Below, one piece after another: positions 1 through 64,000 of a stretch of DNA of 64,000 nucleotides. The stretch spans positions 32,106 through 96,105 of the forward strand of contig CAJTTU010000002.1 in assembly GCA_910579325.1 (NCBI GenBank), in the 5' to 3' direction. How positions within the stretch are numbered: position 1 is the stretch's first letter; each line of letters starts with the position of its first letter. Source of the stretch: an uncultured Lachnospiraceae bacterium (lineage in GTDB: Bacteria; Bacillota; Clostridia; Lachnospirales; Lachnospiraceae). Position numbers and translations under genes: made by a program. The notes under the pieces were generated by a model. That model ran no database searches, was not told the origin of the DNA, and was given only the letters and a program-made list of their open reading frames with translations.

Positions 1-797
1 CCACCGGCATTACAGTTGCGGTAGACGCTTACGGCCCGATTGCCGACAATGCGGGCGGTATCGCCGAGATGAGCGGTCTGGATGATTCCGTGCGTGAAAT
101 CACAGACAAGCTGGATGCGGTGGGAAACACCACGGCGGCCATGGGAAAAGGCTTCGCTATCGGTTCCGCGGCGCTGACTGCGCTGGCTATGTTCGTATCT
201 TATGCGGAAGCGGTACAGCTCCAGTCGATCAGCATCCTGGAACCCAATGTGATTATTGGTCTGCTGGTAGGCGGTATGCTGCCTTTCCTGTTCTCCGCTT
301 TTACGATGGAGAGCGTGTCCAAGGCGGCATTTAAGATGATCGAGGAAGTCAGACGGCAGTTTAAGACCATTCCCGGCATTCTGGAAGGGACGGCGAAACC
401 GGATTACAAGTCTTGCGTGGCGATTTCCACTACCGCCGCGTTAAAGGAAATGCTGGTACCCGGTATCATGGCAGTGGCGGCGCCTCTTCTGATCGGTATC
501 CTGCTGGGCGTGGAAGCGCTGGGCGGCATGCTGGCCGGCGCGCTGGTGACCGGCGTTCTGATGGCCATCTTTATGTCCAATGCCGGCGGCGCATGGGATA
601 ACGCCAAAAAGTATATAGAGGAAGGAAACCACGGCGGCAAGGGCAGCGACGCTCATAAGGCGGCTGTCGTAGGCGACACGGTAGGCGATCCCTTTAAGGA
701 TACGTCAGGTCCTTCCATTAACATTCTGATTAAGCTGATGACAGTGGTATCTCTGGTATTTGCTCCGCTGTTCTTAAGCATCGGCGGACTGCTGTAG
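1..797 (+). CDS. hppA: Membrane-bound H+/Na+-translocating pyrophosphatase, C-terminal part (5' end lies outside the window)
   Basis: Frame is open from base 3. Encodes [28 protein letters not shown] and [23 protein letters not shown], which are hallmark V-PPase motifs. Confidence 0.9.
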
Positions 798-828
798 GAA
801 CCGGATTTTTAACTTTATAATGAAAGCT

Positions 829-890
829 GGGAGACAACGGATACGGCTATTCAGGTGGAGAACCCCTGACGTCCGCTGTCTCCTTTTTTG
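829..890 (+). terminator. Intrinsic terminator after hppA
   Basis: ggagacaacgg (830-840) pairs with ccgctgtctcc (873-883) with one mismatch, followed by TTTTTT (884-889). Confidence 0.6.
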
Positions 891-906
891 TATCATGGAA
901 AAGTCC
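884..906. repeat. Half copy of a terminator-proximal palindromic repeat family (ttttttgtatcatggaaaagtcc)
   Basis: Shares ttttttgtatcat(a)ggaaagtcc with 27368-27390. The left arm is also found at 59691-59703. Confidence 0.6.
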
Positions 907-921
907 GGCACTGCGGAATAC

Positions 922-1113
922 TTATATAACCAGCGGCCTGGTGGGGGGATCCTGAACCGGCGGGATATCGGGACCCGGTTCCGGCTGACGGAGAGGCTGT
1001 CCCGGAATCTCGATGATAGGCCGATCAGGTTCATAGACCGTATTTTTTCCCGGCAGTTCCATCGGTTGCTGAGACGGGAACCGCGCAGGGGAAGGTTCGT
1101 TTATTTTATCCAT
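922..1113 (-). CDS. Small proline-rich hypothetical protein (63 aa)
   Basis: ATG is preceded by AAGGAGGT about 12 nt upstream. The product is Pro/Gln/Glu-rich with no recognisable family. Overlapping plus-strand ORFs look like noise. Confidence 0.35.
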   Translation of the reverse strand: MDKINEPSPARFPSQQPMELPGKNTVYEPDRPIIEIPGQPLRQPEPGPDIPPVQDPPTRPLVI

Positions 1114-1218
1114 TTTTATTTTTTACCTCCTTATTTTTTAACCGCAGCTTTCATTCCATCTGTTTTTCAGACTCCCTGAACCGGGAGAGAAGCTGCCGTT
1201 TTCATAAAGTACATCTGT

Positions 1219-1266
1219 ATCAGCCCGTTTGACACAAGTTATGTGCCTGACGGGCTGATCTTTTTC
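1219..1266 (+). terminator. Orphan intrinsic-terminator-like hairpin upstream of the VTC gene
   Basis: Perfect 10-bp stem atcagcccgt (1219-1228) / acgggctgat (1250-1259), then cTTTTTc. No plus-strand ORF lies upstream of it. Confidence 0.5.
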
Positions 1267-1406
1267 TTCCGCTGTTAGTCTGCCCTGACAAAGCCTTTGT
1301 TATCCGATTATCATTGCAAAGCGGCGGAAAAACGATTATACTTACGGTGTGCGATGGTAAAATAAAGAGAAATGCAGCAAGTAAATCGGAATAGGAAGCT
1401 TAAGTG

Positions 1407-2114
1407 ATGAAAATCGATAAAGTTTATCGAAACGAGTGGAAGTATATCTGTGGCGCCGCCCCACTGGCGGTCCTGGAGCGGCGTCTGGCGGCAGTGCTGG
1501 AAAAAGATATCCACAGCGCGCCGTCCGGGAATTATGAAATACACAGCCTGTATTTTGACGATTATCAGGACATCTGTGCGAAAGAAAATGAAGCGGGGCT
1601 TCCCAGGCGTTTTAAATACCGGATTCGTTATTATGGAGCCTGTCCGGAGCAGCTTCGGCTGGAATATAAAGAAAAGCTTTATGGGAGATGCCATAAAGAA
1701 AGCTGTGTTCTGACGTCGGAGCAGTATCAGGAGATCATAGAGGGCAATGCCAGGGAGCTGTTCTGGAAAACGGAGCATCCCCTTTTGAAACGCTTTTGCG
1801 TGGATGTGATGACGAGAATGTTTGTTCCGAAAGCCATCGTGGATTATGAGCGGACCGCATACGTGGAGCCCATCGCGAATATACGGATCACGCTGGACAG
1901 AAATATTTCTGTGTCCGGGGATACGGTGCGTTTTCTGGACGGCGGCTATCAGAGATTTCCATTGCTTCCGAAGGGGCAGCATGTGCTGGAAGCCAAGTTC
2001 GATTATGTGCTGCCCCAATATCTGAAAAGACTGATTCCCGATCGAAACGGGCTGGTTCAGACCGCTTTTTCTAAATATTATCTGGGAAGGGTGGCGCTGC
2101 AAAGTCTGACGTAG
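1407..2114 (+). CDS. VTC-domain (polyphosphate polymerase domain) protein
   Basis: N-terminal YRNEWKY, then YEIHSLYFDD, KYRIRYY and EYKEK, which resembles bacterial VTC/CYTH-like domain proteins. Confidence 0.7.
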   Translation: MKIDKVYRNEWKYICGAAPLAVLERRLAAVLEKDIHSAPSGNYEIHSLYFDDYQDICAKENEAGLPRRFKYRIRYYGACPEQLRLEYKEKLYGRCHKESCVLTSEQYQEIIEGNARELFWKTEHPLLKRFCVDVMTRMFVPKAIVDYERTAYVEPIANIRITLDRNISVSGDTVRFLDGGYQRFPLLPKGQHVLEAKFDYVLPQYLKRLIPDRNGLVQTAFSKYYLGRVALQSLT

Positions 2115-2162
2115 TGAAACGAGACCGCGCCACCCTGATCCGGTCTGAAATTTCTGGTCTTA

Positions 2163-4055
2163 TTACAATAATAAAGAAATACCATGGACCAGAGCACATA
2201 ACGCAAAGCCGCATATGGTGGGAATCAGGATGCCAAGGAGCGTCCATTTCCAGCTTCCGGTTTCTTTGCGCATGGTAAGGCAGGTGGTGGAGCAGGGCCA
2301 GTGCATCAGGGAAAAGAGAATGGTGCACAGGGCCGTGACCCAGGTCCAGCCGTTTGCCGTGAAGATTTGCTGCAGCCGGGTATAATCGTCGATGCTTACC
2401 AGTGTTCCGGTGGACAGATAACACATCAGAATAATGGGCACAACGATCTCATTTGCCGGAAAGCCCAGAATAAAGGCTGTCAGAATCACGCCGTCCATGC
2501 CCATAAACCGACCCAGCGGATCCAGGAAAGTGGTTCCCCATTGGAGCAGGGACTGCTCTCCGGCGTATGTGTTCGCCAGAATCCAGATCAGAAGGCCGGC
2601 AGGCGCGGCGATGGCGACGGCCCTGCCCAGCACGAAAAGCGTACGGTCCAGTATGGAGCGGACCAGAATCTTTCCGATCTGCGGACGTCGGTAAGGCGGC
2701 AGTTCCAGCGTGAAGGAGGAGGGCATGCCTTTCAGAATCGTTCTGGACAAAATCCAGGAGACGCCAAAGGTCAAAAGGATGCCCAGACAGATCAGCAGGG
2801 CCAGCAACAGCGCTCCCGATAGGGAGGAGGCCGCGGCGGAACCGGTGAAGAAAATAGTGATCAGAGCCAGCAGCGTGGGAAAGCGCCCGTTGCAGGGCAT
2901 AAAGCTGTTGGTCAGGACAGCGATCAGCCGTTCTCTGGGGGAATCGATGATCCTGCATCCGGTCACGCCTACGGCGTTGCAGCCGAGGCCCATACACATG
3001 GTCAACGCCTGTTTCCCGCAGGCGGAACATTTTTTAAACAGATAATCCAGATTAAAAGCCACTCTGGGCAGGTAGCCCAGATCTTCGAGGATCGTAAAAA
3101 GAGGAAAGAAAATAGCCATCGGAGGCAGCATAACGGACACCACCCAGGCCAGCACCCGGTAAATGCCCAGGATCAGCGCCTCCCGGAGAAAAACGGGCAT
3201 TCCGGCAGCGACAGCGGTGTCCATCAGAATATCCTGAAGCCAGAAGAAAAAGCGGGACAAAAGCTGGCTGGGATAGTTGGAGCCGGTGATCGTCAGCCAG
3301 AAGATTCCCATCAGAAGCAGAAACATCATAAGGATGCCGGTTCGGGGGCCGGTGACCAGCCGGTCGATCCGGTAGTTGAAACGGCGCTTATCGCCGGGGT
3401 TCTGAGATACGGCCTGGGCTGTGATTTCTTCGGCTTCCCGGATAAAGGAGACGGCAAGGTGTTCGTCCTGGAGCGGAGGGAGAATGTTGTTGTCGTCAGA
3501 TACGGTAATTGTCGTTTTAGCGGCAGCTTTTTTATCTGTTACCGGTAACTGTGGGGGCGTCTCGCACATCCGGACAGCCGTCGCCGCCAGTTCTTTGATT
3601 CCCTTTTTCACGGACGCGCTGCAGGGAACGACAGGCATCCTGAGCAGATCGGACAGTAGAGTAAAATCAATTTCAATTCCTTTCCGCCGCGCTTCGTCGC
3701 ACAGATTGACACACAGAATTCCCCGGTCGGTTATCTGCCGGATCTGCAGCACCAGATTCAGGTTCCGTTCCAGGCAGGTGGCGTCGCAGACGACGATCAC
3801 GGCATCCGGATGTTCTTCACAGATAAAGTCCCTGGCGATCTCCTCCTCGGCGGAATGGGCCATAAGGGAGTAGGTGCCGGGCAGATCCACCAGCGTGTAA
3901 GTCTTTCCGTTCCGGATAAATTCACCTTTCGCACAGGCCACCGTCTTTCCCGGCCAGTTGCCGGTGTGCTGCCGCAGCCCGGTCAGCTCGTTAAATACCG
4001 TGCTCTTTCCCACATTGGGATTGCCCGCCAGCGCGATCACTGGTTTATGGTTCAT
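2163..4055 (-). CDS. feoB: Ferrous iron transport protein B
   Basis: MNHKPVIALAGNPNVGKSTVFNELTG is the G-domain P-loop, followed by a long polytopic membrane domain. Start chosen at the ATG at 4055, 6-8 nt after GGGAGGT. No feoA is seen nearby. Confidence 0.9.
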   Translation of the reverse strand: MNHKPVIALAGNPNVGKSTVFNELTGLRQHTGNWPGKTVACAKGEFIRNGKTYTLVDLPGTYSLMAHSAEEEIARDFICEEHPDAVIVVCDATCLERNLNLVLQIRQITDRGILCVNLCDEARRKGIEIDFTLLSDLLRMPVVPCSASVKKGIKELAATAVRMCETPPQLPVTDKKAAAKTTITVSDDNNILPPLQDEHLAVSFIREAEEITAQAVSQNPGDKRRFNYRIDRLVTGPRTGILMMFLLLMGIFWLTITGSNYPSQLLSRFFFWLQDILMDTAVAAGMPVFLREALILGIYRVLAWVVSVMLPPMAIFFPLFTILEDLGYLPRVAFNLDYLFKKCSACGKQALTMCMGLGCNAVGVTGCRIIDSPRERLIAVLTNSFMPCNGRFPTLLALITIFFTGSAAASSLSGALLLALLICLGILLTFGVSWILSRTILKGMPSSFTLELPPYRRPQIGKILVRSILDRTLFVLGRAVAIAAPAGLLIWILANTYAGEQSLLQWGTTFLDPLGRFMGMDGVILTAFILGFPANEIVVPIILMCYLSTGTLVSIDDYTRLQQIFTANGWTWVTALCTILFSLMHWPCSTTCLTMRKETGSWKWTLLGILIPTICGFALCALVHGISLLL

Positions 4056-4257
4056 GTGATACCTCCCATTATTGCTTATGCGCTCTTGAAGCCCCTTTTG
4101 CGCCTGTTTTTGCGGCAGATAAAAATTATTTCGCAAAATCAGACACAATGAGACAATGAGAACACATATTTTGCTCGTTATATTAGTGTATGAGAGGAAA
4201 CGAACAGTGTGAGTTGGCCGACTTGTTTTGGCGGAAGTATATTTTGGAATGACTTTA

Positions 4258-4803
4258 CTATTTCAGAAGCTCGGAGATATTAATGAGCAGATCCTGGTAG
4301 ATTCCTGCCTGAATCGGAAGGTCAAAAGGCACAATAATCGGAGCGGAATCTTCCTCATACCAGTATACGGTCGTACGTTCCTTCGCGGGATCCACAATCC
4401 AGTATTCCCGGACGCCGGATTCGGAATAAATTGCGTTTTTAATAGAATAATCCATCTTACGGCTGCTGGGAGATACCAACTCAATGATGAAATCCGGAGC
4501 GCCTTCACAGCCTCTGTCAGTGAGCTTGTCAGGATCGCAGATCACGCTGATATCCGGATCCACCCAGTTTTGATCATTGGCATCAAGATTAACGGCAAAA
4601 GGGGCAGGGATAATTTCGCAATTTCAGTCATGTTCTTTGATGTGCCGACCGATTATTTGTGTAAATTCAGAAATTAATTTCTGATGCCTGAAATTCGGCG
4701 GCGACATATCATATAAATGTCCGTTAATAAGCTCGGCTCTCTGTCCCTCAGGCAGGTTCCAGTAGTCTTCTGATTTATAAGATTTTCTTTTTGGTAATGG
4801 CAT
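4258..4803 (-). pseudogene. Uma2-family (DUF820) endonuclease gene interrupted by one in-frame TGA
   Basis: The frame reads MPLPKRKSYKSEDYWNLPEGQRAELINGHLYDMSPPNFRHQKLISEFTQIIGRHIKEHD-TGA(4624-4626)-NCEIIPAPFAV...PDFIIELVSPSS...EYWIVDP with no frame change. Confidence 0.75.
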
Positions 4804-4888
4804 AGATGTAGATCCTTTCCTGGTGCTGATTAATAATGTTTCTTTTCGGGGTAGTGTTTAAAGCAAATCAATCTTCTTGTATGCGCAA

Positions 4889-5140
4889 TTAATATTGATG
4901 ATATATTTCTCCTCTGTTTCCGGCATCTATGACAAATACAATACATTTTCCACTGTCAACAGTATAAATGATACGATAATTTCCTACTCGAAGCCGAAAC
5001 AGGTCGTTATGTCCTTTTAGCTTCTTTATATCTTCGCCATCAGGTAAACGCATAATAGCCGATACGACTCTGATTCTTTCGTTTTGCGGAAGCTTATCAA
5101 TAAATTTTTTGGCCTTTTTCTTGACGATGATTTGATACAT
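4889..5140 (-). CDS. RelE/ParE-family type II toxin
   Basis: MYQIIVKKKAKKFIDKLP...LKGHNDLFRLRVGNYRIIYTVD...IVFVIDAGNRGEIY. The start ATG overlaps the upstream stop as ATGA. Confidence 0.8.
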   Translation of the reverse strand: MYQIIVKKKAKKFIDKLPQNERIRVVSAIMRLPDGEDIKKLKGHNDLFRLRVGNYRIIYTVDSGKCIVFVIDAGNRGEIYHQY

Positions 5141-5355
5141 CAGCCAATCCCCCACTCTTTCATACATTCTTCTAATGTATAAGATTGGTCTTTTTCGGGG
5201 TCAGGGTCATTTTCATAGTTTTCAACCATTCTCTGGCAAAAGATATCATCAGCTTCTTCATCAGCGGTGATTCCCTGGACATACGCAAGGACATATCCCA
5301 TCTTATAGTCTGGAATGTTATCCAGTAAACTTATAATTCTTTCCTTATTACTCAT
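5140..5355 (-). CDS. Putative cognate antitoxin (71 aa)
   Basis: Small acidic ORF directly upstream of the toxin and translationally coupled to it. AAGGAG lies 8 nt before the ATG at 5355. Confidence 0.6.
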   Translation of the reverse strand: MSNKERIISLLDNIPDYKMGYVLAYVQGITADEEADDIFCQRMVENYENDPDPEKDQSYTLEECMKEWGIG

Positions 5356-5603
5356 AGCCAATTCTCCTTGCAGGTAAAGCTTTTTTGTACATGTGAATTT
5401 TCGTTGTTTGGTTTATGAGAAGTATATCATAAAATGCAAGTATGAACAATGCGCAATAGAGGCAAAAAATGTGAAAAATACAAACAAATGTTCGAAAGTG
5501 GTAAAATTTTGGAAGATGAAGAGAGGGTGAAAAATGAGGACAGTTAATTTGAAAAACCGTATTAGAAATGGCATCAAATCAAATACGGCTTATATGCAAA
5601 ACC

Positions 5604-5630
5604 TTCGTAGAATATTTCATTCTGCGAAAA
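5604..5630. repeat. Left copy of a 27-bp perfect inverted repeat (ttcgtagaatatttcattctgcgaaaa)
   Basis: Exact reverse complement of 6023-6049. It is itself an imperfect palindrome with a 10-bp stem and 5-nt loop. Confidence 0.95.
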
Positions 5631-6022
5631 TATTTTATCCAAAAGACATCATGCCAATTATATAGAATGTCTGAATCACTGTCAACCATTTTAAAAGATT
5701 TCAGAATTCGGTTCCAAATATTTAATAAAAGGTGTCAGAACCAAAAGGAATATCGGCTGTTAAATGCCTTTCTTACCTCTTATATCGGCAGTTTTCCCGA
5801 ATCCCTTAACCCGTTAGAAACAGTTTTTCCCTGAAAAAGATTTATTCGTCGTCAAAATCACCGTCAGAAGACTCTTTACTGCTGTCCCGTTGTCCGCCAA
5901 ACGAAGCAAAAGACCTATATTTTCCTGAAGTATTTGCGGACATATTCGTTTTCTGTCCATTTACCGTCAAAAAAGTGGTCAGACGCTCCCAAAAGTCCCG
6001 AAAAATCAGCTATATCGGGCCT

Positions 6023-6049
6023 TTTTCGCAGAATGAAATATTCTACGAA
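6023..6049. repeat. Right copy of the 27-bp inverted repeat, 58 nt upstream of the TnpB-like ORF
   Basis: ttttcgcagaatgaaatattctacgaa is the exact reverse complement of 5604-5630. Confidence 0.95.
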
Positions 6050-6106
6050 AATCGGTCCGGCCGAAAACAGAAAGGCCGGGCGTAGCCTGTTTAAGGGAAG
6101 ATAGGG

Positions 6107-7417
6107 ATGCCGCCGCAAACGATATTTAAAACGGTTTACCAATACAACAAGATTCCGGTCCCCTCCGGGGATATGACAAAGCTGCAGGAAATCGCAGGCG
6201 ATTGCCGCAGTGTCAGGAATTACGTGTATGAGCGTTACGGCGGAATCGGCGGTCTTTCAAAAATCTATCCGGGTTACGCCGTGCAGAACGAGATGACCCG
6301 AAGCGGATTACGGGAGCGGCTGGGATTGCCCTCCGTTTACTTCTATCTTTCCATTTTCGATGCGCTGGAAGATATCAGGAGCCAGTGGACACACACAAAA
6401 AGTCGGATCGAGCAGAATATCAGGGCAAACCATGAGCTGACGCCGAAAGACAGACATTACCTGCGTTTTGTGATGAAACAGAGAAGTTGTTTTGAAGCGA
6501 TTCTGACAGGCGGCAGGATGGAACTGTCCGGGGATTGGGAAAAGTCTTATGAGGCTCTCGGTGAAAAAGTCAATGTTCACAGGCTGAATCAATACCTCCG
6601 GCGGCAGGTGCGCAGGCATCTGCGAAAACCCCATACGGAAACGGCGGATGGATTTCCGGTTTCCGCGAAAGCGTACCGGTATGCGGATCACGGCATTTAC
6701 GTCGCAATGAAGGAGAAGCGGAAAAGGCTTTTTATCCTGCTGACAGATAATAACCGTTACGACAGGCAGATATATATCCGGCTTTATCCGAAAGATGGGA
6801 ATATCACCATCAATGTGCCGATCGAGGTAAGACAGAGAAAGCCTGCCGGCTATGACGGAGAGATCGGGCTTGCGATCGGAATGCGCCGCATGTTTGTGAC
6901 GGACAGAGGCAGCGTCTACGGGGAACGATATCTGGAATATCAGTCAGCCCTTACGGATTACGTACAAAAAAAGCTGCCGGGCCACCGCAGAAACGCAGAG
7001 AACAATCCCGGAACGAAAAAGTATGACGCAGGGAAAGCAAGACTGGAAGCTGCGCTGCGCACTTACGTAAATGCGGAAATCAACCGGATGCTGGAGACAG
7101 AAAAGCCGGGAACTGTATATTTTCCGAAATTGCCAGGCGTATCGAAGGCCGGGATAAATAAAAAGGTGAATACCGCTGTCAGCATGTGGCAGAAAGGCTA
7201 TGTAAAAAGCAGGCTGGCACAGAAGTGTAAAGAGCGCTCAGTGGAATTTGTCGAAGTGTTCGGAAAAGGGATCAGCGTCACGTGCAGTTACTGTGGAGCG
7301 GCGGGTAAAAAAGACGGAGAGATTTTCCGTTGTAACTCCTGCGGACTGGAAATGCCGGAGAAGCAGAATACGGCGGGGAATGTGATGAGAAAAGGACAGG
7401 AGCTGAAACGTTCATAA
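6107..7417 (+). CDS. TnpB-like (IS605 OrfB-type) protein with apparently substituted RuvC catalytic residues
   Basis: 436 aa with a C-terminal zinc ribbon CSYCG...CNSCG followed by NTAGNV (compare NAAxNI). A central GLAIG sits where GIDLG is expected and VYFPKL where hhhEDL is expected. No tnpA is adjacent. Confidence 0.7.
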   Translation: MPPQTIFKTVYQYNKIPVPSGDMTKLQEIAGDCRSVRNYVYERYGGIGGLSKIYPGYAVQNEMTRSGLRERLGLPSVYFYLSIFDALEDIRSQWTHTKSRIEQNIRANHELTPKDRHYLRFVMKQRSCFEAILTGGRMELSGDWEKSYEALGEKVNVHRLNQYLRRQVRRHLRKPHTETADGFPVSAKAYRYADHGIYVAMKEKRKRLFILLTDNNRYDRQIYIRLYPKDGNITINVPIEVRQRKPAGYDGEIGLAIGMRRMFVTDRGSVYGERYLEYQSALTDYVQKKLPGHRRNAENNPGTKKYDAGKARLEAALRTYVNAEINRMLETEKPGTVYFPKLPGVSKAGINKKVNTAVSMWQKGYVKSRLAQKCKERSVEFVEVFGKGISVTCSYCGAAGKKDGEIFRCNSCGLEMPEKQNTAGNVMRKGQELKRS

Positions 7418-7419
7418 TA

Positions 7420-7720
7420 GAAGGAACCATGGATGAATGCGCCGTCAGGCTGTATTTAACCGAAACCGGGGACGGGAAAAGGACTGTGGGGAATTCTTTT
7501 GATAAATCCGAAAAAATTTGTCACAGACACGTTTTGCCGGATGCGATATAAAAACAAGACGGCATTAGAAGCCGCTTTCGATTGAAGGTGGGTATTGGAT
7601 ATGCCAGGACCTGTGGGAACTCCGGGCGGGAAACCGTGTGGGAGAGGTACCGGGAGCGAAGCGGACAGGGACCAGATGTGCGGGAAATTACGCACAGAGG
7701 AACTGTAAGCAGCATCTGTA
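7420..7720 (+). ncRNA. Candidate structured non-coding RNA in the 3' tail of the TnpB-like gene (omega-RNA-like?)
   Basis: 300 nt with no credible ORF and GC-richer than the surrounding intergenic DNA. It has internal direct repeats (7466-7492 and 7622-7645) and nested hairpins: CAGATG 7673-7678 with CATCTG 7713-7718, and gtgcg 7678-7682 with cgcac 7691-7695. Confidence 0.3.
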
Positions 7721-7778
7721 ATTGATGTCCAAATATGTTTTATTAAATATGACACGGATAAAAGGAGGAACATCAGAG

Positions 7779-8300
7779 ATGGAAGAAATAGAGAAAACGG
7801 GAGAAAAGAAATCGAAGAAAAAAGTAATTATCATAGTGGTGATTGTGGCGCTGCTGGTGGTAATTGGGGCTTTGGGGTTTGTGATTTTTAATCTGTTAAA
7901 TAAAGAAGAACCCAAACCGCAGAGGGATGTCTCCCAGGGCCTTGTGGTGGATGGTGGTATGGAACAAAAGGCTAAAGATGCCAGGTTTACTACAGATATG
8001 AATATGATCTGGACATTCCCGTCAGGGAGCGTTACTTCCAACAATGCAATAATCGGGAATTCCGCCAGTAACCTTTATGAGTGTTATTTTGAGGTTTATC
8101 TGGATGATGAGGAGCAGACACTGCTTTACAGTTCACCGGTGATCCCGGTGGGGAAGAGGCTGGAGGAATTAAAGCTTGATAAAAGCTTACCTGATGGTAC
8201 TTATGATGCCATGTGTACCTACCATGTGCTGGATGATGAGGATCCTGAAAAAGAATTGGGATCAGTTTCCTTTGCGGTCAGTCTGGTGTTTGGCCAATGA
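7779..8300 (+). CDS. Membrane-anchored hypothetical protein (N-terminal TM helix, extracellular beta-rich domain)
   Basis: ATG at 7779 lies 8 nt after AAAGGAGGA. KKSKKK is followed by VIIIVVIVALLVVIGALGFVIF. Confidence 0.6.
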   Translation: MEEIEKTGEKKSKKKVIIIVVIVALLVVIGALGFVIFNLLNKEEPKPQRDVSQGLVVDGGMEQKAKDARFTTDMNMIWTFPSGSVTSNNAIIGNSASNLYECYFEVYLDDEEQTLLYSSPVIPVGKRLEELKLDKSLPDGTYDAMCTYHVLDDEDPEKELGSVSFAVSLVFGQ

Positions 8301-8419
8301 TTGATACATGATTCCCGGGGCAGGATGGGGACGGGAGTGAGGCAGAGCTTCTGGTACCGGATGCCACGGGGAATGTATATAGATTCAAATTCAAATTTTA
8401 TTAAATGGAGGAATGAAGT

Positions 8420-9541
8420 ATGAAGTTTAATGCTAAGAGAGCGGCAGCCTTTGCCATGGCAGCCTCGATGTGTCTTTCAGTTCCGGCTTTTGCGGCAGAA
8501 AACAGTGATAAGACAGCCGGCGATTTTACGACAAGCTTTGATATCTATTCACCTACGCTGACGGTCAGTGTGCCGCTCAATTTGGATGTTGAGGTGAATC
8601 CTTTTGCAGATAGCAGTGTTACTACACTGCAATACTACAGCGTAGCTTCTCAGAGCATGGATATTTGGAATGCTTCTACGGATACCAAGAAGGATATCGG
8701 TATTCCGGTAAATGTGGAGGTACAGGCCAGCATTGCGTCAAATGCTGAGGGTGTGGTGACGGAATATGGTACTTTCCAAGAAGATTCTAAATCCACAAAG
8801 AAGAGAATTCATCTGGATCTGGCAAGTCCGACAGCGCCGACAGTAGCACTGGTTACTGGTCAGACCCCTGCATGGAAAGACCCTGCTGCTACGGATAAAA
8901 AGCTGGATCTGAAAGTGGAAAATTATACATTAACTGCGATGGATTATAAAGCTGCTTCTAATAAAACGGCTATTACAAAGTTTGGCTCCTTGCTTTCTGT
9001 AGATATTGCGGCACCTACGACAAGTGCAACAGAAACGTCAACTGGTTCTAAAGATAAATTTTCTAAAGATCCCGAAAAAATTCTTCCTACCGTAGGTTCT
9101 TTTGCTGTAGTTGGTACAGCTAACAGCCATGCGGATTGGAAAGATACTGACGTGGCTGTGAATGTTAGCTATAAGATCACTGCAAGCAACCCGCTGGCGA
9201 TTACGACTCCTGGCGTAGACGGCGGTGCAGTGACAGTTGCGGCCGATACTGATGCCACAATTGTTATAAAAGACGTGGGCGAGGCTACCGTAGAAGCCAT
9301 TGCGGTTCATAATGACAAAGAAGGCGGATATGGGGATTATATTTGGGATGCTGACAGATATACTGTTACGTATGCCGAGGATAACAGTACTCCTGCCAAA
9401 ACAGATGCAACAATCACGATTTCCAAAGATGGAGAAGGCGGCCTTGCTTACCTTGCCTCTGCTTATAAAGGTGAAGCTCAAGATCTTTGCATCAAATTGT
9501 CTGATGGACGTATGGTTGTTAGTACACTGACTCAGAATTAA
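8420..9541 (+). CDS. Secreted surface or cell-wall-associated protein of unknown family
   Basis: Signal peptide MKFNAKRAAAFAMAASMCLSVPAFA|AE. The mature part is Thr/Ser/Ala/Val-rich. RBS is GGAGGA. Confidence 0.65.
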   Translation: MKFNAKRAAAFAMAASMCLSVPAFAAENSDKTAGDFTTSFDIYSPTLTVSVPLNLDVEVNPFADSSVTTLQYYSVASQSMDIWNASTDTKKDIGIPVNVEVQASIASNAEGVVTEYGTFQEDSKSTKKRIHLDLASPTAPTVALVTGQTPAWKDPAATDKKLDLKVENYTLTAMDYKAASNKTAITKFGSLLSVDIAAPTTSATETSTGSKDKFSKDPEKILPTVGSFAVVGTANSHADWKDTDVAVNVSYKITASNPLAITTPGVDGGAVTVAADTDATIVIKDVGEATVEAIAVHNDKEGGYGDYIWDADRYTVTYAEDNSTPAKTDATITISKDGEGGLAYLASAYKGEAQDLCIKLSDGRMVVSTLTQN

Positions 9542-9573
9542 TTATAGTAAAACCTTAAGAAATAATGTAAAAA

Positions 9574-9606
9574 AACAGGGCGTTTCTGCCACGCCCTGTT
9601 TTTCTC
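9574..9606 (+). terminator. Intrinsic terminator of the surface-protein operon
   Basis: cagggcg (9576-9582) pairs with cgccctg (9592-9598), followed by TTTTTC. Confidence 0.8.
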
Positions 9607-9708
9607 TTTATAGAAAATTGTATTTTCATAATGGAGGATCCGGTAAAAAATATGCTTAAATGTACATCACGCAGGCATATGTTCTGCCGGATGCGGAAAG
9701 GGGCTGTT

Positions 9709-10116
9709 ATGGATAGAAGGCGGGTATTGTTTTTGGCAGCGTCGTTTTTAGGGCTTGTTTGGGCTTTTCCTGCAAATGTGGCTTTGGGAGAAGGGACGGC
9801 AGGCACAAGTGTAAGCGGAGACATAATAACAAAGGAGACGGAACCGTATTCTGTAGATGGATCGGCTGCGGATAAAACAGAAACCGGAGAAATGGAAAAA
9901 TATGAGAACGACAAAAATGAAGTAAAAAACGTAGGAGTGACAAAAACTGAGGGAACGTTAGAAGATAAAGAAACTGTAAAAAATGAAGAAGAACGCAAAA
10001 TTGAAGATCTGGTAATTAACAAAGAAAACGTCAGGATGCGGACGGATATGGGCCGGGATACTGCCATATACCGTGTTTCATTGAGGAAAGTCGGGACGAC
10101 GGAGATAAAGAAGTAG
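9709..10116 (+). CDS. Secreted acidic low-complexity protein, possibly frame-disrupted at its 3' end
   Basis: MDRRRVLFLAASFLGLVWAFPANVALG is signal-peptide-like, followed by E/K/T-rich sequence. The acidic character continues in another frame from 10020 to 10316. Confidence 0.4.
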   Translation: MDRRRVLFLAASFLGLVWAFPANVALGEGTAGTSVSGDIITKETEPYSVDGSAADKTETGEMEKYENDKNEVKNVGVTKTEGTLEDKETVKNEEERKIEDLVINKENVRMRTDMGRDTAIYRVSLRKVGTTEIKK

Positions 10117-10322
10117 ATGGTGAAAAGAAAAGAATATCGGATACAGAGGAAGAAATGACAACAGAAACAAATCTATCCGGCGAAAAGACAGAGGAATTAT
10201 CATCGGAGAAAGAAACGACTGTGGAAGAAGAATCATCCGAAAGGGAAACTATATCGGAGGATATGCCGTCAGGGGAAGTAACATCAGCCGAGGGAACAGA
10301 CAAAAAAGAAGGGTAAGCTGAT

Positions 10323-11582
10323 ATGGACATGAGAAAAGGGCAGAAAAAAGAATGGAAGAGAAAACCATGGCCTCTGACAGTGGAAAACCTGTTTGATGAC
10401 GGCGTAAATTTCTGGTTTACGGAATTCACTTTTAACGGTTTGTTTCAAATGAATAAGAAAAATCGTATTCCTCGGTTCATTGGGGAATTTCCAGGGGAGG
10501 ATTTTTCTCAGGGGAGGCTATACACTTCCATGGTTATGTGTAATGGAAAGCTGTATTTTGCGCCTTTTTTTGCCAGAGAGATTGGCACATATGATTTGAG
10601 AACAGGGGAGTTTGGAAAAATCCCCATTCTTGTTCCTGAGAAAAGGGCAGGCTGGGACTGGAGTCGGGAAAAATTTTTTAAAGTTATGGCATCGGGAAAG
10701 CTGGTTTATTTTTTACCTTGTCATTATCCGGGGATTTTGTGTTATGACACGGAAACCGGCACATTCGACCTGTATGATCAGTGGGTGGATGAAGTGGAAA
10801 GGATGCGGATAAGCGAATGGTGGTATTTTTTTGATTATGAGCTGTCTGGCAGTACCTTATATCTTCCCTGTGGCTGCGCAGACAGTGTGGTTATGATTGA
10901 TATTGTTCAAAAGAAAACACGAATGTTGAAAGTGCCCGGAGGAGATTTTCCCTGTCGATTTTGCGGCATCTCCCAAAACGCAGGGTATTTTTATTTACTT
11001 CGAGGGGATGGGGTCGTGGTAAAACGGCGTTTGGAGACAGAGGAAGAGAATGAGAAGATAATCCGGTTGTCAGCGAAAAATGATGAAGAAGAGCAGGAGA
11101 TCACTTTTTATCCGGTATGCCAGGCAGGAAGATATCTGTATTTTTTCCCTTTTCTGGAAGGAAATTGTTTTCGGTTGGACATGGAGCACTGCAGAGTAGA
11201 GCCTGTAAAGGACTTTGACGATGAACAAAGCTTTGAAGGTTCTTGCTTTTTATTTCTCACGTCTCTTTGGGATGGAGAAACCTTGTATGCGACAGGGGGG
11301 AGAAGCCGTCTGTTTCTGGAGTGCCACCAGAAACAGAGAGAAGTCGTTTCGACTGGTTTGTTTTTGCGGGAGGATGAGCAGAGATTTCTGGAGGACAGAA
11401 AGAGGACGGATTTCCTTTTGCGAAACCGACAAAGGGAGATTTATGAAAATGAATGGGATTCTCTGGGGCTGTTGATGTCTGTGTTTGAGAAAGAAGAAGA
11501 TGCGCAGAATCTTTTTTTAGTGAAAAAATCGGTCACAGAATGTATCACATATGGAGAAGGAATATATCGGATTCTGATTTGA
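10323..11582 (+). CDS. Hypothetical protein with six Kelch-like or beta-propeller-like repeats
   Basis: Six spaced repeats of G..LY(F).P...(I/L).YD..T: GKLYFAPFF, GKLVYFLPC, GSTLYLPCG, AGYFYLLRG, GRYLYFFPF, GETLYATGG. Confidence 0.55.
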   Translation: MDMRKGQKKEWKRKPWPLTVENLFDDGVNFWFTEFTFNGLFQMNKKNRIPRFIGEFPGEDFSQGRLYTSMVMCNGKLYFAPFFAREIGTYDLRTGEFGKIPILVPEKRAGWDWSREKFFKVMASGKLVYFLPCHYPGILCYDTETGTFDLYDQWVDEVERMRISEWWYFFDYELSGSTLYLPCGCADSVVMIDIVQKKTRMLKVPGGDFPCRFCGISQNAGYFYLLRGDGVVVKRRLETEEENEKIIRLSAKNDEEEQEITFYPVCQAGRYLYFFPFLEGNCFRLDMEHCRVEPVKDFDDEQSFEGSCFLFLTSLWDGETLYATGGRSRLFLECHQKQREVVSTGLFLREDEQRFLEDRKRTDFLLRNRQREIYENEWDSLGLLMSVFEKEEDAQNLFLVKKSVTECITYGEGIYRILI

Positions 11583-11691
11583 TAAAAATATAAAAAACTG
11601 TTGCGGGATTTTTGTCACTGTATGACATGAAATAAACGACTTATGTGTTGGGAATGAGAAAGCGCTTTGATGGAATAAGGAGGTCAAGTGG

Positions 11692-14187
11692 ATGGAGCGG
11701 AACTTGTTAATCTCCGGAGATTTCGGACAGTGGAGGATAGAGGATCTGCGATGGGAGCGGGTATTCGACTATTTCTTTTGCGGTGACAGACGGATTTTGT
11801 ATGTTGTCGGTGAAAAGGGTAAGTTGCTGGGAATTATCACTTTAAAAGATTTTTTGGAGAATCCATTTCAGCTGGAAAAAGCGATAAACCGGAATTATTT
11901 TTTTGTGGAGGATGGTCCTGAAAGCAAAGTTCTTGCTCAGGCCAGAGATATCTATAAAAAACGAAAGATTTTGTCAGAGTTGCCTGTTATTGATAGCAGG
12001 CGTCATATGACAGGGTATGTGACATATGTACCCCAATGCCAGGAAGAAGCAGTTCCAAAGGTTCTTCAGGAGGTGAGGGAAAAAATAGAGGCCCTGAAAA
12101 CCAGCTATTATTTAAAAGAGGAGCTGGAGGCTTTTTACCAGATAGAAGATGGAACAGAGATTTTTATCAGGCAGTGTCCTATTGGTCTTGAGTTTGCTTC
12201 ACTTTTTGACGGAAATTTAAAGATGACCTTCCTTTCGGAACAGGAGTATCTGGATTTGATCAAGCGTTTGATGCGGAATGTAAATTGCCGTACGGAACAG
12301 GAAAAAACCTGTTTGCTGTTTGATCTGGATTCGGGAAAGCGACGGGAGCTGTGTCAACGATTTGGACTGGATTTTGTGTATGGACTGGAAACGTTTTTAC
12401 AAGAATTTCTGGAATTGGTGAACAAAGGAGTGTTTTCCATCCTGTTACGGATCACGCAGACAGCGAGATATACTCTGGAGGACTTTATCAGAGATAATGG
12501 TATGGAGGATATATCTTTTGCGACCAACAGGCTGCTGACAGGTTATTTATCCCGGTATATGAGGGAACGCCACATTCCTTTGGATATAAGGGCATCAGAT
12601 TATATTACAGTCATGCAGGTGGGGTGTCTGGTAAACGGAGTCAGGGGATGTCCTATTGATCCTATTGGATTTGAGTATTGCGATATGGTGGAGCAGCAAT
12701 ATTCTTTTATGGAAGAAGCCAAGAAAAAAGGAGTGTCCGTATTTTGCGTCAGCGCCGCTGTTCATGCGAAAACTACGGATACGGAAAAGCAAAGGATACA
12801 AAGGCTGGGCAGACTGGAAAATCTGCTTGCTGAGAAAAATGTGGAGTTTATACAGCAATTATATCAGGATGTATGCGAGGATCAATCACCATTGGAATAT
12901 GCGGAAGAATTGTTCTATCACTTTCCTGTAAGGAGAAGATTTGAGAATGATCTGGTTGTTAATGAGGATTATACCAGTCGTTATGTAAATATAGAAAATG
13001 GGATTCGTAGAACTTGCTATCAGCCGGAGAAATATGGGAATACCATATATTTTATAGGCCCCTGTTTTGCCATGGGTTCTTTTGTGGAAGACCGGCATAC
13101 GATTCCATCTTTGCTTGCGAAGTTGCTCAGGGAGAATGGTTACGCTTACAGAGTAGTAAATTTAGGTGTTTTGGCTTCTAATCAAAGCAAACGGATGATT
13201 CGGTCGCTGGAGTTGGAGAAGGGGGATATTATCATCTGCCTGATGTACAACGAGGGAGGGGGAGAAACGGGGAAGGTAATGGACCCCAGCCCGGCTTTTA
13301 ACCGACTTTGGCCCAGAAAAGATATGTTTTTGGACAAAGGAGTACATTGTAACGCAGAAGGAAATAAAGTTTATGCACAGGCGATTTATGACTACATTTA
13401 TCCGGCATTGAAAAAGAATGTGCCGGTTTTAAAAAAATTTAATATTTATAATGTGTTTAAACCTGATGTTCATGATTTTGGTTTATATGGAGCAAAAGAA
13501 TATTTAGAGATGCTTTTTCACAAAAGGGAAACAGTTCCCCAAAGCGCTAAAGTGATTGGAAGCATTGTGATGAATTGTAACCCTTTTACTTTAGGTCATG
13601 GGCATTTGGTAGAGTATGCCAGAGAAAACTGCGACTATCTTTTTATTTTTGTAGTTCAGGAGGACAAATCCTTTTTCCGGTTTGAGGATCGGTTTGCCAT
13701 AGCAAAGGCTTATTGTAAACAGTATGATGATGTAACGGTATTGCCCAGTGGGAAGATGATTGTTTCCGGCGTATCTTTTCCGGAATATTTTAAACGAGAA
13801 GTGGTACGAGATCAGGAAAGAGAGCATAAGCCTATTATGGTGACGCCGGCGATGGATTTTCGTCTGTTCGCTTATTATATTGCGCCGGCTTTGGGAATTC
13901 AAAAGCGGTTTGTGGCAGAAGAGCCTTTGGATTATGTAACCAGGGAATACAACGAGAGCATGAAACGGGTACTTTCCGCTTTTAATATCCAGGTAGAGGA
14001 AATTCCAAGAAAAGTTCTTCCCAGCGGGGAGATAATCAGTGCTTCCAGGGTGAGAAAATTATATCGAGAGCAGTGTTTTGAAAAGGTGAAAGAGCTGTTG
14101 CCAGATAGTACTTGGGAATATTTGGATGCAAAAGGTTTTTTTTGCGTCGGGAACTACTCCAGAAAAGAAAAATCGAGTTTGCGGTGA
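11692..14187 (+). CDS. Large multidomain protein: N-terminal CBS-like region, central unknown region, C-terminal citrate-lyase-ligase (CitC)-like cytidylyltransferase-fold domain
   Basis: ILYVVGEKGKLLGIITLKDF and ELPVIDSRRHMTGYV are CBS-like. The C-terminal MNCNPFTLGHGHLVEYA...YLFIFVVQEDKSFFRFEDR carries the (T/H)xGH nucleotidyltransferase motif. AAGGAGGT lies 7 nt before the ATG. Confidence 0.65.
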   Translation: MERNLLISGDFGQWRIEDLRWERVFDYFFCGDRRILYVVGEKGKLLGIITLKDFLENPFQLEKAINRNYFFVEDGPESKVLAQARDIYKKRKILSELPVIDSRRHMTGYVTYVPQCQEEAVPKVLQEVREKIEALKTSYYLKEELEAFYQIEDGTEIFIRQCPIGLEFASLFDGNLKMTFLSEQEYLDLIKRLMRNVNCRTEQEKTCLLFDLDSGKRRELCQRFGLDFVYGLETFLQEFLELVNKGVFSILLRITQTARYTLEDFIRDNGMEDISFATNRLLTGYLSRYMRERHIPLDIRASDYITVMQVGCLVNGVRGCPIDPIGFEYCDMVEQQYSFMEEAKKKGVSVFCVSAAVHAKTTDTEKQRIQRLGRLENLLAEKNVEFIQQLYQDVCEDQSPLEYAEELFYHFPVRRRFENDLVVNEDYTSRYVNIENGIRRTCYQPEKYGNTIYFIGPCFAMGSFVEDRHTIPSLLAKLLRENGYAYRVVNLGVLASNQSKRMIRSLELEKGDIIICLMYNEGGGETGKVMDPSPAFNRLWPRKDMFLDKGVHCNAEGNKVYAQAIYDYIYPALKKNVPVLKKFNIYNVFKPDVHDFGLYGAKEYLEMLFHKRETVPQSAKVIGSIVMNCNPFTLGHGHLVEYARENCDYLFIFVVQEDKSFFRFEDRFAIAKAYCKQYDDVTVLPSGKMIVSGVSFPEYFKREVVRDQEREHKPIMVTPAMDFRLFAYYIAPALGIQKRFVAEEPLDYVTREYNESMKRVLSAFNIQVEEIPRKVLPSGEIISASRVRKLYREQCFEKVKELLPDSTWEYLDAKGFFCVGNYSRKEKSSLR

Positions 14188-14202
14188 AAGGGTAAAAAGG
14201 GA

Positions 14203-15717
14203 ATGTCAAATATGGAATATATTATCGTCCAGGCAGGCGGCAAAGGAACCCGGCTGCAATATCTTACGAAAAATAAACCAAAGGCGCTTGTTCCGGTGGA
14301 AAACCTGCCGATGTTATTTCACTTGTTTCAAAAATATCCGGACAAGCGTTTTATTATCATAGCGGATTACCATAAAGAGGTTTTACATGAGTATCTGGCT
14401 GCCTTTGCGAAGGTCAAATACAGGATTGTTGATGCTCAGGGGACAGGGACCTGCGCTGGGGTGCGTCAGGCGGTAAGCCTGATTCCGGAAGGGCAGGCCT
14501 TTATGTTGATCTGGTCAGATCTGATTCTGCCGGACAGTTTTATGCTGCCCGACGAATATGGAGCCGATAATGGTTCAGCGAATAATTATATAGGAATCTC
14601 AAAAACTTTTCCATGCAGATGGAGTTATTGTGACGGTCTGTTTACGGAGGAACGATCCAGCGAACATGGCGTGGCGGGTTTCTTTTTGTTTTCCGATAAA
14701 AGTATATTGACGGATGTACCGGAGAGCGGAGAGCTGGTACGCTGGATGCAGCAGAAATCTTTTCGCTTTAAAGAGATCAGCCTTGCCGGAACAAAAGAAT
14801 TTGGCCTGTTGGAAGAATATCAGAAACTGGCACGTGAAAAATGCCGCCCTTTTAACCGGATTACTTTTGAGGGCGACTATTTGATTAAAGAACCGGTGGA
14901 TGATCAGGGAGAAAAGCTTGCGACGAAGGAACAGGCGTGGTATGAGAAGGCCGTCCGGAATAAAGTGGATATCATTCCAAAAATATATGAGAAATCCCCG
15001 TTAAAAATGGAGCGGATATCCGGAAAAAATATATATGAGTACCAGCTGTCATATAAAGAAAAAGCCGAGATTCTTGAAAAGCTGGTCGCTGCGCTGCGTC
15101 ATCTGCATCAATCTGACAGTATAGAAGCTGACGCTTTCAGCATGCGGGAGGCTTATTTTAATAAGACAATGGACAGGCTGTCGCGGATAGAGGATCTGGT
15201 GCCTTTCGCCCGGGAGCGGGAGATTGTGATTAATGGGAAGAAGTGCAAAAACGTTTATTTTCTTAAACGTAAGCTGGAAAAAATGCTGCAGCGGCTTTCC
15301 TGTGACAGGTTTTCTTTTATTCACGGGGACTGTACCTTTTCAAATTTAATGCTGAGGGATAACGGTGAGCCGGTATTGATTGACCCAAGGGGATATTTTG
15401 GGTATACGGACTTTTATGGGGACGTCCGGTATGACTGGGCGAAACTGTACTACTCAATCGTGGGCAATTATGACCGTTTTAATCTGAAACAGTTTAAATT
15501 GGAAATTGGTGAGAATGGTGTTTTTTTGGAAATACAGTCCAATGGCTGGGAGGATATGGAGGATGAGTTTTTCCGTCTTACCAGAGCGGAACCGGAAGAG
15601 ATCAGACTGATTCATGCGGTAATCTGGTTATCCCTGACGACTTATGCCTGGCAGGATTATGACTCCATATGCGGGGCGTTTTATAACGGGCTGTATTATC
15701 TGGAGGATCTGTGGTGA
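14203..15717 (+). CDS. Bifunctional nucleotidyltransferase / kinase (LicC-LicA-like architecture)
   Basis: The N-terminus IVQAGGKGTRLQYLTKNKPKALVPV matches the NTP-transferase G-x-G-t-R-l motif. The C-terminus FIHGDCTFSNLML...LIDPRGYFG matches the choline/aminoglycoside-kinase catalytic loop. Confidence 0.7.
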   Translation: MSNMEYIIVQAGGKGTRLQYLTKNKPKALVPVENLPMLFHLFQKYPDKRFIIIADYHKEVLHEYLAAFAKVKYRIVDAQGTGTCAGVRQAVSLIPEGQAFMLIWSDLILPDSFMLPDEYGADNGSANNYIGISKTFPCRWSYCDGLFTEERSSEHGVAGFFLFSDKSILTDVPESGELVRWMQQKSFRFKEISLAGTKEFGLLEEYQKLAREKCRPFNRITFEGDYLIKEPVDDQGEKLATKEQAWYEKAVRNKVDIIPKIYEKSPLKMERISGKNIYEYQLSYKEKAEILEKLVAALRHLHQSDSIEADAFSMREAYFNKTMDRLSRIEDLVPFAREREIVINGKKCKNVYFLKRKLEKMLQRLSCDRFSFIHGDCTFSNLMLRDNGEPVLIDPRGYFGYTDFYGDVRYDWAKLYYSIVGNYDRFNLKQFKLEIGENGVFLEIQSNGWEDMEDEFFRLTRAEPEEIRLIHAVIWLSLTTYAWQDYDSICGAFYNGLYYLEDLW

Positions 15718-15791
15718 TAAAGGATAAATTTGGAGAGTGGTTTTTTAATATATTTATATGACATGGCGGATACGCCAAGAAAGGGGAAAGC

Positions 15792-16388
15792 ATGCTGGCC
15801 TATTTTGAGGAGCAGATGAAAGAACTGGACAAATCCATACATTCCATAGATGAGCCTATGTTTCGGAAAATGTTGGACAAAGCGGTGGAGACTTTAGACG
15901 CAGGTCACAAAATCATAGTTTCGGGTCTGGGAAAGAATGTCCCGATCTGTGAGAAATTCGTTGGCTCAATGGTATCCATGGGGCTGGACGCTTATTTTTT
16001 ACATACCAATTCGGCGGTGCATGGCGATATGGGGCTGGTAAAAGACGGGGACATGGTAATCATCCTGACAAAGAGCGGCGAGACCTCGGAGTCTATTTAT
16101 CTGGCCAGGTTGTTGAGGGAAAGAGATATCCATATGTGGCTGTTGACGTTCTGCGGGCAGAGCACGTTGGCCAGGGAAATCCCGGACAGCATTATATTAG
16201 ATTTGAGCCATGAGGGAGATCCGTGGAATATCATGCCGAATAATTCCACAACGATGAACTTGATTGTGCTGCAGGGCCTGGCCATGATGATAGCGAGGAA
16301 GAAGGACTTGAGAATTGAGGATTTTAAAAGAAATCATCCGGGCGGGCATATTGGTGAGATTTTAAACAATAATGAGCGGGAACATTGA
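15792..16388 (+). CDS. SIS-domain sugar-phosphate isomerase (KpsF/GutQ-like SIS domain without CBS pair)
   Basis: IIVSGLGKNVPICEKFVGSMVSMGLDAYFLHTNSAVHGDMGLVKDGDMVIILTKSGETSE. Confidence 0.75.
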   Translation: MLAYFEEQMKELDKSIHSIDEPMFRKMLDKAVETLDAGHKIIVSGLGKNVPICEKFVGSMVSMGLDAYFLHTNSAVHGDMGLVKDGDMVIILTKSGETSESIYLARLLRERDIHMWLLTFCGQSTLAREIPDSIILDLSHEGDPWNIMPNNSTTMNLIVLQGLAMMIARKKDLRIEDFKRNHPGGHIGEILNNNEREH

Positions 16389-16443
16389 GGGGATTAAATT
16401 AAATCCTGAATAAAAAAGGAATCATGAGACATGGAGCAGGGTA

Positions 16444-16938
16444 ATGGGAAAACCGGGTATACGAATCGCGAGAGGCATGATTTACTGGTATCAATTGAGA
16501 TTGTTATTGCGAATCAACTATAAGAAAAGTGTTCTGGTTCTCGCCGGGGAGAGTGAGGAGCTGGATGACTGCTGTATTCTTCATCTTGGAGATTTTATGA
16601 GGAGGAAACATGTAGACGGCGCTATTATTATTTATGCGTCTGACAGGGAGATCCGTGTAAACCGGGAGAATGGCATGGAGAGGATACGGAAGTACAGAAT
16701 ATCAAAGTATCGGATGAGATTATTGTATGATGCGTATTGTTTCTATAAATTTTATGATAATATCGTTTTTACTTATACGGACACACCTGAGGATAACCTT
16801 TTGGGCAGGTATTTAAGAGAAACAAAGGTGAACACGGAGGATGCGGCGTGCCTTGCGCTTTATCATTTACGCCGCGTGCCGAAGCGAGAAACAGTTCAGG
16901 AGAAACAGATATGTATGACGCGGAACTCCGTAAAGTAA
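16444..16938 (+). CDS. Hypothetical protein, first gene of duplicated module 1
   Basis: The ORF overlaps the next gene by 28 nt. It has weak colinear similarity to 20325-20699 (LLYDAYCFYKFYD vs KKLYFMYEFSG). Confidence 0.4.
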   Translation: MGKPGIRIARGMIYWYQLRLLLRINYKKSVLVLAGESEELDDCCILHLGDFMRRKHVDGAIIIYASDREIRVNRENGMERIRKYRISKYRMRLLYDAYCFYKFYDNIVFTYTDTPEDNLLGRYLRETKVNTEDAACLALYHLRRVPKRETVQEKQICMTRNSVK

Positions 16939-18212
16939 CGAGAAAGCTGAGATTTCGTAATGCCCTTGGAACGCTGAGAAAAAAAACAGTGTATCTGTTC
17001 GGTGTAAGTGACAATACCAGGCAGGTAATTCAAATCCTGCGCGAATTAGGCATGGAGCCATGTAACGTAATCGATAATGACAGGACAAAGCAAAACAGCT
17101 ATTGCGCGAGACTGAGGGTTATTTCATTGGACGAGGCGGATTCGCCGGGAGCGTCGGAGAAAATCTATATGATATATTCGACATACTGGCGAGAAATGCT
17201 TCCGCAGTTAATGAAATACGGAGTGAAAAGACGGAATATATGGAAATTAAATCCCGCTCAGGATTGTCTGCCGGAATTATTGCTCAAAGCATATAGAGGG
17301 AAACGCTACAGAGAGCGTTTACGTAAAAAATATGGTGATATACCTGTTTTTCTGTGCCCATATACAGGCAGTGGGGATATTTACCTGATCGGAACCTTTT
17401 GGGACGAGTATATAAGGCGTAACCATATTGAGGATTATGTGTTCGTGGTGATAACAGGGGCGTGTAAAAAAGTGGCTTCGTTATTTGACATTAAAAATGT
17501 GGAGTTAGTAAAGAAAAAAGAATACGCACAGTATTTGATCGACTACTATCTGTACGATCCGGAAAAAGGAAAGATTAAGCTGCTTAATGATTGCTGGGCG
17601 CAGGTTCACACGAACCAGACGGAATGGTTCAGGGGATATAAAGGATTATATTTTACGGAATTGTTCAGAAGGTTTGTTTTTGATTTGCCGGACGATGTAA
17701 GGCCGCGGCATCCCGCCTATAAGGACGAGTCGGAGTGCGTGAGGGAGCTTTTTAACAAATATGGCCTGCCGCCGGGAAAGACAATTATTATATCGCCATA
17801 TTCGAATACGCTGTCAGATCTTCCGGAATGGTTTTGGGAGGGATTGGTTGAAAAGCTTTCGAGGAAAGGATATTGTGTCGGGACGAACAGCGGCGGGAAG
17901 ACGGAGCCGGCCATTGCCGGGAGCAAAGAAATATTTTTCCCATTAGACATCGCCCCACAGTTTATTGAGCGAGCGGGAGGGTTTATAGGGGTTCGGAGCG
18001 GGCTGTGCGATGTGATCAGCGGGACTTCCGCCAGGAAGGTAATATTATATGACGCCAGGAACAGGTTTTATATGGGAAGTGCGTATGAGTATTTCAGTTT
18101 AAGGCGGATGGGATTGTGTGAGGATGTGGAGGAAATAGAATACGCAGATATTGATATGGGGAACGTTATAGACAGAATACTGCGAATATTTATTGATCAG
18201 GAAGATATATGA
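16911..18212 (+). CDS. Putative GT-B/GT9-like glycosyltransferase, paralog 1
   Basis: AGGAGA lies 6 nt before the ATG at 16911. N-terminal Rossmann-like VYLFGVSDNTRQVIQIL...VIDND. The C-terminal ERAGGFIGVRSGLCDVISGTSARKVILY resembles the heptosyltransferase-type IG.DSG..H motif region. Confidence 0.55.
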   Translation: MYDAELRKVTRKLRFRNALGTLRKKTVYLFGVSDNTRQVIQILRELGMEPCNVIDNDRTKQNSYCARLRVISLDEADSPGASEKIYMIYSTYWREMLPQLMKYGVKRRNIWKLNPAQDCLPELLLKAYRGKRYRERLRKKYGDIPVFLCPYTGSGDIYLIGTFWDEYIRRNHIEDYVFVVITGACKKVASLFDIKNVELVKKKEYAQYLIDYYLYDPEKGKIKLLNDCWAQVHTNQTEWFRGYKGLYFTELFRRFVFDLPDDVRPRHPAYKDESECVRELFNKYGLPPGKTIIISPYSNTLSDLPEWFWEGLVEKLSRKGYCVGTNSGGKTEPAIAGSKEIFFPLDIAPQFIERAGGFIGVRSGLCDVISGTSARKVILYDARNRFYMGSAYEYFSLRRMGLCEDVEEIEYADIDMGNVIDRILRIFIDQEDI

Positions 18213-18244
18213 AATAAACAATTCAAACAGCGAGAGGTTATATT

Positions 18245-19453
18245 ATGACAACGACAATTAAAAGAAATAAACATTGGATCAATCGTCTGCCTCATATTTA
18301 TGAGTTGGATGATTTGCTGGATTTTTGTGGAAAACATGAGCGTATATATATATACGGAAGAGGTGAGGAACAGGAATATCTTTTAAAATTTCTTGATATG
18401 TGCGGCGTAAGAACGGAAGGCTATGTGGTTTCCTGTTCCCCGTGTGAGGAGAATTTTTATTACAGGAAGATACCGGTAAAACTGGCCGAGGACGTAACAG
18501 GAACGCCGGGCGTCGGGATTATCCTGGCCCTTCCGGACAGATATTATGACGAGATTATTCCCATGTTTCGGAAATTAAATTTCCAGAACTGGATCTCATT
18601 GACAGAGCACAGCAGGCTGGGAATCGCGGAGCAGATGGCCCCCAGGAAAAAGTCCGAGATGGCTTTTGAGATCAGCCTGGCCGACCATTGTAATCTCTCC
18701 TGTCAGATGTGTGACCATTTCTCCCAATTGTCAGAGGAATGGCTTGTGGATTTGGGTCAGCTGAAACGGGATGTGGAGCGTATGGGCGAATTGTTTGATC
18801 ATGAGATTGGCGCGATCACGTTATTGGGCGGGGAGCCGACACTGCATCCTGATTTATTGGAAATTATTCGATATACAAGAAAACAGTTCCCTCATACGGA
18901 ATTGATTCTGCTCACCAATGGGGTTCTGTTGGAGAAGCTTGAGAAGTCACCCAAAGGTAATTTGTGGGAAGTGATGAAAGAGAATGACACGCATGTAACG
19001 GTCACGGTGTATCCGTTGAGGCTTGATTACGCCAAAATGGAGGAAATGGCGAAGAAGTATGGCGTGATGTTAAAAATGTCGTCGGATATTCACGCAGTGG
19101 AAGCGACGAAAGTAACAAAGATCTCAGATAAGCACACAATGGATCTGAGCGGACAGGTACCAAAGGGACACTGCGTTCACTGTCTTTATTTTAATAAATT
19201 TAATGTGGTTAAGGATGGGAAATATTATATGTGCCCGATCCAGGCGCATATCAATATTTTTAACAGCCGCTTTAATAAAGAACTCGCTTATGTGGAGGGC
19301 GACTATTTGGATATCTATCAGGTAAAAAGCTGGGAGGAGTTCGCGGAATTCAGTTCCTGGTGGGTACCGTTTTGCCGCTACTGCGATCAAAAGAACTGGG
19401 GGCCTCACAGCCAATGGAAGCCGAGTAACAAAGAGTTAAGCGAGTATGTGTAA
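18245..19453 (+). CDS. Radical SAM enzyme with an N-terminal Rossmann-like extension
   Basis: ADHCNLSCQMCDHF is the CxxxCxxC motif. Further Cys residues near the C-terminus (HCVHC, MCP, FCRYC) suggest an auxiliary cluster. Confidence 0.75.
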   Translation: MTTTIKRNKHWINRLPHIYELDDLLDFCGKHERIYIYGRGEEQEYLLKFLDMCGVRTEGYVVSCSPCEENFYYRKIPVKLAEDVTGTPGVGIILALPDRYYDEIIPMFRKLNFQNWISLTEHSRLGIAEQMAPRKKSEMAFEISLADHCNLSCQMCDHFSQLSEEWLVDLGQLKRDVERMGELFDHEIGAITLLGGEPTLHPDLLEIIRYTRKQFPHTELILLTNGVLLEKLEKSPKGNLWEVMKENDTHVTVTVYPLRLDYAKMEEMAKKYGVMLKMSSDIHAVEATKVTKISDKHTMDLSGQVPKGHCVHCLYFNKFNVVKDGKYYMCPIQAHINIFNSRFNKELAYVEGDYLDIYQVKSWEEFAEFSSWWVPFCRYCDQKNWGPHSQWKPSNKELSEYV

Positions 19454-19466
19454 ACGGGGCGGGAAG

Positions 19467-20273
19467 ATGATAGGAGCAGTATCGATTGATAAAGACATGA
19501 ATGTCCCCATGATCGGGCTAGGAACCTTTGACCTGAAAGCGGAAGAGATTCTGGCGGGGATACAGGTGGGATACAGGCTGCTGGACACGGCCTGGCAATA
19601 TGGGAATGAAGCGGAAGTAGGGAAGGCAGTAAAAGAAAGCGGCGTTAAACGAGAGGAAATCATTATAACAACCAAGCTGTGGACGGATGATATACGGAAG
19701 CGCCGCGTAAGAGAGGCGTGTGAGGAAAGTCTCAGAGCGTTTCGGATGGATTACGTGGATTTGTATTTAATTCACTGGCCGGCGGAAGGATTTGAGTATG
19801 CGTGGGAAATCATGACGCAGTTAAAAGAAGAAGGGAAAATCAGGGCGGTGGGAGTGAGCAATTTTCAGGAACATCATTTGAAGGCGCTGGAGCGGGTTTC
19901 CGCAACGAGACCAGTACTGAATCAGATAGAGTGCCATCCGTATTTCCGGAATGAGGGATTGATCGCGTATTGCCGGGAATATGATATCGCGGCGCAGGCC
20001 TGGTGTCCCTTAGGAGGAAGTTACAGCCAGTTAGTGAACGATCATCGTTTGAGACCTCTGGCGGAAAAGCACCGGAAGGCATCGGCTCAGATCGTTCTGA
20101 GATGGCATCTGCAAAAGAATGTGTTAATCATTCCAAGAACGTCAAATCGGCAGCATCTTGTGTCTAATCAGGATATTTTTGATTTCTGGCTGGACAATCA
20201 TGATATGGAAGTGATTGACAGCATGGATACCGGACGCAGAATCGGAGCGGATCCGGACAGCTTTGATTTTTAA
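19467..20273 (+). CDS. Aldo/keto reductase
   Basis: PMIGLGTF...GYRLLDTAWQYGNEAEVG...IIITTKLW...DLYLIHWP...GVSNF are classic AKR motifs. Confidence 0.85.
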   Translation: MIGAVSIDKDMNVPMIGLGTFDLKAEEILAGIQVGYRLLDTAWQYGNEAEVGKAVKESGVKREEIIITTKLWTDDIRKRRVREACEESLRAFRMDYVDLYLIHWPAEGFEYAWEIMTQLKEEGKIRAVGVSNFQEHHLKALERVSATRPVLNQIECHPYFRNEGLIAYCREYDIAAQAWCPLGGSYSQLVNDHRLRPLAEKHRKASAQIVLRWHLQKNVLIIPRTSNRQHLVSNQDIFDFWLDNHDMEVIDSMDTGRRIGADPDSFDF

Positions 20274-20324
20274 ACGGCCGAGAATATAAAGGAAATATAT
20301 GGAAAAAGGATATCTTGCGCGCGA

Positions 20325-20699
20325 ATGAATAAACTGAATGAATTAATATTGCGATTGGAGAAGAATCTGAAACAATATGATAAAATATTATTGTTTGTTG
20401 CTGTAGATAAATTCCATTTGTTTTTAAAACATTGCGTTTCGGTTTTAAATGGAAATAGGGGGAAATCGATATTGGTGATATCCTCGGTCAGTTTGGATAA
20501 GGATGAACGAAAACTGCCATTTGCCTATAACCAGATGTCTGTTCAGGAAATAACACAGTTGAAAAAATTGTATTTTATGTACGAATTCTCAGGACGGTTT
20601 CAGATGATTGATAAAAATGACGGATTTGGAGATTTGTCGAATTATGTAGACACAAATCTGTTGAGTGACGAAGAGCTTTTCTTGACGATATTTCACTGA
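20325..20699 (+). CDS. Hypothetical protein, first gene of duplicated module 2
   Basis: Same position relative to GT-like paralog 2 as 16444-16938 has to paralog 1, with weak colinear similarity. Confidence 0.45.
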   Translation: MNKLNELILRLEKNLKQYDKILLFVAVDKFHLFLKHCVSVLNGNRGKSILVISSVSLDKDERKLPFAYNQMSVQEITQLKKLYFMYEFSGRFQMIDKNDGFGDLSNYVDTNLLSDEELFLTIFH

Positions 20700-20714
20700 G
20701 TAAAAATAGAAATT

Positions 20715-21953
20715 ATGGACCAATTACATTACAACGAAATGCTTTCCAATCTGACCCTTCTGACGCAGACAGCAGGTATTCGCGAAAAACGTTTTTATCT
20801 TTTTGGTCACTGCAACGCCACGGAAGCACTGGCGGATATTTTACTGGATCAGAAGTGTACCGTTTCCGGCATTCTGGATAATAATCCGGCTAAATATGAT
20901 ACGCGATACCGGGGTATTCCGGTAAAAGAACCGGAAACAGTTTTATCAGAGCGGACGGAGGATATTCTGATCTGCACTGTCGCGAGGGCTTACGCCGCGA
21001 TGGCGGATCAGTTAAAACGTCTGGGTTATGAAGGCGGATTGTATAAGCTGGTAGATTATAACAGCTATGCGGAATATTCTCTCTCTGAAGAAACCCGGCT
21101 CCGCATGAGCGTCCGGGTGGAACGGGGGATGGAGCTGCTGGAAAGCCTGTCCGGGAAATATCCGGGATGCTTCCGATTTTTGTGTCCGTTTTCGGCGTTG
21201 GGCGATATTTATTATATGATGTCGTATCTGCCTTATTTTATGAATAAAAGAGGCATAAAAAAATGCGTGATTGGCGTGATCGGCGCTGCCTGCGCTCAGA
21301 CGGTTGGGTTATTTGGCGGATATCCGGTGGAAGTATTTTCACAGAAAGATATGGATGAGACGATACAGGCGGCTTTATATACGCAGGACCGGCATACGTT
21401 CATTCCGCATCAGGACAGACCTTACGTGGTAAATCTGCATCGGGCTCTTTATGTAAAAAGAATCCCGCTGGAGAAGATTTACTGCTGTGGGGTATTCGGG
21501 CTTCCGGCGGATACCAGGCCGGTCAGCCCGGTATGGTTTCAGGCGTATCCGGAGCTGGAGCGGATCAGGCCGGGGAAGTCTGTGATTCTTGCGCCATACG
21601 CGAAGTCTGTTACGGCGCTGTGTCCTGAGATATGGAAACGGATTACGGAATATTATCTGGAAAAGGGATACACATGCTTTACGAATGTGGCATGCGGTGA
21701 GCTGCCTTTGCCGGATACTCAGCCGGTCAGCCCCCGGATAGCGGAAGTGAGATCAGTGGTGGAGCGGGCGGGAACATTTGTAGGGCTGCGCAGTGGTTTG
21801 TGTGATGTTTTGCGGACGGCCTGTGGAAAAAAGACGGCATTGTATCCGGATTACTATTATAGTGACACAAGATGGAAAGCGGTCGATATGTACCGGCTGG
21901 AAGACTGGGATAATATTGTGGTAAAGGATGATTTCACATGGGAGAAAAAATAA
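20715..21953 (+). CDS. Putative GT-B/GT9-like glycosyltransferase, paralog 2
   Basis: FYLFGHCNATEALADIL...ILDNN and ERAGTFVGLRSGLCDVLRTACGKKTALY are colinear with 16911-18212. Confidence 0.55.
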   Translation: MDQLHYNEMLSNLTLLTQTAGIREKRFYLFGHCNATEALADILLDQKCTVSGILDNNPAKYDTRYRGIPVKEPETVLSERTEDILICTVARAYAAMADQLKRLGYEGGLYKLVDYNSYAEYSLSEETRLRMSVRVERGMELLESLSGKYPGCFRFLCPFSALGDIYYMMSYLPYFMNKRGIKKCVIGVIGAACAQTVGLFGGYPVEVFSQKDMDETIQAALYTQDRHTFIPHQDRPYVVNLHRALYVKRIPLEKIYCCGVFGLPADTRPVSPVWFQAYPELERIRPGKSVILAPYAKSVTALCPEIWKRITEYYLEKGYTCFTNVACGELPLPDTQPVSPRIAEVRSVVERAGTFVGLRSGLCDVLRTACGKKTALYPDYYYSDTRWKAVDMYRLEDWDNIVVKDDFTWEKK

Positions 21954-22315
21954 TTGTGTCTGCGCTTCCGAAAACATGGATTTTGGATTTGGACGGAACA
22001 ATCGTAAAACATAATGGATATAAAGATGATGGGACGGATACGTTTTTGGACGGGGCGGAAGAATTTCTGTCAGGCATCGCAAAAGAGGACATGATCGTGT
22101 TTTTGACATCCCGGACGGACAGGGAGAAGGAGCTGACGGAGGCTTTTCTGGACGCGCATCATATCCGGTATGACGCAGTTATTTATAATGCGCCATATGG
22201 AGAGAGGATTCTGATCAATGACAAAAAACCTTCCGGACTGCGGACAGCGATTGCGGTTAACACGCAGAGGGATGTGTTTTTGGAGGAGATTTTTGAAGTG
22301 GAAGGAGATTTGTAA
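21938..22315 (+). CDS. Small HAD-superfamily phosphatase
   Basis: WILDLDGTIV is the DxDxT motif. Also VFLTSR and INDKKPSG. The start overlaps the upstream gene. Confidence 0.65.
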   Translation: MGEKIIVSALPKTWILDLDGTIVKHNGYKDDGTDTFLDGAEEFLSGIAKEDMIVFLTSRTDREKELTEAFLDAHHIRYDAVIYNAPYGERILINDKKPSGLRTAIAVNTQRDVFLEEIFEVEGDL

Positions 22316-22564
22316 AGCTTTTGAGTGAAAAGGTTTTTGCGCTTTTTTTTCGGCGGAAAACCGGTTATGGGAATGGCCACAGCCACAAACGGAAATTTGG
22401 ATGTGTTGTGGATATAAATTGAGGAAGTTGTGAATTTGGCACTGAATTGGCACGGGAATGGCGTTGGCTGGCGCAATGCGTCTCTTGTCTTGCGGTGCCA
22501 TTTTTAGTATAATGGATGGTGGATGAGATAAATGAGAGCCGTAGTAGGAAGGAGAACCGGCCAG

Positions 22565-23607
22565 ATGAGGAAATATTTCAACACGGAAGGCGTATGTATT
22601 CCTGAAAAGCATTATATGGTGCCGCTGGATGACAGGCTTCGTCAGATTAAAGAGAAGTATGTGGAACGGGGCAGTTATTTTATTATCAATAAGGGCAGGC
22701 AGTATGGGAAGACGACGACGCTTCGTTTATTGGCTCGGTATCTGAAGCCGGAGTATCTGGTCGTTTCTATGGATTTTCAGGGAATCGGAACGGAAGAGTT
22801 TCGGAATGAAGCCACGTTTTCCAGGGCTTTCGCGAAACTGTTTTCCAGAGCAGCCAAAATCTCAGATTCTGAAGCTGAAGCTGTGGCCGGAAGCGGAGCA
22901 TAAGTACAACAGTCCGTGGAATATTGCCGCCGAGTTTAAAATAGATATGAGTTTTTCGACCGGCCAGATATCACAGATGCTTGAGGAATATGGGCGGGAC
23001 CATCATGTGGTGGCTGATCTGGGGAAGGTGGCGGAAGAGATTTTTCAGTATACGTCAGGATACCCCTATCTGGTATCGGCAATCTGTAAGAGGATAGATG
23101 AAGATCTTCCGGAGAAATGGGGAACGGAGGTTTTGGAAAACATTTGGACAAAGGAAGGAGTCGCCATGCGGTCGGTCTGCTTTTGAAAGAGAATCTTTCG
23201 ATTTTCGACAGCATGGCCAGGCAGCTTGACAGATATCCGGATTTAAAAGCCGTGTTAGAAGATATTTTATTCTGTGGAAAACGGATCATTTTCAGGAGAT
23301 CTACAGTGAAAAAGATGAAAAATTCCAAGAAACCTATGGCAGGAAAATCTTTTTGCTCTATTTAAAGCCGATTATCAACGGAATCGGGAATTATTACCTG
23401 GAAGCCCAGACAAGGGACGCAAGGCGGACAGATGTGATCGTGGATTACCGGGGCGAACGGTTTATTGTTGAACTCAAGATATGGCGTGGGAATGAGTACA
23501 ATGAAAGAGGGGAAGCGCAGCTGATTGACTATCTGGATTATTATTATAAAGATAAGGGATATATGCTCAGCTTTAATTTCAATAAAAAGAAGAAGGAGGT
23601 TTCTGAT
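22565..23607 (+). pseudogene. AAA-ATPase / PD-(D/E)XK nuclease family gene broken into four frames
   Basis: The N-terminus MRKYFNTEG...IINKGRQYGKTTTL is a P-loop. The sequence continues in frames starting at 22806, 23117 and 23353. The C-terminal piece RRTDVIVDYRGERFIVELKIW is PD-(D/E)XK-like. Confidence 0.7.
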
Positions 23608-24168
23608 ATGTACACAACGGAGCGTTTTGAAACCACGGTTCCGGTTTCGGAATACGTAAAGAATTATGTGGATGTAGACACATTCCTGGAATGCTGCAAG
23701 GCATGTCCTAATTATGAAAAGGTGTGGTCCTGTCCGCCTTATGATTTTGACGTTTTGACGTATTGGAACGAATATACGACGCTGGAGCTGACGGCGGTGA
23801 AGATTGTGTTTGATGAGGAATATGCGGGAAAGGTGTTTTCACAGGAAGAGCTGCGGGAGATAATGGCGGCTTCTCTGGGAAAGGTGAAGCAAGCGCTTTC
23901 GGAGGAACTGTTTGAACGGGAGCAAAAGACGCCGGGCAGTATCAGCCTTTCGGCAGGGCCCTGCCTGCTGTGTAAGGGGAATTGCGGCCGAAAGGAAAAT
24001 GAACCATGCCGGTTCCCGGACAGGATGCGCTATTCCATCGAGTCTCTGGGCGGAAATGTGGGGCTGACTTTAAACAAGCTGATGGGGATCGAGCTGGAAT
24101 GGATGGAGGAAGGGAAGCTGCCCCGTTATTTTGTGCTGGTGTGTGGACTGCTGCGTCAGGGGGCATAA
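23608..24168 (+). CDS. DUF2284-like predicted metal-binding protein
   Basis: GAAGGAGG lies 7 nt before the ATG at 23608. Contains CCKACPNYEKVWSCPP and CLLCKGNCG...EPCRFP cysteine motifs. Confidence 0.7.
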   Translation: MYTTERFETTVPVSEYVKNYVDVDTFLECCKACPNYEKVWSCPPYDFDVLTYWNEYTTLELTAVKIVFDEEYAGKVFSQEELREIMAASLGKVKQALSEELFEREQKTPGSISLSAGPCLLCKGNCGRKENEPCRFPDRMRYSIESLGGNVGLTLNKLMGIELEWMEEGKLPRYFVLVCGLLRQGA

Positions 24169-24339
24169 ATATAACAAAATCCTGAAAAAAATACAGGAAC
24201 TGACCATCGTTTTATTGACTTTACAGGGCAATACCCTTATAATGTTAATACTTGTAATGTCGCAAAGAAGCGGTGTAACATCTGCGAATTTGTGATATTT
24301 TTTTGCAGCACAGTAAACTTCAGAGGAGGAAAAAGAAAT

Positions 24340-25320
24340 ATGAAGCATTCTATGAAAAAGCTGACAGCGTTTCTGTTAGCCATGATTTGCGTATGTGCGA
24401 TGACCGCCTGCGGTTCCAAAGGGGATACGCCTGCCACGACTGCGGCGAACCAGGAAACCGGCGGCGCAGATGCCAAGGAGACGGCGCAGGAAGCGGGAAC
24501 GACCGCTGCGGCAGGAGAAGCGGACACGAAGGCAGCGGAAGATGACGGCACCACAGCGGCAGCGGAAGACGGAAAAGTATTAAAAGTCGCCATGGAGTGC
24601 GGCTATGCGCCTTATAACTGGACCCAGCCCACGGATGCCAACGGCGCGCTGCCGATTTCCGGAAGCTCTGATTTCGCTTACGGATATGACGTGATGATGG
24701 CAAAGCATATCGCGGACAAGCTGGGGTATGAGCTGGAAATTGTGAAGCTGGACTGGGATTCCCTGGTTCCTGCCGTACAGTCCGGTACCGTTGACTGCGT
24801 AATCGCGGGACAGTCCATTACCGCGGAGCGGATGCAGTCCGTAGATTTCACGGAGCCTTATTACTATGCTTCTATCGTGACGCTGGTAAAGAGCGACGGA
24901 AAATATGCGGATGCGGCCAGCGTTGCCGATCTGAAAGGGGCGACCTGTACCTCACAGCTGAACACCGTATGGTATGATGTCTGCCTGCCTCAGATTGAGG
25001 AGGCGAATATTCTGCCCGCTCAAGAATCTGCTCCGGCTATGCTGGTGGCGCTGAATTCCGACAGATGCGATCTGGTAGTGACGGATATGCCCACCGCTAT
25101 GGCGGCCTGCGTGGCTTATCCTGATTTTAAGCTGCTGGACTTCTCCGATACGGAGGGCGCTTTTGAGGTTTCCGAAGAGGAAATCAATATCGGTATCTCT
25201 TTACAGAAAGGAAATACGGAGCTGAAGGATGCCATCAACAGCGTTTTGGCAGAGATGACGCCGGAGGACTACACGAAAATGATGGATGACGCCATCTCCG
25301 TGCAGCCTTTGTCTAACTAA
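24340..25320 (+). CDS. Amino-acid ABC transporter substrate-binding lipoprotein
   Basis: Lipobox MTAC|GS, a low-complexity linker, then a family-3 SBP core (LDWDSLVPAVQSGTVDCVIAGQSITAERM). Confidence 0.85.
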   Translation: MKHSMKKLTAFLLAMICVCAMTACGSKGDTPATTAANQETGGADAKETAQEAGTTAAAGEADTKAAEDDGTTAAAEDGKVLKVAMECGYAPYNWTQPTDANGALPISGSSDFAYGYDVMMAKHIADKLGYELEIVKLDWDSLVPAVQSGTVDCVIAGQSITAERMQSVDFTEPYYYASIVTLVKSDGKYADAASVADLKGATCTSQLNTVWYDVCLPQIEEANILPAQESAPAMLVALNSDRCDLVVTDMPTAMAACVAYPDFKLLDFSDTEGAFEVSEEEINIGISLQKGNTELKDAINSVLAEMTPEDYTKMMDDAISVQPLSN

Positions 25321-25543
25321 TTAAAGAAATTTAATCCGGGTGGACACAGACGCATTATGTGATATGCCCTTTGGGTATTCATGGGAGCAGCTGTGTCCGC
25401 TTTTGTTACGATCGTATCCGGAAAGCAGCGCCGCACCATTATGATTCAGGACAAATTTTTTTGCCTGATCTGAACGGTAAGGTATGTTGCGCCGAATTTT
25501 ATGCGGCGTTATATACGGCCGGATTTTAAAAAGGAGTACAGTC

Positions 25544-26344
25544 ATGAGTTTGCCACAGGATTTTATGGGAAGAATCGGTTATCTTCTTTCCATGTACGGC
25601 GAATCCTTTCTGATCGGAGCAGGCAAGACGATGATTATTGCCCTGGTGGGCACCCTGATCGGCTGCCTGATTGGATTTGCCGTCGGCATCGTGCAGACGA
25701 TACCGGTTTCAAAAGAAGATCACATCGTAAAACGAATTCTGTTGTGGGGCATAAAACTGATTTTAAATATTTATGTGGAAGTGTTCCGGGGAACGCCCAT
25801 GATGGCCCAGGCCATGTTTATCTATTTTGGGGCGTCCGCTATTTTTCATTATAATATGTCGACATGGTTCGCCGCGTTTTTCATTGTGTCCATCAATACC
25901 GGGGCCTACATGTCCGAGACAGTGCGGGGCGGTATTCTTTCCATCGATCCGGGCCAGACGGAGGGAGCGATGGCCATCGGCATGACCCACGTACAGACGA
26001 TGATGAATGTGATTCTGCCTCAGGCGCTGAGAAATATTATGCCCCAAATCGGCAATAACCTGATTATCAATATCAAGGACACCTGCGTTTTGTCCATTAT
26101 CGGCGTGGTGGAGCTGTTCTACACGACCAAGGGCGTGGCGGGAGCGCTGTATACGTATTTTGAGGCATTTACCATTGCCATGGTCATTTACTTTATTCTG
26201 ACCTTTACTTGTTCCCGGATTCTGCGGTTCTGGGAGAGCAAGCTGGATGGCCCGGACAATTATGACCTGGCCACCACGGATACGCTGGCTCATACCAGCG
26301 GTATGTACAGATACCCGGATACCAGAAAGGGGGAAGATGCGTGA
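25544..26344 (+). CDS. Amino-acid ABC transporter permease (His/Glu/Gln/Arg/opine family)
   Basis: [17 protein letters not shown], the EAA-like loop [32 protein letters not shown], and an AAAGGAG RBS. Confidence 0.85.
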
Positions 26345-27084
26345 GTGACGGCAATATTTTGGAAATTCATCATTTGAGCAAAACCTTCGGCAAAAATGTG
26401 GTGCTGCGGGATATCGACTTTTCGGTGAAGCCAAAGGACGTGACCTGTATTATCGGGGCTTCTGGTTCCGGAAAATCCACGCTGCTGCGTTGCGTCAATC
26501 TGCTGGAGACGCCTACCTCGGGACAGATTCTGTACCACGGGGCCGATATCACGGACCGGAAAATGAATGCCCCCGCTTACCGGGCGAAGGTGGGAATGGT
26601 ATTTCAGAATTTTAACCTGTTCAGCAATATGACCGTACTGGATAACTGTATGGTGGGCCAGGTTAAGGTGCTGAAAAAAGATAAGGCCGAGGCCAGGAAA
26701 AATGCCATGATGTTTCTGGAAAAGGTAGATATGGCTCCTTATATCAACGCAAAACCCAGACAGCTTTCCGGCGGCCAGAAGCAGCGGGTGGCCATCGCCA
26801 GGGCGCTGGCCATGGAGCCGGAGCTTTTGCTGTTTGATGAGCCTACCTCGGCGCTGGACCCCCAGATGGTGGGCGAGGTACTAAGCGTCATGCGGGCGCT
26901 GGCGAAGGAGGGGCTTACGATGATCATCGTGACCCATGAGATGGCCTTTGCCCGGGATGTGTCCAGCCATGTGGTGTTTATGGCGGACGGCGTGATTGTG
27001 GAAGAAGGAAAGCCGGAACAGATTTTTGAAGCGCCCAGGAATCAGCGGACCCAGGAATTTTTAAGCCGTTTCCGTCAGGGTTGA
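26341..27084 (+). CDS. Amino-acid ABC transporter ATP-binding protein
   Basis: Walker [10 protein letters not shown], signature [15 protein letters not shown], Walker [16 protein letters not shown] start overlaps the permease stop. Confidence 0.9.
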
Positions 27085-27343
27085 CAGAAGCAGGTGTTTT
27101 GTGGTAAGATAAGGATACCAAAAAAATACAATATAAAAGGTGAATCCAAAGAAGCTTCTGCGGATAAACCTTGGAAAAGATCTTAAATTTTTGCGCTGAG
27201 TGGATGATGATATGTTCGGAGTCGGAAGGCAGAAAGGCAGAGAAGCCGCCGCGAATCGTGGGGTGGATTTTCTGTAAAGGGTCCAGCAGGAGTGTGCCTG
27301 TGGCACATTTTGTTGGGTTGTTCTGTGATACATGGAATTATGG

Positions 27344-27373
27344 AAGCCTTCACCATTTGGTGAGGGCTTTTTT
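27344..27373 (+). terminator. Intrinsic terminator inside the long intergenic region upstream of the nif-like operon
   Basis: aagccttcacc pairs with ggtgagggctt (11 bp including one G-U), with a 4-nt loop, then TTTTT. Confidence 0.7.
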
Positions 27374-27414
27374 GTATCATAGGAAAGTCCTCCGAACTTT
27401 CCTATGATACAAAA
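27370..27414. repeat. Palindromic repeat element, full copy
   Basis: ttttgtatcataggaaagt-cctccga-actttcctatgatacaaaa is a perfect 19-bp inverted repeat. Its arms are shared with 59693-59738 and 884-906. Confidence 0.85.
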
Positions 27415-27626
27415 ATGCTCCGCAAGGATGCACACGCAAACGCAGAGGAAGTTGTCGCTTGAAAGCGACGCGTTCACAGTGTGCGCTATTGCACTAAGCT
27501 CGAAAAAACCTCGCTAAGTGCAATATGTGTGCGGCGCAGAATCCTGCGAAGCAGGCTTCCTATTTTATGATTGAAAGAGTCTCTCCGGGCAAGCAGTCGT
27601 TTCAGCTTCATTTGGGAGGAACAGAG

Positions 27627-28394
27627 ATGATCAAGATAGCGGTATACGGAAAAGGCGGAATCGGCAAGTCCACCACGGTTTCCAACCTGGCGGCGGTGTT
27701 CGCGGAAAACGGGATGACGGTGATGCAGATTGGCTGCGACCCGAAAGCGGACTCCACCTTTAATCTTCATGGCGGGATGAAAAAACAGACGGTACTGGAG
27801 CTGATCCGGGAAAAGGGAAAGGCAGTTACGCTGGAAGAGATGGTGACGGCGGGTTATAAAGGTGTCTTATGTGTGGAGGCCGGCGGTCCGGTGCCGGGCA
27901 TGGGATGCGCGGGCCGGGGCATTATCGCCGCGCTGGAAACGCTGGAGGAAAAGGACGCGTTCCGGATTTACAAGCCGGATATCGTTCTTTATGATGTGCT
28001 GGGCGACGTGGTATGCGGCGGTTTCGCCATGCCGATTCGGGAGGGATATGCCGAGAAGGTATTTGTGGTGACTTCCGGCGAGAACATGGCCATTTATGCG
28101 GCGGCCAACATCGCTATGGCGGTGGACAATTTTGCGGAGCGGGGCTACGCTACTTTAGGCGGTATCATCTTAAACCGCAGGAATGTGGAGCGGGAGACCG
28201 AGAAGGTGGAGGAGCTGGCGAAGGACATTCATTCACAGATTACGGGGACGCTGGAATTCAGCTCTGTGGTACAGAAAGCGGATGAACAGCGCAAAACAGT
28301 GATAGAGGCTTTTGGAGACAGCGACATGGCGGGGCAATACAGAACTTTGGCAAAGCAGGTACTGGAAGCCTGCGGAAAGGGCGGCAATGATTGA
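27627..28394 (+). CDS. NifH-like ATPase / Fe-protein homolog (nitrogenase-like reductase component)
   Basis: [23 protein letters not shown], and the cluster cysteines in GCAGRGI and [18 protein letters not shown]. Confidence 0.85.
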
Positions 28395-28425
28395 TTTAAG
28401 GAATCCTGACGCAAAGGGAGCGCAA

Positions 28426-29715
28426 ATGACAATAAAGGATGCCGGATCGCTTACCCCTTTTGACAGCGGCGTGGAATATTCCGCGCCGGCCAGAGGGCCC
28501 TGGAATATCGTGCATGTGGGTACGCTGGTTCCGGAAAGCCACCAGGTTTTTGTATGCGCCCAGAGCTGTCTGCGGGGCGTGGTGCTGACGGCGGCGGAGA
28601 TGAACGCCATGGACCGTTTTTCCACAATCGCCATCCAGGAGCGAAATATCTTAAAGGGCGATATGGAAAAGCTGATAATAAACGGCGTAACGGATATATT
28701 GAATAAACTGCCGAAGCTGCCCCGGGCGGTGGAGGTGTTCAGCAGCTGCATTCATGATTTTATCGGCTGCGATATGGAATTCGTATTCGGAAAGCTGCGG
28801 CGGGAATTCCCTAACGTGGATTTTACCGATTGCTATATGACGCCGATTTTGCGGAAAACGAAATTTACGCCGGACGCGAAAATGCGTCAGCAGCTGTACA
28901 GTCTTCTAAAGCCGGTTCCCCTGGAAGAAAAAATGGTTAATGTGGTGGGGAATCTGGAGCCTTTCTATGAAAAGTGCGAGATTCTTTCCATGCTGGAACA
29001 GGGAGGCTGGCAGCTGCGGGATATCAATTATTGCGGCGATTACGACGAATATCAGAAAATGGCGGCCAGCAGCGTCAATATCGTGACCCAGTCCGACACA
29101 TTGTCGGCCGGGGAGGCGCTGGAACAGCGGCTGAAGCAGAAGCTGCTCTATCTGCCTGTCTCCTATCGTTATGAGGAAATCGACGGGGAGCTTAAGCTGG
29201 CGGCCGAAACCATGGGACTGCCGCTGCCGGATTTACAGGAGTTAAAGAATCGAACGGATCAGGCGCTGGCCCATGCGGCAGAGGTTCTTGCCGGGATGCC
29301 GGTGGCCATCGATTTTAACGCTACCACCAGACCTCTGGGACTGGCCAGGCTGCTGATCTCCCACGGTATTCGGGTGATTACGGTTTACGCCGACAGCTTC
29401 GGGAAGGAAGAGGAACCGAATTTTTACTGGCTGAAAGAGCATGCGCCGGAGCTGAAAATCAGCGCTACGGTTCATGGAAAGATGGTGGTGCTTCCCAGAA
29501 ACGAGGCGGAGCAATATGGAGGAAGGCTGCTGGCCATCGGTCAGAAGGCGGCTTACTTTACCGGGACCAGGCATTTCCTGAATATGCTGGAAAACAGTGG
29601 ACTTCACGGCTATGAAGGAATCATCCGGCTGGCCCGGTGGATGGAAGAAGAGGCGGTCAGAGAGCAGGATGTTCCTTCGATTATTCAGGTAAAGGGATGG
29701 GGGTGCTGCGGATGA
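28426..29715 (+). CDS. Nitrogenase component-1-type oxidoreductase, NifD/E-like subunit
   Basis: Sits after the NifH-like gene. Cys-containing segments VCAQSCLRG and SSCIHDFIGCD. Start at 28426 follows AAGGGAG, with an alternative ATG at 28387. Confidence 0.65.
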   Translation: MTIKDAGSLTPFDSGVEYSAPARGPWNIVHVGTLVPESHQVFVCAQSCLRGVVLTAAEMNAMDRFSTIAIQERNILKGDMEKLIINGVTDILNKLPKLPRAVEVFSSCIHDFIGCDMEFVFGKLRREFPNVDFTDCYMTPILRKTKFTPDAKMRQQLYSLLKPVPLEEKMVNVVGNLEPFYEKCEILSMLEQGGWQLRDINYCGDYDEYQKMAASSVNIVTQSDTLSAGEALEQRLKQKLLYLPVSYRYEEIDGELKLAAETMGLPLPDLQELKNRTDQALAHAAEVLAGMPVAIDFNATTRPLGLARLLISHGIRVITVYADSFGKEEEPNFYWLKEHAPELKISATVHGKMVVLPRNEAEQYGGRLLAIGQKAAYFTGTRHFLNMLENSGLHGYEGIIRLARWMEEEAVREQDVPSIIQVKGWGCCG

Positions 29716-30965
29716 GACAGGTATCGAGAGTGCTGTCCACCTATACGGCGGATGTGTCGGGGGTCTGCTCGGCGCTGTATGAGATGGGCGGTATGGTGAT
29801 TATGCATGACGCCTCCGGCTGTAATTCTACATACAATACCCATGACGAACCCCGCTGGTACGATATGCCCAGTATGGTATATGTTTCCGGGCTGTCGGAG
29901 CTGGAGGCGGTGATGGGGGACGATGATAAGCTGCTCCGGGATGTGGAGCGGGCGGCGAAGGAGCTGCATCCCCGTTTCGTGGCCATTGCCGGCACGCCGA
30001 TTCCCATGATGATGGGGACGGATTTTAAAGGGATTGCCAGGCTGTTAGAGCGCAGGCTGGGGATTCCGGTATTCGGGTTTGCCACCAACGGCACCCATTC
30101 TTATGTGTCCGGTGTCGGGATGGCGCTGGCTCAGGCGGCGAAAAAGTTCTGTCTGCCGAAGGAGCAGCTGTCAGGAGCAGACGGAGGTCAGAAGCCTTGT
30201 GTAAACCTTCTGGGCGTAACTCCTCTTGATTTCTCCGTGACAGGCAATGTGGAGGCGTTAAAAGAGGTTTTTCAGTCTGAGGGATATCAGGTGAAAAGCT
30301 GCTGGGCCATGGGAAGTGATTTCGAAGCGCTGATCCGGGCCGGCGAAGCCGATGTGAATGTGGCGGTGTCCGTGGCCGGGATTGAGACGGCGATAGTTTT
30401 GGAAGAAATGTATGGGACGCCATGGGTTCTGGGGCTTCCGGTAGGGCCGAAGCTGACCCGCAGGGTACTGGAAGCGGTGGACCTGGCGTCGGCTACAGGA
30501 AAGAATCAGCTGCCGCTGGCGTTGGCGACAGACGGGGTGGACGGAAAAACGGAACGAAACCACCGGCAGACTTACATTATCGGCGAGTGGGTCTGGGCTA
30601 TGGCTCTGCGCTGCAGCCTGATTGCGGAGTACGGATATGACAGGGTATCGGTGATCTGCCCGCTGGAATCAGAAGAGTTGTTTGCGGACCGCCTGCTGAC
30701 AGGACGGGAAGAACGGATTTCGGGTGTGCTGGATGCCGCCGTCCGGGCCGGAGCATTTTTGGAGGATGAAGACCAGATCGAAGAACGGCTGAAGGATGCC
30801 GAACTGGTAATTGCAGACCCTATTTACCGCAGAGCGCTGCCGAAGGACAGGGCGGTGGACTTTATCGAATTTCCCCATGAGGGATATTCGGGGAGGATTT
30901 ACCGTAAGGATATTCCGGTATTTATCGGAGAGCAGTGGAATCAGTGGTTTGAAAGTAGAGAGTAA
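29712..30965 (+). CDS. Nitrogenase component-1-type oxidoreductase, NifK/N-like subunit
   Basis: ATGA overlap with the upstream gene. VIMHDASGCNSTYNTHDEPRW and FVAIAGTPIPMMMGTD are typical of the family. Confidence 0.65.
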   Translation: MRQVSRVLSTYTADVSGVCSALYEMGGMVIMHDASGCNSTYNTHDEPRWYDMPSMVYVSGLSELEAVMGDDDKLLRDVERAAKELHPRFVAIAGTPIPMMMGTDFKGIARLLERRLGIPVFGFATNGTHSYVSGVGMALAQAAKKFCLPKEQLSGADGGQKPCVNLLGVTPLDFSVTGNVEALKEVFQSEGYQVKSCWAMGSDFEALIRAGEADVNVAVSVAGIETAIVLEEMYGTPWVLGLPVGPKLTRRVLEAVDLASATGKNQLPLALATDGVDGKTERNHRQTYIIGEWVWAMALRCSLIAEYGYDRVSVICPLESEELFADRLLTGREERISGVLDAAVRAGAFLEDEDQIEERLKDAELVIADPIYRRALPKDRAVDFIEFPHEGYSGRIYRKDIPVFIGEQWNQWFESRE

Positions 30966-30984
30966 AATAGCGGCGGACCTGAAG

Positions 30985-31034
30985 AGGGGAGTTGCGGAAC
31001 TAAAACAGCAACGGACCGTACAGGCCCCGGGAGG
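30985..31034. repeat. Operon-junction repeats B1 (30985-31003) and A1 (31006-31034)
   Basis: B is aggggagttgcggaactaa. A is cagcaacggaccgtacaggccccgggagg. Identical copies occur elsewhere in the operon. Confidence 0.9.
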
Positions 31035-31086
31035 ATTTACAGACACTTTAGTGGCTGGAAATTCTCCCAGTTCAAGGGGGCCTGGA

Positions 31087-31105
31087 AGGGGAGTTGCGGA
31101 ACTAA
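31087..31105. repeat. Operon-junction repeat B2
   Basis: 19/19 identical to 30985-31003, and 17 nt upstream of the SBP start codon. Confidence 0.9.
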
Positions 31106-31121
31106 TTTAGGAGTAAAGGTA

Positions 31122-32378
31122 ATGAAAAAGCGAATGAAACAATGGATAGCATGTTTACTGGTTCTGTCTCTGACAGCGGTGGCGCTGGCAGGCTGCTCGG
31201 GAAACGGAGGCGGTAAGGAGACCCAGGCGCCGGTGCAGACGAAGGGGACGGAGGCGGCAACCGGGGCCGCGAATGAAACGGCGGATGTGGAAGCGACAAC
31301 GGCGGGAACCGAGGCAGGATCGGAAGCAGCGGCGAATGGCCAGGAGGGCCAGATCGTGGTGACAGACCATGCCGGGCGTCAGGTAACTCTGCCGGCGGAG
31401 ATCAACCGGGTAGTGGTTGCGGATATTTACCCGATGGCGTCGGTGATCACCGTATACTTAGGCTCTGCCGAGAAGCTGGTGGGAATTCATCCCGTATGTA
31501 TGAGCGCGGCGAAAAGCGGTCTTCTGGGAGAAATCTTCCCTGAGATTCTGGAAGCGGACACCAGTTTTATGACGGGCAGCGACCTGAATGTGGAACAGCT
31601 TCTGAATCTGGACCCTGACGTGGTATTCTGCGGCGCGGGCAATTCCGAGCTGATGAGCGCCCTGGAGAATGCCGGAATCCCGGCGGTGGGCGTTTCTCCC
31701 AGCAAATGGCAATATGACATTCTGGAAACCTATGATCAGTGGGCAGCTCTGCTTGGCCAGATGTTCCCGGAGAGCGACAAGAGTAAAGAAATTTCCGCTT
31801 ACAGTCAGGAAGTATATGACATGATTCAGGACAGGGTAAAGGACATCCCGGAGGAAGATAAAAGGGATATTCTGTTCCTGTTCCAGTATGACGATCAGGA
31901 AATCGTGACTTCGGGTAAAAGCTTTTTCGGCCAGTTCTGGTGCGAGGCCGTAGGCGGCAGAAATGTGGCGGAGGTAGTCGAAGCCGATAATTCCAATGCG
32001 ATTATCAGTATGGAACAGATCTATGAGTGGGACCCGGAACTGATTTTCGTGACGAATTTCACCTCGGTTCAGCCCGATGACCTTTACAAGAATGCCATTG
32101 GCGGCGACGATTGGAGTACGGTTACGGCCGTAAAAGATAAGGAAGTATATAAACTGCCCCTGGGCAGCTACAGAAGCTATACGCCCAGTGCGGATACGCC
32201 CGTAACCCTGCTCTGGATGGCCCAGAAGGTGTATCCTGATCTGTTTTCCGATATCGATATGACCCAGGAGGTAAAAGACTACTATCAGGAGCTTTATGGG
32301 ATTCAGCTGACTGACGAGCAGGTAGAGCGGATGTACAATCCTTCGACGGAAGGCTCGGGAAATACAAATCATATTTGA
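31122..32378 (+). CDS. ABC importer substrate-binding lipoprotein, FecB/BtuF (iron-chelate / corrinoid) class
   Basis: Lipobox LAGC|SG and a T/A/E-rich linker. The core (VVVADIYPMASVI..., DPDVVFC, WDPELIFV) is typical of periplasmic-binding-protein family 2. Confidence 0.8.
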   Translation: MKKRMKQWIACLLVLSLTAVALAGCSGNGGGKETQAPVQTKGTEAATGAANETADVEATTAGTEAGSEAAANGQEGQIVVTDHAGRQVTLPAEINRVVVADIYPMASVITVYLGSAEKLVGIHPVCMSAAKSGLLGEIFPEILEADTSFMTGSDLNVEQLLNLDPDVVFCGAGNSELMSALENAGIPAVGVSPSKWQYDILETYDQWAALLGQMFPESDKSKEISAYSQEVYDMIQDRVKDIPEEDKRDILFLFQYDDQEIVTSGKSFFGQFWCEAVGGRNVAEVVEADNSNAIISMEQIYEWDPELIFVTNFTSVQPDDLYKNAIGGDDWSTVTAVKDKEVYKLPLGSYRSYTPSADTPVTLLWMAQKVYPDLFSDIDMTQEVKDYYQELYGIQLTDEQVERMYNPSTEGSGNTNHI

Positions 32379-32434
32379 TGACAGGGTATTCTGGCAGAGT
32401 CGTGTCAAGTGACGTATGAAAAATCAGCAATGAT

Positions 32435-32481
32435 CAGCAACGGACCGTACAGGCCCCGGGAGGGGAACTGCGGAACTGTAA
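32435..32481. repeat. Operon-junction repeats A2 (32435-32463) and B3 (32461-32481, variant)
   Basis: A2 is 29/29 identical to A1. B3 is aggggaactgcggaactgtaa. Confidence 0.9.
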
Positions 32482-32497
32482 ATAAAAGGGAAATGGA

Positions 32498-33502
32498 ATG
32501 AAAGGTAAAGAAAGAATCTGGGCCGCGGCCATGACCGCGGCGGTCATCATACTGGCGGTTCTGGCGATGACCATGGGGCGGTATCACATATCCGTACGGG
32601 AGATTCTTGCGGTGGTGTTTCCCGGTCTGATGCCGGGCGTGGAAGTGTCCGATACGATGCGGACCGTAATCTTTAATGTCCGTATCCCCCGGGTGCTGCT
32701 CTCACTGCTGGCCGGCGCCGGCATGGCTGTGGCCGGCGCTGCCTTTCAGGCATTGTTTTCGAATCCGCTGGCTACGCCGGATACGCTGGGGGTAGCCACA
32801 GGCGCTTCTTTTGGAGCGGTGCTGGGGATTCTGTGGGGGCTGCCCTCCATGATGGTGCAGGGCTCGGCTCTGGCGATGGGCATTCTGGCGGTGGTTCTGG
32901 TGTATACGCTGAGCTATAGCCGGGAGCAGTCTATCATTATGGTGGTTCTGGCCGGCATGGTGATCGGCGCCCTCTTTTCGGCGCTGGTATCTCTGGTAAA
33001 GTATGTGGCTGACCCGCAGGATATGCTGCCTGCCGTTACCTTCTGGCTGATGGGAAACCTGTCAGGTACCCGCCGGGAAAGCCTGTTGCTGGGAGCGCCG
33101 CTGATTCTGACCGGGATTTTCGTGATCTGGCTGCTTCGGTGGAAGCTGAATGCCATGACGCTGCCGGAGGACGAGGCGAAAGCGCTGGGCATTCCGGTAA
33201 AGCAGATCCGGTATGCGGTGATCGCGTCGGCGGCCATGATCACGGCCTCCGTGGTGTCCATGTGCGGGCTGATTCAGTGGGTGGGTCTTCTAATTCCCCA
33301 TGTGGCCAGGATGATTTTTGGAAATGACAACCGGAGCGTGATACCGGCCAGTCTGGGGCTGGGAGCGATTTTTATGGTGATCATCGATACGGTGGCCCGA
33401 TGCGCCACCGCCTCGGAGATTCCGGTATCGATTTTAACGGCGGTGATCGGCGCGCCGGTGTTTATCATATTGCTGAGAAAGACAGGAGGGATTAAGCTGT
33501 GA
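32498..33502 (+). CDS. FecCD/BtuC-family ABC permease
   Basis: RIPRVLLSLLAGAGMAVAGAAFQALFSNPLATPDTLGV is the family signature region. About 9-10 TM segments. Confidence 0.85.
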   Translation: MKGKERIWAAAMTAAVIILAVLAMTMGRYHISVREILAVVFPGLMPGVEVSDTMRTVIFNVRIPRVLLSLLAGAGMAVAGAAFQALFSNPLATPDTLGVATGASFGAVLGILWGLPSMMVQGSALAMGILAVVLVYTLSYSREQSIIMVVLAGMVIGALFSALVSLVKYVADPQDMLPAVTFWLMGNLSGTRRESLLLGAPLILTGIFVIWLLRWKLNAMTLPEDEAKALGIPVKQIRYAVIASAAMITASVVSMCGLIQWVGLLIPHVARMIFGNDNRSVIPASLGLGAIFMVIIDTVARCATASEIPVSILTAVIGAPVFIILLRKTGGIKL

Positions 33503-34287
33503 AATTCGAAGTGAAAAACGGAGCCTTCGCTTACGGAAGAAAGAAACGTGTTTTCAACAATGTCAGCTTTACGCTGGAAGAACCGCAGATTTTGTCCGTC
33601 CTGGGGGCGAACGGAGCCGGAAAGACCACAATGATGCGGTGTATGCTGGGGCTTCTGCCCTGGACCGAGGGTGCTTCTTATCTGGACGGAACGGACATTC
33701 GCCGCATCCCCTCAAAAAAACTGTGGAAAACCATTGGCTATGTACCCCAGGCGAAGCTGTCCTCCTTTGTGTATACGGTGGAGGAAATGGTAGTTCTCGG
33801 CCGCAGCAGTCATTTGGGACATTTCGGACAGCCGGGGAAAAAGGACTGGGAGATCGTGGAGGAATGCCTGGAGATGACAGGCATCGCCCATTTAAGAGGA
33901 AAACTGTGCAGCCGTTTAAGCGGCGGCGAGTTTCAGATGGTCATGATTGCCAGGGCGCTGGCGGGGGAACCGTCTCTGCTGGTGCTGGATGAACCGGAAT
34001 CCAATCTGGATTTTAAAAACCAGCAGGTGGTGCTGGAGACGATTCGCGGTCTCTGCGAACAGCGGGGGATCGCCGCGATCATCAATACCCATTTTCCGGA
34101 GCATGCGCTGGAAATTTCCCATAAATCGCTGCTCCTGTTTTCCGACGGCACCGCATTGGCAGGAGAGACTGCCCAGGTGATCACGGAAGAGAATATGACC
34201 CGGGCTTTTGACATTAACGTCCGGATTCGGGACGTCCAGGTGGCCGGAAGAGGGCATACCTGCGTGTTCCCGGTGCTGAATGCGTGA
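33499..34287 (+). CDS. Iron-chelate/corrinoid-type ABC ATP-binding protein
   Basis: GANGAGKTT, LSGGEFQMVMIARAL, LLVLDEPESNLD. GTG start overlaps the permease stop. Confidence 0.85.
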   Translation: MKFEVKNGAFAYGRKKRVFNNVSFTLEEPQILSVLGANGAGKTTMMRCMLGLLPWTEGASYLDGTDIRRIPSKKLWKTIGYVPQAKLSSFVYTVEEMVVLGRSSHLGHFGQPGKKDWEIVEECLEMTGIAHLRGKLCSRLSGGEFQMVMIARALAGEPSLLVLDEPESNLDFKNQQVVLETIRGLCEQRGIAAIINTHFPEHALEISHKSLLLFSDGTALAGETAQVITEENMTRAFDINVRIRDVQVAGRGHTCVFPVLNA

Positions 34288-34467
34288 AAGCGGGAAGCCG
34301 GTAAAAATTGATAATGGCAATACACTCCAAACATATATGGAAAGGCTCTCCCATACCGGGGAGCTTTTCTGTTTTATGGGACACTGCGTCACAGGAGAAC
34401 AGGGGAGGAGTTGTATTTTCAGCGGCGGTATGTTACAATCATTGGCAGTGGCAGCATTGAGTGAAAA

Positions 34468-34553
34468 ACAGCAGCGGACCGCAGTATAGAATAGTAAGCG
34501 GCTCCAAAAGAGCCGTTACGTGCTTAAAGCGATGGAGGGTAGCTGCGGAATTT
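34468..34553. repeat. Degenerate A3 (34468-34486) and B4 (34534-34553) junction repeats
   Basis: acagcagcggaccgcagta and ggagggtagctgcggaattt resemble the A and B units. A hairpin cggctc-caaaa-gagccg lies between them. Confidence 0.55.
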
Positions 34554-34568
34554 ATGTGGGAGGCAGAC

Positions 34569-35264
34569 ATGATAGAGGTTGACCGGATCAGCAAGGCATA
34601 TGGCCGCAGGCAGGTGCTGTCTCAGATTTCTTTTCATATTGAGGCGGGGCAGTGCGTGGGTATCGCTGGCGCCAATGGGTGCGGGAAATCCACGCTGCTG
34701 GCGATTCTGGCAGGGGCTATGAAGCCGGACGGAGGAAAAATTCTGTATCAGGGAAAACCTGTGGACAACGGGCGATACAGGAGAGAAACAGGGTATGTCC
34801 CCCAGGGAAATCCACTGCTGGAAGAACTTACCGTACAGGATAATCTGAAATTATGGTATAAAGGTAGCGAAAAGGAATGGAAACGGGAGCGGGATTCTGG
34901 TATAATAGCAGTACTGGAGCTGGGGCCGCTGTTAAAAACGGCCGCAGGAAAGCTGTCAGGCGGCATGAAGCGGCGTCTGAGCCTGGCCTGCGCCCTGGTT
35001 AACCATCCCCGGTTTCTGATTCTGGACGAGCCGGGGGCGGCGCTGGACGTGGTGTGCAAGGAGGAGATCCGACAGTATCTTGCGGATTACTTAAAGCAGG
35101 GAGGCACGGCGCTTATGACCAGCCACGAGGAGCGGGAGCTGTCCCTGTGCGACCGGCTGCTTTTGATGAGCGGCGGCAGGCTGAAACAGATTCCGGCCGA
35201 TACGCCGGCCAGAGAGCTGGCGGTTATGATTGTGGCCGGGAGGACTGTAGCGGAACTAAAATAG
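34569..35264 (+). CDS. ABC transporter ATP-binding protein (ABC-2 exporter type)
   Basis: GANGCGKST, LSGGMKRRLSLACAL, FLILDEPGAALD. GGGAGG RBS before the ATG at 34569. Confidence 0.8.
   Translation: MIEVDRISKAYGRRQVLSQISFHIEAGQCVGIAGANGCGKSTLLAILAGAMKPDGGKILYQGKPVDNGRYRRETGYVPQGNPLLEELTVQDNLKLWYKGSEKEWKRERDSGIIAVLELGPLLKTAAGKLSGGMKRRLSLACALVNHPRFLILDEPGAALDVVCKEEIRQYLADYLKQGGTALMTSHEERELSLCDRLLLMSGGRLKQIPADTPARELAVMIVAGRTVAELK
35238..35261. repeat. Junction repeat B5 (gggaggactgtagcggaactaaaa), overlapping the last codons of the ABC ATPase
   Basis: Shares the gcggaactaa core and the upstream ggga with B1-B3. Confidence 0.7.
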
Positions 35265-35277
35265 GGGGAATTGCAAT

Positions 35278-36930
35278 ATGGATGAAACAAACGGAATGAA
35301 CAGTATGGAAAACAGTACGGTAACACCTTACGAGGGAGTATCCCCGGATTTATTTGAACCGCCGAAAAACAATAAGAAAAAATGGCTTCTGGCCGGCGGC
35401 GCGGCGGTGATTCTGATTGCGGTGATCGGGGTCATAGCAGTGGCAGGTTCTTTCTTTTTTCAGAACAGCCAGAAAAGGTTTGTGACGGCGCTTGTAAAAG
35501 CCATGACCAGCGCGCCCGAAGAGTCGGAGGACCTGTTCGGCTTTGAGCAGATGGCCGAGGCGGTGAAAGAGACGCCCTATCATTACGGCGGTTCTCTGGT
35601 GCTGGAGGACAGCAATCTCACCGATCTGGCGGCATTCAGCGGACTGGGATTTTCGGCGGAGATCGGCGTGGACTATAATACGGAACGGCGCGGTATGGCC
35701 GAGTTTATGGTATCTTACGGCGGCATGGATGTGGCAGGGCTTTCTTATTATCTGGACCCCAAAGGGCTTGCGCTGTTTCTGCCGGGGCTGTCGGAACGCC
35801 TTCTGGAATTGGATTATCAGGAGGGCTTTGAACAGCGGCTGTATTCGTCTTACATGATGGAAAGTATGGGAATGGATCAGTATGAGATGGAAGAATTTGC
35901 CGCTATGCTGATTGCCGTGAGGGAAATGATGGAAGGGGCAGAGACGGCGGAGCAGACCGGCTCCCAAGAAATCGCGAAACGTTTTCAGAATACGGTGGAT
36001 CTGGCAAAGCGGCTGGAAGATGAAATGGAGGTTGAGCGCTCCGACAGCAAAAGCTTTACCATAAACGGAAAGGAAACCACCTGTACCGGATACACGGCCG
36101 TTATTTCCCATGACACGCTGATGGCCATGTTTGAGGATGTGAAGGATTTTATTGTGGCGGATGAAGAAGCCGGACAGATGGTATATGAGTTTATGAGCCA
36201 GATGGATGTGCTGACGGGGGGCGGCCTGATCAGCGGGGACAGGGAAGATCTGGAAGCGGATCTGGATCGTCTGCTGGACCGTCTGGACGAGTCTTTTGAT
36301 GACATTAAAATGAAGGGCTATATCGACCATTCCGGAAATATGGCTTCTCTGACCATAGAGACTGGTTTTGAAGCTGACGGGGATCAGGTGGATTTCAGTG
36401 AGGAAATCCTCTTTAAAGGCGGTTCTTATCTGGCGGAGAACATGGAAGTTACCGTGGAAATGGACGACGGCTACAGCGATGTGGAATGTAAAGTGACCAG
36501 AGAGGGCAGCACGGAGGATGAAGTAACGGATACATCATACAAGCTGTCTGTGCGGGTAGACGGAGAGAAGCTTCTGACTTCCACCTTTGGCAGTACCCTG
36601 AACCGGGATACGAAGGAAGCCTCCATGGATGCCATGATCAGGGCTGACAGTATGTATGTTTCTCTGGACATGAAAGCGGACGGCGTATTTGATCAGATCG
36701 ACAAAGGAAAAGGCTTCCATTTTGATATGGATAATCTGCGGCTGCGGGCGGTGGGCGCCACGCTGAATTTCTCCGGCGAGGTGTACTGCGGACCGATGGA
36801 TGCCCTTGAGAAGCCGGAAGGGGAAACCTTTGATATGCTTACGGACAGCGAGATGGACTGGGAGATTCTGGCCATGGAGATTGTCGATAAGCTGTACGAA
36901 CTGGAAGACAAGCTGGAGCTTGGCTGGTAA
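35278..36930 (+). CDS. Membrane-anchored hypothetical protein (550 aa)
   Basis: One N-terminal TM helix (WLLAGGAAVILIAVIGVIAVAG) and a large acidic extracytoplasmic domain. No family recognised. Confidence 0.55.
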   Translation: MDETNGMNSMENSTVTPYEGVSPDLFEPPKNNKKKWLLAGGAAVILIAVIGVIAVAGSFFFQNSQKRFVTALVKAMTSAPEESEDLFGFEQMAEAVKETPYHYGGSLVLEDSNLTDLAAFSGLGFSAEIGVDYNTERRGMAEFMVSYGGMDVAGLSYYLDPKGLALFLPGLSERLLELDYQEGFEQRLYSSYMMESMGMDQYEMEEFAAMLIAVREMMEGAETAEQTGSQEIAKRFQNTVDLAKRLEDEMEVERSDSKSFTINGKETTCTGYTAVISHDTLMAMFEDVKDFIVADEEAGQMVYEFMSQMDVLTGGGLISGDREDLEADLDRLLDRLDESFDDIKMKGYIDHSGNMASLTIETGFEADGDQVDFSEEILFKGGSYLAENMEVTVEMDDGYSDVECKVTREGSTEDEVTDTSYKLSVRVDGEKLLTSTFGSTLNRDTKEASMDAMIRADSMYVSLDMKADGVFDQIDKGKGFHFDMDNLRLRAVGATLNFSGEVYCGPMDALEKPEGETFDMLTDSEMDWEILAMEIVDKLYELEDKLELGW

Positions 36931-36931
36931 G

Positions 36932-38140
36932 ATGAGACAAATCTGCGAATATCAATTTCTTCAGATTAAACGGGCGTTAAAGCTGCTGCCTGCTGTTGTG
37001 GCCGTATCTCTTTTGTTCGGGGTTCTGGCGGCAGGGGCGGCCTTTGGCGGCGCCAGACTGCTGTATCAGGATCAGGCGGCAGGGAGAATTACGGTGGCGG
37101 TCGTGACGGAGGCGGACGACGCTGCGGGGCAGATGGCGCTGTCCATGCTTGGCAGTATGGACAGTGTGGAAAGCATCTGTGATTTTGTGGAGACAACTGA
37201 GCCGGAAGCAAGAGAAGGATTGAAAGGGGGCCGCTATTACGCGGCCCTGTTGATTCCGCCCCGGATGGTGGAAGGGATTATGGACGGCACAAATACGCCG
37301 GTCAGGGTACTCCTTTCCGGACAGGGGGGACTGGAAACGCTGCTTTTGCGGCAGCTGACAGAGTCCGGCGCCCAGATGCTTGACGCGGCCCAGGCCGGAA
37401 TCTACGCGGCTGACTTTTACTGTGGGGAGCAGGGGATGGAACAGCTGATTCCCCAGGTAGAGCTGTTTTTAAATAAGGTTTATCTGGATTACGCGATGAA
37501 CAGGGAAAGCTGGTTTAGAAAGATCACGGTTTCGGCGTTGGGAGAAATGGACCTTTTGGGATATTATGGGACGACAGCGATCGCGCTGCTGCTGTTTCTG
37601 ATGGGCATACCCTGCGCCGCTTTCTGCTGTCGGGAGCCGCTGGCCCTTGATGAAAAGCTGCGGGCAGAGGGCATAGGACCCTGTGTACAGCTCTTGGTGA
37701 AGATTCTGGCGGCAGCGGCGCTGCTTCTGGCTTCCGTGCTGCTTTTGGCCATTCCGGTGTCGGCAGGACTCTCGCGATGGGGGATGCGAAGGCTGGCGCT
37801 GAACGGATATTCGGCGCTCTGCGCAGCGGCGGCTATCCTGGTCTGCGCTTCGGTAATTGTCTTTTGTTTTGAGGCTGCCGGCAGACTGCTGGCGGGGACA
37901 TTGCTGCTGTTTGTCCTGACAGGAGCGTTGATTTTCCTTTCCGGGGGACTTCTGCCCGCAGCGTTTTTGCCCGGGATATTAAGACAGTTCTCATGCTGGA
38001 ATCCGGCGTCGGCGGTCAGAGGGCTGCTGGGGCCTCTGTTCGGATATGGCGTTGGCTGGCAGGCGGGCGCGGCTGCCATTGGCAGTTTTTTTGTGTTTTT
38101 CAGCCTGGGACTTTGGAGCAGGAGACGGATGCGGCAATGA
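36932..38140 (+). CDS. Putative ABC-2-type permease
   Basis: One N-terminal TM helix, a large loop, then about 5 C-terminal TM helices. The start is 2 nt after the upstream stop. Confidence 0.5.
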   Translation: MRQICEYQFLQIKRALKLLPAVVAVSLLFGVLAAGAAFGGARLLYQDQAAGRITVAVVTEADDAAGQMALSMLGSMDSVESICDFVETTEPEAREGLKGGRYYAALLIPPRMVEGIMDGTNTPVRVLLSGQGGLETLLLRQLTESGAQMLDAAQAGIYAADFYCGEQGMEQLIPQVELFLNKVYLDYAMNRESWFRKITVSALGEMDLLGYYGTTAIALLLFLMGIPCAAFCCREPLALDEKLRAEGIGPCVQLLVKILAAAALLLASVLLLAIPVSAGLSRWGMRRLALNGYSALCAAAAILVCASVIVFCFEAAGRLLAGTLLLFVLTGALIFLSGGLLPAAFLPGILRQFSCWNPASAVRGLLGPLFGYGVGWQAGAAAIGSFFVFFSLGLWSRRRMRQ

Positions 38141-39192
38141 AATTAGGATTCTGGTTTTGGCTATGTGTGAAAAGGCAGATCAAAAAGCTGACGTTCTGGA
38201 TGCAGCTGATGATTCTGCCTCTGGCTGCGTTTGTATACAACGGGGCGGCAGGGCGGGAGGAAGGACTTCTTAAAGTGGCGCTGGCGGTGGAGACAGACGA
38301 GACAGGACTTTCTGAGCAGGCGGCCCGGCTGCTGATCTCGCGGGAGGGCCCTCTGAAATTTTACCGCTGCGACAGCAGAGAACAGCTGCTGCGTGACGTG
38401 GAATCCGGACGGGCAGAGTGCGGGTTTGTATTCCGGGAAGGTTTTGGGGAAGGAATTGAGGACGGGGATCTGAAAAAAACCGTTGAGCTGGTTCAGTCCC
38501 CATCCACGGTGGCCGGAGAGCTGGCGGCCGAGTCGGTCAGCGGGGCGGTCATGTCTCTGGTGGGGCCAGATGGCCTGAAGAAACTGGCTTCTCAGGATTT
38601 TTTCCGGCAGTCAGGCGCAGACGCCGAAGGGGCCCGTGTGAGAATGATGGAGCTTTACGACCGGTTTTTAACGGACGGCAGTACCTTTTCCTTTCTTTAT
38701 GAGACGGCTGACGGAACAGAGACAGACCCTCGCCGGTGGGAGCGCCAGGTTTTTCCGGCAAGGGGATTGGGCGCGGTATATATCTGGGCGGCGGCTCTGT
38801 TCGCGGCGGCGGCTGTTTATGGGGATGAAAAAAAAGGGGTTTACGGCAGTATGCCGGGAAGCTGGAAATATGCGGCGGTTTATCTGTCGACGCTGACGCC
38901 GGCGCTGCCGGCGGCCGGCTCCTGTCTGCTGGCGACTGCGCTGTCGGGCGCCTGGACGTCAGCGGGCCGGGAGTTGTCCGCCGTTATACTTTATTCCATG
39001 GCGGCGGCGCTGACGGCGGTTTTGCTGTGGCTGATTGCGCGCCGGGAGAAGCTGTTATGTGCCGTGATTCCGGCGCTGCTGTTCGGCAGCCTGGTGCTCT
39101 GTCCGACTGTGATCGACTTAGGGCAGTGGATTCCGGCCGTTGCCTTTTTACAGAGGCTGTTTCCGCCTTATTATTACCTGGCTTTGTTTTAA
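38137..39192 (+). CDS. Putative ABC-2-type permease, second subunit
   Basis: ATGA overlap with the upstream gene and the same topology pattern. Confidence 0.5.
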   Translation: MKLGFWFWLCVKRQIKKLTFWMQLMILPLAAFVYNGAAGREEGLLKVALAVETDETGLSEQAARLLISREGPLKFYRCDSREQLLRDVESGRAECGFVFREGFGEGIEDGDLKKTVELVQSPSTVAGELAAESVSGAVMSLVGPDGLKKLASQDFFRQSGADAEGARVRMMELYDRFLTDGSTFSFLYETADGTETDPRRWERQVFPARGLGAVYIWAAALFAAAAVYGDEKKGVYGSMPGSWKYAAVYLSTLTPALPAAGSCLLATALSGAWTSAGRELSAVILYSMAAALTAVLLWLIARREKLLCAVIPALLFGSLVLCPTVIDLGQWIPAVAFLQRLFPPYYYLALF

Positions 39193-39312
39193 TATACTTT
39201 TCAAGCGGCAGGATTAATGGTATAATGTCAAAAGACATTATGCCGGTCTATGGCAGAGCGAAGCGTATGTTCGCCCGAAGACATGGCATAGTACCGACAG
39301 AGGTATCCAATT

Positions 39313-41358
39313 ATGAAAAAAGGCAAACAATCCATAAATCGGCTGCAAAGCTATCTGATCACCCCTTTTTTATGTTCCGCGGTGATTATTGTGGCGAATG
39401 TGGCGATGCTGGCGTTGGACCGGAGGGCGGCAGCGCTGATGCTTCCGGCCAGCTGTATCTGTCTGATTCTCTCCGTCGTCCTTTATCTTTACCGGAAGCC
39501 CCTTCTCCTGAAAGACCTGGTGAATTTTTCCATGGAACATGCCCAGGTGCAGAATCAGCTTTTGCGGGCGCTGCCGATGCCTTATGCGATTATTGACGAG
39601 GCGGGAAAGATTCTGTGGATCAATTACGCGTTTCAGCGGGAGATCGGAAAAGAAAAAAATAAAAATATCAGGACCCTGTTTCCCGAGGTGAAGCGAAAGG
39701 ATATTCCGGTTGACGACGAGCATAGGATTATTAACGTGCGGCATGGGGACCGATACCTGCGGCTGGAGCTGGTAAATGTGGTTCTGCCCGGAGAATTTAC
39801 GGACAGCGGTTTTGCGGGAATGGGGGAGGAAGGGGGGCTCCCCCGCCTGCTGGCCCTCTATATTTTTGACGAGACAGAGAGCATTGGCCTGCGAAAAACC
39901 ATGGAAGAGGAACAGATGGTGGCCGGGCTGATCTATCTGGACAATTATGAGGAGGCTATGGCGCTGGTGGACGAGGTGCGAGTCACCGTGATTTCCGCCC
40001 TGGTGGACCGGAAAATTACCCGCTATTTTGCCCAGATGGGAGCCGTGATCAAAAAGCTGGAAAAAGACCGGTATTTTGTGGCGGTCAAGCAAAAGTATCT
40101 TCCTGTCATGACGGAGGATCATTTCCGGATTCTGGAGGATGTAAGAACCATGAATACCGGAACAGAAATTGCCTTTACACTAAGTATTGGTCTTGGCTGC
40201 GGTGCGGCCACTTATGAAGGGAATTATGAGTATGCCCGTACCGCCATCGATATGGCGCTGGGCCGGGGCGGCGATCAGGCGGTCATTAAGGATGGGGAGA
40301 ATATTTCCTATCACGGCGGAAAGTCCCAGGCCACGGAGAAAAATACCCGGGTGAAGGCCAGGGTAAAAGCCCATGCGTTAAAAGAGCTGCTGTTAAGCAA
40401 AGAGGAAGTGCTGATCATGGGCCATAAGCTGGGAGACGTGGATTCTCTGGGGGCAGCCATCGGCCTTTACCGGGCGGCGACTACGCTGGACCGCAAAACG
40501 CACATCGTGATCAATGATATCACCGCTCCGCTGCGTCCGGTGATCGAAAAGTTTAAAAACGACAGCGAATATCCGGAGGATCTGTTTTTAAACAGCAGTC
40601 AGGCCATGGAGGCGGTTACCCGCAATACGGTGGTGATTGTGGCGGATGTGAATCGCCCCAGCGTTACGGAGTGCCCGGAGCTGCTTGATATGTCGGACTA
40701 TATCGTGATTCTTGACCATCACAGACAGACCAGGGACAGTATCACCAATGCCGTTTTGTCCTATGTGGAGCCTTATGCTTCCTCTACCTGCGAGCTGGTG
40801 GCCGAGATTCTGCAGTATATCGGCGACGACATCAAAATCAGGGGAGTCGAGGCGGATGTGATGTACGGCGGCATTATTCTGGATACGGACAGCTTTTTGA
40901 GCAGGACGGGCGTCCGTACCTTTGAGGCGGCTGCCTTCCTGAGAAGAAGCGGCGCCGATATGACCAGGGTGAGAAAAATCTTCCGTGATAAGATGGAGGA
41001 TCATAAGGCCCAGGCCGAGGCGGTGCGCAGCGCAGAGATTTTTGAGAATGTATTTGCCATCACCACCTGCCCGGCGGAAGGGGTGGAAAGTCCTACGATC
41101 GTGGGCGCGAAGGCGGCCAATGAGCTGTTGAATGTGGTGGGCGTGGACGCTTCAATCGTGCTCACGGACTATCAGAATAAGATTTATGTCAGCGCCCGTT
41201 CCGGCGGAGAGATCAATGTGCAGCTGGTGATGGAAAAGCTGGGAGGCGGCGGCCACAGTACGATGGCCGGCGCTCAGCTGACCGGATGTACCGTCCAGGA
41301 AGCGCTGCAATATGTAAAGGTGACAATCAAACAAATGCTGGATGAGGGAGAAATTTAA
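39313..41358 (+). CDS. gdpP: Cyclic-di-AMP phosphodiesterase GdpP (DHH/DHHA1 with N-terminal TM, PAS-like and degenerate GGDEF regions)
   Basis: Two N-terminal TM helices. [16 protein letters not shown] and ILDHHR are DHH motifs, and [12 protein letters not shown] is DHHA1. Conserved position before rplI-dnaB. Confidence 0.85.
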
Positions 41359-41359
41359 G

Positions 41360-41806
41360 ATGAAAGTAGTATTATTGGAAGATGTAAAAGCGCTGGGGAA
41401 AAAAGGCGAGCTGGTGGAAGTCAGCGACGGCTATGCCAGGAATTTTATCCTGCCGAAGAAAAAGGGCATGGAAGCCACGGCTAAGAATCTGAACGATTTA
41501 AAATTGCAGAAGCAGCATCAGGACAAGCTGGCGGCAGAGCAGCTGGCGGAGGCGAAAGCGCTGGCGGAGAAGATTGATGCGGCTATAGTGGTGATGAAGG
41601 TGAAAACCGGCGAGGGCGGAAAGGTGTTCGGTTCCGTTTCCACAAAAGAAATCGCCCAGGCGGCGAAGGAACAGTGCGGTTTTGATCTGGACAAGAAGAA
41701 AATGGTATTGGAGGAGCCCATTAAAAGCTGCGGAAACCATATCATTCCTGTTAAGCTGCACCGGGAAGTGACGGCGAAGCTGACGGTGAAGGTGACGGAA
41801 GGCTGA
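41360..41806 (+). CDS. rplI: 50S ribosomal protein L9
   Basis: [34 protein letters not shown]. Confidence 0.92.
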
Positions 41807-41869
41807 CGAAAAAATATCCCTTTGTTATTTTTCGGGAGAGTTTCGGAATTCAATGCGAAAGAGGAGAAG

Positions 41870-43207
41870 ATGGAAGAAGCATTGATTAAACGGGTACAGC
41901 CCCATGACGCGGATGCGGAGCGGGCGGTGATCGGCGCTATGCTGATGGACAGAGAAGCCATCGTGATCGCGGCGGAATCTCTGCGGAAGGAGGATTTTTA
42001 CCAGCCGCAGCTGGGCGTTGTATTTGAAGCGATTGTGGAGATAAACAATGAGGGCAAGCCTGTTGACATGGTCATTCTCCAGGATCGTTTAAAGGAAAAG
42101 GATGTGCCGCCGGAGATCAGCAGCCTGGATTTCGTCAGGGGCCTGATGGATTTGCACCTGACTTCGGCGAATATTGATCATTATGTGCGGATTGTATATG
42201 AGAAAGCTCTGCTGCGCCGGCTGATCAGAGTGAACGAATCCATAGCGGACAGCTGTTACGCGGGAAATGAAAAGGTGGAGGATATTCTGGAAATGACAGA
42301 GAAGAATATCTTCGACCTTTTAAAACAGCGCGCGGCCAGCGATTATGTGCCGGTGGCCCAGATCGCGCTGAATACGCTGGAGCGCATCGAGCAGGCGGCC
42401 AGGGACAAAAGCTCCGTCACGGGCATTCCCACGGGATTTTCTGATCTGGACTATAAGCTGTCCGGGCTGCAGCCCTCTGACCTTGTGCTTGTGGCGGCCA
42501 GGCCCTCCATGGGAAAGACGGCATTTGTGCTGAATATCGCCCAGTATACCACGTTGCGGAAGGACTATCCCTGCGCCATATTCAGTCTGGAGATGTCAAA
42601 AGAACAGCTGATGAACCGTCTGTTCGCCATGGAGTCCCGTGTGGATTCCCAGGCGCTTCGGATCGGAAATCTGACAGATACGGACTGGGAAAAACTGGTG
42701 GAAAGCGTGGGCCTGATCGGAAATTCCGGTTTGATTATTGATGATACGCCGGGCATTTCCGTCAGTGAGCTGCGCAGTAAATGCCGGAAGTTTAAGCTGG
42801 AATTTGGCATTAAGCTGGTGATTATCGATTATCTGCAGCTGATGTCCGGCTCCGGCGCAAGAAGTTCTGATAGCAGGCAGCAGGAGATTTCCGACATTTC
42901 CCGGTCCTTAAAGGCGCTGGCCAGGGAGATCGAGTGTCCGGTGATCGCTCTTTCCCAGTTAAGCCGTGCCTGTGAGTCCCGCCAGGATCACCGGCCGATG
43001 CTGTCGGATTTGAGAGAGTCCGGGGCCATCGAGCAGGATGCGGATGTGGTGATGTTTATTTACCGGGACGATTATTATAATCATGACAGCGATAAAAAAG
43101 ATGTGGCGGAAATTATTATCGCCAAGCAGAGAAACGGTCCAATCGGGACCGTGGAGCTGAAATGGCTGCCCGACTACACGAAATTTGCGAATTTGGAAAG
43201 GGCATAA
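41870..43207 (+). CDS. dnaB: Replicative DNA helicase
   Basis: PHDADAERAVIGAML, Walker A ARPSMGKTAF, IIDYLQLM, LSQLSRA, QDADVVMFIYRDDYY. Confidence 0.93.
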   Translation: MEEALIKRVQPHDADAERAVIGAMLMDREAIVIAAESLRKEDFYQPQLGVVFEAIVEINNEGKPVDMVILQDRLKEKDVPPEISSLDFVRGLMDLHLTSANIDHYVRIVYEKALLRRLIRVNESIADSCYAGNEKVEDILEMTEKNIFDLLKQRAASDYVPVAQIALNTLERIEQAARDKSSVTGIPTGFSDLDYKLSGLQPSDLVLVAARPSMGKTAFVLNIAQYTTLRKDYPCAIFSLEMSKEQLMNRLFAMESRVDSQALRIGNLTDTDWEKLVESVGLIGNSGLIIDDTPGISVSELRSKCRKFKLEFGIKLVIIDYLQLMSGSGARSSDSRQQEISDISRSLKALAREIECPVIALSQLSRACESRQDHRPMLSDLRESGAIEQDADVVMFIYRDDYYNHDSDKKDVAEIIIAKQRNGPIGTVELKWLPDYTKFANLERA

Positions 43208-43208
43208 G

Positions 43209-43787
43209 ATGGCGAAACAGATCTGGAAACCGGGAAATATGCTGTATCCCCTTCCGGCGGTGCTGGTGAGCGTATCGGACGGGGAAGGACATGACAATCT
43301 GGCGACGGTGGCCTGGACCGGTACGGTATGCACCAATCCGCCCATGGTCTATATTTCTCTGCGCCCTTCCCGCTATTCCTGGCAGATGGTAAAGAAGACG
43401 GGAGAGTTTGTCATTAACCTGACCACGGAAGCGCTGGTCAGGGCCACGGACTGGTGCGGCGTCAAATCGGGCCGGGATGTGGATAAATGGAAGGAAGCGG
43501 GACTGACCAGGGGAAAGCCGGCAGCAGTATCCGTGCCAATCGTGGAGGAAAGCCCGGTGAATATCGAGTGCCGGGTCACTCAGGTTTTGGAGCTTGGCTC
43601 TCACCATATGTTTCTGGCGCAGGTGGAGGCGGTTCAGGTATCTTCCGAGTACCTGGATGCAAAGGGAAAATTCCACCTGAACCGATGCGAACCGCTGGTA
43701 TATTCCCACGGAGACTACTACGGATTGGGGAAATGGCGGGGAAATTTTGGATATAGCGTGAAAAAGAAAGGAAAGAGTCGAAAATAA
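43209..43787 (+). CDS. Flavin reductase-like (flavoredoxin) domain protein
   Basis: LYPLPAVLVSV...NLATVAWTGTVCTNPPMVYISLRPSRYS...EFVINL. Confidence 0.75.
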   Translation: MAKQIWKPGNMLYPLPAVLVSVSDGEGHDNLATVAWTGTVCTNPPMVYISLRPSRYSWQMVKKTGEFVINLTTEALVRATDWCGVKSGRDVDKWKEAGLTRGKPAAVSVPIVEESPVNIECRVTQVLELGSHHMFLAQVEAVQVSSEYLDAKGKFHLNRCEPLVYSHGDYYGLGKWRGNFGYSVKKKGKSRK

Positions 43788-43905
43788 ATTCCAAAAAATG
43801 GGATATCCATTATTGCAAATGGGGGTTTATGTGTTATAATGTTGGAGTAAGCAACTGTGGCACGGAGAACGTTGCAAAATTGAATATCTTATCCAGAAAG
43901 GGGAC

Positions 43906-44544
43906 ATGAGGATGGGGGACAACCATTACCGTATCTCGGAGGCTTCGAAGAAGCTGAACGTAGAGGATCATGTTTTACGATACTGGGAAGAAGATTTAGG
44001 GATGGATATTCCCCGGAATGAGATGGGCCATCGCTATTATACCGATGTACATATCGAGACATTTCAGAGAATCAAGGAGATGAAGGAGCTGGGGTGCCAG
44101 CTGAAGGAAATCCGCCAGAGACTGTTGGACGAGGGAAATGAAACGCTGTTTCGGGAGCTGGGCGACGAGGTAGCCATGACAGACGCCAGGGCGCTGCCGG
44201 CGGACCGGTTGGAGCAGTTTCAGAATCTGATGGTTCATGTGGTGGCCCAGGCCATCGAAACCAGCAATGAACGGCTGGGCGAGCAGGTCAGCGAACAGGT
44301 CAGCCAGAGAGTGTTAAAGGAGATGAACTACCAGCTGCGTATGCGGGAGGAGCGGGAAGAAGAGCGCTATAAAAAGCTGGACGAGGCATTGCGGAACGTA
44401 CAGAAGAGTCGCAAGCTGCAGGCAGAGATGCCGGACCAGAGCCGCATCGTGCAAATGAAAAAGAAAAGAGGTTTGTTCGGACGGAACCGGAAAGAAGCGG
44501 AGAAAGAGAACAGAAAGACCCGGTTTGCGGACATGCTTTCATAA
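43906..44544 (+). CDS. MerR-family transcriptional regulator with a long charged C-terminal region
   Basis: YRISEASKKLNVEDHVLRYWEE...GHRYYTDVHIETFQRIKEMKELG is a MerR HTH. Confidence 0.75.
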   Translation: MRMGDNHYRISEASKKLNVEDHVLRYWEEDLGMDIPRNEMGHRYYTDVHIETFQRIKEMKELGCQLKEIRQRLLDEGNETLFRELGDEVAMTDARALPADRLEQFQNLMVHVVAQAIETSNERLGEQVSEQVSQRVLKEMNYQLRMREEREEERYKKLDEALRNVQKSRKLQAEMPDQSRIVQMKKKRGLFGRNRKEAEKENRKTRFADMLS

Positions 44545-44606
44545 ATAAATGCCCTTGTCGTTTTCACGGTCCTACAATAGGAAGTTCAGAAGATTTTCCT
44601 GTGGTA

Positions 44607-44644
44607 TAAAAAATAGCCCGGCTTGACAGCCAGGCTATTTTAAT
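44607..44644. terminator. Bidirectional terminator between the MerR gene and the ferredoxin gene
   Basis: aaatagcccggct pairs with agccaggctattt (one mismatch), flanked by an A-run and a T-run. Confidence 0.7.
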
Positions 44645-44665
44645 GTGCTCCGATTGGAGTCAGTC

Positions 44666-44839
44666 TCATTCGCCAGCGGAGATTGCATCGTTGGGACATG
44701 CGTCAGCGCAGCTACCGCAATCTACACACTCATCAGCGTTGATCACATACTTGCCATCGCCTTCGGTGATCGCGTCGTTAGGACACTCATCAGCGCAAGA
44801 ACCACAAGCTACACACTCATCACTAATTACATATGCCAT
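44666..44839 (-). CDS. 2x[4Fe-4S] clostridial-type ferredoxin (57 aa, below the ORF-track cutoff)
   Basis: Hand translation gives [57 protein letters not shown], with two CxxCxxCxxxCP motifs. Confidence 0.88.
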
Positions 44840-45157
44840 TGGTCTGATCCTCCTTTTAGACTTTTTATGTACGCAGGGGGCGGTAGGCCCTCCTTAATAC
44901 CTGGTTACATTGTAATACAGAAAGGTATATAATTCAAGTGGAATTTTCTTGTTTCACAGGAAAGTTCTTTAAACTGTTCAATCGTAAACGGACCAGCGCC
45001 GACCAATCGCAAAAGTGGGCTTGCCAAGAAATCAGTGTTATACTATAATATCTCATAGAGTTAAAAAACAGACAGGGCATTCCGGCAGGCTTACCCGTAA
45101 AAGATAGCCGTAAGGTAATTTCAGGATGCCCGGATAAAACAATGGAGGTATCTCATA

Positions 45158-45367
45158 ATGGCAAAACAGGTTTCAAAAGATATGCTGATCAGCGAGCTTC
45201 TGGAGGTTGACCCCGGCATCGTTCCGATTCTGATGGCTGCGGGCATGGGCTGCATCGGCTGCCCTTCCGCGCAGGGCGAGTCTCTGGAAGAGGCGGCTGC
45301 GGTACACGGCATTGACGGCGAGGCGCTGGTAGCGAGGATTAATGAATATCTGACGTTAAAAGGCTGA
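45158..45367 (+). CDS. DUF1858 (hybrid-cluster-protein-associated redox disulfide) domain protein
   Basis: [60 protein letters not shown]-17-TATAAT promoter lies at 45021-45049. Confidence 0.7.
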
Positions 45368-45432
45368 AAAAGCGTAATAAAAAATGGGGGCGGAATGCTC
45401 CCATTTTTTTATATCAAACCGGCTGCGTCTCT

Positions 45433-46212
45433 TTAGATCAGTGCCAGCCGCTGTAAAGCCACATCCGCAATGAACTTTTCATAGTGCTCTTCATAATAAG
45501 CGTTTGTCGCGTAAGCGCTCTTCACTCTCCTGCCGTATTCCAGCAAAATATTGCACACTCGGTTAAATTCCTCCGGGCTGTGGGAGGATTTGTTGATGAC
45601 CAGGAAATATGCGCCGTCGGGAGAGCGGTAAAGGGTGTTTAAGCCAAAATAAGTATCGGACAGGACCGCCGCTACCCTGGTGATATCCTCCAGATTTTTG
45701 AAGGAGTAAATGCGCACCAGGTTTACCCTGTCTACGCTGTCCTTGATGGCTTCAGGCTGCAGCAGGTCGTGTTCCTGAACCACCTCAGTGCTTTGCTTTG
45801 TCTTGCTCTGCTGATTTTTCCGGTTTTCCAGAAGCATGTTGAAGATATCCAGTATGTCGTCTGCGCCTTCCGGAGGTTCTCTGTCCGATTTCCCGAAGCC
45901 GCCCGTGCCGTCAGGAAAAGCCTGGGAGGGGGCAAATTTGGAAAATCGGCTGTCCAGCTCGTCGGGATCGTCAATTTTTGTTATGATTAATATGATTTTT
46001 TCACCGGTTAAGGGGATTGCCTCCACCATAAGCGGCATATCGTTGACTTCGAAGCCGCATTGCTCGTATGCTGTCTGAATCATCTCCTGAAACAGGGAAC
46101 GGGCTTTTTCGCTTCCATATGCCAATTCGCTTAGATTCAGCTCCCGGGAATTCAGATCCTCCCGGTTTAAGGTGCAGCGAATCTGGTTGTCGCTGATTTT
46201 TTCTATATCCAA
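45433..46212 (-). CDS. mecA: Adaptor protein MecA
   Basis: MDIEKISDNQIRCTLNREDL...SLFQEMI...LMVEAIPLTGEKIILIITK is colinear with the MecA N-domain. Acidic linker and C-terminal domain follow. Confidence 0.8.
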   Translation of the reverse strand: MDIEKISDNQIRCTLNREDLNSRELNLSELAYGSEKARSLFQEMIQTAYEQCGFEVNDMPLMVEAIPLTGEKIILIITKIDDPDELDSRFSKFAPSQAFPDGTGGFGKSDREPPEGADDILDIFNMLLENRKNQQSKTKQSTEVVQEHDLLQPEAIKDSVDRVNLVRIYSFKNLEDITRVAAVLSDTYFGLNTLYRSPDGAYFLVINKSSHSPEEFNRVCNILLEYGRRVKSAYATNAYYEEHYEKFIADVALQRLALI

Positions 46213-46785
46213 GATCTCACTCCCATTCTGCGATAAGTATAATCCGGCTCTGTGTCCTGCCGGGTTTTTATAAGGAAGAATTCACTCATTCATTATACCT
46301 TATATAGATTTGATATGTAAAGCTATATTTTTGGTTTTTCAGAGGCTTTTTCAGGAACTTTTACCAGATGCTTGTTCTGGCGCAGAGCTGGCACAAAATC
46401 GGCTCGAATTTGGCTTTAACTGGCACGAAGCAGGTCTTGAAAAATGGAAAAAATTCCTTTATAATAATGTCATCGAGCTCGAATTAAGGAAAAGTCAAAA
46501 TAATATATCACGAAACCTTCAAAGCTTCTGAAAAAGGAGAGACCTTTCCGAAAACCATTCTTAAGAAGTCCTTATGCGCATCAGGCTTTTATGTCACCAT
46601 TAAAAGTAGCAGAAACACAGATTCCCGATTCAAACGCCGCTTCAATGTAAAAAACAGGACGGTTATGGTATTGTCCGAGAATTCCCCATCAGGTTGTAGG
46701 AAGAATGTTAATGTGGTATAATGTGAACACTTATGTTACCAGACATTTATTTAGCAGTATTTTTACAACAGGAGGAATTTCTGAA

Positions 46786-48525
46786 ATGAGAAGAAGACCG
46801 GCGCCTGTGGCCCGCATATTTTTAATTGTGATTCTGATCGTCTGCCTGTTTGGCGGATTTACCCTGTACAAGAGATTTTCTCCTTCCAGGGAAATGGCGG
46901 ATTTAAACCAGGTCTATGACGTGAGCGGCGATCAGGCTGCGTTGGTGGTCAATGGCGAGTTGTCTTTATATAAAGGCGTGCTGTCAGAAGGAACCGTTTA
47001 TCTGGAACTGGATACGGTTAAGGTTCTGTTGAATTCCGGTTTTTACTGGGACAGAGAGAACGGACAGCTTCTCTATACCAATGCGCTGTCCACCTATACC
47101 GCGCAAGTCGGCGGCAATGCCTGCAGTGAAGCAGGGGGAGAGCCCCGGGTTATGGCCCATACCATTGCCTATGAAAACGGGGACACCCTCTATGTTTCGG
47201 TTGAGTATGCGGCCCTGTTTACAGATATGGATTATAGCATCTATGAGGAACCGGCCCGTCTGGTAATCGGTCTGGGGAACGGGGAACGAACCAGGGCTGT
47301 AGTCAGCAAGGATGCCGCAATCCGCAGACTGGGAGGGATTAAAAGTGAAGTTGTCCGAAAAGCGCCTGCCGGGACGCCGGTAACTGTTCTCTATGAGATG
47401 GAGAACTGGTCGGAGGTATGCACGGATGACGGATACATGGGATATATTCAGAACAAGGTTCTGAAAGAATATACGCAGAGTGTCAGAGAAAGCAGTTTTT
47501 ATGAGCCAGAGTATACCAGTATTTCTTTTGATCATAAAATTACCCTTGTCTGGCATCAGGTATTTGAGGCCGGAGAGAATGAAAAACTGTCAGAGCTGAT
47601 CGGGCAGACTCAGGGGGTTACTGTCGTCTCGCCCACCTGGTTTGCCGTAGATCGCAATGACGGAACCTTTACCTCCATAGCCGACGCTTCCTATGTGGAG
47701 CAGGCTCATGCCATGGGAATCGATGTCTGGGTGCTGATCAATGACTTTAATCATGAGATCAGTATCCAACAGGTGCTGGCATCCAGGGCTTCCCGGGATC
47801 ATTTGCGGGAAGAACTGGTGCGCCAGGTTAAAGTGCTGGGAGCCGACGGGATCAACATCGATTTCGAGTATATTACCCAGGCCTGCGCAGATGATTTTAT
47901 ACAGTTTTTAAGAGAACTGTCCGCAGATTGCCGAAGGGAGTCCCTGGTTCTCTCCATAGATAATTACATGCCTACCGGCGGTAACGCTTTTTATGATATG
48001 GAAACACAGGGGAAAATTGCGGATTATGTGATCCTGATGGGGTATGATGAACACTGGGACGGCTCCGAGGCCGGCTCCGGCGCTTCCATTTCCTTTGTGG
48101 ACAGGGGAATTTCCACCTCATTGCAGATGGTTCCGGCCGAAAAGCTGATCGGCGGCGTGCCCTTTTTCACCCGGATCTGGACCGAAACGCCGGAGGAGCA
48201 GGCACAGCCGGGAGCGGAGATCAGAGAGGATGGAAATTCAGTTTACGCGCGATATGCGCTGTCTTCGGAGGCCTGCGGCATGGAACGGGCATTTCGGGTC
48301 CTGGATGAGAACGGCGTCGTTCCTGAGTGGAATGCCGAATTGGGGCAGTATTATGGCGAATACCAGACAGAACAGGGAATAGTGAGAATCTGGCTGGAAG
48401 ACGAAAGGTCCCTGGAGGAGAAATTAAAGTTGATTTCTCAGAATCAGCTGGCCGGCGTGGCCGGCTGGAAGCTGGGGCTGGAAACCAGCGGCGTGTGGCC
48501 TGTGATCAGTCAGTATAACCATTGA
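46786..48525 (+). CDS. Membrane-anchored glycoside hydrolase family 18 protein with an SH3b-like domain (YaaH/YdhD-like)
   Basis: AGGAGG lies before the ATG at 46786. One TM helix, then SPTWF and the GH18 catalytic region GADGINIDFEYI. Confidence 0.75.
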   Translation: MRRRPAPVARIFLIVILIVCLFGGFTLYKRFSPSREMADLNQVYDVSGDQAALVVNGELSLYKGVLSEGTVYLELDTVKVLLNSGFYWDRENGQLLYTNALSTYTAQVGGNACSEAGGEPRVMAHTIAYENGDTLYVSVEYAALFTDMDYSIYEEPARLVIGLGNGERTRAVVSKDAAIRRLGGIKSEVVRKAPAGTPVTVLYEMENWSEVCTDDGYMGYIQNKVLKEYTQSVRESSFYEPEYTSISFDHKITLVWHQVFEAGENEKLSELIGQTQGVTVVSPTWFAVDRNDGTFTSIADASYVEQAHAMGIDVWVLINDFNHEISIQQVLASRASRDHLREELVRQVKVLGADGINIDFEYITQACADDFIQFLRELSADCRRESLVLSIDNYMPTGGNAFYDMETQGKIADYVILMGYDEHWDGSEAGSGASISFVDRGISTSLQMVPAEKLIGGVPFFTRIWTETPEEQAQPGAEIREDGNSVYARYALSSEACGMERAFRVLDENGVVPEWNAELGQYYGEYQTEQGIVRIWLEDERSLEEKLKLISQNQLAGVAGWKLGLETSGVWPVISQYNH

Positions 48526-49401
48526 ACGAAACCCCAGACGGCGGGCCAGTTTCAGAGAATCCGAATTGTCCGCCGGGACAGCGCAGAAAACCTCCCGGTA
48601 GTCCGTGCAATCAGAGAGATATTCCAGGCAGGCCCGGCAGGCTTCCAGCGCGTAGCCCTGCCGGCGGCAGCCTTCGGATAGGATATATCCGAGAAAAGGA
48701 ACCTCCTCAGCAGAGGAAGAAAGGGGTGATGATTTAAAATCGAATCCGCAGTGTCCGATGACGGCATTGTCTAAGCAGCGAAGGACTGTGTACATACCCA
48801 GCTGATAAAGGCCGTACATGGTCCGGATGTAGGCGTCTAAGAACGCTTCCGGTTCATGGGCGGGGAAAAACCAGTGTGCCGTGTGGTTTTCTCTATAGAT
48901 TTTGGCCAGCGGCGGCAGATCCGCCAGGCAGGTTTCCCGCAGAATCAGGCGGGGCGTGTGCGCGATCGTAAAAGGCAGGCCGTGAAAACGGCAGTAGGCC
49001 AGCCGCAGATAATCACCGAGGTCTTCGGTAAAATCCTGAAACAAATAAGGGGCCGGCAGATCAGGCGCGTCGGCTCTCTGAAATCCGGCGGCGGCTATGG
49101 AATATTTCCTGGCCGCCGCCAGTGTTTCCTCATTGTCTGAGATCAGCAGCAGGTGTTCCGGGGAAAAACGATGCCGGGAAAGATAATCAGTTGATGTTTC
49201 GCAATGGTCCATAAAACGGCCGGCAGATGCCTCGGAAGATTCCGTGAAGCAGCTGACCAGCGTTTTGGACGGTTCCATAAGATGGACGATGACGCCCTGG
49301 GATTTTTGCTGGCGTATAAATGCAGGCAGGGTGTCCGGAAGGCCGCCCTGCAAATGAATCAGCAGGGCATGGAATGTGTGGAAAGTTGTAGTATTTGCCA
49401 T
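48424..49401 (-). CDS. GNAT-family N-acetyltransferase with an N-terminal extension
   Basis: RLILRE...IGHCGF...LGYILSEGCRRQGYALEACRACLEY...NSDSLKLARRLGF. The 3' end overlaps the GH18 3' end by 102 nt. Confidence 0.6.
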   Translation of the reverse strand: MANTTTFHTFHALLIHLQGGLPDTLPAFIRQQKSQGVIVHLMEPSKTLVSCFTESSEASAGRFMDHCETSTDYLSRHRFSPEHLLLISDNEETLAAARKYSIAAAGFQRADAPDLPAPYLFQDFTEDLGDYLRLAYCRFHGLPFTIAHTPRLILRETCLADLPPLAKIYRENHTAHWFFPAHEPEAFLDAYIRTMYGLYQLGMYTVLRCLDNAVIGHCGFDFKSSPLSSSAEEVPFLGYILSEGCRRQGYALEACRACLEYLSDCTDYREVFCAVPADNSDSLKLARRLGFRSMVILTDHRPHAAGFQPQLPAGHAGQLILRNQL

Positions 49402-49485
49402 ATGTTTTTTATATTGTCCATCTATCGCTAATATAATGAATTTCTGAGCGGTTTACAATTGCCGCATTCCTGATTTACCGGCCAA

Positions 49486-49620
49486 TTAACACTTTTTTCC
49501 CTGGAACGCAAAGCCGCATTCCCAACATTCTTTAATAAAGGCTGTTTGATCGATATAGAAGTATCTCTCCCGGCGGATTGTCTCATAGTTCTGACGTCCG
49601 ATGCTTATGGCTCTTGCCAT
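49486..49620 (-). pseudogene. N-terminal fragment of an AAA-ATPase (PF09820-like) gene
   Basis: MARAISIGRQNYETIRRERYFYIDQTAFIKE matches the N-terminus of the predicted AAA-ATPase family, but the ORF ends after 44 aa. GGAGGGAAGG RBS. Confidence 0.5.
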
Positions 49621-49751
49621 GGTCCTTCCCTCCTTCTTCTGCCGCTGTTTTGTTGAAACAACAGAAATCTGCTGGCAAATCATCCGGCTCATGAGTGTAT
49701 CTTAAGTATAACGAGTAATTGAACAATTTACAATGATTACTTGTTGATCAT

Positions 49752-50435
49752 TTACGATAATTTTTGTATAAATGCATCGAACAGCTTCATGCCGTCCACC
49801 GTGTCGGAGCGGCTGTGGGTCATGCACATGCGCTCCGGGTGCCACTGGACTGCGATGATGGGCAGGCTGTCGTGTATGAGGGCTTCCGGGACATGATCGG
49901 TAGTTTCCTGGATGATATGAAGACCCCGTCCCAACCGGCCGACCGCCTGGTGGTGCGCGCTGTTGGTGATAAAACGGGAACCGTACACTTCATACAGGAA
50001 AGAATTTTTGGCGGTCCAGGTCTGGTGAATCAGATCGCCCTGATCAGACTGGTGGATGGCCGCCGTTCTGATGTGCTGAATCAGTGTACCGCCAAAATAG
50101 ATATTGATAATCTGCATGCCCTTGCAGATGCCCAGAACCGGTTTGCCTGCTTTTACAAAGGCGTCCAGCGTCTGCAACTGCCGCAGGTCGACGGTTCGGT
50201 CAATATTTTTGGCGCCTTTCGGCGGCTGATGGAAAAGTGCCGGATCGATATCCGCGCCGCCGGGCAGCAGCAGGGCGTTAAACTGCCCTATGGAGGATGC
50301 CGGGATATTTCCTTCGGATGCGTTTTCAGCCATAAATCCGATTGCAATGTCAACGCCGGCTCCTTTCAGAGCTTCTTCATAATTCCGGGTTTTTTCCGGA
50401 AGGCCGGCAATTAAAAATTTGGGGGTGGTTTTCAT
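49752..50435 (-). CDS. Class-I glutamine amidotransferase / peptidase C26 (gamma-glutamyl-GABA hydrolase family)
   Basis: PVLGICKGMQIINIYFGG, NSAHHQAV, VQWHPE. Confidence 0.8.
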   Translation of the reverse strand: MKTTPKFLIAGLPEKTRNYEEALKGAGVDIAIGFMAENASEGNIPASSIGQFNALLLPGGADIDPALFHQPPKGAKNIDRTVDLRQLQTLDAFVKAGKPVLGICKGMQIINIYFGGTLIQHIRTAAIHQSDQGDLIHQTWTAKNSFLYEVYGSRFITNSAHHQAVGRLGRGLHIIQETTDHVPEALIHDSLPIIAVQWHPERMCMTHSRSDTVDGMKLFDAFIQKLS

Positions 50436-50660
50436 TGCGATGCTCCTTATATAAAAACGATTAGTGATAGGTCAGTATACTAAACTATGAAGAGCATAGC
50501 ACAATTATGACAGGAAGGACAGAAAAATTTGAATTGTACTTTGCGGCGATAAGGTTTAAAATAGATACAAGTTTGAAACTAAACGGTCAAACCTTCCCGA
50601 AATGACGCGGCAGGCTGCGTCAGGGAAAAGGGGAATATAAAAGAAGAGGAGACATTGACG

Positions 50661-51080
50661 ATGAGAGACGAAAATTGCATTTTCTGTAAAATTGCTAACG
50701 GTGAGATTCCGTCCGCTACGGTTTACGAGGACGAAAAGTTCCGGGTGATTCTGGATCTGGGCCCGGCCACGAAAGGCCATGCGCTGATTTTACCGAAAGA
50801 GCATTTTGACGACGTATGCCAATTGAACGAAGTCTATGCTGGAGGCGTACTGCCGTTAGCGGCAAAAATCGGTCGGGCGATGAAGCAGGGGCTTGGATGC
50901 GACGGCTTTAACCTGGTTCAGAATAATGGCGGGGCGGCAGGGCAGACCGTGCGCCACTTCCATATGCATGTGATTCCCAGATATGCGGGGGGACCCAAAG
51001 GCATCGCCGCATGGGAACCCGGGTCAGCCGACGGCAAAGAGCTGGAAGAACTGGCGGATAAAATCAGAACAAATATTTAA
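50661..51080 (+). CDS. HIT-family (histidine triad) protein
   Basis: CIFCKI...GHALILPKEH...HFHMHVIPRY. Confidence 0.88.
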   Translation: MRDENCIFCKIANGEIPSATVYEDEKFRVILDLGPATKGHALILPKEHFDDVCQLNEVYAGGVLPLAAKIGRAMKQGLGCDGFNLVQNNGGAAGQTVRHFHMHVIPRYAGGPKGIAAWEPGSADGKELEELADKIRTNI

Positions 51081-51109
51081 GATAACCCGGTGCGAAGGGG
51101 AGCTGGAGA

Positions 51110-52183
51110 TCAGCTCCCGATTCCGGCCAGTTTTTTCAAAAGCGCCGTAATCTGTCCTGAGGCGTCGGAAAGCTGGCTGCTTTTCATGGCGTGGATATAT
51201 TGGCTGCGGTTCTCGTAGAGCTTCAGGACATCCTGATAAAGTCTGTCGGAGGTCATCTCCTCTTCTTCCAGAACTTCGGAAAACCCCTGCTTTTTAAAGG
51301 AACGGGCGTTTAGGATCTGGTCGCCGCGGCTGGCGGCAGTGGAGAGGGGAATCAGCAGCGCGGGCTTTCTAAGCGCCAGCAGTTCGCAGATCGCATTGGC
51401 CCCCGCCCGGGAGATTACCAAGTCTGCCGCTGCGAACAGGTGGCGCAGCGGTTCGTTCATGTATTCATACTGCACATAGTTTGCCAGATGGTCAAGCGTG
51501 TGGTCCAGGTTCCCTTTACCGCACAGGTGCACGACCTGAAAGGTGTCCAGGAGCCTTGGCAGAATGGAGCGGACCGCCTCGTTTACCTTCACGGAGCCGG
51601 AGCTGCCGCCGATAATCAGAAGAACGGGTCTTGAGGCGGAGAAGCCGGTCATTTTCAATCCGGTCAGCCGGTCCCCGGTCAGCAATTCTTCTCTGATCGG
51701 ACAGCCGGTCAGCACCGCCTTTTCTTTTGGCAGGCAGTCTAATGTTTCGGGGAAGTTGCAGCATATGAAGGAAGCGCCCGGCAGGCACAGCCTGTTCGCC
51801 AGCCCAGGCGTCATGTCGGATTCATGGAGCACTGCCGGGATTCTTCGCTTTTTGGCGGCCAGAACCACAGGGACAGAGACAAAACCGCCTTTGGAAAAGA
51901 TGACGTCAGGCTTATGTTTTTTTAACAGCGCGTCGGCCTCAAAAAAGCCTTTGATTACCCGGAATGGGTCCGTCAGGTTTTTCAGATCGAAATAGCGGCG
52001 CAGCTTTCCCGAGGAAATGCCGTCATAGGAAATACCGGCCTGTCTGACCAGTTCCTTTTCGATCCCTTCATAAGAACCGATATATCTGATATCAAATCCA
52101 GCTTCTTTTAAACCGGGCAGCAGGGCCAGATTCGGGGTCACATGACCCGCAGTGCCGCCCCCTGTCAGAATAATCCGTTTCAT
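51110..52183 (-). CDS. murG: UDP-GlcNAc:lipid I N-acetylglucosaminyltransferase
   Basis: MKRIILTGGGTAGHVTPNLAL, and the C-terminal LVISRAGANAICELLALRKPALLIP. Confidence 0.9.
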   Translation of the reverse strand: MKRIILTGGGTAGHVTPNLALLPGLKEAGFDIRYIGSYEGIEKELVRQAGISYDGISSGKLRRYFDLKNLTDPFRVIKGFFEADALLKKHKPDVIFSKGGFVSVPVVLAAKKRRIPAVLHESDMTPGLANRLCLPGASFICCNFPETLDCLPKEKAVLTGCPIREELLTGDRLTGLKMTGFSASRPVLLIIGGSSGSVKVNEAVRSILPRLLDTFQVVHLCGKGNLDHTLDHLANYVQYEYMNEPLRHLFAAADLVISRAGANAICELLALRKPALLIPLSTAASRGDQILNARSFKKQGFSEVLEEEEMTSDRLYQDVLKLYENRSQYIHAMKSSQLSDASGQITALLKKLAGIGS

Positions 52184-52208
52184 ACAATCCTCCGTTAACA
52201 GTTTCGTT

Positions 52209-52454
52209 TCAGCTTCTTGCCAGGTATTGTTTCAGCACCCGGGCCAGCTGGTCGGGGCAGGATGTGTCTTTGGACCCACAGCGGATTCCGCCAAGTTTTG
52301 AGATCACTTCCTGTACCTCCATGCCTTCTACCAGACGGCTGATGCCCTGAAGATTTCCGTGGCAGCCGCCATAGTAGGTGACGCCGTTTAATTTTCCGTC
52401 CACAACGTTAAATTCAATTTCGCTGGAGCAGACGCCCTGTGTCTTATAAAGCAT
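52209..52454 (-). CDS. TIGR03905-like TSCPD-domain small protein
   Basis: GVCSSEIEFNV.DGKL..V.YYGGCHGNLQGISRLVEGM...GIRCGSKDTSCPDQLA. Confidence 0.75.
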   Translation of the reverse strand: MLYKTQGVCSSEIEFNVVDGKLNGVTYYGGCHGNLQGISRLVEGMEVQEVISKLGGIRCGSKDTSCPDQLARVLKQYLARS

Positions 52455-52589
52455 ATGATTAACCTCCTGTATTCTTTCATATATTTATGGGGTTGGGTTG
52501 GTAGTGGATTTATCAAACCGTAATCTGGTAAATCCGCCTGCGAACAGTCGGCTTTCCCATCTTACGGTTTGGCACTGCTCATTGCCTGC
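52455..52589 (-). promoter_or_regulatory. Structured 5' leader, copy 1 of a paralogous pair (candidate unclassified riboswitch)
   Basis: Promoter TTGATT-17-TATAAT lies at 52624-52596. P1 is CAAACCGUAA/UUACGGUUUG enclosing P2 and P3. It aligns colinearly with the 56.6-kb copy and shows compensatory changes. Confidence 0.5.
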
Positions 52590-52853
52590 GTGGATATTAT
52601 ACCTCACCCCGAAAGCGTAATCAAGTTGTAAAACTTGAAGTTTTTGTATATAATAAGGTAGTGAAGCAATCGATGGATGTGAAATCGGAGAAATCCGGAT
52701 ATGAAATCGTGTAATGGTACATGCCCGGAAGGGTGGATGAAGACGGCGGCGGACCGGTCTGAGAAGCAGCAGGGGGTTGAGATATGGACCCGAAATGCTT
52801 ATGGAATGGGAACGGAGTCGCGAGGCTTTAGTAAAATGATCAGGAGGATACAT

Positions 52854-53546
52854 ATGATTGGAATCATTGGAGCGATGGATGAGGAAGTAGGCAGGCTGAA
52901 AGAGGTTATGACGGATGTGGAGATATCGAAGAAGGCCGGCATGGATTTCTGTAAAGGGAGGCTTCAGGGAAAAGATGCCGTGGTAGTGCGCAGCGGAATC
53001 GGCAAGGTGAATGCCGGAATCTGTACGCAGATACTTGCGGATGATTTTCATGTGGACTGTGTGGTGAACACAGGCATAGCCGGCTCCCTGAATACACAGA
53101 TCGATATCGGGGATATCGTCTTATCTTCCGACGCCCTGCAGCATGATATGGACGCTACGGGCTTTGGCTATGAGATGGGGGTGATTCCCAGGATGTCAAG
53201 ATCAGTATTTCCGGCAGACGGTCATCTGATCCAGCTGGCGAAACAGGCCTGCCAGAAAGTGAATCCGGATATCAAGACTTTCGTGGGCAGGGTGGTAAGC
53301 GGCGACCAGTTTATCTCAAATAAAGAAAAGAAGAACTGGCTGGAAGAAAAGTTCCATGGGTTTTGTACGGAGATGGAAGGGGCGGCAATCGCCCAGGCGG
53401 CTTATCTGAACGAGATTCCTTTTTTGATTATCCGCGCCATTTCCGATAAAGCGGACGACAGCGCGGGCATGGATTACAGCGTATTCGAGGCCCAGGCCAT
53501 CGAGCACAGTGTGAATCTGCTGCTGGAGATGTGCGCGCAATTATAA
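52854..53546 (+). CDS. mtnN: 5'-methylthioadenosine / S-adenosylhomocysteine nucleosidase
   Basis: AGGAGG lies before the ATG at 52854. MIGIIGAMDEEV, GIGKVNA, TEMEGAAIAQ, IRAISD. Confidence 0.87.
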   Translation: MIGIIGAMDEEVGRLKEVMTDVEISKKAGMDFCKGRLQGKDAVVVRSGIGKVNAGICTQILADDFHVDCVVNTGIAGSLNTQIDIGDIVLSSDALQHDMDATGFGYEMGVIPRMSRSVFPADGHLIQLAKQACQKVNPDIKTFVGRVVSGDQFISNKEKKNWLEEKFHGFCTEMEGAAIAQAAYLNEIPFLIIRAISDKADDSAGMDYSVFEAQAIEHSVNLLLEMCAQL

Positions 53547-53723
53547 GGATGTACGCGTAACGTCAAAAATGAGTTTTCTGTGAGTCTGCGGCGTTGTTTT
53601 GTGATACGCCAAATGAATTGCCCGGCAAAATCTGTCGAACGATTTTTCATATTTGATCTTTACAAATTCCAAATCCTGTGCCTATAATGTCTGTAAAAAT
53701 ATGGAATACAGGAGGGAGCTTTT

Positions 53724-54647
53724 ATGTTGGGATTTTTAGAAGCGGGATATGGAAACATTTTATTGGCAGTGATTTGTTTATTGGGGATTGCGGGCACATG
53801 GATGGCCGGCCGCCGCTACCGTCGTCTGACCCGGGAAATGGAAAGCCTGTCAGGAGGGCAGAGCAAATACCTGAAACAAATGAGGAATAAATTTGAGACA
53901 AGCTATCGGGTCAACAGGGGAGTCAATAACGTAGGGCTGTTTGTGGAGAGAAATGTGGCAGAATTCCGGCTCCTTGGCGTCAGGCTGAGCAAATTGGAGA
54001 ATATGGCCGCCGGGGCCGGCAGCCTGGCCTTTCTGTTGGGCTGTGGAGCCGCATTGTTTTGTTACCGGGCGGGGACGGCGATGGACACGGTGCGTGTGAA
54101 TCTGGCGCTGAGCCTGCTGATTTCGGCGGCTGCTATGCTTTATTGGAAGAATGCGGATGTGGGCCGAAGGGCCAGAGACTTTTGTATACATATCCAGGAC
54201 TACCTGGAGAATGTGCTGGCGAGCCGCCTTGCCGCCACGGCGCCCAGAGAAACCGGCGGGGCGGACATGCCTGTAAAGGAATATGGGGAGAAACCTGCCG
54301 GAGAAACCGTGCAGGCGGCAGAGGAGGTAACGAGAGTTTCCGGGGAACCAGTAAGGTTTTCCGGGGAGGAGTCAATGTCCGCCGGAAAGGGCTTAAAGCC
54401 CGCGGAAGGGGGTGGTCTGTCTGCTTCCGGGGCGGCATCCTTTAAAGAACCGGCGGATTATGAGCCGGCATATGGCGACAGGGAATCCCACAGGGAGGAA
54501 ATTGATTATCTGAGACAGAGCCTGGACCGGATCGCTTCCGGGAGAGAACCCCAGGCGGAGGAAGAGCGGCGGAAGCGTAAAAAACCCAGGTTATCCCCTG
54601 AGGAGCAGGGGCTGATTGAGGACATATTGAGGGAGTATTTTGCGTAA
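53724..54647 (+). CDS. Hypothetical membrane protein with a charged C-terminal tail
   Basis: TTTACA-18-TATAAT lies upstream (53659-53688) with an AGGAGGGAG RBS. At least 3 TM segments. No family recognised. Confidence 0.5.
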   Translation: MLGFLEAGYGNILLAVICLLGIAGTWMAGRRYRRLTREMESLSGGQSKYLKQMRNKFETSYRVNRGVNNVGLFVERNVAEFRLLGVRLSKLENMAAGAGSLAFLLGCGAALFCYRAGTAMDTVRVNLALSLLISAAAMLYWKNADVGRRARDFCIHIQDYLENVLASRLAATAPRETGGADMPVKEYGEKPAGETVQAAEEVTRVSGEPVRFSGEESMSAGKGLKPAEGGGLSASGAASFKEPADYEPAYGDRESHREEIDYLRQSLDRIASGREPQAEEERRKRKKPRLSPEEQGLIEDILREYFA

Positions 54648-54688
54648 AATGGTCCTATCATACAATATATAACAAAGGAGAATGAGAA

Positions 54689-56038
54689 ATGCAGGGAAAA
54701 GTGAGTTTTGATTATTCAAAGGCGGCAGGATTTATTTCTGAGGAAGAACTGGGTTATATGAAGGGGCTGGCGCTGACAGCAAAAGAGACGCTGGTGTCAA
54801 AAAACGGCGCCGGAAATGATTTTCTGGGCTGGATCGATCTGCCGGTGGACTATGACAAGGAAGAGTTTGCCCGGATCAAAAAGGCGGCCGACAAGATCCG
54901 GTCAGATTCCGATGTGCTGCTGGTAATTGGCATTGGCGGCTCTTATCTGGGAGCCCGGGCCGCAATCGAATTTTTAGGCCACAATTTCTACAATTGCCTT
55001 TCCAAAGAGCAGCGGAAAACGCCGGAAATTTATTTTGTGGGAAACAGCATCAGCAGCACCTATATCGCCCATCTGTGCCAGGTGCTTGAGGGCAAGGATT
55101 TCTCCGTGAACGTGATTTCCAAATCCGGGACTACCACGGAGCCTGCCATCGCGTTCCGTGTGTTTAAAAAGCTGCTGACTGAAAAATACGGCAGAGAAGA
55201 GGCGGCGAAGAGAATCTATGCCACCACGGACCGGGCCAAAGGCGCGCTGAAAAATCTGGCCGATACGGAAGGCTATGAGACTTTTGTGGTACCGGACGAC
55301 GTGGGAGGGCGTTTCTCCGTGCTGACTGCGGTAGGTTTGCTGCCGATCGCGGCCAGCGGAGCAGATATCGACGCATTGATGGAAGGGGCCGCTGCCGGAA
55401 GAAAGCATGCGCTGGAAGCTCCTTTTGAAGAGAACGACGCGGTAAAATATGCGGCTGTCAGAAATATTTTGCTGCGTAAAGGAAAATCAGTGGAAATCGT
55501 GGCGAATTACGAGCCCAGCCTTCATTATATTTCCGAGTGGTGGAAGCAGCTTTACGGAGAGAGCGAGGGAAAGGACCAGAAAGGAATCTTCCCGGCCGCC
55601 GTGGATCTGACTACAGACCTTCATTCTATGGGACAATTTATCCAGGATGGGGCCAGAATCATGTTCGAGACGGTATTAGAGGTGGAAAAACCCACTTGCC
55701 AGCTGACGCTGGAAGCAGAGGAGACCGATCTGGACGGACTGAATTATCTGGCCGGAAAGACCGTGGATTTTGTAAATAAAAGCGCTATGAACGGGACGAT
55801 TCTGGCGCATACGGACGGCAATGTTCCAAACCTGATGGTTCATATTGAGGAACAGTCCGCCTACTGCCTGGGCAAGCTGTTTTATTTCTTTGAGTTTGCC
55901 TGCGGCGTCAGCGGCTACCTTCTGGGTGTCAATCCCTTTAACCAGCCAGGCGTGGAAAGCTATAAGAAAAATATGTTTGCCCTTCTCGGCAAGCCCGGCT
56001 ATGAGGCGGAGCGGGAAGAACTGCTGAAACGGCTGTAA
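54689..56038 (+). CDS. pgi: Glucose-6-phosphate isomerase (449-aa Firmicutes type)
   Basis: [51 protein letters not shown]. Confidence 0.93.
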
Positions 56039-56218
56039 AAAGAGAACCTGAGGGCAGACAGTTAAAAAAATAAAATAAAAACTGAATATAGATAATGAAA
56101 ACTGAATATAAAGAATGAAATAAAGAAAACAGAATATAGACGAAACAGACGTAAAAAATCCCGGAAGGCCGAAAATGCGGCGTTCCGGGATTTTGCTATG
56201 AGAGCGCTTCGATTTTGA

Positions 56219-56488
56219 TCAGTCTTCTTCGATCACATGGATTTCCAGGTAATCGAAAGGAATCTTTTCGATAAAGCTGTCCTGATGGAACCGGGTTTTG
56301 GCATGGCGTTTGAATTCGGAGATATTCTGGTTCAGCCAGATCGGGTTACCCAGGTCAAACTGGTTACAGATATCCTCTAATCCCTGGAATACTTTCCGGG
56401 TCCGGTTCAGCTCCCTGTTATCATTTTCGATTACCGTATCCTGTAAAAGATGGTTGTCTTTGAAAATTTTTCCCCATAAACGAAACAT
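56219..56488 (-). CDS. Hypothetical small protein (89 aa)
   Basis: GGAGG lies 8 nt before the ATG. No family recognised. It follows leader copy 2. Confidence 0.5.
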   Translation of the reverse strand: MFRLWGKIFKDNHLLQDTVIENDNRELNRTRKVFQGLEDICNQFDLGNPIWLNQNISEFKRHAKTRFHQDSFIEKIPFDYLEIHVIEED

Positions 56489-56650
56489 ATGATGGTTCCT
56501 CCGTATTATTGTGCTAAACCCGTTACTTTGCAGTGCGAAGAAGGAAAGCCGGGGCTTTCCTCCTTCCCGGGCTTCGCCCTATCAAACTGCAATCCGGTGA
56601 ATTTGCCTGCGGGCAGTGGTTTCACCATCTTACAGTTTGGCATTGTTCAT
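56489..56650 (-). promoter_or_regulatory. Structured 5' leader, copy 2 of the paralogous pair, with an extra 14-bp platform hairpin
   Basis: TATAAT lies at 56662-56657. P1 is CAAACUGUAA/UUGCAGUUUG and P2 is GGUGAA/UUCACC. The platform hairpin GAAGGAGGAAAGCC/GGCUUUCCUUCUUC is at 56537-56566. Confidence 0.5.
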
Positions 56651-56775
56651 GGGGATATTATAGCATGAACTTTTTATTCCCACAACATTGCAATCATTTT
56701 GGATATCATCTATAATAAGGTGATATACTGATAGGAAAAGAATTGAGAGAAGGTTTACTGACGGAGGAAACCGGA

Positions 56776-57867
56776 ATGAGAGAGGAATATGCTGATTTGG
56801 TGGAGTTTTTAAATGACGCCAAACAATCGGTAATCGACCTGGGTGTTTTGCAGAAAAATGTGAACGCTGCGGAGATAGAGGGGAAGAAACTTGAGAAGGC
56901 GCTGGGCGCGGAACGGAAAGCCGTGGCGGATCAGATCGCTCTGACTGTGAAAAAGCGGAAGGATGAGATTGCGGAGGCTTATGACCGGGAAATCAGGGGA
57001 GATCAGGAGAAGCTGAAAAAGGCCAGGGCGAAACGGGAAAAGGCGAAAAACAAAGGGATGAAGCTGCGCATAGAGGAGGAGACTGCCGAGCTGAACGAGG
57101 AAAACCGCCAGCTGCGTACCCGGCTGACTACGTTATTTAAGCAGAATCATCTGCCTGGCTTTTGCAACACCACCTTCTATTATGCGTTGTTTTTCACCAG
57201 GGGTCCGAAGGATTTTCTGATTTTGCTTCTGACGGCGCTGGTTTGCTTTCTGGCCATCCCCTGGGGCATTTATTTTGCCCTGCCGGAAAGGGTCATGTGG
57301 TATCTGGCCGTGATCTATCCGGCCGTGATTCTCGTGTTTGTGGGATTATACATTATCATTGCGAACCGGACGAAGGTGGATAATATCGGCGTGCTGCGCG
57401 AAGGCCGGAAGCTGCGCATGATGATCAAGGCTAATGAGCGGAAGATGGACGCCATTAAAAATTCCATCGAAAAAGACCGGAATGAGGATCTCTATGACCT
57501 GGATAAGTATGACAGGGAGATCGAGGAGATCGAGGAGGAGCTGGCAGATATTGGTTCCCGCAAAGAGGATGCCCTCTATGTGTTTGAAAATGAGACGGCG
57601 CTGATTATCACGAAGGAGATCAGGCAGAATTATCAGGGGCGGATTGACAGCCTGTCCGAACAGAAACAGGAATGCGAGGAACGGTATAAGGAGCTGTCCG
57701 GCCAGTTAAAACGGATGACAATCAATGTGACAGATGAATTTGAAAGCCGGATTGGCCGGGAATTCATGGTTCCGGAAAAGCTGGACGCGCTGGCGAAAAT
57801 CCTTGAGGAGGAGAGGGCGGACAGCTTGTCGGAGGCGCAGGAGATGTACCGCAATAAGTTAAGTTAG
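56776..57867 (+). CDS. Hypothetical coiled-coil membrane protein
   Basis: ACGGAGGAAAC lies before the ATG at 56776. Charged coiled-coil segments flank about 2-3 TM helices. Confidence 0.5.
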   Translation: MREEYADLVEFLNDAKQSVIDLGVLQKNVNAAEIEGKKLEKALGAERKAVADQIALTVKKRKDEIAEAYDREIRGDQEKLKKARAKREKAKNKGMKLRIEEETAELNEENRQLRTRLTTLFKQNHLPGFCNTTFYYALFFTRGPKDFLILLLTALVCFLAIPWGIYFALPERVMWYLAVIYPAVILVFVGLYIIIANRTKVDNIGVLREGRKLRMMIKANERKMDAIKNSIEKDRNEDLYDLDKYDREIEEIEEELADIGSRKEDALYVFENETALIITKEIRQNYQGRIDSLSEQKQECEERYKELSGQLKRMTINVTDEFESRIGREFMVPEKLDALAKILEEERADSLSEAQEMYRNKLS

Positions 57868-57921
57868 TGTGGAGTACGACTGCGCCATATACAGGCAGGG
57901 CAGACCCTCCATGCCAGTTTT

Positions 57922-58620
57922 TTAAATGCCTCGCAAAAAGGTATTGGGAATGAACTCCCGCAAGACCGCAGCGGCGGCGTTCAGCTCCGCCTCCGTATAT
58001 GGCGTAAAGTGGAGGCCGGATAAAGTTTCACAGTCCCGGTAGGATTGAAGATAGTAAGCCTGGGAGCCTGCCAGCCATTCCCCTATGACGGCGAAGTCCT
58101 CCATGGACTGGAACTCTCTGGCTGTGGTGGTGCGGAATTCATAAGGAATGCCGCTTTGCCGGATCAGGCGGACGCTTTCCTCGATGCGGTTCATATCTAC
58201 CTGCGCCATGCCGCTGGCAAAGGCATAGCGGGAGGGCGCGGCTTTGATATCCATGGCGATATAATCCGGACTGTGGCGGTCAAACAGAATACGAAGCTGA
58301 TCCGGCCGGTAGCCGTTGGTATCCAGCTTGACCAGATAGCCCAGAGAATGGATCAGGTTGATCCACTCTCCCAGGTCGGGCGTCAGGGTTGGTTCGCCGC
58401 CGGTGACGCAGACACCTTCCAGGATGTTCTGCCGTTTTTTTAGAAAGCGGATAAATTCTTCATCTGAAATTGTTTCCGCCGCCGTCGTGCTGTCTGGGAG
58501 AACGATGTCCCGATTTTGGCAAAAGGGGCAGTGGAAATTGCAGCCGCCTAAAAATATGGTGCAGGCCACATGGCCGGGAAAGTCCAGTAAGGTTGTTTTT
58601 TGCAGACCGTATATATGCAT
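57922..58620 (-). CDS. nrdG: Anaerobic ribonucleoside-triphosphate reductase activating protein-type radical SAM activase
   Basis: TTLLDFPGHVACTIFLGGCNFHCPFCQN (CxxxCxxC), GVCVTGGEPTL. Confidence 0.72.
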   Translation of the reverse strand: MHIYGLQKTTLLDFPGHVACTIFLGGCNFHCPFCQNRDIVLPDSTTAAETISDEEFIRFLKKRQNILEGVCVTGGEPTLTPDLGEWINLIHSLGYLVKLDTNGYRPDQLRILFDRHSPDYIAMDIKAAPSRYAFASGMAQVDMNRIEESVRLIRQSGIPYEFRTTTAREFQSMEDFAVIGEWLAGSQAYYLQSYRDCETLSGLHFTPYTEAELNAAAAVLREFIPNTFLRGI

Positions 58621-58748
58621 AGTATATATCTACCTCATTAAAAATTTATAACACTCTGGCTGTTGGCGCGCTGCCCCGACATAGGGCAGAAATTCCTTTG
58701 TACGGCAGCCGAGTGTTCATATCATATCACATATCAGGAGTTTCTGCC

Positions 58749-59312
58749 ATGGAGATACAGGAAAAATACATGAAGGAGGCTTTAAAGCAGGCCAGAAAAG
58801 CTTATAAGCTGGGAGAGGTTCCCATTGGCTGCGTCATAGTCTATGGGGATAAAATTATTGCCAGAGGGTATAACAGAAGGAAGACCGATAAGAATACCCT
58901 GTCCCATGCCGAGCTGCAGGCTATCAGAAAGGCCAGCCGGGTGATGGGCGACTGGCGTTTGGAGGAGTGCGACATGTATGTGACGCTGGAGCCCTGCCAG
59001 ATGTGTTCCGGCGCCATCGTCCAGGCACGGATTCCTCGGGTGGTGATCGGCTGTATGAACCCCAAGGCCGGCTGTGCGGGTTCGATTCTGAACCTGCTGC
59101 AGATGCCGCAATTTAACCACCAGGTGGAAATCGTCCGGGGGGTCATGGAGGAAGAATGTTCGTCCGTGCTGAAAACCTTTTTCAAAGAACTGCGCGTAAA
59201 GGTAAAAGAAGAAAAAGCTGCCAGGAAGGCCATAGAATCGGAAGGGAAGCCAGCAGAAAGCACGGAGATGGAAACAGAAAAACCGGACCGGGCAACCAAT
59301 AAAAAAATTTGA
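58749..59312 (+). CDS. tadA: tRNA adenosine(34) deaminase with a charged C-terminal extension
   Basis: EVPIGCVIV, HAELQAI, TLEPCQMCSGAI. Confidence 0.87.
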   Translation: MEIQEKYMKEALKQARKAYKLGEVPIGCVIVYGDKIIARGYNRRKTDKNTLSHAELQAIRKASRVMGDWRLEECDMYVTLEPCQMCSGAIVQARIPRVVIGCMNPKAGCAGSILNLLQMPQFNHQVEIVRGVMEEECSSVLKTFFKELRVKVKEEKAARKAIESEGKPAESTEMETEKPDRATNKKI

Positions 59313-59361
59313 CAAACGTTCCGGGAACGGTTATACTATGAAAGTCAAAGTAGTTTTCAAG

Positions 59362-59628
59362 TTTCCGCGCAGCCGGGGAGATAGCGGTGCCCTGTACCTG
59401 CAATCCGCTACAGCAGGGGTGATGCCTCCGCTGAGGATTCCCATTGCATGGCTGCCCTGTATAAGTGGCGTTGACGTCTGGGTCTTACGCAACAGGAACC
59501 TGTGAACCGTGTCAGGTCAGGAATGGAGCAGCACTAAGCAGGACCTTCTGTGTGCCGTGAGGGCGCCTGGGCCGAGTTAACTGTACAGGTAACGCATGTG
59601 ATGTGTCTTCGAGGCGAGGCGCGCGGAT
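59362..59628 (+). ncRNA. ffs: Signal recognition particle RNA (long Bacillus/Clostridium type)
   Basis: The domain IV core gtcaggtcaggaatggagcagc is present. The 5' ccgcgc and 3' gcgcgg ends are complementary. Canonical position directly after tadA. End coordinates are approximate. Confidence 0.8.
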
Positions 59629-59663
59629 TAAATATTAAAATTTAACAGGTGATTTTCACCGAA

Positions 59664-59696
59664 CCGGAGGATACAAAAGTACCTCCGGTATTTTTG
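59664..59696 (+). terminator. Intrinsic terminator after the SRP RNA
   Basis: ccggagg pairs with cctccgg across an 11-nt loop, followed by tATTTTT. Confidence 0.8.
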
Positions 59697-59738
59697 TATC
59701 ATAAGAGCGTTTTGCAGTGAACGCCCCTATGATACAAA
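59693..59738. repeat. Palindromic repeat element, second full copy (different loop)
   Basis: tttgtatcata...tatgatacaaa arms match the 27370-27414 arms. Confidence 0.75.
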
Positions 59739-59765
59739 GATGTTTTTTCGGTCGGAAATCGGCTG

Positions 59766-60233
59766 TTACGCTTCGATTTCCCGGATTACATTCACCATTT
59801 CAATGGCGCTCAAAGCGCAGTCATAACCTTTATTTCCCGCTTTTGTCCCGGCTCGCTCGATGGCCTGCTCGATATTTTCGGTGGTGAGGATACCGAAAAG
59901 GACAGGGATGCCGGTCTCTAAAGAAACGGCGGCGATGCCCTTTGACACTTCGTTGCACACATAATCATAATGGCTGGTAGCGCCCCGGATCACCGCGCCC
60001 AGGCAGATAACGGCGTCATATTTTCCGCTTTTGGCCATCTTGGAGGCGATCAGCGGAATCTCGAAGGCGCCGGGAACCCAGGCCAGATGGATGCTGTCCT
60101 CTGGCACGTCGTGGCGGATCAGGCCGTCCATGGCGCCGCTGATCAGCTTTGAGGTGATAAATTCATTGAAACGGGAGGCGACGATGCCGATTTTGATGTT
60201 GTTGGATGTCAGTTTTCCTTCAAATGTTCTCAT
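59766..60233 (-). CDS. ribH: 6,7-dimethyl-8-ribityllumazine synthase
   Basis: MRTFEGKL...[16 protein letters not shown]...L, and [27 protein letters not shown] before the ATG at 60233. Confidence 0.9.
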
Positions 60234-60356
60234 AGTGGTTGATCTCCTTTTATATTTGGTGATGTCCGCGCGGGCAGACATGTCTGTTAAATTTCCATTT
60301 TCAGTCATTGCGGATCAGCGTTTCAAATTCCGCGTTTTACGGGGCGGAACTGCTTT

Positions 60357-61556
60357 CTAATAATTCAGGATATGCCCCATCCGGTTCTGCTTGGTTTTCA
60401 GATAGAACAGATCATGGGCGGTCGCGTTCATCTGGATGGGAACCCGCTGCGTGATCTCCAGGCCGAAATCCGCCAGCTGGTACACCTTGTCCGGGTTATT
60501 GGTCAAAAGCCGCATGGTCTTGACACCCAGATCCTTAAGAATCTGCGCGCCGATATAGTATTCCCGCTGGTCTCCGGCAAAGCCCAGGGCCAGGTTGGCT
60601 TCCAGGGTATCCATGCCCTGTTCCTGCAGTTCATAGGCCCGCAGCTTATTGATCAGGCCGATGCCTCTGCCCTCCTGGCGCATATACAGCAGAATGCCCC
60701 GTCCTTCCTCCTCGATCTGTGTCATGGCGGCGGCAAACTGCTGGCCGCAGTCGCAGCGCAGGGAGCCGAAGGTATCTCCGGTCAGGCATTCGGAGTGGAC
60801 TCTGCACAGAACATCCTGCCCGTCACCGATGTCTCCTTTCACCAGCGCCACATGATGTTCGCCGTTTAACAGGTTGATATAGCCGTACGCTGTAAAATCG
60901 CCGTATTTTGTGGGCATTTTATTTCTAGTTACCCGTTCCACCAGCTTTTCGTGCCGTTTCCGGTACTGCTGCAGGTCATGGATGGTAATGAATTTCAGCC
61001 CCCACCTGTTTGCCACCTCCCATAACTGAGGCGTGCGCATCATGGTTCCGTCTTCTTTCATGATTTCACAGCAGAGGCCGCATTGCTTTAACCCTGCCAG
61101 GCGCATCAGGTCCACGGTGGCTTCCGTGTGCCCGTTCCGTTCCAGCACGCCATTGGGCTTGGCCAGCAGCGGAAACATGTGCCCGGGCCGCCGGAAATCC
61201 TCGGGGCGGACATCGTCTTCCACACATTTCATGGCGGTGACGGAGCGTTCTGCGGCGGAAATGCCTGTGGTGGTGTCCACATGGTCGATGGACACGGTAA
61301 ATGCCGTCTCATGATTGTCCGTATTGTCGGCGACCATCTGGGGAAACTGGAGCTTCCTCACATATTCCTCCGCCATGGGCATACAGATCAGCCCTTTGCC
61401 GTGGGTGGCCATAAAATTGATGTTTTCCGTGGTGGCAAACTGGGCGGCGCAGATAAAGTCGCCCTCATTTTCCCGGTCCGGGTCGTCTGTCACCAGAATG
61501 ATTTTGCCCTGCCGCAGATCCTCAAGGGCTTCTTCGATGGTGTTGAATTGGTTCAT
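60357..61556 (-). CDS. ribBA: Bifunctional 3,4-dihydroxy-2-butanone-4-phosphate synthase / GTP cyclohydrolase II
   Basis: [24 protein letters not shown], and [21 protein letters not shown]. Confidence 0.93.
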
Positions 61557-61706
61557 ATGGTGTGTTCCTTTCTGTCAATTGCAAAAGCGTATAACGATGC
61601 GCTGCATGCGTTTGATGGTAATGATTAAAAATCATTAGCTTTTACGATAATTTTTTATGGCAAGAATGATAAAGGTTTTTTGAAGGGTTTTCCTACCATT
61701 CCCCTG

Positions 61707-62354
61707 CTAAAAACCATATTTCTCCAAAAAATCCCGGGTAATTTTACTGCCGTTCGGCTGCGGCTGTACAGGCGCCATCAGCTTTTCCACATATTTCCCG
61801 ATGATATCCGTCTCCAGATTCACCGGATCGCCGGGTCCTTTCTGGCAGAGGGTGGTGGCGCGGACCGTATGGGGAATGGCGGAGATGGCGAAGCTGTCCT
61901 CCGATACCCGGGCCACGGTCAGGCTGATGCCGTCGATGGCGACGGAGCCTTTTTCCACGATATAGCGCAGGATGTCCGGGGCGGCTTTTATGGTGTACCA
62001 GATGGCATTGTCATCTTTTGCGACCTGTGAGATCCGGCCCAATCCGTCCACATGTCCGGCTACGATGTGCCCGCCGAAGCGCCCGTCTGCCGCCATGGCC
62101 CGTTCCAGGTTTACCTGGCTGCCGATCAGCAGGGCGGCCAGGCTGGAGCGGTTCAGCGTTTCGTGCATCACGTCGGCGCAGAAGCCGTGGCTGTGTACCT
62201 GGGTGGCCGTCAGGCATACGCCGTTGACGGCCACACTGTCCCCTACCTTCAGGTCGCCCAAAATGGTTTCGGCCTGTAGATGCAGAACGGCGGAATGGGG
62301 TCCTTTTTTGATCTGTTTTATGGTGCCTACTTCTTCTATGATTCCTGTGAACGT
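61707..62354 (-). CDS. ribE: Riboflavin synthase alpha chain. The expected Met1 codon reads ACG.
   Basis: The frame upstream of the track ORF reads (ACG)FTGIIEEVGTIKQIKKG..., colinear with MFTGIIEE of RibE. GAGGTGA lies 6 nt before the ACG, and an in-frame TGA lies 2 codons further upstream. Confidence 0.75.
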   Translation of the reverse strand, partial: TFTGIIEEVGTIKQIKKGPHSAVLHLQAETILGDLKVGDSVAVNGVCLTATQVHSHGFCADVMHETLNRSSLAALLIGSQVNLERAMAADGRFGGHIVAGHVDGLGRISQVAKDDNAIWYTIKAAPDILRYIVEKGSVAIDGISLTVARVSEDSFAISAIPHTVRATTLCQKGPGDPVNLETDIIGKYVEKLMAPVQPQPNGSKITRDFLEKYGF

Positions 62355-62390
62355 AACTGTTCACCTCTTTTCTTTTTGATATTTTTAAAT

Positions 62391-63497
62391 TTATTTAAGG
62401 GAATTCCTTACGCCAGTCACATCATATTCCAGCAGCAAATCCTCCCCCAGCGGGGTAACGGTACCGTTTTCCAGCGTGACAGCTTCATCGGGGGAGGGGA
62501 AGCCTTCTCCTTCTACGGGAGATTTGGCGTCTTTGCCGCCCAATAGTTTCGGCGCGATATATGCCAGTATTTTATTTACGATGCCTGCCTTTAGCGCGGC
62601 CCAGTTCAGTGTGCCGCCGCCCTCCAGCAGGACGCTGTCAATCTGCCGTTTCCCCAGCTCCGCCATCAGCGCCTGCAAGTCCACATGCCCCTTCTGCTGA
62701 GGTAAAACAAGAACGGTGCAGCCGGCATCCTGGAAAGGCTGTGCGGCCTGCAAGTCCGTATTGCAGGTGGCAAGAATCGTGGGAACGTCCTTTGCGGTCT
62801 GCACAATCTGGGATGTCAGGGGCGTTCTTAGCCCGGAATCGCAGATAACGCGGATCGGGTTCTTCCCTCCTTCGGCCCGGCAGGTTAAAAGCGGGTCGTC
62901 TGCCAGCACGGTTCCCACGCCGGCCATAATGGCGCTGTACCGGTGGCGCTGCAAATGTACGTGGTTTCTGGCGGCTTCCCCGGTAATCCATTTGGAAGCG
63001 CCGGTGCAGGCGGCGATCTTTCCATCCAGGGTCATGGCGTATTTCATGGCTACAAAGGGAAGCCCGGTGCGGATGAAATGAAAGAATACCTGATTTAGTT
63101 CCATACATTCCTGTTCCAGCACATGCTCGTCCACCGTGACGCCATGCTGACGCAGCAGGCCGATGCCTTTGCCGGCTACCAGAGGGTTCGGGTCTCCGGC
63201 TCCTACAACCACCCTGCCGACGCCTGCCTCCAGCAAAGCCTGGGTGCAGGGAGGCTGCCTGCCCTGATGGCAGCAGGGCTCTAATGTTACATAAATGGTG
63301 GCTCCGGCCGGGTCTTCCCGGCAGGCGGCCAGCGCCTCCCGCTCAGCGTGAAGCTCACCGCAGCGCCGGTGCCAGCCTTCGCCGATGATTCGTCCGTTTT
63401 TTACGATTACGGCTCCCACCATTGGGTTGGGAGAGGTCCATCCCATCCCGTTGCGGGCCAGTGCAAGCGCCCGGGCCATATATTCCTGGTCATTCAA
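62391..63497 (-). CDS. ribD: Bifunctional diaminohydroxyphosphoribosylaminopyrimidine deaminase / 5-amino-6-(5-phosphoribosylamino)uracil reductase
   Basis: EYMARALALA, NPMVGAVIV, HAEREAL, TLEPCCHQGRQPPC. Probable TTG start at 63497, 9 nt after GGAGG. Confidence 0.9.
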   Translation of the reverse strand: MNDQEYMARALALARNGMGWTSPNPMVGAVIVKNGRIIGEGWHRRCGELHAEREALAACREDPAGATIYVTLEPCCHQGRQPPCTQALLEAGVGRVVVGAGDPNPLVAGKGIGLLRQHGVTVDEHVLEQECMELNQVFFHFIRTGLPFVAMKYAMTLDGKIAACTGASKWITGEAARNHVHLQRHRYSAIMAGVGTVLADDPLLTCRAEGGKNPIRVICDSGLRTPLTSQIVQTAKDVPTILATCNTDLQAAQPFQDAGCTVLVLPQQKGHVDLQALMAELGKRQIDSVLLEGGGTLNWAALKAGIVNKILAYIAPKLLGGKDAKSPVEGEGFPSPDEAVTLENGTVTPLGEDLLLEYDVTGVRNSLK

Positions 63498-63585
63498 TAT
63501 GTTTCGCCTCCTTTTTGAACGTTATTCGGAAATGTTTTGAAAATATAAAATCAAGGCAAAAGCCGGCAGGCCGACATAATTTTGT

Positions 63586-63617
63586 ATAAAAAATGCCCTG
63601 AAATGTTTCAGGGCAGG
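63586..63617 (-). terminator. Second terminator-like hairpin in the rib leader
   Basis: On the minus strand, UGCCCUGAAA-CAUU-UCAGGGCA is followed by UUUUUU. Confidence 0.6.
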
Positions 63618-63682
63618 CATAAACCTGTGGGAGAATCCTGCATTGCAGACGCATTGCTCTGATGATCATATTGCTTCTGATA

Positions 63683-63717
63683 TATAAAAAACTCTGAAAT
63701 GAAAAACATTTCAGAGC
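63683..63717 (-). terminator. Terminator of the FMN riboswitch expression platform
   Basis: On the minus strand, CUCUGAAAUG-UUUUU-CAUUUCAGAG is followed by UUUUUU. Confidence 0.75.
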
Positions 63718-63763
63718 AGCCTTTATACTGGTATATACGATCCGCGCGAAACCTGCGCGTAGT

Positions 63764-63872
63764 CATCTTCTTCCATCCAGACTTTACTGTTGGCCCCGGA
63801 ATCTCACCGGATCTTGCCTTGCGGCTTGCGGGCTGTACCGCCAGTCAGGAATTTCACCCTGCCCTGAAGATT
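63764..63872 (-). promoter_or_regulatory. FMN riboswitch (RFN element) aptamer
   Basis: On the minus strand: CUUCAGGGCAGGGUGAAAUUCCUGACUGGCGGUACAGCCCGC...GGUGAGAUUCCGGGGCCAACAGUAAAGUCUGGAUGGAAGAAG. This matches the conserved RFN core, upstream of ribD. Confidence 0.88.
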
Positions 63873-64000
63873 TAGTTGTGTTGTATTGGTTATTATAACC
63901 TGTTTTGGGTCGGTTTGCAAGTGGTTTTTTGGAAAAATTGTATATGAAAAAAGAATATCCATAAGAATCCATAAAAAATCCCCGGATTCATTTTCCGGGG

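Follow-up and report, generated by a model that had tools for sequence, protein, structure and literature searches.

The window, the 64-kb stretch of DNA analysed here, contains a cassette formed from an invertible promoter segment, a TnpB-like gene and a structured RNA, which lies directly before a long operon read in the same direction. The features are as follows.

5604..5630, unstranded: left inverted repeat of the invertible promoter segment, TTCGTAGAATATTTCATTCTGCGAAAA, 27 nt, 100% complementary to 6023-6049
5631..6022, unstranded: invertible segment of 392 nt without a recombinase gene, recognized by homology to related invertons
5657..5685, minus strand: perfect sigma-70 promoter, TTGACA-17-TATAAT, 12/12 hexamer positions
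6023..6049, unstranded: right inverted repeat, ending 57 nt before the ATG of the TnpB-like gene
6050..6106, plus strand: 5' leader, read from the sequence, containing a ribosome-binding site and a GC hairpin, GGTCCGGCC...GGCCGGGC
6107..7417, plus strand: dead TnpB-like gene, 436 aa (Pfam, NCBIfam, PDB alignment, family alignment)
7283-7285, 7292-7294, 7331-7333 and 7340-7342, plus strand: codons of the zinc-ribbon Cys residues
~7410..7750, plus strand: conserved structured ncRNA of ~340 nt, candidate omega/guide-RNA scaffold (blastn, MAFFT conservation, covariation)
7745..7778, plus strand: locus-specific tail, candidate guide, doubling as 5' UTR and ribosome-binding site for the first operon gene
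7779..~21953, plus strand: co-directional cargo operon
7779-8300, plus strand: small membrane protein, first cargo gene
8420-9541, plus strand: secreted 373-aa protein, cargo operon
9631-10116, plus strand: truncated gene, cargo operon
within 7779..21953, plus strand: further cargo, namely a 419-aa protein, a CBS and cytidylyltransferase-like protein, an NTP-transferase/kinase, and SIS-domain, radical SAM and aldo-keto reductase proteins

The TnpB-like gene consists of an open reading frame of 436 codons that begins with ATG and runs without interruption. Its product is matched by the Pfam model PF07282 (Cas12f1-like TNB) with 30.9 bits against a cut-off of 26.3, in agreement with the intact TnpB homologue claimed in the preliminary description. 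The NCBIfam model guided_TnpB gives 46 bits, under its cut-off of 100, and the Cas12f2 and Cas12b models give weak partial matches only. An AF2 model of the protein, made from a shallow alignment and of low confidence in the N-terminal half, is trusted for residues 250-436 only; it matches ISFba1 TnpB, Cas12p, Cas12f, Fanzor2 and ISDra2 TnpB in the PDB, with Foldseek E values of ~1e-8 to TnpB and Cas12f. Over positions 1-430 the clade profile aligns with relatives, and two of these (P0207 with 132 bits and P0204 with 117 bits) exceed the guided_TnpB cut-off. The RuvC-like fold, the C-terminal TNB zinc ribbon and the full-length homology of the TnpB family are thus all present; the Asp-Glu-Asp (DED) triad is absent.

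The catalytic sites were placed by alignment with DED-intact relatives from a full HMMER scan, in which they read IGxDKGY, xxxEDLxF and DADxNAAxNIL. The first site of the window protein reads IGLAIGM with A256 (nt 6872-6874) at the Asp position, the second VYFPKLPG with P340 (nt 7124-7126) at the Glu position, and the third PEKQNTAGNV with K419 (nt 7361-7363) at the Asp position. K419, which is K or R across the clade, faces the third Asp in the PDB sequence alignments too. The substitutions that had been proposed by eye therefore hold in the alignment, which did not place Asp, Glu and Asp at these positions. Across 79 genes of the clade, position 256 carries A (61 genes) or S (18), position 340 carries P (55), V (16), A (six), Q (one) or M (one), and position 419 carries K (43) or R (36), so that an acidic residue occurs at any of the three sites in none of the 79. 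The four Cys of the zinc ribbon (C393, C396, C409 and C412), all of which had been reported as present, are invariant in the same genes. As this check is family-wide, the loss of the triad is real, lies far beyond chance and is not an artefact of alignment by eye. Judged from its sequence, the window protein is a member of the TnpB family that has lost the RuvC catalytic triad and kept the fold and the zinc ribbon.

The clade contains more than 1,100 clusters at 90% identity in the Lachnospiraceae, and among 80 loci from ~70 genomes the hosts are Lachnospiraceae only. The reading frame is intact in 80/80 genomic loci fetched, and dN/dS is 0.06-0.11 in the 10 pairs with unsaturated dS. The clade is under strong purifying selection; the pseudogene-like decay that the preliminary description had named as a contrary outcome is absent among the orthologues. 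Several paralogues occur per genome and are diverged from one another by ~30-50%. No near-identical copies of the gene were found, and the window holds one copy of the gene and one of the RNA. No members were found in viral contigs. The nearest DED-intact relative with an inspectable locus (one example, L087) aligns over the full length with 22-28% identity and lies in an IS607-type element, where a gene for a TnpA with MerR-HTH and resolvase domains adjoins and overlaps the tnpB-like gene. Two intermediate dead relatives, P0189 and P0194, lie on short contigs. For each locus, ~13 kb of sequence was searched.

The segment between the inverted repeats upstream of the gene is a shortened counterpart of the ~1.4-kb, tyrosine-recombinase-encoding invertons in related loci. 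Most loci have inverted repeats, and homologous ones (TTTCGyrGAwT...ATTCTrCGAAA) are found at the same place in ~35 related loci. As assembled, the promoter of the window reads leftward out of the inverton and is thus OFF for the TnpB-like gene. A perfect promoter is likewise directed away from the gene in L007, L008, L010, L012, L016, L018, L019, L023, L039 and L083, and it is directed towards the gene in L009, L027, L031, L033, L034, L035, L036 and L045. The window inverton and that of L035 share 459 nt of homology (69.5%) in opposite orientation, and this pair, together with L019/L031, L009/L010 and L072/L078, forms an exact inversion with its breakpoints at the inverted repeats. The recombinases of related loci belong to PF00589 and PF00239 by Pfam, the tyrosine recombinase being encoded inside the inverton and the serine invertase beside it. 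Repeats around a promoter, both orientations and a dedicated recombinase are therefore all found across the homologous loci. At the window's own locus the promoter is OFF in all seven assemblies compared (the window and six others encoding an identical protein). No recombinase or tnpA gene lies within the 64-kb window. The preliminary description, which had noted no such gene adjacent, was accurate for the window and does not extend to related loci, where a tyrosine or serine invertase belongs to the module.

The gene, the RNA and the inverton keep one arrangement in 80 loci: the inverton is followed by the TnpB-like gene, the RNA and then a glycan or surface operon. The downstream operons are interchangeable glycan or surface-protein clusters, and in related loci the same slot is occupied by GT2, DegT, epimerase, nucleotidyl/cytidylyltransferase and ATP-grasp genes. 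The co-directional position before a surface or glycan operon in an AT-rich island, as first described, is borne out for the window by the operon at 7779-~21953 and a GC content of 39-46% over 4-24 kb, compared with 51-56% elsewhere. A scan of the window and the 86+ loci for signature motifs detected neither CsrA nor flagellin, and no oppF, array-like direct repeats or cas genes were found among the neighbours. With glycan and recombinase genes as neighbours, the setting differs from those of characterized TldR clades, as the preliminary description had held. Neither tnpA, transposon ends nor near-identical copies accompany the gene, and the adjacent recombinases flip the promoter segment. A dead TnpB before phase-variable glycan operons is a setting undescribed for such proteins.

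Immediately after the stop codon, and on the same strand, lies the structured RNA, in the place at the 3' end of the gene that is typical of TnpB. By nhmmer it is present once per locus in 85/86 loci, with a window match at 7421-7759 (E 1.6e-63). Its conserved motifs are GGATGAAYG, ATTTGACC, TTCTTTTGATA, ACGGCATTAGAAGCC, GGGTATTGGGTATGCCAGGACC and GTACCGGGAGCGAAGC, and its 3' part consists of a terminal hairpin (7709-7735) followed by CAAATATGYYTTATT, which ends at 7744. The segment 7505-7545 is an insertion peculiar to the window at a variable hairpin site. In the RNAalifold structure, 19/30 pairs show compensatory changes; positions are paired in 93.5% of counts, compared with 33-47% when the partners are slid, double changes occur at 23/38 pairs, and 0/500 shuffles are as high. 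The RNA has no match in Rfam, whether at gathering or at E-value thresholds. Its core motifs are still found behind the gene of L090, a relative only 35% identical, and no similarity was detected to the 3' region of the one available active IS607-type relative (L087). The RNA is a candidate cognate scaffold of the dead TnpB, which presumably binds it. Homology between related modules stops 2-21 nt past the TTATT motif, and the first operon gene starts 34 nt past this motif in the window. As the distance from scaffold to first gene is 22-50 nt in many loci, the candidate guide overlaps the 5' UTR and ribosome-binding site. The RNA, the invertible promoter and the swappable downstream operons are features beyond the preliminary description.

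Searches for a guide-target pair in the sequence at hand (the 64-kb window, the upstream regions of the loci themselves and the paralogous loci) found none, and the window tail (7745-7778) has no second match in the window or the loci. One candidate for a target at the gene's own promoter was a 13-nt exact match between 7738-7750 and 5718-5730 on the opposite strand, ~35-50 nt upstream of the -35 element of the invertible promoter. It was rejected as a chance match in AT-rich sequence because no reproducible match occurs among 73 loci. Targets in trans were sought with an exact 12-mer index, comparing 45-nt tails with all loci; only homologous positions or scattered matches were returned, none of them within the same genome. 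The conserved 3' motif, AATRTGYYTTATT, was also rejected as a guide, since it is confined to the RNA except in ~8 type-B loci, which hold extra downstream copies.

We favour the view, about evenly balanced between right and wrong, that these proteins form a new TldR-like clade that is co-transcribed with phase-variable surface operons and carries out RNA-guided DNA binding without cutting. As no guide or target was found, the mechanism, from protein-RNA binding through guide use and DNA binding to the regulatory outcome, is one that we infer, and the RNA-guided repressor role put forward in the preliminary description is likewise presumptive. Gene and RNA would act as a fixed cassette right behind the invertible promoter and before interchangeable glycopolymer or surface-protein operons. 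Once a recombinase has turned the promoter ON, the operon would be read as one transcript together with the RNA scaffold and the TnpB-like mRNA; the flipping enzyme would be the tyrosine type encoded within the inverton or an adjacent serine invertase and, for the window, one supplied in trans. The protein would then bind the scaffold, the locus-specific sequence past it would serve as guide, as in TnpB/omega-RNA and TldR/gRNA, and the complex would bind matching DNA without cutting and so change transcription. It may target competing surface loci, so that one locus is active at a time in a hierarchy like that of FljA or UpxZ, or it may target its own leader and so feed back on the operon. The fullest form of this proposal, in which each phase-variable glycan locus has its own dead TnpB and guide RNA that, once the locus is ON, bind DNA in an RNA-guided manner and either silence paralogous loci or gate their own operon via a leader R-loop, is tentative and, taken whole, rather doubtful. 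Several observations sit uneasily with the TldR-like reading. The guide would overlap the 5' UTR and ribosome-binding site and has no partner in the searches above; the RNA is ~3x the size of characterized TldR scaffolds and is located entirely 3' of the stop codon; and the missing likeness to the 3' region of the active IS607-type relative is joined by an N-terminal model of low confidence.

The position of the RNA allows another explanation, a real possibility though an unlikely one, in which the dead TnpB acts in cis by binding the RNA on the nascent transcript, with no guide-directed DNA targeting. This could promote RNA processing or stability or processive antitermination, or govern translation of the first gene, following the logic of UpxY, LoaP and EAR. 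Long glycan operons often need dedicated antitermination (UpxY, RfaH, LoaP), and the RNA, placed between the gene and the operon, is part of the polycistronic transcript and is not followed by a terminator-like hairpin with a U-run. The short gap to the next start leaves no room for a separate promoter, the failure to find a DNA target is as this explanation would predict, and the variation of the 3' motif, which is restricted to transitions (A/G, C/U), fits by our reading RNA-RNA pairing with an invariant GGCAU. However, we know of no TnpB or Cas12 relative that acts as an antiterminator. The abrupt end of module homology past the scaffold resembles that at the right end of a transposon, from which omega-RNA guides start, and a complete TnpB-type RuvC/zinc-ribbon lobe is kept under strong constraint; both speak against the cis-acting explanation.

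The protein and the RNA could also be independent, the RNA being a riboswitch-like or otherwise protein-independent leader and the protein a conventional DNA- or RNA-binding factor derived from TnpB. Binding between the two has no direct support and the RNA has no Rfam match, as would be expected in that case, but the one-to-one linkage in 85/86 loci, which extends to the 35%-identical relative, and a gene order that is canonical for TnpB and omega-RNA make independence improbable. Given that the gene is always first behind the inverton, and that this is so with two unrelated recombinase classes, the complex might instead regulate the switch, biasing or locking the promoter orientation near the inverton and giving hysteresis of the ON state. 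This seems very improbable: the RNA tail has no reproducible complementarity to the inverton or its flanks, the lone 13-nt match of the window is absent in other loci, and independence of the recombinase class speaks against a role in the recombination chemistry. Finally, despite the NCBI label 'transposase' carried by family members and the active relative in an IS607-type element, an ordinary IS200/IS605/IS607 element, active or decaying and upstream of the operon by chance, is refuted (the preliminary description had named the active form as a contrary outcome) by a triad absent in 79/79 genes, the lack of tnpA and of near-identical copies (paralogues being ~30-50% diverged), dN/dS of ~0.08 and an operon-head position conserved in 80 loci from ~70 genomes.

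The cassette of inverton, dead TnpB, RNA and swappable cargo, found with two recombinase classes, is new descriptive biology for the Firmicutes. The clade is abundant in gut Lachnospiraceae, its RNA is much larger than those of characterized TldRs, and the surface glycans and proteins behind such switches shape phage susceptibility and host immune recognition. TldRs are recently recognized natural RNA-guided transcription factors. If the TldR-like reading is correct, phase variation would gain a layer of RNA-guided control. In its fullest form, the proposal would for the first time tie RNA-guided proteins of transposon origin to the surface phase variation of gut commensals, and would represent a third recurrent 'first-gene regulator' solution for phase-variable surface loci. 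Silencing in trans, if true, would amount to an RNA-programmed equivalent of UpxZ or FljA with one surface type per cell. The model would be testable in cultured mouse-gut isolates, and the protein and RNA would offer engineering a compact, naturally dead TnpB scaffold that retains its zinc ribbon.

An invertible promoter, a surface operon and one or more regulatory first genes are also combined in Salmonella hin-fljBA (FljA) and in the Bacteroides CPS loci (UpxY/UpxZ). As in some loci of the window clade, hin lies inside the invertible segment, and several paralogous loci per genome are a further likeness; the comparison is functional only. The regulators (FljA, the NusG-like UpxY, and UpxZ) are unrelated to TnpB and have no RNA component, and the matching role here is presumptive. 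With IS607-family TnpB the window clade shares the domain order and a structured RNA after the gene, but active forms are mobile, have D/E/D and are accompanied by a MerR-HTH serine-recombinase TnpA, none of which is found in the window clade.

Other nuclease-inactive TnpB/Cas12 superfamily members, namely dCas12f-sigmaE (Hoffmann et al., Nature 2026, PMC13472631), Cas12k, Cas12m and Cas12c, have been turned to RNA-guided binding of DNA and control of transcription. The window locus has no CRISPR array, cas adaptation genes, sigma factor or transposition genes, which sets it apart from these systems and from type V CRISPR, and it belongs to another lineage and host phylum. The closest parallel is with the TldRs, nuclease-dead TnpB homologues that act as RNA-guided repressors (bioRxiv 10.1101/2023.11.30.569447; 10.64898/2026.09.22.753285). 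They are defined as TnpB homologues with fewer than two conserved DED residues (10.1101/2023.11.30.569447); the window protein keeps 0/3. The three characterized clades are fliC-, oppF- and csrA-associated (Wiegand et al., 10.1101/2023.11.30.569447; Xiao et al., 10.64898/2026.09.22.753285), and the roles of most TldR clades are called unclear by these authors. No link of TnpB or TldR to invertons, Lachnospiraceae or polysaccharide loci was found in the literature, although the TldR supplementary datasets may list members, and the window clade is set apart from published clades on the basis of neighbourhood and features. Both groups derive from TnpB, have lost DED residues, tnpA and transposon ends, and have gained a stable association with new genes (in 80 loci here) and a 3'-encoded ncRNA. 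The window clade lacks the linkage to fliC, to oppF/ABC-transporter genes or to csrA and flagellin, is not phage-borne and fully keeps its zinc ribbon and C-terminus. Its RNA is ~340 nt long, compared with ~100 nt in characterized TldRs, and no promoter-matching guide was found in it. In contrast to those TldRs, its gene is co-transcribed as the first of its operon, and lies behind an invertible promoter with a tyrosine or serine invertase and before variable glycan and surface operons.

The TnpB-like gene lies within a series of features running from a phase-variable promoter region to a long operon; in window coordinates these are as follows.

4258-4803 and 4889-5361, reverse strand: Uma2-family probable pseudogene and toxin-antitoxin region, immediately left of the inverton
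5604-5630 and 6023-6049: perfect 27-nt inverted repeat enclosing 392 nt
5685 to 5657, reverse strand: perfect TTGACA-17-TATAAT promoter inside the inverton, reading away from the TnpB-like gene
6107-7417, forward strand: intact TnpB-like open reading frame (ORF), 436 aa
About 7410-7750, forward strand: conserved structured RNA, non-coding, after the stop codon of the TnpB-like gene
7779 to about 21953, forward strand: operon encoding a membrane/secreted pair, then nucleotide-activation and modification enzymes

The TnpB-like ORF reported in the preliminary description is indeed uninterrupted, and its product has a match to Pfam PF07282 (Cas12f1-like TNB) that exceeds the gathering score. Residues 181-427 match NCBIfam NF040570 (guided_TnpB) below its cut-off (46 bits vs 100), and PDB sequence matches are confined to the C-terminal lobe of Cas12m, Cas12f, TnpB and a mimivirus TnpB-like protein. 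The fold prediction proposed in that description does recover a TnpB-type fold, the top PDB matches being ISFba1 TnpB (8iaz), Cas12p, Cas12f, Fanzor2 and ISDra2 TnpB (8h1j), from an AlphaFold2 model (mean pLDDT 59.7) that is good for residues 250-436 only.

A full HMMER scan with the family profile gave 1,436 relatives at E<=1e-3, and the columns of the RuvC Asp/Glu/Asp (DED) catalytic triad were read from an alignment of 36 full-length relatives graded by falling similarity. Aligned relatives of at most 28% identity contain IGxDKGY, xxxEDLxF and DADxNAAxNIL at columns occupied by IGLAIGM, VYFPKLPG and PEKQNTAGNV in the window protein. Because these columns align with those of DED-intact relatives, A256, P340 and K419 are assigned to the D/E/D positions, as had been proposed by eye, and no Asp/Glu/Asp is placed there. 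The third RuvC aspartate also faces K419 in PDB sequence alignments. The same 36-relative alignment reveals a dead site in relatives of 28-50% identity (P0173-P0201). Across 79 genes from the fetched loci, the residue is A or S at 256, P, V, A, Q or M at 340, and K or R at 419; none of the four zinc-ribbon cysteines, noted earlier as retained, varies. E418, one residue ahead of the third catalytic site, is invariant, and it cannot restore the triad since the first two sites are lost. The exchange of the third aspartate (codon 7361-7363) for a basic residue in 79/79 genes is not a random replacement, and D266 (motif FVTDxG, codon 6902-6904), an acidic residue gained at a position where active relatives have Ser, is invariant among the 20 closest homologues. 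Taken together, these two substitutions suggest that the old active-site pocket was rebuilt and not merely decayed.

A word-indexed search returned 1,106 clusters at 90% identity, with 65-97% identity among the 120 matches listed. With each species represented by one genome, a scan found 250 relatives, and all 80 of those kept come from Lachnospiraceae, chiefly mouse-gut MAGs plus the cultured Schaedlerella arabinosiphila, Acetatifactor muris, Sporofaciens musculi, Clostridium porci, Dorea sp. 5-2 and Lachnospiraceae bacteria M18-1 and 3-2; 10 of the genomes are represented by two or three diverged paralogues each. The gene is intact at 80/80 loci and dN/dS is 0.06-0.11 (10 pairs, dS unsaturated), so that the suggested comparison of orthologues finds no decay and a pseudogene is ruled out. 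These dN/dS values, the diverged paralogues and the lack of tnpA in the fetched loci and the window likewise rule out an insertion sequence. No family member was found in IMG/VR viral contigs. The gene for P0207, a catalytically intact relative scoring 132 bits on guided_TnpB, overlaps a MerR-HTH plus resolvase gene, which is the IS607 TnpA architecture; from this single example, the dead clade may have descended from an IS607-type TnpB. Antisense ORFs over the TnpB-like gene at two loci (L011 5971-7692, 573 aa; L032 5893-7359, 488 aa; both reverse strand) most likely arise from strong purine and GC skew in the sense strand.

Once inverted, the window promoter would lie about 25 nt inside the right repeat, reading into the ORF. 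At type A loci (proteins at least 56% identical to that of the window) repeats of 25-33 nt (TTTCGyrGAwT...ATTCTrCGAAA) enclose either about 1.42 kb with a tyrosine recombinase gene (PF00589) or a recombinase-less 310-420 nt, the form found in the window. At type B loci (proteins about 52% identical) repeats of 18-36 nt surround about 100-120 nt, and a Hin-type serine recombinase gene (PF00239) lies immediately beyond them. L019 4375-5848 is inverted relative to L031 5847-4374 (88%), as is L009 3965-4381 relative to L010 5943-5527 (92%), with the repeats as breakpoints; pairwise comparison finds inverted segments also between L072 and L078 and between the window and L035. The perfect promoter points toward the gene in 8 loci and away (OFF) in 11, and the window's own locus is OFF in 7/7 assemblies. 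The earlier remark that no tnpA or serine recombinase gene is adjacent holds more widely, there being no recombinase gene within the 64-kb window; flipping at this locus, if any, would therefore be catalysed in trans. To the left, a Uma2-family endonuclease gene split into two ORFs (101 and 59 aa), probably a frameshifted pseudogene, adjoins a toxin-antitoxin pair, a ParE/RelE-type toxin preceded by a small partner, on the strand read by the OFF-state promoter.

The RNA retains 72-85% nucleotide identity even with proteins 50-70% identical. An nhmmer profile finds a single copy in 85/86 loci, always on the same strand as the gene and directly after it; at the one exception the contig ends at the RNA position. 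No Rfam family matches it. RNAalifold predicts 30 pairs, 19 with compensatory changes. In a 38-pair structure, 93.5% of cells are paired vs 33-47% with partners slid, and double changes occur at 23 pairs, values reached in 0/500 shuffles. At its 3' end the RNA has a hairpin plus the motif CAAUAUGYYUUAUU. Behind the gene of L090, a dead relative of just 35% identity, lies a shortened RNA that keeps the core motifs GGCAUU, GGCCAGGACC, GGAGCGAAGC and CAAUGCUUAU. At 7505-7545 about 41 nt are inserted in the window alone, at a site where other loci have unrelated hairpin insertions of 20-60 nt, which marks it as a tolerated variable arm. About eight type B loci (including L051, L057, L066, L072, L076 and L078) contain a second, sometimes third, copy of (A)TATRTRYYTTATT, often after AAGTTT, in the leader that separates the RNA from the first operon gene, 55-140 nt past the first TTATT motif; the copies may serve as repeated sites of binding or targeting. 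Two matches at Rfam gathering scores, a bacterial large SRP RNA (59365-59626, forward strand) and an FMN riboswitch (63761-63875, reverse strand), are ordinary housekeeping elements unrelated to the TnpB-like system.

Variable operons follow the RNA co-directionally at every locus, with an uncharacterized 450-890-aa protein in 50 loci and a small membrane protein plus a secreted protein of about 350 aa in 25, including the window. Other cargo comprises GT2 glycosyltransferases, DegT aminotransferases, epimerases, ATP-grasp ligases, and nucleotidyl- and cytidylyl-transferases (TagD- and IspD-like). Homology between related modules ends 2-21 nt past the TTATT motif (+9, +6, +2, +4 and +21 in five pairs), and thus the inverton, the gene and the RNA make up a cassette whose right edge is sharply defined by the RNA 3' end. 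In TnpB elements the omega-RNA scaffold yields to a flank-derived guide at this same point. L001, another assembly of the window locus, matches the window exactly for about 17 kb apart from 463 additional nt (10649-11111, absent at window 10082/10083), owing to either a deletion at strain level or a difference between the assemblies. The third operon gene, 375 aa in L001 (10218-11345), is consequently truncated in the window to an ORF of 161 aa (9631-10116).

The observation is thus confirmed, and the nuclease-dead, domesticated RNA-guided reading is supported within the limits of sequence analysis, in a system richer than first described. The comparisons establish a predicted dead, constrained TnpB with a co-inherited structured RNA, the two apparently co-transcribed with the operon from a promoter subject to phase variation; at the window locus the RNA is 34 nt from the next start codon, with no terminator-like hairpin and U-run after it. 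In the proposed regulatory mechanism, by analogy with TnpB/omega-RNA and TldR/gRNA, the protein would bind the RNA scaffold, and the locus-specific tail would guide it to DNA, altering transcription. No tail matches were found in own upstream regions, other loci or the window. A 13-nt exact reverse-complement match between the RNA 3' motif (7738-7750) and a position slightly upstream of the invertible promoter (5718-5730) was rejected as a guide-target pair; absent from 73 other loci, it is probably due to chance. A trans-locus model, UpxZ- or FljA-like, may be envisaged. As its own template is each tail's only guaranteed match, a cis R-loop or roadblock is possible. A serious rival is that the RNA acts in cis as a leader or antitermination element, because the candidate guide falls within the 5' UTR of the next gene.

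TldRs, the nuclease-dead TnpB-like repressors, are defined operationally by the retention of fewer than two of the DED residues, the loss of a transposon setting, association with new genes and an ncRNA next to the gene (10.1101/2023.11.30.569447). By this definition the window protein, judged from its sequence, is TldR-like. A search of the literature, short of the TldR supplementary lists, gave no description of a dead-TnpB/inverton system. The family is distinct in genomic context from the three characterized clades, as the preliminary description had anticipated for flagellin- and oppF-linked loci, and its loci yielded no flagellin, CsrA or Opp genes. Compared with these clades, it keeps the full zinc-ribbon lobe, has an RNA about three times longer, and is embedded in invertons, not on phage.

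Follow-up and report, generated by a model that had tools for sequence, protein, structure and literature searches.

The window analysed here, a 64,000-nt stretch of DNA from an uncultured Lachnospiraceae bacterium, contains on its plus strand a gene for a TnpB-like protein, which is followed by a structured non-coding tail and then by the first gene of a surface module, and which is preceded by a pair of lox-like sites enclosing a promoter (Table 1). A conserved cassette spans the left lox-like site to the motif at the end of the tail; to the left of this site no conservation was detected, with the flanks being unrelated among the loci. No transposon ends and no TnpA or other transposase were present at the locus. 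The same genome has one paralogue, on contig C141, and related loci were collected from reference genomes (6) and from metagenomes (80). The family is sporadic, being found in 6 of 151 sampled Lachnospiraceae genera with one or two copies per genome, a distribution which weakens the idea of mutual exclusion among many loci.

Table 1. Coordinates of the switch, the TnpB-like gene, the RNA element and the first downstream gene (positions in the window).
Feature	Positions	Strand	Remarks
Left lox-like site	5604-5630	.	Half-sites TTCGTAGAA / TTCTGCGAA, 7-nt spacer; left edge of the conserved cassette
Invertible promoter, TTGACA-17-TATAAT	5657-5685	-	12/12 consensus matches; distance to left end of segment, 26 nt
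Right lox-like site	6023-6049	.	Inverted relative to the left site
TnpB-like protein, 436 aa	6107-7417	+	Presumed to be the RNA's partner protein
Core RNA scaffold (model R1)	7410-7668	+	R1 match, covariation
Core helices, part 1	7410-7413/7654-7657; 7419-7421/7495-7497; 7427-7431/7485-7489; 7435-7443/7448-7457	+	
Core helices, part 2	7460-7461/7481-7482; 7466-7467/7475-7476; 7561-7563/7571-7573; 7574-7579/7584-7589	+	
Core helices, part 3	7590-7598/7604-7612; 7614-7616/7650-7652; 7620-7623/7641-7644; 7627-7629/7634-7636	+	
Genome-repeat insert, 43 nt	7507-7550	+	Sits in an A-rich linker of the scaffold
Hairpin A	7661-7710	+	Closed by GCGGACAG/CTGTAAGC; 34-nt expansion holds inner hairpin 7678-7695
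Hairpin B	7711-7729	+	GCATC 7712-7716 pairs with GATGT 7724-7728
Near-invariant single-stranded 3' tail	7730-7744	+	CAAATATGTTTTATT; consensus C(A/C)AATRTRCCTTATT
Putative guide segment	7745-7765	+	AAATATGACACGGATAAAAGG; length assumed; placed by the conservation boundary and by analogy with TldR/TnpB
First gene of the downstream surface module	7779-8300	+	173-aa membrane protein

In Pfam, the only match of the TnpB-like protein was to PF07282, the Cas12f1-like TNB zinc ribbon (3e-7), and the NCBIfam model guided_TnpB matched at 3e-12, which is below its cutoff. A profile built from 26 family members matched Fanzor2, TnpB and Cas12f chains in the PDB, and a Foldseek search with the AlphaFold model, which is good only in its C-terminal half (residues 135-244 having a pLDDT below 50), returned only TnpB, Cas12f, Fanzor and Cas12 structures. 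The family comprises more than 1,100 members at E <= 0.001. Where the RuvC catalytic triad is expected, the protein has GLAIG for GxDxG, YFPKLP for the Glu strand and PEKQNTAGN for DxNAAxN, the corresponding family motifs being GLAxG, YxPKLP and (K/R)QNTAxN. The substituted positions, A256, P340 and R419, are invariant or nearly so in an alignment of 26 sequences and also hold in the representative set. An exhaustive profile search found that more distant full-length relatives keep the triad (GIDKG / ExL / DADxNA), and as the close clade lacks it while the distant relatives have it, the family appears to be a nuclease-dead offshoot of an active TnpB lineage. Judging from its sequence, the protein is nuclease-dead and stands outside any transposon, so that the proper comparison for its RNA is with the guide RNAs of the TldR proteins rather than with a homing omega RNA.

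An earlier, sequence-only reading of the window had suggested that positions 7420-7720 may encode an omega-RNA-like scaffold with its guide. The strings that it quoted were all located at their positions, 7418-7778 was found to be without a credible ORF as it had claimed, and the GC-richness that it had noticed was borne out (G+C of 0.45-0.52 over 7400-7700 vs 0.31-0.33 in the intergenic stretch 5300-5800). The proposed extent proved too small. The conserved RNA runs from 7410 to 7744, with its 5' end overlapping the stop codon of the TnpB-like gene (7415-7417), and together with a variable 3' segment this represents the full element. When 7380-7780 was folded as RNA, a free energy of -119.5 kcal/mol (z = -5.2) was obtained, which none of 100 dinucleotide shuffles equalled.

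A covariance model, designated R1, was built from eight tails and corresponds to 7410-7668 of the window, where the element scores 209 bits. R1 was used to search a set of 69 sequences, comprising the window and 68 related loci. The comparison across homologous loci, which the sequence-only reading had proposed, gave a single match in each of the 69 sequences, on the plus strand just 3' of the TnpB-like gene and with scores of 21-240 bits; the set includes loci with proteins only about 50% identical, in which the RNA is still present. The genome of the window has two R1 matches and two TnpB-like genes, and that of Acetatifactor muris DSM 23669, a cultured species with two copies of the module, also has two matches, each behind an ORF with a TNB domain. 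The RNA was also found in a divergent cassette from another bacterial family of the same order (27.9 bits).

Within the R1 alignment, 93.6% of the cells are paired and 35 of the 52 pairs show double (compensatory) changes, with 453 double-change cells observed against 30-87 in slid controls and none of 500 shuffles reaching the observed values; as the alignment was fitted to the model, these figures somewhat favour structure, yet the margin is large. A search of 5000-9000 against Rfam, on both strands and with E up to 5, gave no credible known riboswitch or leader, the sole listing being a chance miRNA match (E = 3.3). The tail is thus conserved beside every homologue examined and absent from Rfam, and on both of these points, by which the sequence-only reading had proposed to judge its idea, the RNA element stands. 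Between the paralogous copies in the genome, the blocks of the tail are 87-92% identical vs 71% for the whole stretch of gene plus tail. It is very likely that 7410-7744 is a selected structured RNA, derived from an omega-type guide RNA, which serves as the partner scaffold of the dead TnpB.

The core of this scaffold consists of the helices listed in Table 1, with the R1 model ending in the window in GGGAGCGAAGC, at 7662. The repeat insert within the core is private to the window copy, being missing from the C141 paralogue and from all the other loci, and is a copy of a dispersed palindromic repeat with at least 10 similar copies elsewhere in the same genome. Two stretches of the core, 7466-7492 and 7622-7645, had been read as related units of a direct repeat. 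No conserved direct repeat exists here, and a gapless repeat finder did not pair the two. The first is helix P5 with one strand of P3, and the second is hairpin P10/P11, which varies freely in sequence with compensatory changes and is missing in one of the related loci (L012). Their likeness is explained by both being CCGG...GGGAAA hairpins.

Beyond the core lie two further hairpins, A and B, and the single-stranded tail. Compensatory changes preserve the closing stem of hairpin A (GC...GC), for which 51 sequences show 32 different combinations, and the loop of this hairpin ranges from a GNRA tetraloop in a distant clade up to 73 nt. The inner hairpin in the expanded loop of the window, GTGCG/CGCAC, had been recognised from the letters, and a compensatory change to GTGTG/CACAC in the closest relative (L028) confirms it. 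The outer pairing drawn around it, CAGATG (7673-7678) with CATCTG (7713-7718), is not the pairing conserved in the family; CATC 7713-7716 belongs instead to the terminal hairpin 7712-7716/7724-7728, which is kept with compensatory changes in the relatives. Across the loci, this hairpin B takes the form CATCATC...GATGAC, with 29 distinct stem combinations, a mean of 5.35 of 6 pairs kept and loops of 3-65 nt.

In 63 distinct loci, the information content of the alignment peaks in the tail consensus, C(A/C)AATRTRCCTTATT, and then falls to zero within 4-5 nt, a few A/T-rich positions following 3' of the tail before conservation is nil. This abrupt end to conservation places the scaffold/guide junction at about 7744 and the start of the guide at about 7745. 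A guide starting at about 7719, directly after the last hairpin, had been expected, but the scaffold runs on through the invariant tail to 7744. For TldR and for the TnpB of IStrons, it was the scaffold's conserved 3' end that served to assign the junctions of the omega RNAs (10.1101/2023.11.30.569447, 10.1101/2023.11.20.567912). The putative guide lies in variable DNA and overlaps the ribosome-binding site of the gene at 7779, and putative guides differ freely among close relatives. A guide at 7669-7730, which had looked variable in a comparison of two copies, was rejected, as the 63 loci resolve this stretch into two conserved hairpins with variable loops. It was also considered whether the tail motif forms a sigma-70 promoter or an intrinsic terminator, which was unsupported by the hexamer spacing and the promoter scan.

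Upstream of the TnpB-like gene, the two lox-like sites form a perfect 27-nt inverted repeat built like the core sites of tyrosine recombinases, and apart from one site on C141 the genome has no other good match to their pattern. Since the promoter lying between the two points in the direction opposite to the TnpB-like gene, the window assembly shows the switch in its OFF state. In the relatives, a single consensus promoter reads outward from the segment and lies 20-27 nt from one of its ends; it points towards the gene in 9 related assemblies and away from it in 24, and two of the collected loci, L037 (ON) and L038 (OFF), represent one locus with its segment in opposite orientations. One of the two A. 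muris loci is assembled with the promoter pointing towards the gene. Site pairs were found upstream of the gene in most of the related loci. Long-form switches, with about 1.4 kb between the sites, carry a tyrosine recombinase, short-form switches have 300-400 nt between the sites, and a second site type has about 100 nt. The recombinase, also present on C141, is encoded on either strand relative to the TnpB-like gene across the relatives. With sites, promoter, recombinase and both orientations observed, the module sits behind a tyrosine-recombinase promoter inverton.

On the plus strand, no promoter or intrinsic terminator was predicted from 6050 to 7779 by the promoter scan. The likely promoter of the downstream operon, which the sequence-only reading had placed in the tail, thus has no counterpart among the predictions, there being no sigma-70-like plus-strand promoter predicted there. 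It is therefore probable that both the RNA and the operon at 7779 need the switch to be ON; the operon is most likely driven by the invertible promoter that precedes the TnpB-like gene, and its first gene is probably co-transcribed with the RNA. A paralogue of this gene lies downstream of the C141 copy. The downstream genes have surface and glycan functions and differ from locus to locus, and the first ORF downstream begins anywhere from 20 to >800 nt past the junction. This range rules out an occlusion of the ribosome-binding site with a constrained distance between junction and ORF.

Promoter invertons of surface loci include those of the Bacteroides capsule loci, with UpxY/UpxZ as lead genes, fimS of E. 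coli and the RecV switches of C. difficile. The present switch resembles them in that a tyrosine recombinase flips a promoter between inverted sites ahead of a surface-structure operon with a regulatory first product. It differs in that the place of the first product is taken here by an RNA and a protein, a pair descended from a transposon nuclease, and not by a NusG-like factor or its inhibitor.

Among RNAs with TnpB-type partners, the closest comparison is with the guide RNAs of TldRs, repressors that are TnpB-like and nuclease-dead, with fliC-, oppF- and csrA-associated clades (10.1101/2023.11.30.569447, 10.64898/2026.09.22.753285). Shared with these are a TnpB-derived partner that has lost the RuvC triad (at least two catalytic residues, clade-wide), a conserved structured RNA that follows the gene closely on its strand, a scaffold whose strongly conserved 3' end marks the junction with a variable segment, and the association of a module without transposon ends with host genes for surface structures. 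The present family is set apart from the fliC, oppF and csrA clades by its gene context, being the first unit behind a tyrosine-recombinase invertible promoter and heading glycan and surface-protein operons of Lachnospiraceae. Its scaffold is much longer (about 270-335 nt), its putative guides are not conserved among relatives, in contrast to those of the fliC-associated TldRs, and no promoter target was found. A search of full-text literature returned papers on TldR and on dCas12f-sigmaE, with none linking TnpB-type proteins to invertons.

The canonical omega RNA or reRNA of TnpB (IS200/IS605, IS607, IStron; 10.1101/2023.11.20.567912) has the same position relative to the gene, the same strand and a multi-stem scaffold followed by a guide that is taken from the DNA flanking the conserved end. 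It differs in its setting, as the present locus lacks left and right ends as well as TnpA and occurs in just one or two copies per genome, and in its partner, which here is without an intact RuvC D-E-D triad and, being unable to cut, could not support homing. The RuvC-intact relatives are stand-alone genes in Clostridium, Romboutsia and Oceanirhabdus and are likewise followed by a conserved tail, which is analogous, measures about 330 nt and ends equally sharply at the same position. Homology between this tail and the present RNA was not detectable with R1 or nhmmer, and Rfam at the gathering threshold gave nothing at the loci of these relatives, including no group I intron in support of an IStron. 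A further comparison is offered by dCas12f-sigmaE of Bacteroidetes, which uses 13-14-bp targets upstream of susCD operons and in which some guides target their own locus in cis (PMC13472631). The likeness lies in a nuclease-dead miniature Cas12/TnpB-type protein which, with a single guide RNA, controls genes; the present module has no linked sigma factor gene and no target that could be found, and its protein lineage and RNA are distinct.

Matches to the segment downstream of the last hairpin, which the sequence-only reading had proposed to look for, yielded no target in the genome of the window when the tail and post-scaffold segments were searched with blastn-short and as 16-mers with <=2 mismatches. 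Four other genomes (A. muris, G082, G090 and G016) were searched with 20-mers and <=3 mismatches. In total, the post-junction segments of eight loci in five genomes, each against its own genome, gave self matches and chance-level ones, with no convincing target. The second A. muris guide has an 18/20 match on the coding strand inside a gene for an AraC-type response regulator, and one such match among eight guides is roughly what is expected by chance. Within 3-4 kb of about 60 loci, no cis target recurred in position and no consistent match to the switch or the flanks was seen; a 13-nt match of 7738-7750 to 5718-5730, inside the switch, is confined to the window among these loci. No cross-targeting was found between the two copies of the genome, and the only perfect complement found for the guide is its own locus at the junction of cassette and operon. 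As no convincing target was found for the eight guides, action in trans, action on the own locus and action as RNA alone all have to be weighed.

Of the omega-RNA-like scaffold and guide first suggested for this tail, the scaffold 3' of the TnpB-like gene is thus upheld, and the guide is a putative one for which no target was found. It is most likely that the element is the guide RNA of an undescribed, switchable RNA-guided regulator in gut Lachnospiraceae, and the evidence leans towards a guide RNA that derives from an omega RNA, belongs to a TldR-like protein and is produced in the ON phase alone. On this proposal, flipping of the lox-like switch (5604-6049) would turn the consensus promoter towards the gene, and a single transcript would then run through the TnpB-like gene, the RNA and the surface-protein operon. 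The TnpB-like protein would bind the scaffold, and the approximately 20 nt from 7745 would act as the guide, bringing the complex to complementary DNA, where, much like a TldR, it would serve as a roadblock or regulator without cutting. By analogy with the TldRs, it is somewhat favoured that the complex binds DNA via the post-junction segment. Within this DNA-binding reading, a target in trans with short complementarity and the own junction of cassette and operon are considered roughly equally probable.

Binding at the own junction would mean that the guide is self-addressed, being whatever DNA follows the cassette, with the complex loading in cis where the switch cassette meets the operon. 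The sole complement guaranteed to such a guide is the template strand of its own locus, and the attraction of the idea is that the guide always matches the DNA from which it was copied. The invariant tail (…CCTTATT) could double, as DNA, as the adjacent motif. The complex would then be a portable regulator without a specific guide, acting as a read-through brake, an insulator or a place of transcription restart, and would keep functioning wherever the cassette recombines ahead of a new surface operon. Taken alone, this self-addressed form is regarded as rather unlikely.

About equally doubtful, though the chief competitor of the DNA-binding reading, is a role without any DNA targeting or guide, in which the scaffold in the operon leader would be a platform for the dead TnpB, the binding of which may alter the processing, stability or read-through of the transcript or the translation of the operon. 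The lack of a DNA target for all eight guides and the unconstrained sequence after the junction are consistent with such a role, as is the constant position of the RNA between the invertible promoter and an operon, the window having no predicted promoter or terminator in the interval. There is also a precedent in the repression of IStron splicing by TnpB binding to its omega RNA (10.1101/2023.11.20.567912). Against it, the variable distance between junction and ORF makes a fixed translational or processing geometry unlikely, the sharp end of the scaffold in conservation is typical of guide RNAs, and the characterised nuclease-dead relatives of TnpB and Cas12 in the literature examined all bind DNA.

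It is improbable that the RNA guides or controls the tyrosine recombinase, with the complex marking or locking the switch or directing recombination, by analogy with Cas12k in CRISPR-associated transposons. In favour, the module of dead TnpB and RNA is invariably found with an invertible segment that bears a recombinase, which holds for two site types and several bacterial families, and the 13-nt match in the window connects 7738-7750 to the switch. However, this match has no counterpart in about 60 other loci, the guide region shows no match to the recombination sites, and short-form switches without a recombinase gene still keep both the protein and the RNA.

The remaining two readings are effectively excluded. 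That a transposon omega RNA has left the tail behind as a decaying relic, now without function, would agree with a nuclease-dead protein and the absence of transposon ends and transposase, but is made very improbable by the strong covariation, by a tail better conserved than the coding region between paralogues, and by the retention of the RNA beside proteins of about 50% identity and in another bacterial family. Least probable of all is a known riboswitch or leader of the surface operon, as suggested by a highly structured tail directly upstream of it, for no Rfam family matches at E up to 5 and the RNA tracks the TnpB-like gene while the downstream genes vary by locus.

TldRs have been recognised only recently as a class of natural RNA-guided transcription factors, and to our knowledge most of their clades have no known role. 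The large family described here keeps a long, strongly covarying partner RNA, and protein and RNA together come first behind a DNA flip-switch which probably controls operons for surface glycans and surface proteins in gut Lachnospiraceae. Should the RNA guide DNA binding, a second regulatory layer, programmed by RNA, would be coupled to the phase variation of the cell surface. Should the guide be self-addressed, or the RNA act solely as RNA, a new use of the TnpB scaffold would be represented, and in the self-addressed case an RNA-guided protein would be used without any evolved target. The exact boundaries, junction and helices of the RNA, together with the cultured, two-copy A. muris, make the question directly testable.

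Two further candidates were considered for the tail. The loop of P6 (AUUGG) is complementary to CCAAU of the tail, and a pseudoknot between the two was rejected as being without covariation. It should also be noted that the tail motif has second copies, lying about 750 nt downstream, which were found to be coding sequence (…YIPYF…) of a conserved downstream gene.

The near-invariant 3′ tail motif that closes the RNA scaffold looks like a hot spot for rearrangement. At related locus L054, the RNA end recurs as a 24-nt copy on either side of an inserted gene, which encodes 448 aa without a Pfam match. A first gene resembling this one is present in related loci, and the first downstream gene at L011 encodes a glycerophosphotransferase. 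A paralogue in genome G082 carries a 57-nt insert 3′ of the scaffold–guide junction, bracketed by repeats of ATAT(A/T)(T/C)CTTATT. The linker of the RNA within the window holds an insert of 43 nt. It belongs to a family of dispersed palindromic repeats (ATCCG(A/G)CAAAA...TTTTGCCGGAT) with at least 10 copies on other contigs of the same genome. This insert is evidently tolerated by the scaffold.

The sole candidate trans target seen was an 18/20 match to the post-junction segment (putative guide) of the second Acetatifactor muris locus. The matching stretch falls within a gene for an AraC-type response regulator, on its coding strand, with TTATT 2 nt upstream of the match; this gene has a histidine kinase on one side and a pectinesterase-like gene on the other. 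This match may be due to chance. Six distant-clade loci have in common AAA(A)TCAG or CTAATCAG located 4–12 nt 3′ of the junction, with unlike sequence further downstream. The shared motif could represent a short semi-conserved guide, or it could stem from common ancestry of the leaders.

Coordinates of the features described, by locus or contig
Feature	Locus or contig	Position
RNA-end copies flanking inserted gene	L054	3198-3222; 4641-4664
Region of 57-nt insert (compared with L102)	L103	4655-4725
43-nt linker insert	window	7507-7550
Other contigs with the palindromic repeat	C127, C4, C89, C78, C48, C128, C178, C21, C79, C119	
18/20 match	L114 (G001:C73)	2994-3013 (110893-110912)
AAA(A)TCAG or CTAATCAG	L071, L074, L086, L089, L096, L106	
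Terminator-like hairpin (predicted, + strand)	window	5604-5628
5′ element, RuvC-intact relatives	L110	2565-2800
5′ element, RuvC-intact relatives	L111	2660-2900
5′ element, RuvC-intact relatives	L109	40-270
3′ tail, RuvC-intact relatives	L110	4400-4780
First gene 3′ of RNA	window	7779-8300
Paralogue of first gene	G000 C141	2254-2703

Upstream of the TnpB-like gene, the left recombination site is followed by a T-rich run and scores as an intrinsic-terminator-like hairpin; this predicted structure might shield the cassette from transcripts that start further upstream. Downstream of the second module copy lies a paralogue of the first gene 3′ of the RNA, with 37% identity, and the genome therefore contains two alternative switchable surface modules.

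The RuvC-intact relatives of the TnpB-like protein are encoded by stand-alone genes. These have a conserved element of ~230 nt on the 5′ side (GGATGGTGATATAGTCTGTGC...AACAACCGTATTTTAAAA) and a conserved tail of ~330 nt on the 3′ side ending in TTTTTAGAACCAGNAGAG, with no Rfam match. The 5′ element may represent an intron-like RNA or a transposon end. A divergent member of the module was found in another family of the same order (L107, G435:C42) with the layout whole, namely site, tyrosine recombinase, site, dead TnpB and RNA. The module therefore either predates the Lachnospiraceae or was transferred.

Follow-up and report, generated by a model that had tools for sequence, protein, structure and literature searches.

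A Lachnospiraceae operon of uncharacterised sugar-activating enzymes and GT9-like transferases, most likely decorating a surface component

Within a 64,000-nucleotide stretch of DNA from an uncultured Lachnospiraceae bacterium (hereafter, the window) lies an operon of gut Clostridia whose enzymes, themselves uncharacterised and arranged on the logic of the nucleotide-heptose pathways, most likely produce an unusual activated sugar in the cytoplasm and link it to a component of the cell surface. In a more specific version, to which we give slightly less than even credence, a small glycan would be built and tailored without lipid carrier, flippase or polymerase, the sugar would derive from a pentose route, and the acceptor would be a secreted protein of 373 aa whose gene belongs to the operon's head.

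Layout and limits of the operon

The segment at 10323-22315 contains eleven ORFs in the window's ORF list, all on the + strand and spaced by -28 to +109 bp (Table 1). Its GC content (0.39-0.46, versus 0.51-0.56 outside) marks a variable low-GC island, adjoined by toxin-antitoxin and TnpB-like genes. The first-pass annotation had described these 12 kb as a co-directional cluster with short gaps or overlaps, and had named a six-bladed propeller-like protein, a CBS and CitC-like fusion, a LicC-like nucleotidyltransferase fused to an APH-fold kinase, a KpsF-type SIS isomerase lacking its CBS pair, a radical SAM enzyme, an aldo/keto reductase (AKR), a small HAD phosphatase and two GT9-like paralogs, each preceded by a small protein. 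The arrangement and the domain calls were reproduced. The segment is not, however, a complete unit, as its transcription begins upstream of 10323, either at about 7779 or past the terminator at 9571-9603. The operon thus most likely spans about 7779-22315; three exported proteins form its head, and 10323-22315 is its cytoplasmic enzyme part.

A hydropathy check detected no membrane-span-like segment in any of the eleven proteins, and no flippase or polymerase is encoded among the genes of the segment, in agreement with the earlier reading. Nor did homology searches place the set in an already characterised pathway, the case that the earlier reading had named as counting against it: with none of the eleven proteins was a curated cut-off reached for any characterised enzyme of CDP-ribitol, CDP-choline or GDP/ADP-heptose synthesis.

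Table 1. Features of the operon and its upstream region (window coordinates)
Feature	Position	Strand	Remarks
TnpB-like protein, 436 aa	6107..7417	+	RuvC catalytic residues 0/3; syntenic partner of operon
Conserved non-coding element	7418..7778	+	Downstream of TnpB-like gene
173-aa protein	7779..8300	+	One N-terminal membrane anchor; first gene of operon
373-aa secreted protein	8420..9541	+	Ends conserved; middle hypervariable and Thr/Ser/Ala-rich
Strong bidirectional terminator-like hairpin	9571..9603	.	Directly 3' of 373-aa gene
Remnant of gene for 375-aa secreted acidic protein	9631..10116	+	463-bp deletion at 10082/10083
419-aa soluble repeat protein	10323..11582	+	Propeller-like; before CitC-like gene in most loci holding the latter
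831-aa CBS/CitC-like protein	11692..14187	+	CBS pair ~18-130; CitC-type HIGH-nucleotidyltransferase domain 622-811
NT-K fusion, 504 aa	14203..15717	+	N-terminal sugar-1-phosphate-type nucleotidyltransferase, C-terminal APH-fold kinase
SIS isomerase, 198 aa	15792..16388	+	Single domain; KpsF/GutQ (arabinose-5-phosphate isomerase) type
164-aa small partner of 433-aa transferase	16444..16938	+	Homologous to 124-aa partner
GT9-like transferase paralog 1, 433 aa	16911..18212	+	N-terminal Rossmann-like C2185-like_N domain
Radical SAM enzyme, 402 aa	18245..19453	+	PF04055 and Fer4_12; CNLSCQMC motif
Aldo/keto reductase, 268 aa	19467..20273	+	PF00248 (Aldo_ket_red), E 6.7e-50
124-aa small partner of 412-aa transferase	20325..20699	+	Directly 5' of 412-type gene in 40/77 loci
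GT9-like transferase paralog 2, 412 aa	20715..21953	+	Most conserved gene of the set
Cap-less HAD phosphatase, 125 aa	21938..22315	+	16-bp overlap with transferase gene

Sugar activation and the predicted pathway

The SIS protein is best matched by the KpsF/GutQ model TIGR00393 (E 1.9e-30); KpsF, KdsD and GutQ models match it whereas GmhA does not, and a domain search found no CBS pair. Its closest relatives (E 4e-21 to 7e-17) are KdsD/GutQ/KpsF and the single-domain arabinose-5-phosphate isomerases (APIs) of Escherichia coli CFT073 (c3406, 5uqi) and Bacteroides fragilis (3etn), the best solved relatives being 5uqi, 3etn and 2xhz. Like c3406 and the B. fragilis form, it consists of one SIS domain and keeps the catalytic positions, with GxGK, HGD, SGE, E and HPGG conserved in alignments. 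Unlike Kdo-linked APIs, it has no KdsA or KdsB in the window and is partnered instead with the nucleotidyltransferase-kinase (NT-K) fusion.

NT-K matches NTP_transferase at residues 8-111 and APH at 269-419, contains HGDxxxxN and IDP motifs, and is 51-73% identical to its counterparts in 72 loci; weaker matches include MurU, LicC and ribulosamine kinase, and HddC for the nucleotidyltransferase domain. In AmgK/MurU and LicA/LicC, too, an activated compound results from the joint action of an APH-fold kinase and an NTP_transferase-fold enzyme; NahK and MtnK are further APH-fold sugar kinases paired with nucleotidyltransferases, and the fructosamine/ribulosamine kinases are likewise among the closest known enzymes. 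Unlike AmgK/MurU and LicA/LicC, the window fusion has the nucleotidyltransferase first and is tied to a sugar-phosphate isomerase, which implies that the substrate is already phosphorylated and the intermediate a bisphosphate, in contrast to pathways that salvage free sugar or choline. NT-K and KpsF-type SIS genes are neighbours in 30 of 33 and 35 of 40 loci in two locus sets, and locus L126 fuses them in one 712-aa ORF followed by a HAD gene; the order NT-K, SIS, HAD recurs in more distant loci.

We propose that the isomerase would convert a ketose phosphate to an aldose phosphate, most likely ribulose-5-P to D-arabinose-5-P, that the kinase half of NT-K would phosphorylate the anomeric hydroxyl to give a sugar 1,omega-bisphosphate, and that the nucleotidyltransferase half would yield the NDP-sugar. 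The HAD protein would remove the distal phosphate, either before activation or after transfer. Within the cell, the two GT9-like transferases, each with its small partner, would pass the sugar to the acceptor; the radical SAM enzyme and AKR may tailor a sugar by radical oxidation or dehydration and then reduction, and the 831-aa protein may add an ATP-activated carboxylate such as acetate. The ribulose-5-P/arabinose-5-P pair is favoured by the KpsF-type active site, by RPE-like genes (34 of 80 loci; directly 5' of NT-K in four) and by occasional KdsA-like genes (L019, L027, L123).

Transferases, phosphatase and recurrent cassettes

The 412- and 433-aa proteins are paralogs (26% identity, E 5e-30), and their small partners are homologous (hhalign probability 96%, E 1e-9). 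Neither transferase matches a Pfam or NCBIfam model; PF22674 is recorded on orthologs of the 433-aa protein. In a fold search with the 412-aa protein as modelled by AlphaFold (pLDDT 87), GT9 structures scored best, with TibC (4rap) first (E 3.6e-5) and 3tov, WaaC and WaaF also retrieved. The 412-aa protein is accordingly predicted to have a GT9 fold, a membership that rests on this fold and on an invariant ALGD motif at the start of the catalytic part, with no GT9 sequence model matching. Further differences from GT9 enzymes are the extra N-terminal Rossmann-like domain and the separate small partner, which in relatives of ~600 aa is fused to the N-terminus of the GT9-like protein. In P0395, small partner, GT9-like domain and GmhB domain (170 bits; cut-off 149.6) form one polypeptide, which also weakly matches the Aah/TibC model. 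P0395 adjoins GmhA, NT-K and KpsF-type SIS genes in L144, and L030 and L058 have GmhA or GmhB genes next to their 412-type gene.

The small HAD protein carries a DLDGT motif and has only weak HAD matches (HAD-IIIB/IIIC, PNK-phosphatase). Its gene adjoins the 412-type gene in 63 of 75 loci, tracking the transferase and not the kinase, and in L058 it occurs alongside a true GmhB; both its GmhB-like role and its step are therefore uncertain. The first-pass annotation had recognised in the isomerase, kinase, phosphatase and nucleotidyltransferase the logic of nucleotide-heptose synthesis. The NT-K/SIS adjacency and the L126 and P0395 fusions bear out that overall scheme, with support also from the fusion of a GT9-like relative to a genuine GmhB adjoining GmhA, but not the equation of the small HAD with GmhB.

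The nucleotide-heptose pathways (GmhA; HldE or HddA plus HddC; GmhB) with their GT9 enzymes (WaaC/WaaF; TibC/Aah) comprise the same activities, all cytoplasmic. As in HldE, kinase and nucleotidyltransferase are fused; TibC is a cytoplasmic heptosyltransferase that modifies protein; and the GT9-like family is tied to real GmhA and GmhB genes. The window set departs from these pathways in its KpsF-type isomerase and APH-fold kinase, as the earlier reading had noted (the kinase fold is neither PfkB nor GHMP), in a HAD protein that is cap-less and only 125 aa long, unlike GmhB, in the missed cut-offs and in its Gram-positive host. As in that reading, the target of decoration would be an existing polymer or protein.

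The same logic could run on a heptose, an alternative that we consider unlikely but credible. The KpsF-type SIS protein would then act on sedoheptulose-7-P (S7P), and the GT9-like transferases would draw on NDP-heptose, by analogy with LPS-core or TibC/Aah heptosylation. The heptosyltransferase fold matches, the P0395 fusion beside GmhA and the weak HddC match speak for it. The window isomerase, however, resembles KpsF/KdsD/GutQ and keeps the API catalytic positions, GmhA is absent from the window, and RPE and KdsA neighbours suggest pentose phosphates. GmhA and a KpsF-type SIS coexist in L030 and L144; they would be redundant if both used S7P, which argues for different substrates. Canonical heptose genes occur in 4 of 144 loci, so that heptose stays a candidate sugar.

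Of the GT9-like loci, 37 are flanked by 9 kb or more on each side; 17 of these contain NT-K, 10 the radical SAM gene, 6 the AKR gene, 5 the gene for the 419-aa protein and 3 that for the 831-aa protein. About half of GT9-like loci have no NT-K/SIS genes within 10 kb. Co-conservation of the whole 12 kb, on which the first-pass annotation had staked its proposal, was thus not found; the segment is instead four recurrent cassettes: repeat protein with CBS/CitC-like ligase; NT-K with KpsF-type isomerase; small partner with GT9-like transferase and radical SAM enzyme, with or without the AKR; and small partner with GT9-like transferase and small HAD phosphatase.

A teichoic-acid-like decoration with alditol phosphate is less probable again. 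Isomerase and AKR would then make arabinitol-5-P or ribitol-5-P, the nucleotidyltransferase would form the CDP-alditol, the GT-B-like proteins would be alditol-phosphate transferases acting on a cell-wall polymer, and the HAD would trim the terminal phosphate. Many related loci do have RPE, IspD-like and Zn-ADH genes right 3' of the 412-type gene and HAD, a trio that by eye is TarI/TarJ-like; LicD-type fusions occur in related islands, and a Dlt-like MBOAT/AMP-ligase/carrier set near the L093 genes would fit a cell-wall polymer as target. In the window, however, there is no IspD, and exporter and membrane transferase are absent. The AKR gene travels with the radical SAM cassette and not with the SIS gene, the NT-fused kinase is left without a role, and the NT-K-SIS and GmhB fusions fit a sugar-1-phosphate route better.

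The radical SAM protein reaches no curated radical SAM subfamily. The N-termini of this enzyme and the 412-aa protein are similar (E 1e-3); the domain is of the type found in the 433-aa transferase, with which the enzyme is paired in other loci too. The AKR scores 250 bits against the DkgA model (cut-off 425).

In the 831-aa protein, the C-terminus gives a full-length match over ~190 residues to the Citrate_ly_lig C-terminal domain (PF08218, E 2.4e-55), of PPAT/NMNAT/PanC-like fold, whereas the whole protein scores 172.9 against the CitC cut-off of 262.1. HIGH_NTase1 is matched weakly by 12 of 20 family members. The citrate lyase ligase CitC and the tRNA acetate ligase TmcAL, a HIGH_NTase1 member, are both ATP-dependent acetate activators. 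In contrast to CitC systems, the window has no GNAT domain in this protein and no citrate lyase, and the protein carries the CBS pair and two further domains; residues ~450-575 are flavodoxin-like with an invariant Cys458, the middle part is without assignment, and a weak SGNH hint (TesA, E 0.046) is what a possible acyl-transfer role rests on.

Profile self-comparison of the 419-aa protein gave five significant shifts of ~48 residues, equivalent to 6-7 repeats, which would fit a propeller and are compatible with the six blades first proposed; domain-family searches returned no match. In L010, L091, L092 and L093 the CitC-like gene is directly preceded by an ortholog, which in L010 is split into two fragments. 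Unannotated 406- and 435-aa genes take this position in L095 and L096, and the position differs in L094.

The exported head and a candidate acceptor

The exported proteins and TnpB-like gene upstream, the best clue to the acceptor, had been missed by the first reading. The 173-aa protein (Kyte-Doolittle peak 3.41, residues 10-25) has counterparts of 73-76% identity in L010 and L092. The 373-aa protein has a Sec-type signal peptide with terminal residues AFAA, and belongs to a family of 116 clusters, all of them named as Lachnospiraceae, for which neither Pfam nor the PDB offers a relative; it is syntenic with CitC-like and GT genes in six loci. The hairpin behind its gene has a stem of 13-15 bp and T runs on both strands; genes for abundant structural subunits typically end in such a strong terminator. 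The deletion in the following gene was revealed by blastn against the near-identical contig L001, where the gene is intact (7498-8625).

In the window, L010, L092, L094, L095 and L096 the head keeps one order: the anchored 170-aa protein comes first, then the secreted protein of ~360 aa, in most cases a gene of the 375-like or 419-like kind or both, and finally the CitC-like gene. The downstream transferase set differs each time. This conservation makes the 373-aa protein the leading acceptor candidate, most likely modified before export. In none of the 80 genome loci does the 412-type gene have a homolog of the 373-aa protein within 10 kb, so the acceptor may differ or be encoded elsewhere.

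It is improbable that the product is a soluble small molecule (a glycoside, compatible solute or natural product), formed by a GT-B synthase and HAD in the manner of OtsA/OtsB and then tailored by the radical SAM enzyme and AKR. The overlapping, tightly coupled transferase and phosphatase genes and the solubility of all proteins would suit it, and radical SAM and reductase pairs are known in aminoglycoside pathways. Exporter, regulator and resistance genes are absent, however, a secreted structural protein is syntenic in six loci, and the prevailing enzymes of related islands (GT2, GT4, LicD, pyruvyl-transferase and DUF115) are typical of surface glycans. A role in anti-phage defence, for instance through a viperin-like radical SAM enzyme assisted by proteins that modify nucleotides, is already disfavoured and highly improbable: the low-GC setting beside toxin-antitoxin and TnpB-like genes and a partial pVip match might suggest it, but that match covers the generic cluster-binding core only (residues 144-231, ~80 of 257 profile positions), the other proteins match none of the PADLOC models, and the neighbours are sugar enzymes.

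Before the operon stand the TnpB-like gene, without nuclease residues, and the conserved non-coding element. Cas12f1-like_TNB is the only domain matched by the protein, which Cas12f models also match; its alignment shows an intact zinc finger and no Asp/Glu/Asp at the RuvC positions, and orthologs of 35-54% identity occupy the same position in L010, L092, L094, L096, L083 and L046. The element's blocks CGGCATTAGAAG, GCCAGGACC and GGGAGCGAAGC persist between loci even where protein identity has fallen to ~50%, and RNAalifold, on only four sequences, gave 37 pairs, 13 with compensatory changes. TldRs are TnpB-like, nuclease-dead, RNA-guided repressors with fliC-, csrA- and oppF-associated clades (10.1101/2023.11.30.569447, 10.64898/2026.09.22.753285). 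The window protein resembles them in lacking the RuvC triad while keeping the zinc finger, and in being syntenic over diverged loci and followed by a conserved structured non-coding element; unlike those three clades, it is tied to a surface-protein/glycosylation operon. The protein is thus a candidate TldR-like regulator and the element a candidate guide-RNA scaffold; a search for guide and target identified none.

Homologs of the 412-aa transferase fall into 959 clusters at 90% identity and 3,600 at 50%; for the catalytic domain of this GT9-like family, with its about 3,600 clusters, no model exists, and the 80 genome loci of the 412-type gene are labelled almost all as Lachnospiraceae or related Clostridia genera. 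Unlike known protein glycosylation islands next to their structural substrate (flagellin, pilin, serine-rich adhesins, TibA/TibC), the operon has a candidate substrate that carries a Sec-type signal peptide and represents a new family, and no accessory secretion system was seen. Like them, it sets an exported structural gene, conserved with a variable middle, beside soluble transferases and a sugar-activation set that vary from locus to locus.

Organization and domain content of the cluster

The locus is a variant nucleotide-sugar and glycosyltransferase island, assembled from non-orthologous parts together with a large uncharacterised GT9-fold family, whose substrates we infer. Its core consists of the eleven co-directional + strand ORFs described in the first-pass annotation (10323-22315, separated by gaps of -28 to +109 bp), and the domain assignments made there were reproduced by profile searches against Pfam and NCBIfam. 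The operon begins upstream of this core, with three more genes on the same strand (see table). The surrounding island is low in GC (0.39-0.46 between ~4 and 24 kb, versus 0.51-0.56 elsewhere), and none of the eleven proteins has a membrane-span-like segment.

A homology check for an already characterised pathway found that none of the eleven proteins attains the curated cut-off of a characterised enzyme. Those of 419, 164, 433, 124 and 412 aa have no Pfam or NCBIfam match even at E 10, and a literature search returned no description of this cluster in the library covered. Within the 419-aa protein, profile self-comparison detected five significant shifts of ~48 residues, and thus 6-7 repeats, a predicted pattern that fits a propeller. 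Defence and phage origins were unsupported by model searches: the match of the radical SAM protein to prokaryotic viperin (pVip) spans positions 5-83 of 257 only, and PADLOC models gave no meaningful match for the other cluster proteins.

Features located upstream of the cluster and elsewhere in the window
Feature	Position	Strand	Remarks
TnpB-like protein gene	6107-7417		TNB and Cas12f matches
Conserved non-coding element	7418-7778		blocks kept across TnpB-like loci; predicted structure partly covarying
Membrane-anchored protein, 173 aa	7779-8300	+	
Protein with signal peptide, 373 aa	8420-9541	+	
Terminator-like hairpin	9571-9603		strong, bidirectional; directly after the 373-aa gene
Remnant of 375-aa secreted acidic protein	9631-10116	+	161-aa ORF; 463-bp deletion relative to L001
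Bacterial large SRP RNA	59365-59626	+	above Rfam gathering score; unrelated to the cluster
FMN riboswitch	63761-63875	-	above Rfam gathering score; unrelated to the cluster

The third upstream gene is truncated in the window, where 463 bp present in L001 (one of the related genome and metagenome loci fetched for comparison, here given L-numbers; L001 7929-8391) are missing at 10082/10083; the two contigs are otherwise 100% identical. In L001, for its part, 61 bp of the small HAD phosphatase gene are duplicated (~20413-20501; window 22104-22131), which shortens the protein to 98 aa; the operon is thus damaged in both of these near-identical strains, but in different genes. Downstream of the cluster, two overlapping short ORFs with weak AAA_35/AAA_14 matches (22532-23186) resemble fragments of an AAA-ATPase_like plus PDDEXK_9 gene, which several related islands (L014, L022, L046, L095) possess in intact form; they are probably a decayed mobile-element gene at the end of the island. 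The GC minimum (0.39) falls at 4200-6000, in the region that separates feoB from the TnpB-like gene; the equivalent stretch of L001 encodes small Uma2- and ParE-like proteins.

A proposed nucleotide-sugar route and its probable sugar

Profile search confirmed that the 198-aa isomerase is a KpsF-type SIS protein without the CBS pair. It matched SIS (PF01380, E 1e-13), its best models were KpsF/GutQ/KdsD, and it scored 106.3 bits against TIGR00393 (cut-off 203.7) over model positions 2-153 of 268. This is the architecture of single-domain arabinose-5-phosphate isomerases, and its closest solved relatives are arabinose-5-phosphate isomerases: c3406 (5uqi, E 4e-21), a B. fragilis protein (3etn) and KdsD (2xhz). 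The catalytic positions GxGK, HGD, SGE, a later Glu and HPGG are kept in the alignments to all three, and the GmhA model (TIGR00441/SIS_2) gave no match.

The 504-aa fusion combines an NTP_transferase domain (residues 8-111) with an APH-fold kinase (269-419; PF01636, E 2.8e-9). Neither HldE nor an HddA plus HddC pair was recognized in it: HldE and HddA kinases belong to the PfkB or GHMP families, whereas this kinase has the APH fold, and the HddC model reached 33.5 bits versus a required 300. The sole match in a profile search with the kinase domain was the catalytic loop of a ribulosamine kinase. The 125-aa phosphatase is a minimal cap-less HAD with DLDGT (DxDxT motif), encoded by a gene that overlaps the 412-aa transferase gene by 16 bp; it matched neither the GmhB model (TIGR00213) nor the HAD-IIIA histidinol-phosphatase-type domain, and HAD-IIIC alone was detected (E 1.8e-3). 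Compared to the canonical heptose pathway, each step in the window uses another fold or subfamily.

The logic of isomerase, kinase, phosphatase and nucleotidyltransferase that the first-pass annotation had recognized, here feeding GT9-fold transferases, is supported by fusions and gene neighbourhoods at other loci. A single 712-aa ORF in L126 (9998-12497) unites NTP_transferase, APH and SIS, with the small HAD gene immediately after it; GT2 genes and the gene for a membrane Acyl_transf_3 protein lie close by. An 814-aa relative in L144, P0395, joins the small partner protein, the GT9-like body and a GmhB domain that passes its curated cut-off (TIGR00213, 170 bits versus 149.6); its GT9-like part has a weak sequence match to the Aah/TibC model. 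In L144 (88-7018), P0395 is followed by GmhA (189 aa; 203.6 bits, just below the 209.45 cut-off), GT2, a small protein, the nucleotidyltransferase-kinase and a KpsF-type SIS. By sequence, the route would run from a ketose-phosphate to an aldose-phosphate, a bisphosphate, a sugar-1-phosphate and an NDP-sugar, and from there to the GT9-fold transferases. The substrate of the small HAD could be the bisphosphate or a sugar-5-phosphate that has already been transferred; in L058, the small HAD is present alongside a real GmhB.

With moderate confidence, we favour a pentose: ribulose-5-phosphate to arabinose-5-phosphate, arabinose-1,5-bisphosphate and NDP-D-arabinose. This preference is based on the alignment of the isomerase to arabinose-5-phosphate isomerases, on the missing GmhA match and on the genes found nearby. 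An RPE-like gene occurs in 34 of the 80 loci surveyed and lies directly upstream of the nucleotidyltransferase-kinase gene in four metagenome loci, and KdsA-like genes are present in L019, L027 and L123; RPE supplies ribulose-5-phosphate and KdsA consumes arabinose-5-phosphate. The main rival is that the sugar is a heptose. It draws on a few loci in which canonical GmhA or GmhB genes lie beside GT9-like genes or are fused to them: L144, L030 (5422-5979) and L058 (8389-9476), where they neighbour a 412-type gene in the latter two. Yet in L030 and L144 GmhA coexists with a KpsF-type SIS, which would be redundant if both used sedoheptulose-7-phosphate and thus favours different substrates for the two, a further point for the pentose. 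KdsC-like, NeuA-like and HMGL-like plus DUF115 genes were assigned by eye in L040, L044 and L078; these, or the KdsA-like genes, hint at ulosonic-acid (Kdo-like) sugars in Gram-positive Lachnospiraceae.

The remaining enzymes may serve in tailoring. The 402-aa protein belongs to the radical SAM superfamily (CNLSCQMC, a CxxxCxxC motif; PF04055, E 2.2e-11); it matched the generic core and attained none of the curated subfamilies (best 46 bits versus cut-offs of at least 170). The 268-aa protein matches Aldo/keto reductase over its full length (PF00248, E 6.7e-50), with Asp/Tyr/Lys/His positions visible by eye, and is generic DkgA-like (DkgA 250 bits versus 425), missing the equivalog cut-offs of both DkgA and DkgB. 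Where a locus contains both genes, they are in most cases neighbours. Radical SAM dehydratases and dehydrogenases paired with reductases are known from AprD4/AprD3 and BtrN, and by analogy the radical SAM enzyme would oxidise or dehydrate the sugar and the reductase would then reduce it.

The 831-aa protein (model pLDDT 83) has four parts: a CBS pair detected by profile (E 4e-7), a middle region, a flavodoxin-like segment at ~450-575 with an invariant Cys458 in 'GPC', and a CitC-type HIGH-nucleotidyltransferase at the C-terminus (PF08218, E 2.4e-55, positions 1-182 of 182). PF08218 is matched by all 20 family members considered. A fold search with the model returned matches (PPAT, NMNAT, PanC) for this C-terminal domain only. 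The full CitC architecture is not present: TIGR00124 scored 172.9 bits versus 262.1 over model positions 132-328, and GNAT is absent. An SGNH assignment was considered for the flavodoxin-like segment, where the single match was a weak one to TesA (E 0.046), and 0/20 family members matched a Pfam lipase. CitC and TmcAL both use ATP to activate acetate; from this analogy we propose, with low confidence, that the 831-aa protein carries out ATP-dependent acylation of the glycan or its acceptor.

GT9-fold transferases and recurrent cassettes

In the AlphaFold model of the 412-aa protein, built from 36 sequences (pLDDT 87), a Rossmann-like domain at the N-terminus precedes a predicted GT-B body. Among solved structures, the best Foldseek matches to this body were all GT9 enzymes, namely TibC (4rap, E 3.6e-5, probability 1.0), a Veillonella GT9 (3tov), WaaC (2h1f) and WaaF (1psw), with TM-scores on target of 0.39-0.49. 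By sequence, the Pfam GT9 model Glyco_transf_9 matched neither the 412-aa nor the 433-aa protein even at E 10, and a profile of the 412-aa family did not find GT9 chains in the PDB. G163 and D164 in 'CPFSALGD' are invariant across the family alignment, and the 433-aa paralog carries 'TGSGD'; in WaaC, an N-terminal Gly-Asp motif holds the catalytic Asp, onto which 'ALGD' may map. The family is large, with 959 clusters when homologs are grouped at 90% identity and 3,600 when they are grouped at 50% (E up to 1e-3).

The pair of transferases, each preceded by a small protein, proved to be a duplicated two-gene unit, because the transferases are paralogs (26% identical) and the 164-aa and 124-aa partners are homologous (hhalign probability 96%, E 1e-9). 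In ~600-aa relatives the small protein is fused to the transferase N-terminus, which makes it a subunit or domain of the transferase.

At the N-terminus of the 412-aa protein lies a domain similar to Rex and to the N-terminal part of a UDP-quinovosamine dehydrogenase (3nkl, E 1e-4), and the radical SAM enzyme begins with a similar one. Precomputed annotation of homologs names this domain C2185-like_N (PF22674). A local Pfam scan of the window proteins did not reproduce PF22674; the assignment for these proteins derives from the precomputed marks on homologs and from the 3nkl- and Rex-like matches. In many related islands (L011-L096), C2185-like_N is fused to otherwise unrelated glycan enzymes: GT2, GT4, GT9-like, radical SAM, LicD, DUF115/MptE-like, pyruvyl transferase, NKWYS, AP_endonuc_2, GDSL lipase and CitC-like proteins. 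Such a distribution points to a handle, carrier or assembly platform that these enzymes have in common.

An identical 831-aa protein is encoded on six metagenome contigs, with the gene order of the window wherever they overlap; the two compared base by base are ~100% identical to it. For wider comparison, we fetched 80 loci in a scan anchored on the 412-aa family and searched them with the window proteins by tblastn. Nearly all are labelled Lachnospiraceae or related Clostridia, including strain 10-1, Sporofaciens musculi (four loci), Schaedlerella, Butyrivibrio, Oribacterium, and Acetatifactor, Dorea and Hungatella MAGs. Of 75 loci, 63 have the small HAD gene directly 3' of the 412-type gene; the gene of the 124-aa partner lies 5' of it in 40 of 77, and SIS comes next after the nucleotidyltransferase-kinase gene in 30 of 33. 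The radical SAM gene co-travels with the genes of the 433-type transferase and its 164-aa partner, often together with the aldo/keto reductase. Where the sequence extends 9 kb or more to each side (37 loci), 17 loci contain the nucleotidyltransferase-kinase, 10 the radical SAM, 6 the reductase, 5 the 419-aa and 3 the 831-aa gene.

A reverse scan of metagenomes, anchored on the nucleotidyltransferase-kinase, found SIS directly after it in 35 of 40 loci; remoter homologs (53-58% identity) show the order nucleotidyltransferase-kinase, SIS, HAD. Thirteen of these loci were fully flanked, and they include HAD in 11 cases and a GT9-like gene in 10. This partial co-occurrence in both scans does not bear out the expectation that the 12 kb are conserved as one block, and indicates instead four recurrent cassettes joined in this genome.

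Operon head, candidate acceptor and a putative TnpB-like regulator

The operon head runs from the anchored protein through a ~360-aa secreted protein, in most cases with a 375-like and/or 419-like gene after it, to a CitC-like protein. It is kept in L010, L092, L094, L095 and L096 at 41-76% identity, and each locus then continues with its own set of soluble transferases (GT2, GT4, GT32-like, DUF4422, WbsX, carbamoyltransferase or RgpF), many of which carry C2185-like_N. The hairpin behind the 373-aa gene suggests high expression of this gene with read-through into the enzyme genes, a pattern typical of an abundant structural subunit followed by accessory genes. The 373-aa family (116 clusters, Lachnospiraceae names only) is conserved at both ends and hypervariable in its Thr/Ser/Ala-rich middle, without a relative in Pfam or, by sequence or profile, in the PDB. 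A TasA-like identity, an impression gained by eye, was unconfirmed.

Flagellin, pilin and TibA/TibC arrangements similarly place an exported structural protein beside a variable soluble glycosylation set. From this synteny and the TibC-like fold of the transferase, the 373-aa protein is by analogy the leading acceptor candidate. Two observations count against it: a 373-aa homolog occurs within 10 kb of a GT9-like gene in 0 of 80 genome loci, and a Dlt-like set (MBOAT, AMP-binding ligase and a 73-aa carrier-like protein) just downstream of the related island in L093 (15008-19324) would fit a cell-wall polymer as target. A flagellin island was rejected, as a flagellin gene lies within 10 kb in only 1 of 80 loci, plus L095. 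Of the earlier interpretation, then, the pathway logic is supported, and the co-conservation, the extent of the operon and the likely acceptor need correction.

Upstream of the head, the TnpB-like gene is syntenic in seven loci, with orthologs at 34-55% identity. They precede the operon head in L010, L092, L094 and L096, and the nucleotidyltransferase-kinase gene directly in L046 (Sporofaciens musculi) and at a greater distance in L083. The RuvC triad is replaced in 5/5 aligned orthologs and the zinc finger is intact. With the triad lost, TnpB homology kept outside a transposon and a conserved structured element downstream, the sequence of this region looks like that of a TldR-type RNA-guided regulator, i.e., a nuclease-dead TnpB-like repressor. 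No guide target was found in the window, the four Sporofaciens loci or all fetched loci. Three TldR clades have been named, associated with fliC, csrA/flagellin and oppF, and association with a glycosylation island is not among them (10.1101/2023.11.30.569447, 10.64898/2026.09.22.753285).

The most far-reaching reading, which we consider improbable as a whole, would join these elements: an unknown soluble Lachnospiraceae route to nucleotide-activated D-arabinose (arabinose-5-phosphate via the 1,5-bisphosphate) and a large new GT9-fold branch, recruited by a common N-terminal Rossmann-like domain, would glycosylate a new surface-fibre protein in the cytoplasm, with a new clade of nuclease-dead, RNA-guided TnpB repressors controlling how the variable glycan islands are expressed.

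Among gut commensals, Lachnospiraceae are dominant; surface antigens of theirs, flagellins for example, shape host immunity, yet their surface glycans are almost unknown. In this locus, the nucleotide-sugar bisphosphate pathway takes a non-orthologous form, from which a new sugar donor could emerge. The locus also brings to light a large transferase family, so far uncharacterised (~3,600 clusters at 50% identity), whose catalytic part matches no curated model, and whole islands of soluble glycan enzymes marked by one common N-terminal domain. It offers a concrete, testable acceptor candidate, and RNA-guided TnpB-derived regulators may extend to the control of surface glycosylation.
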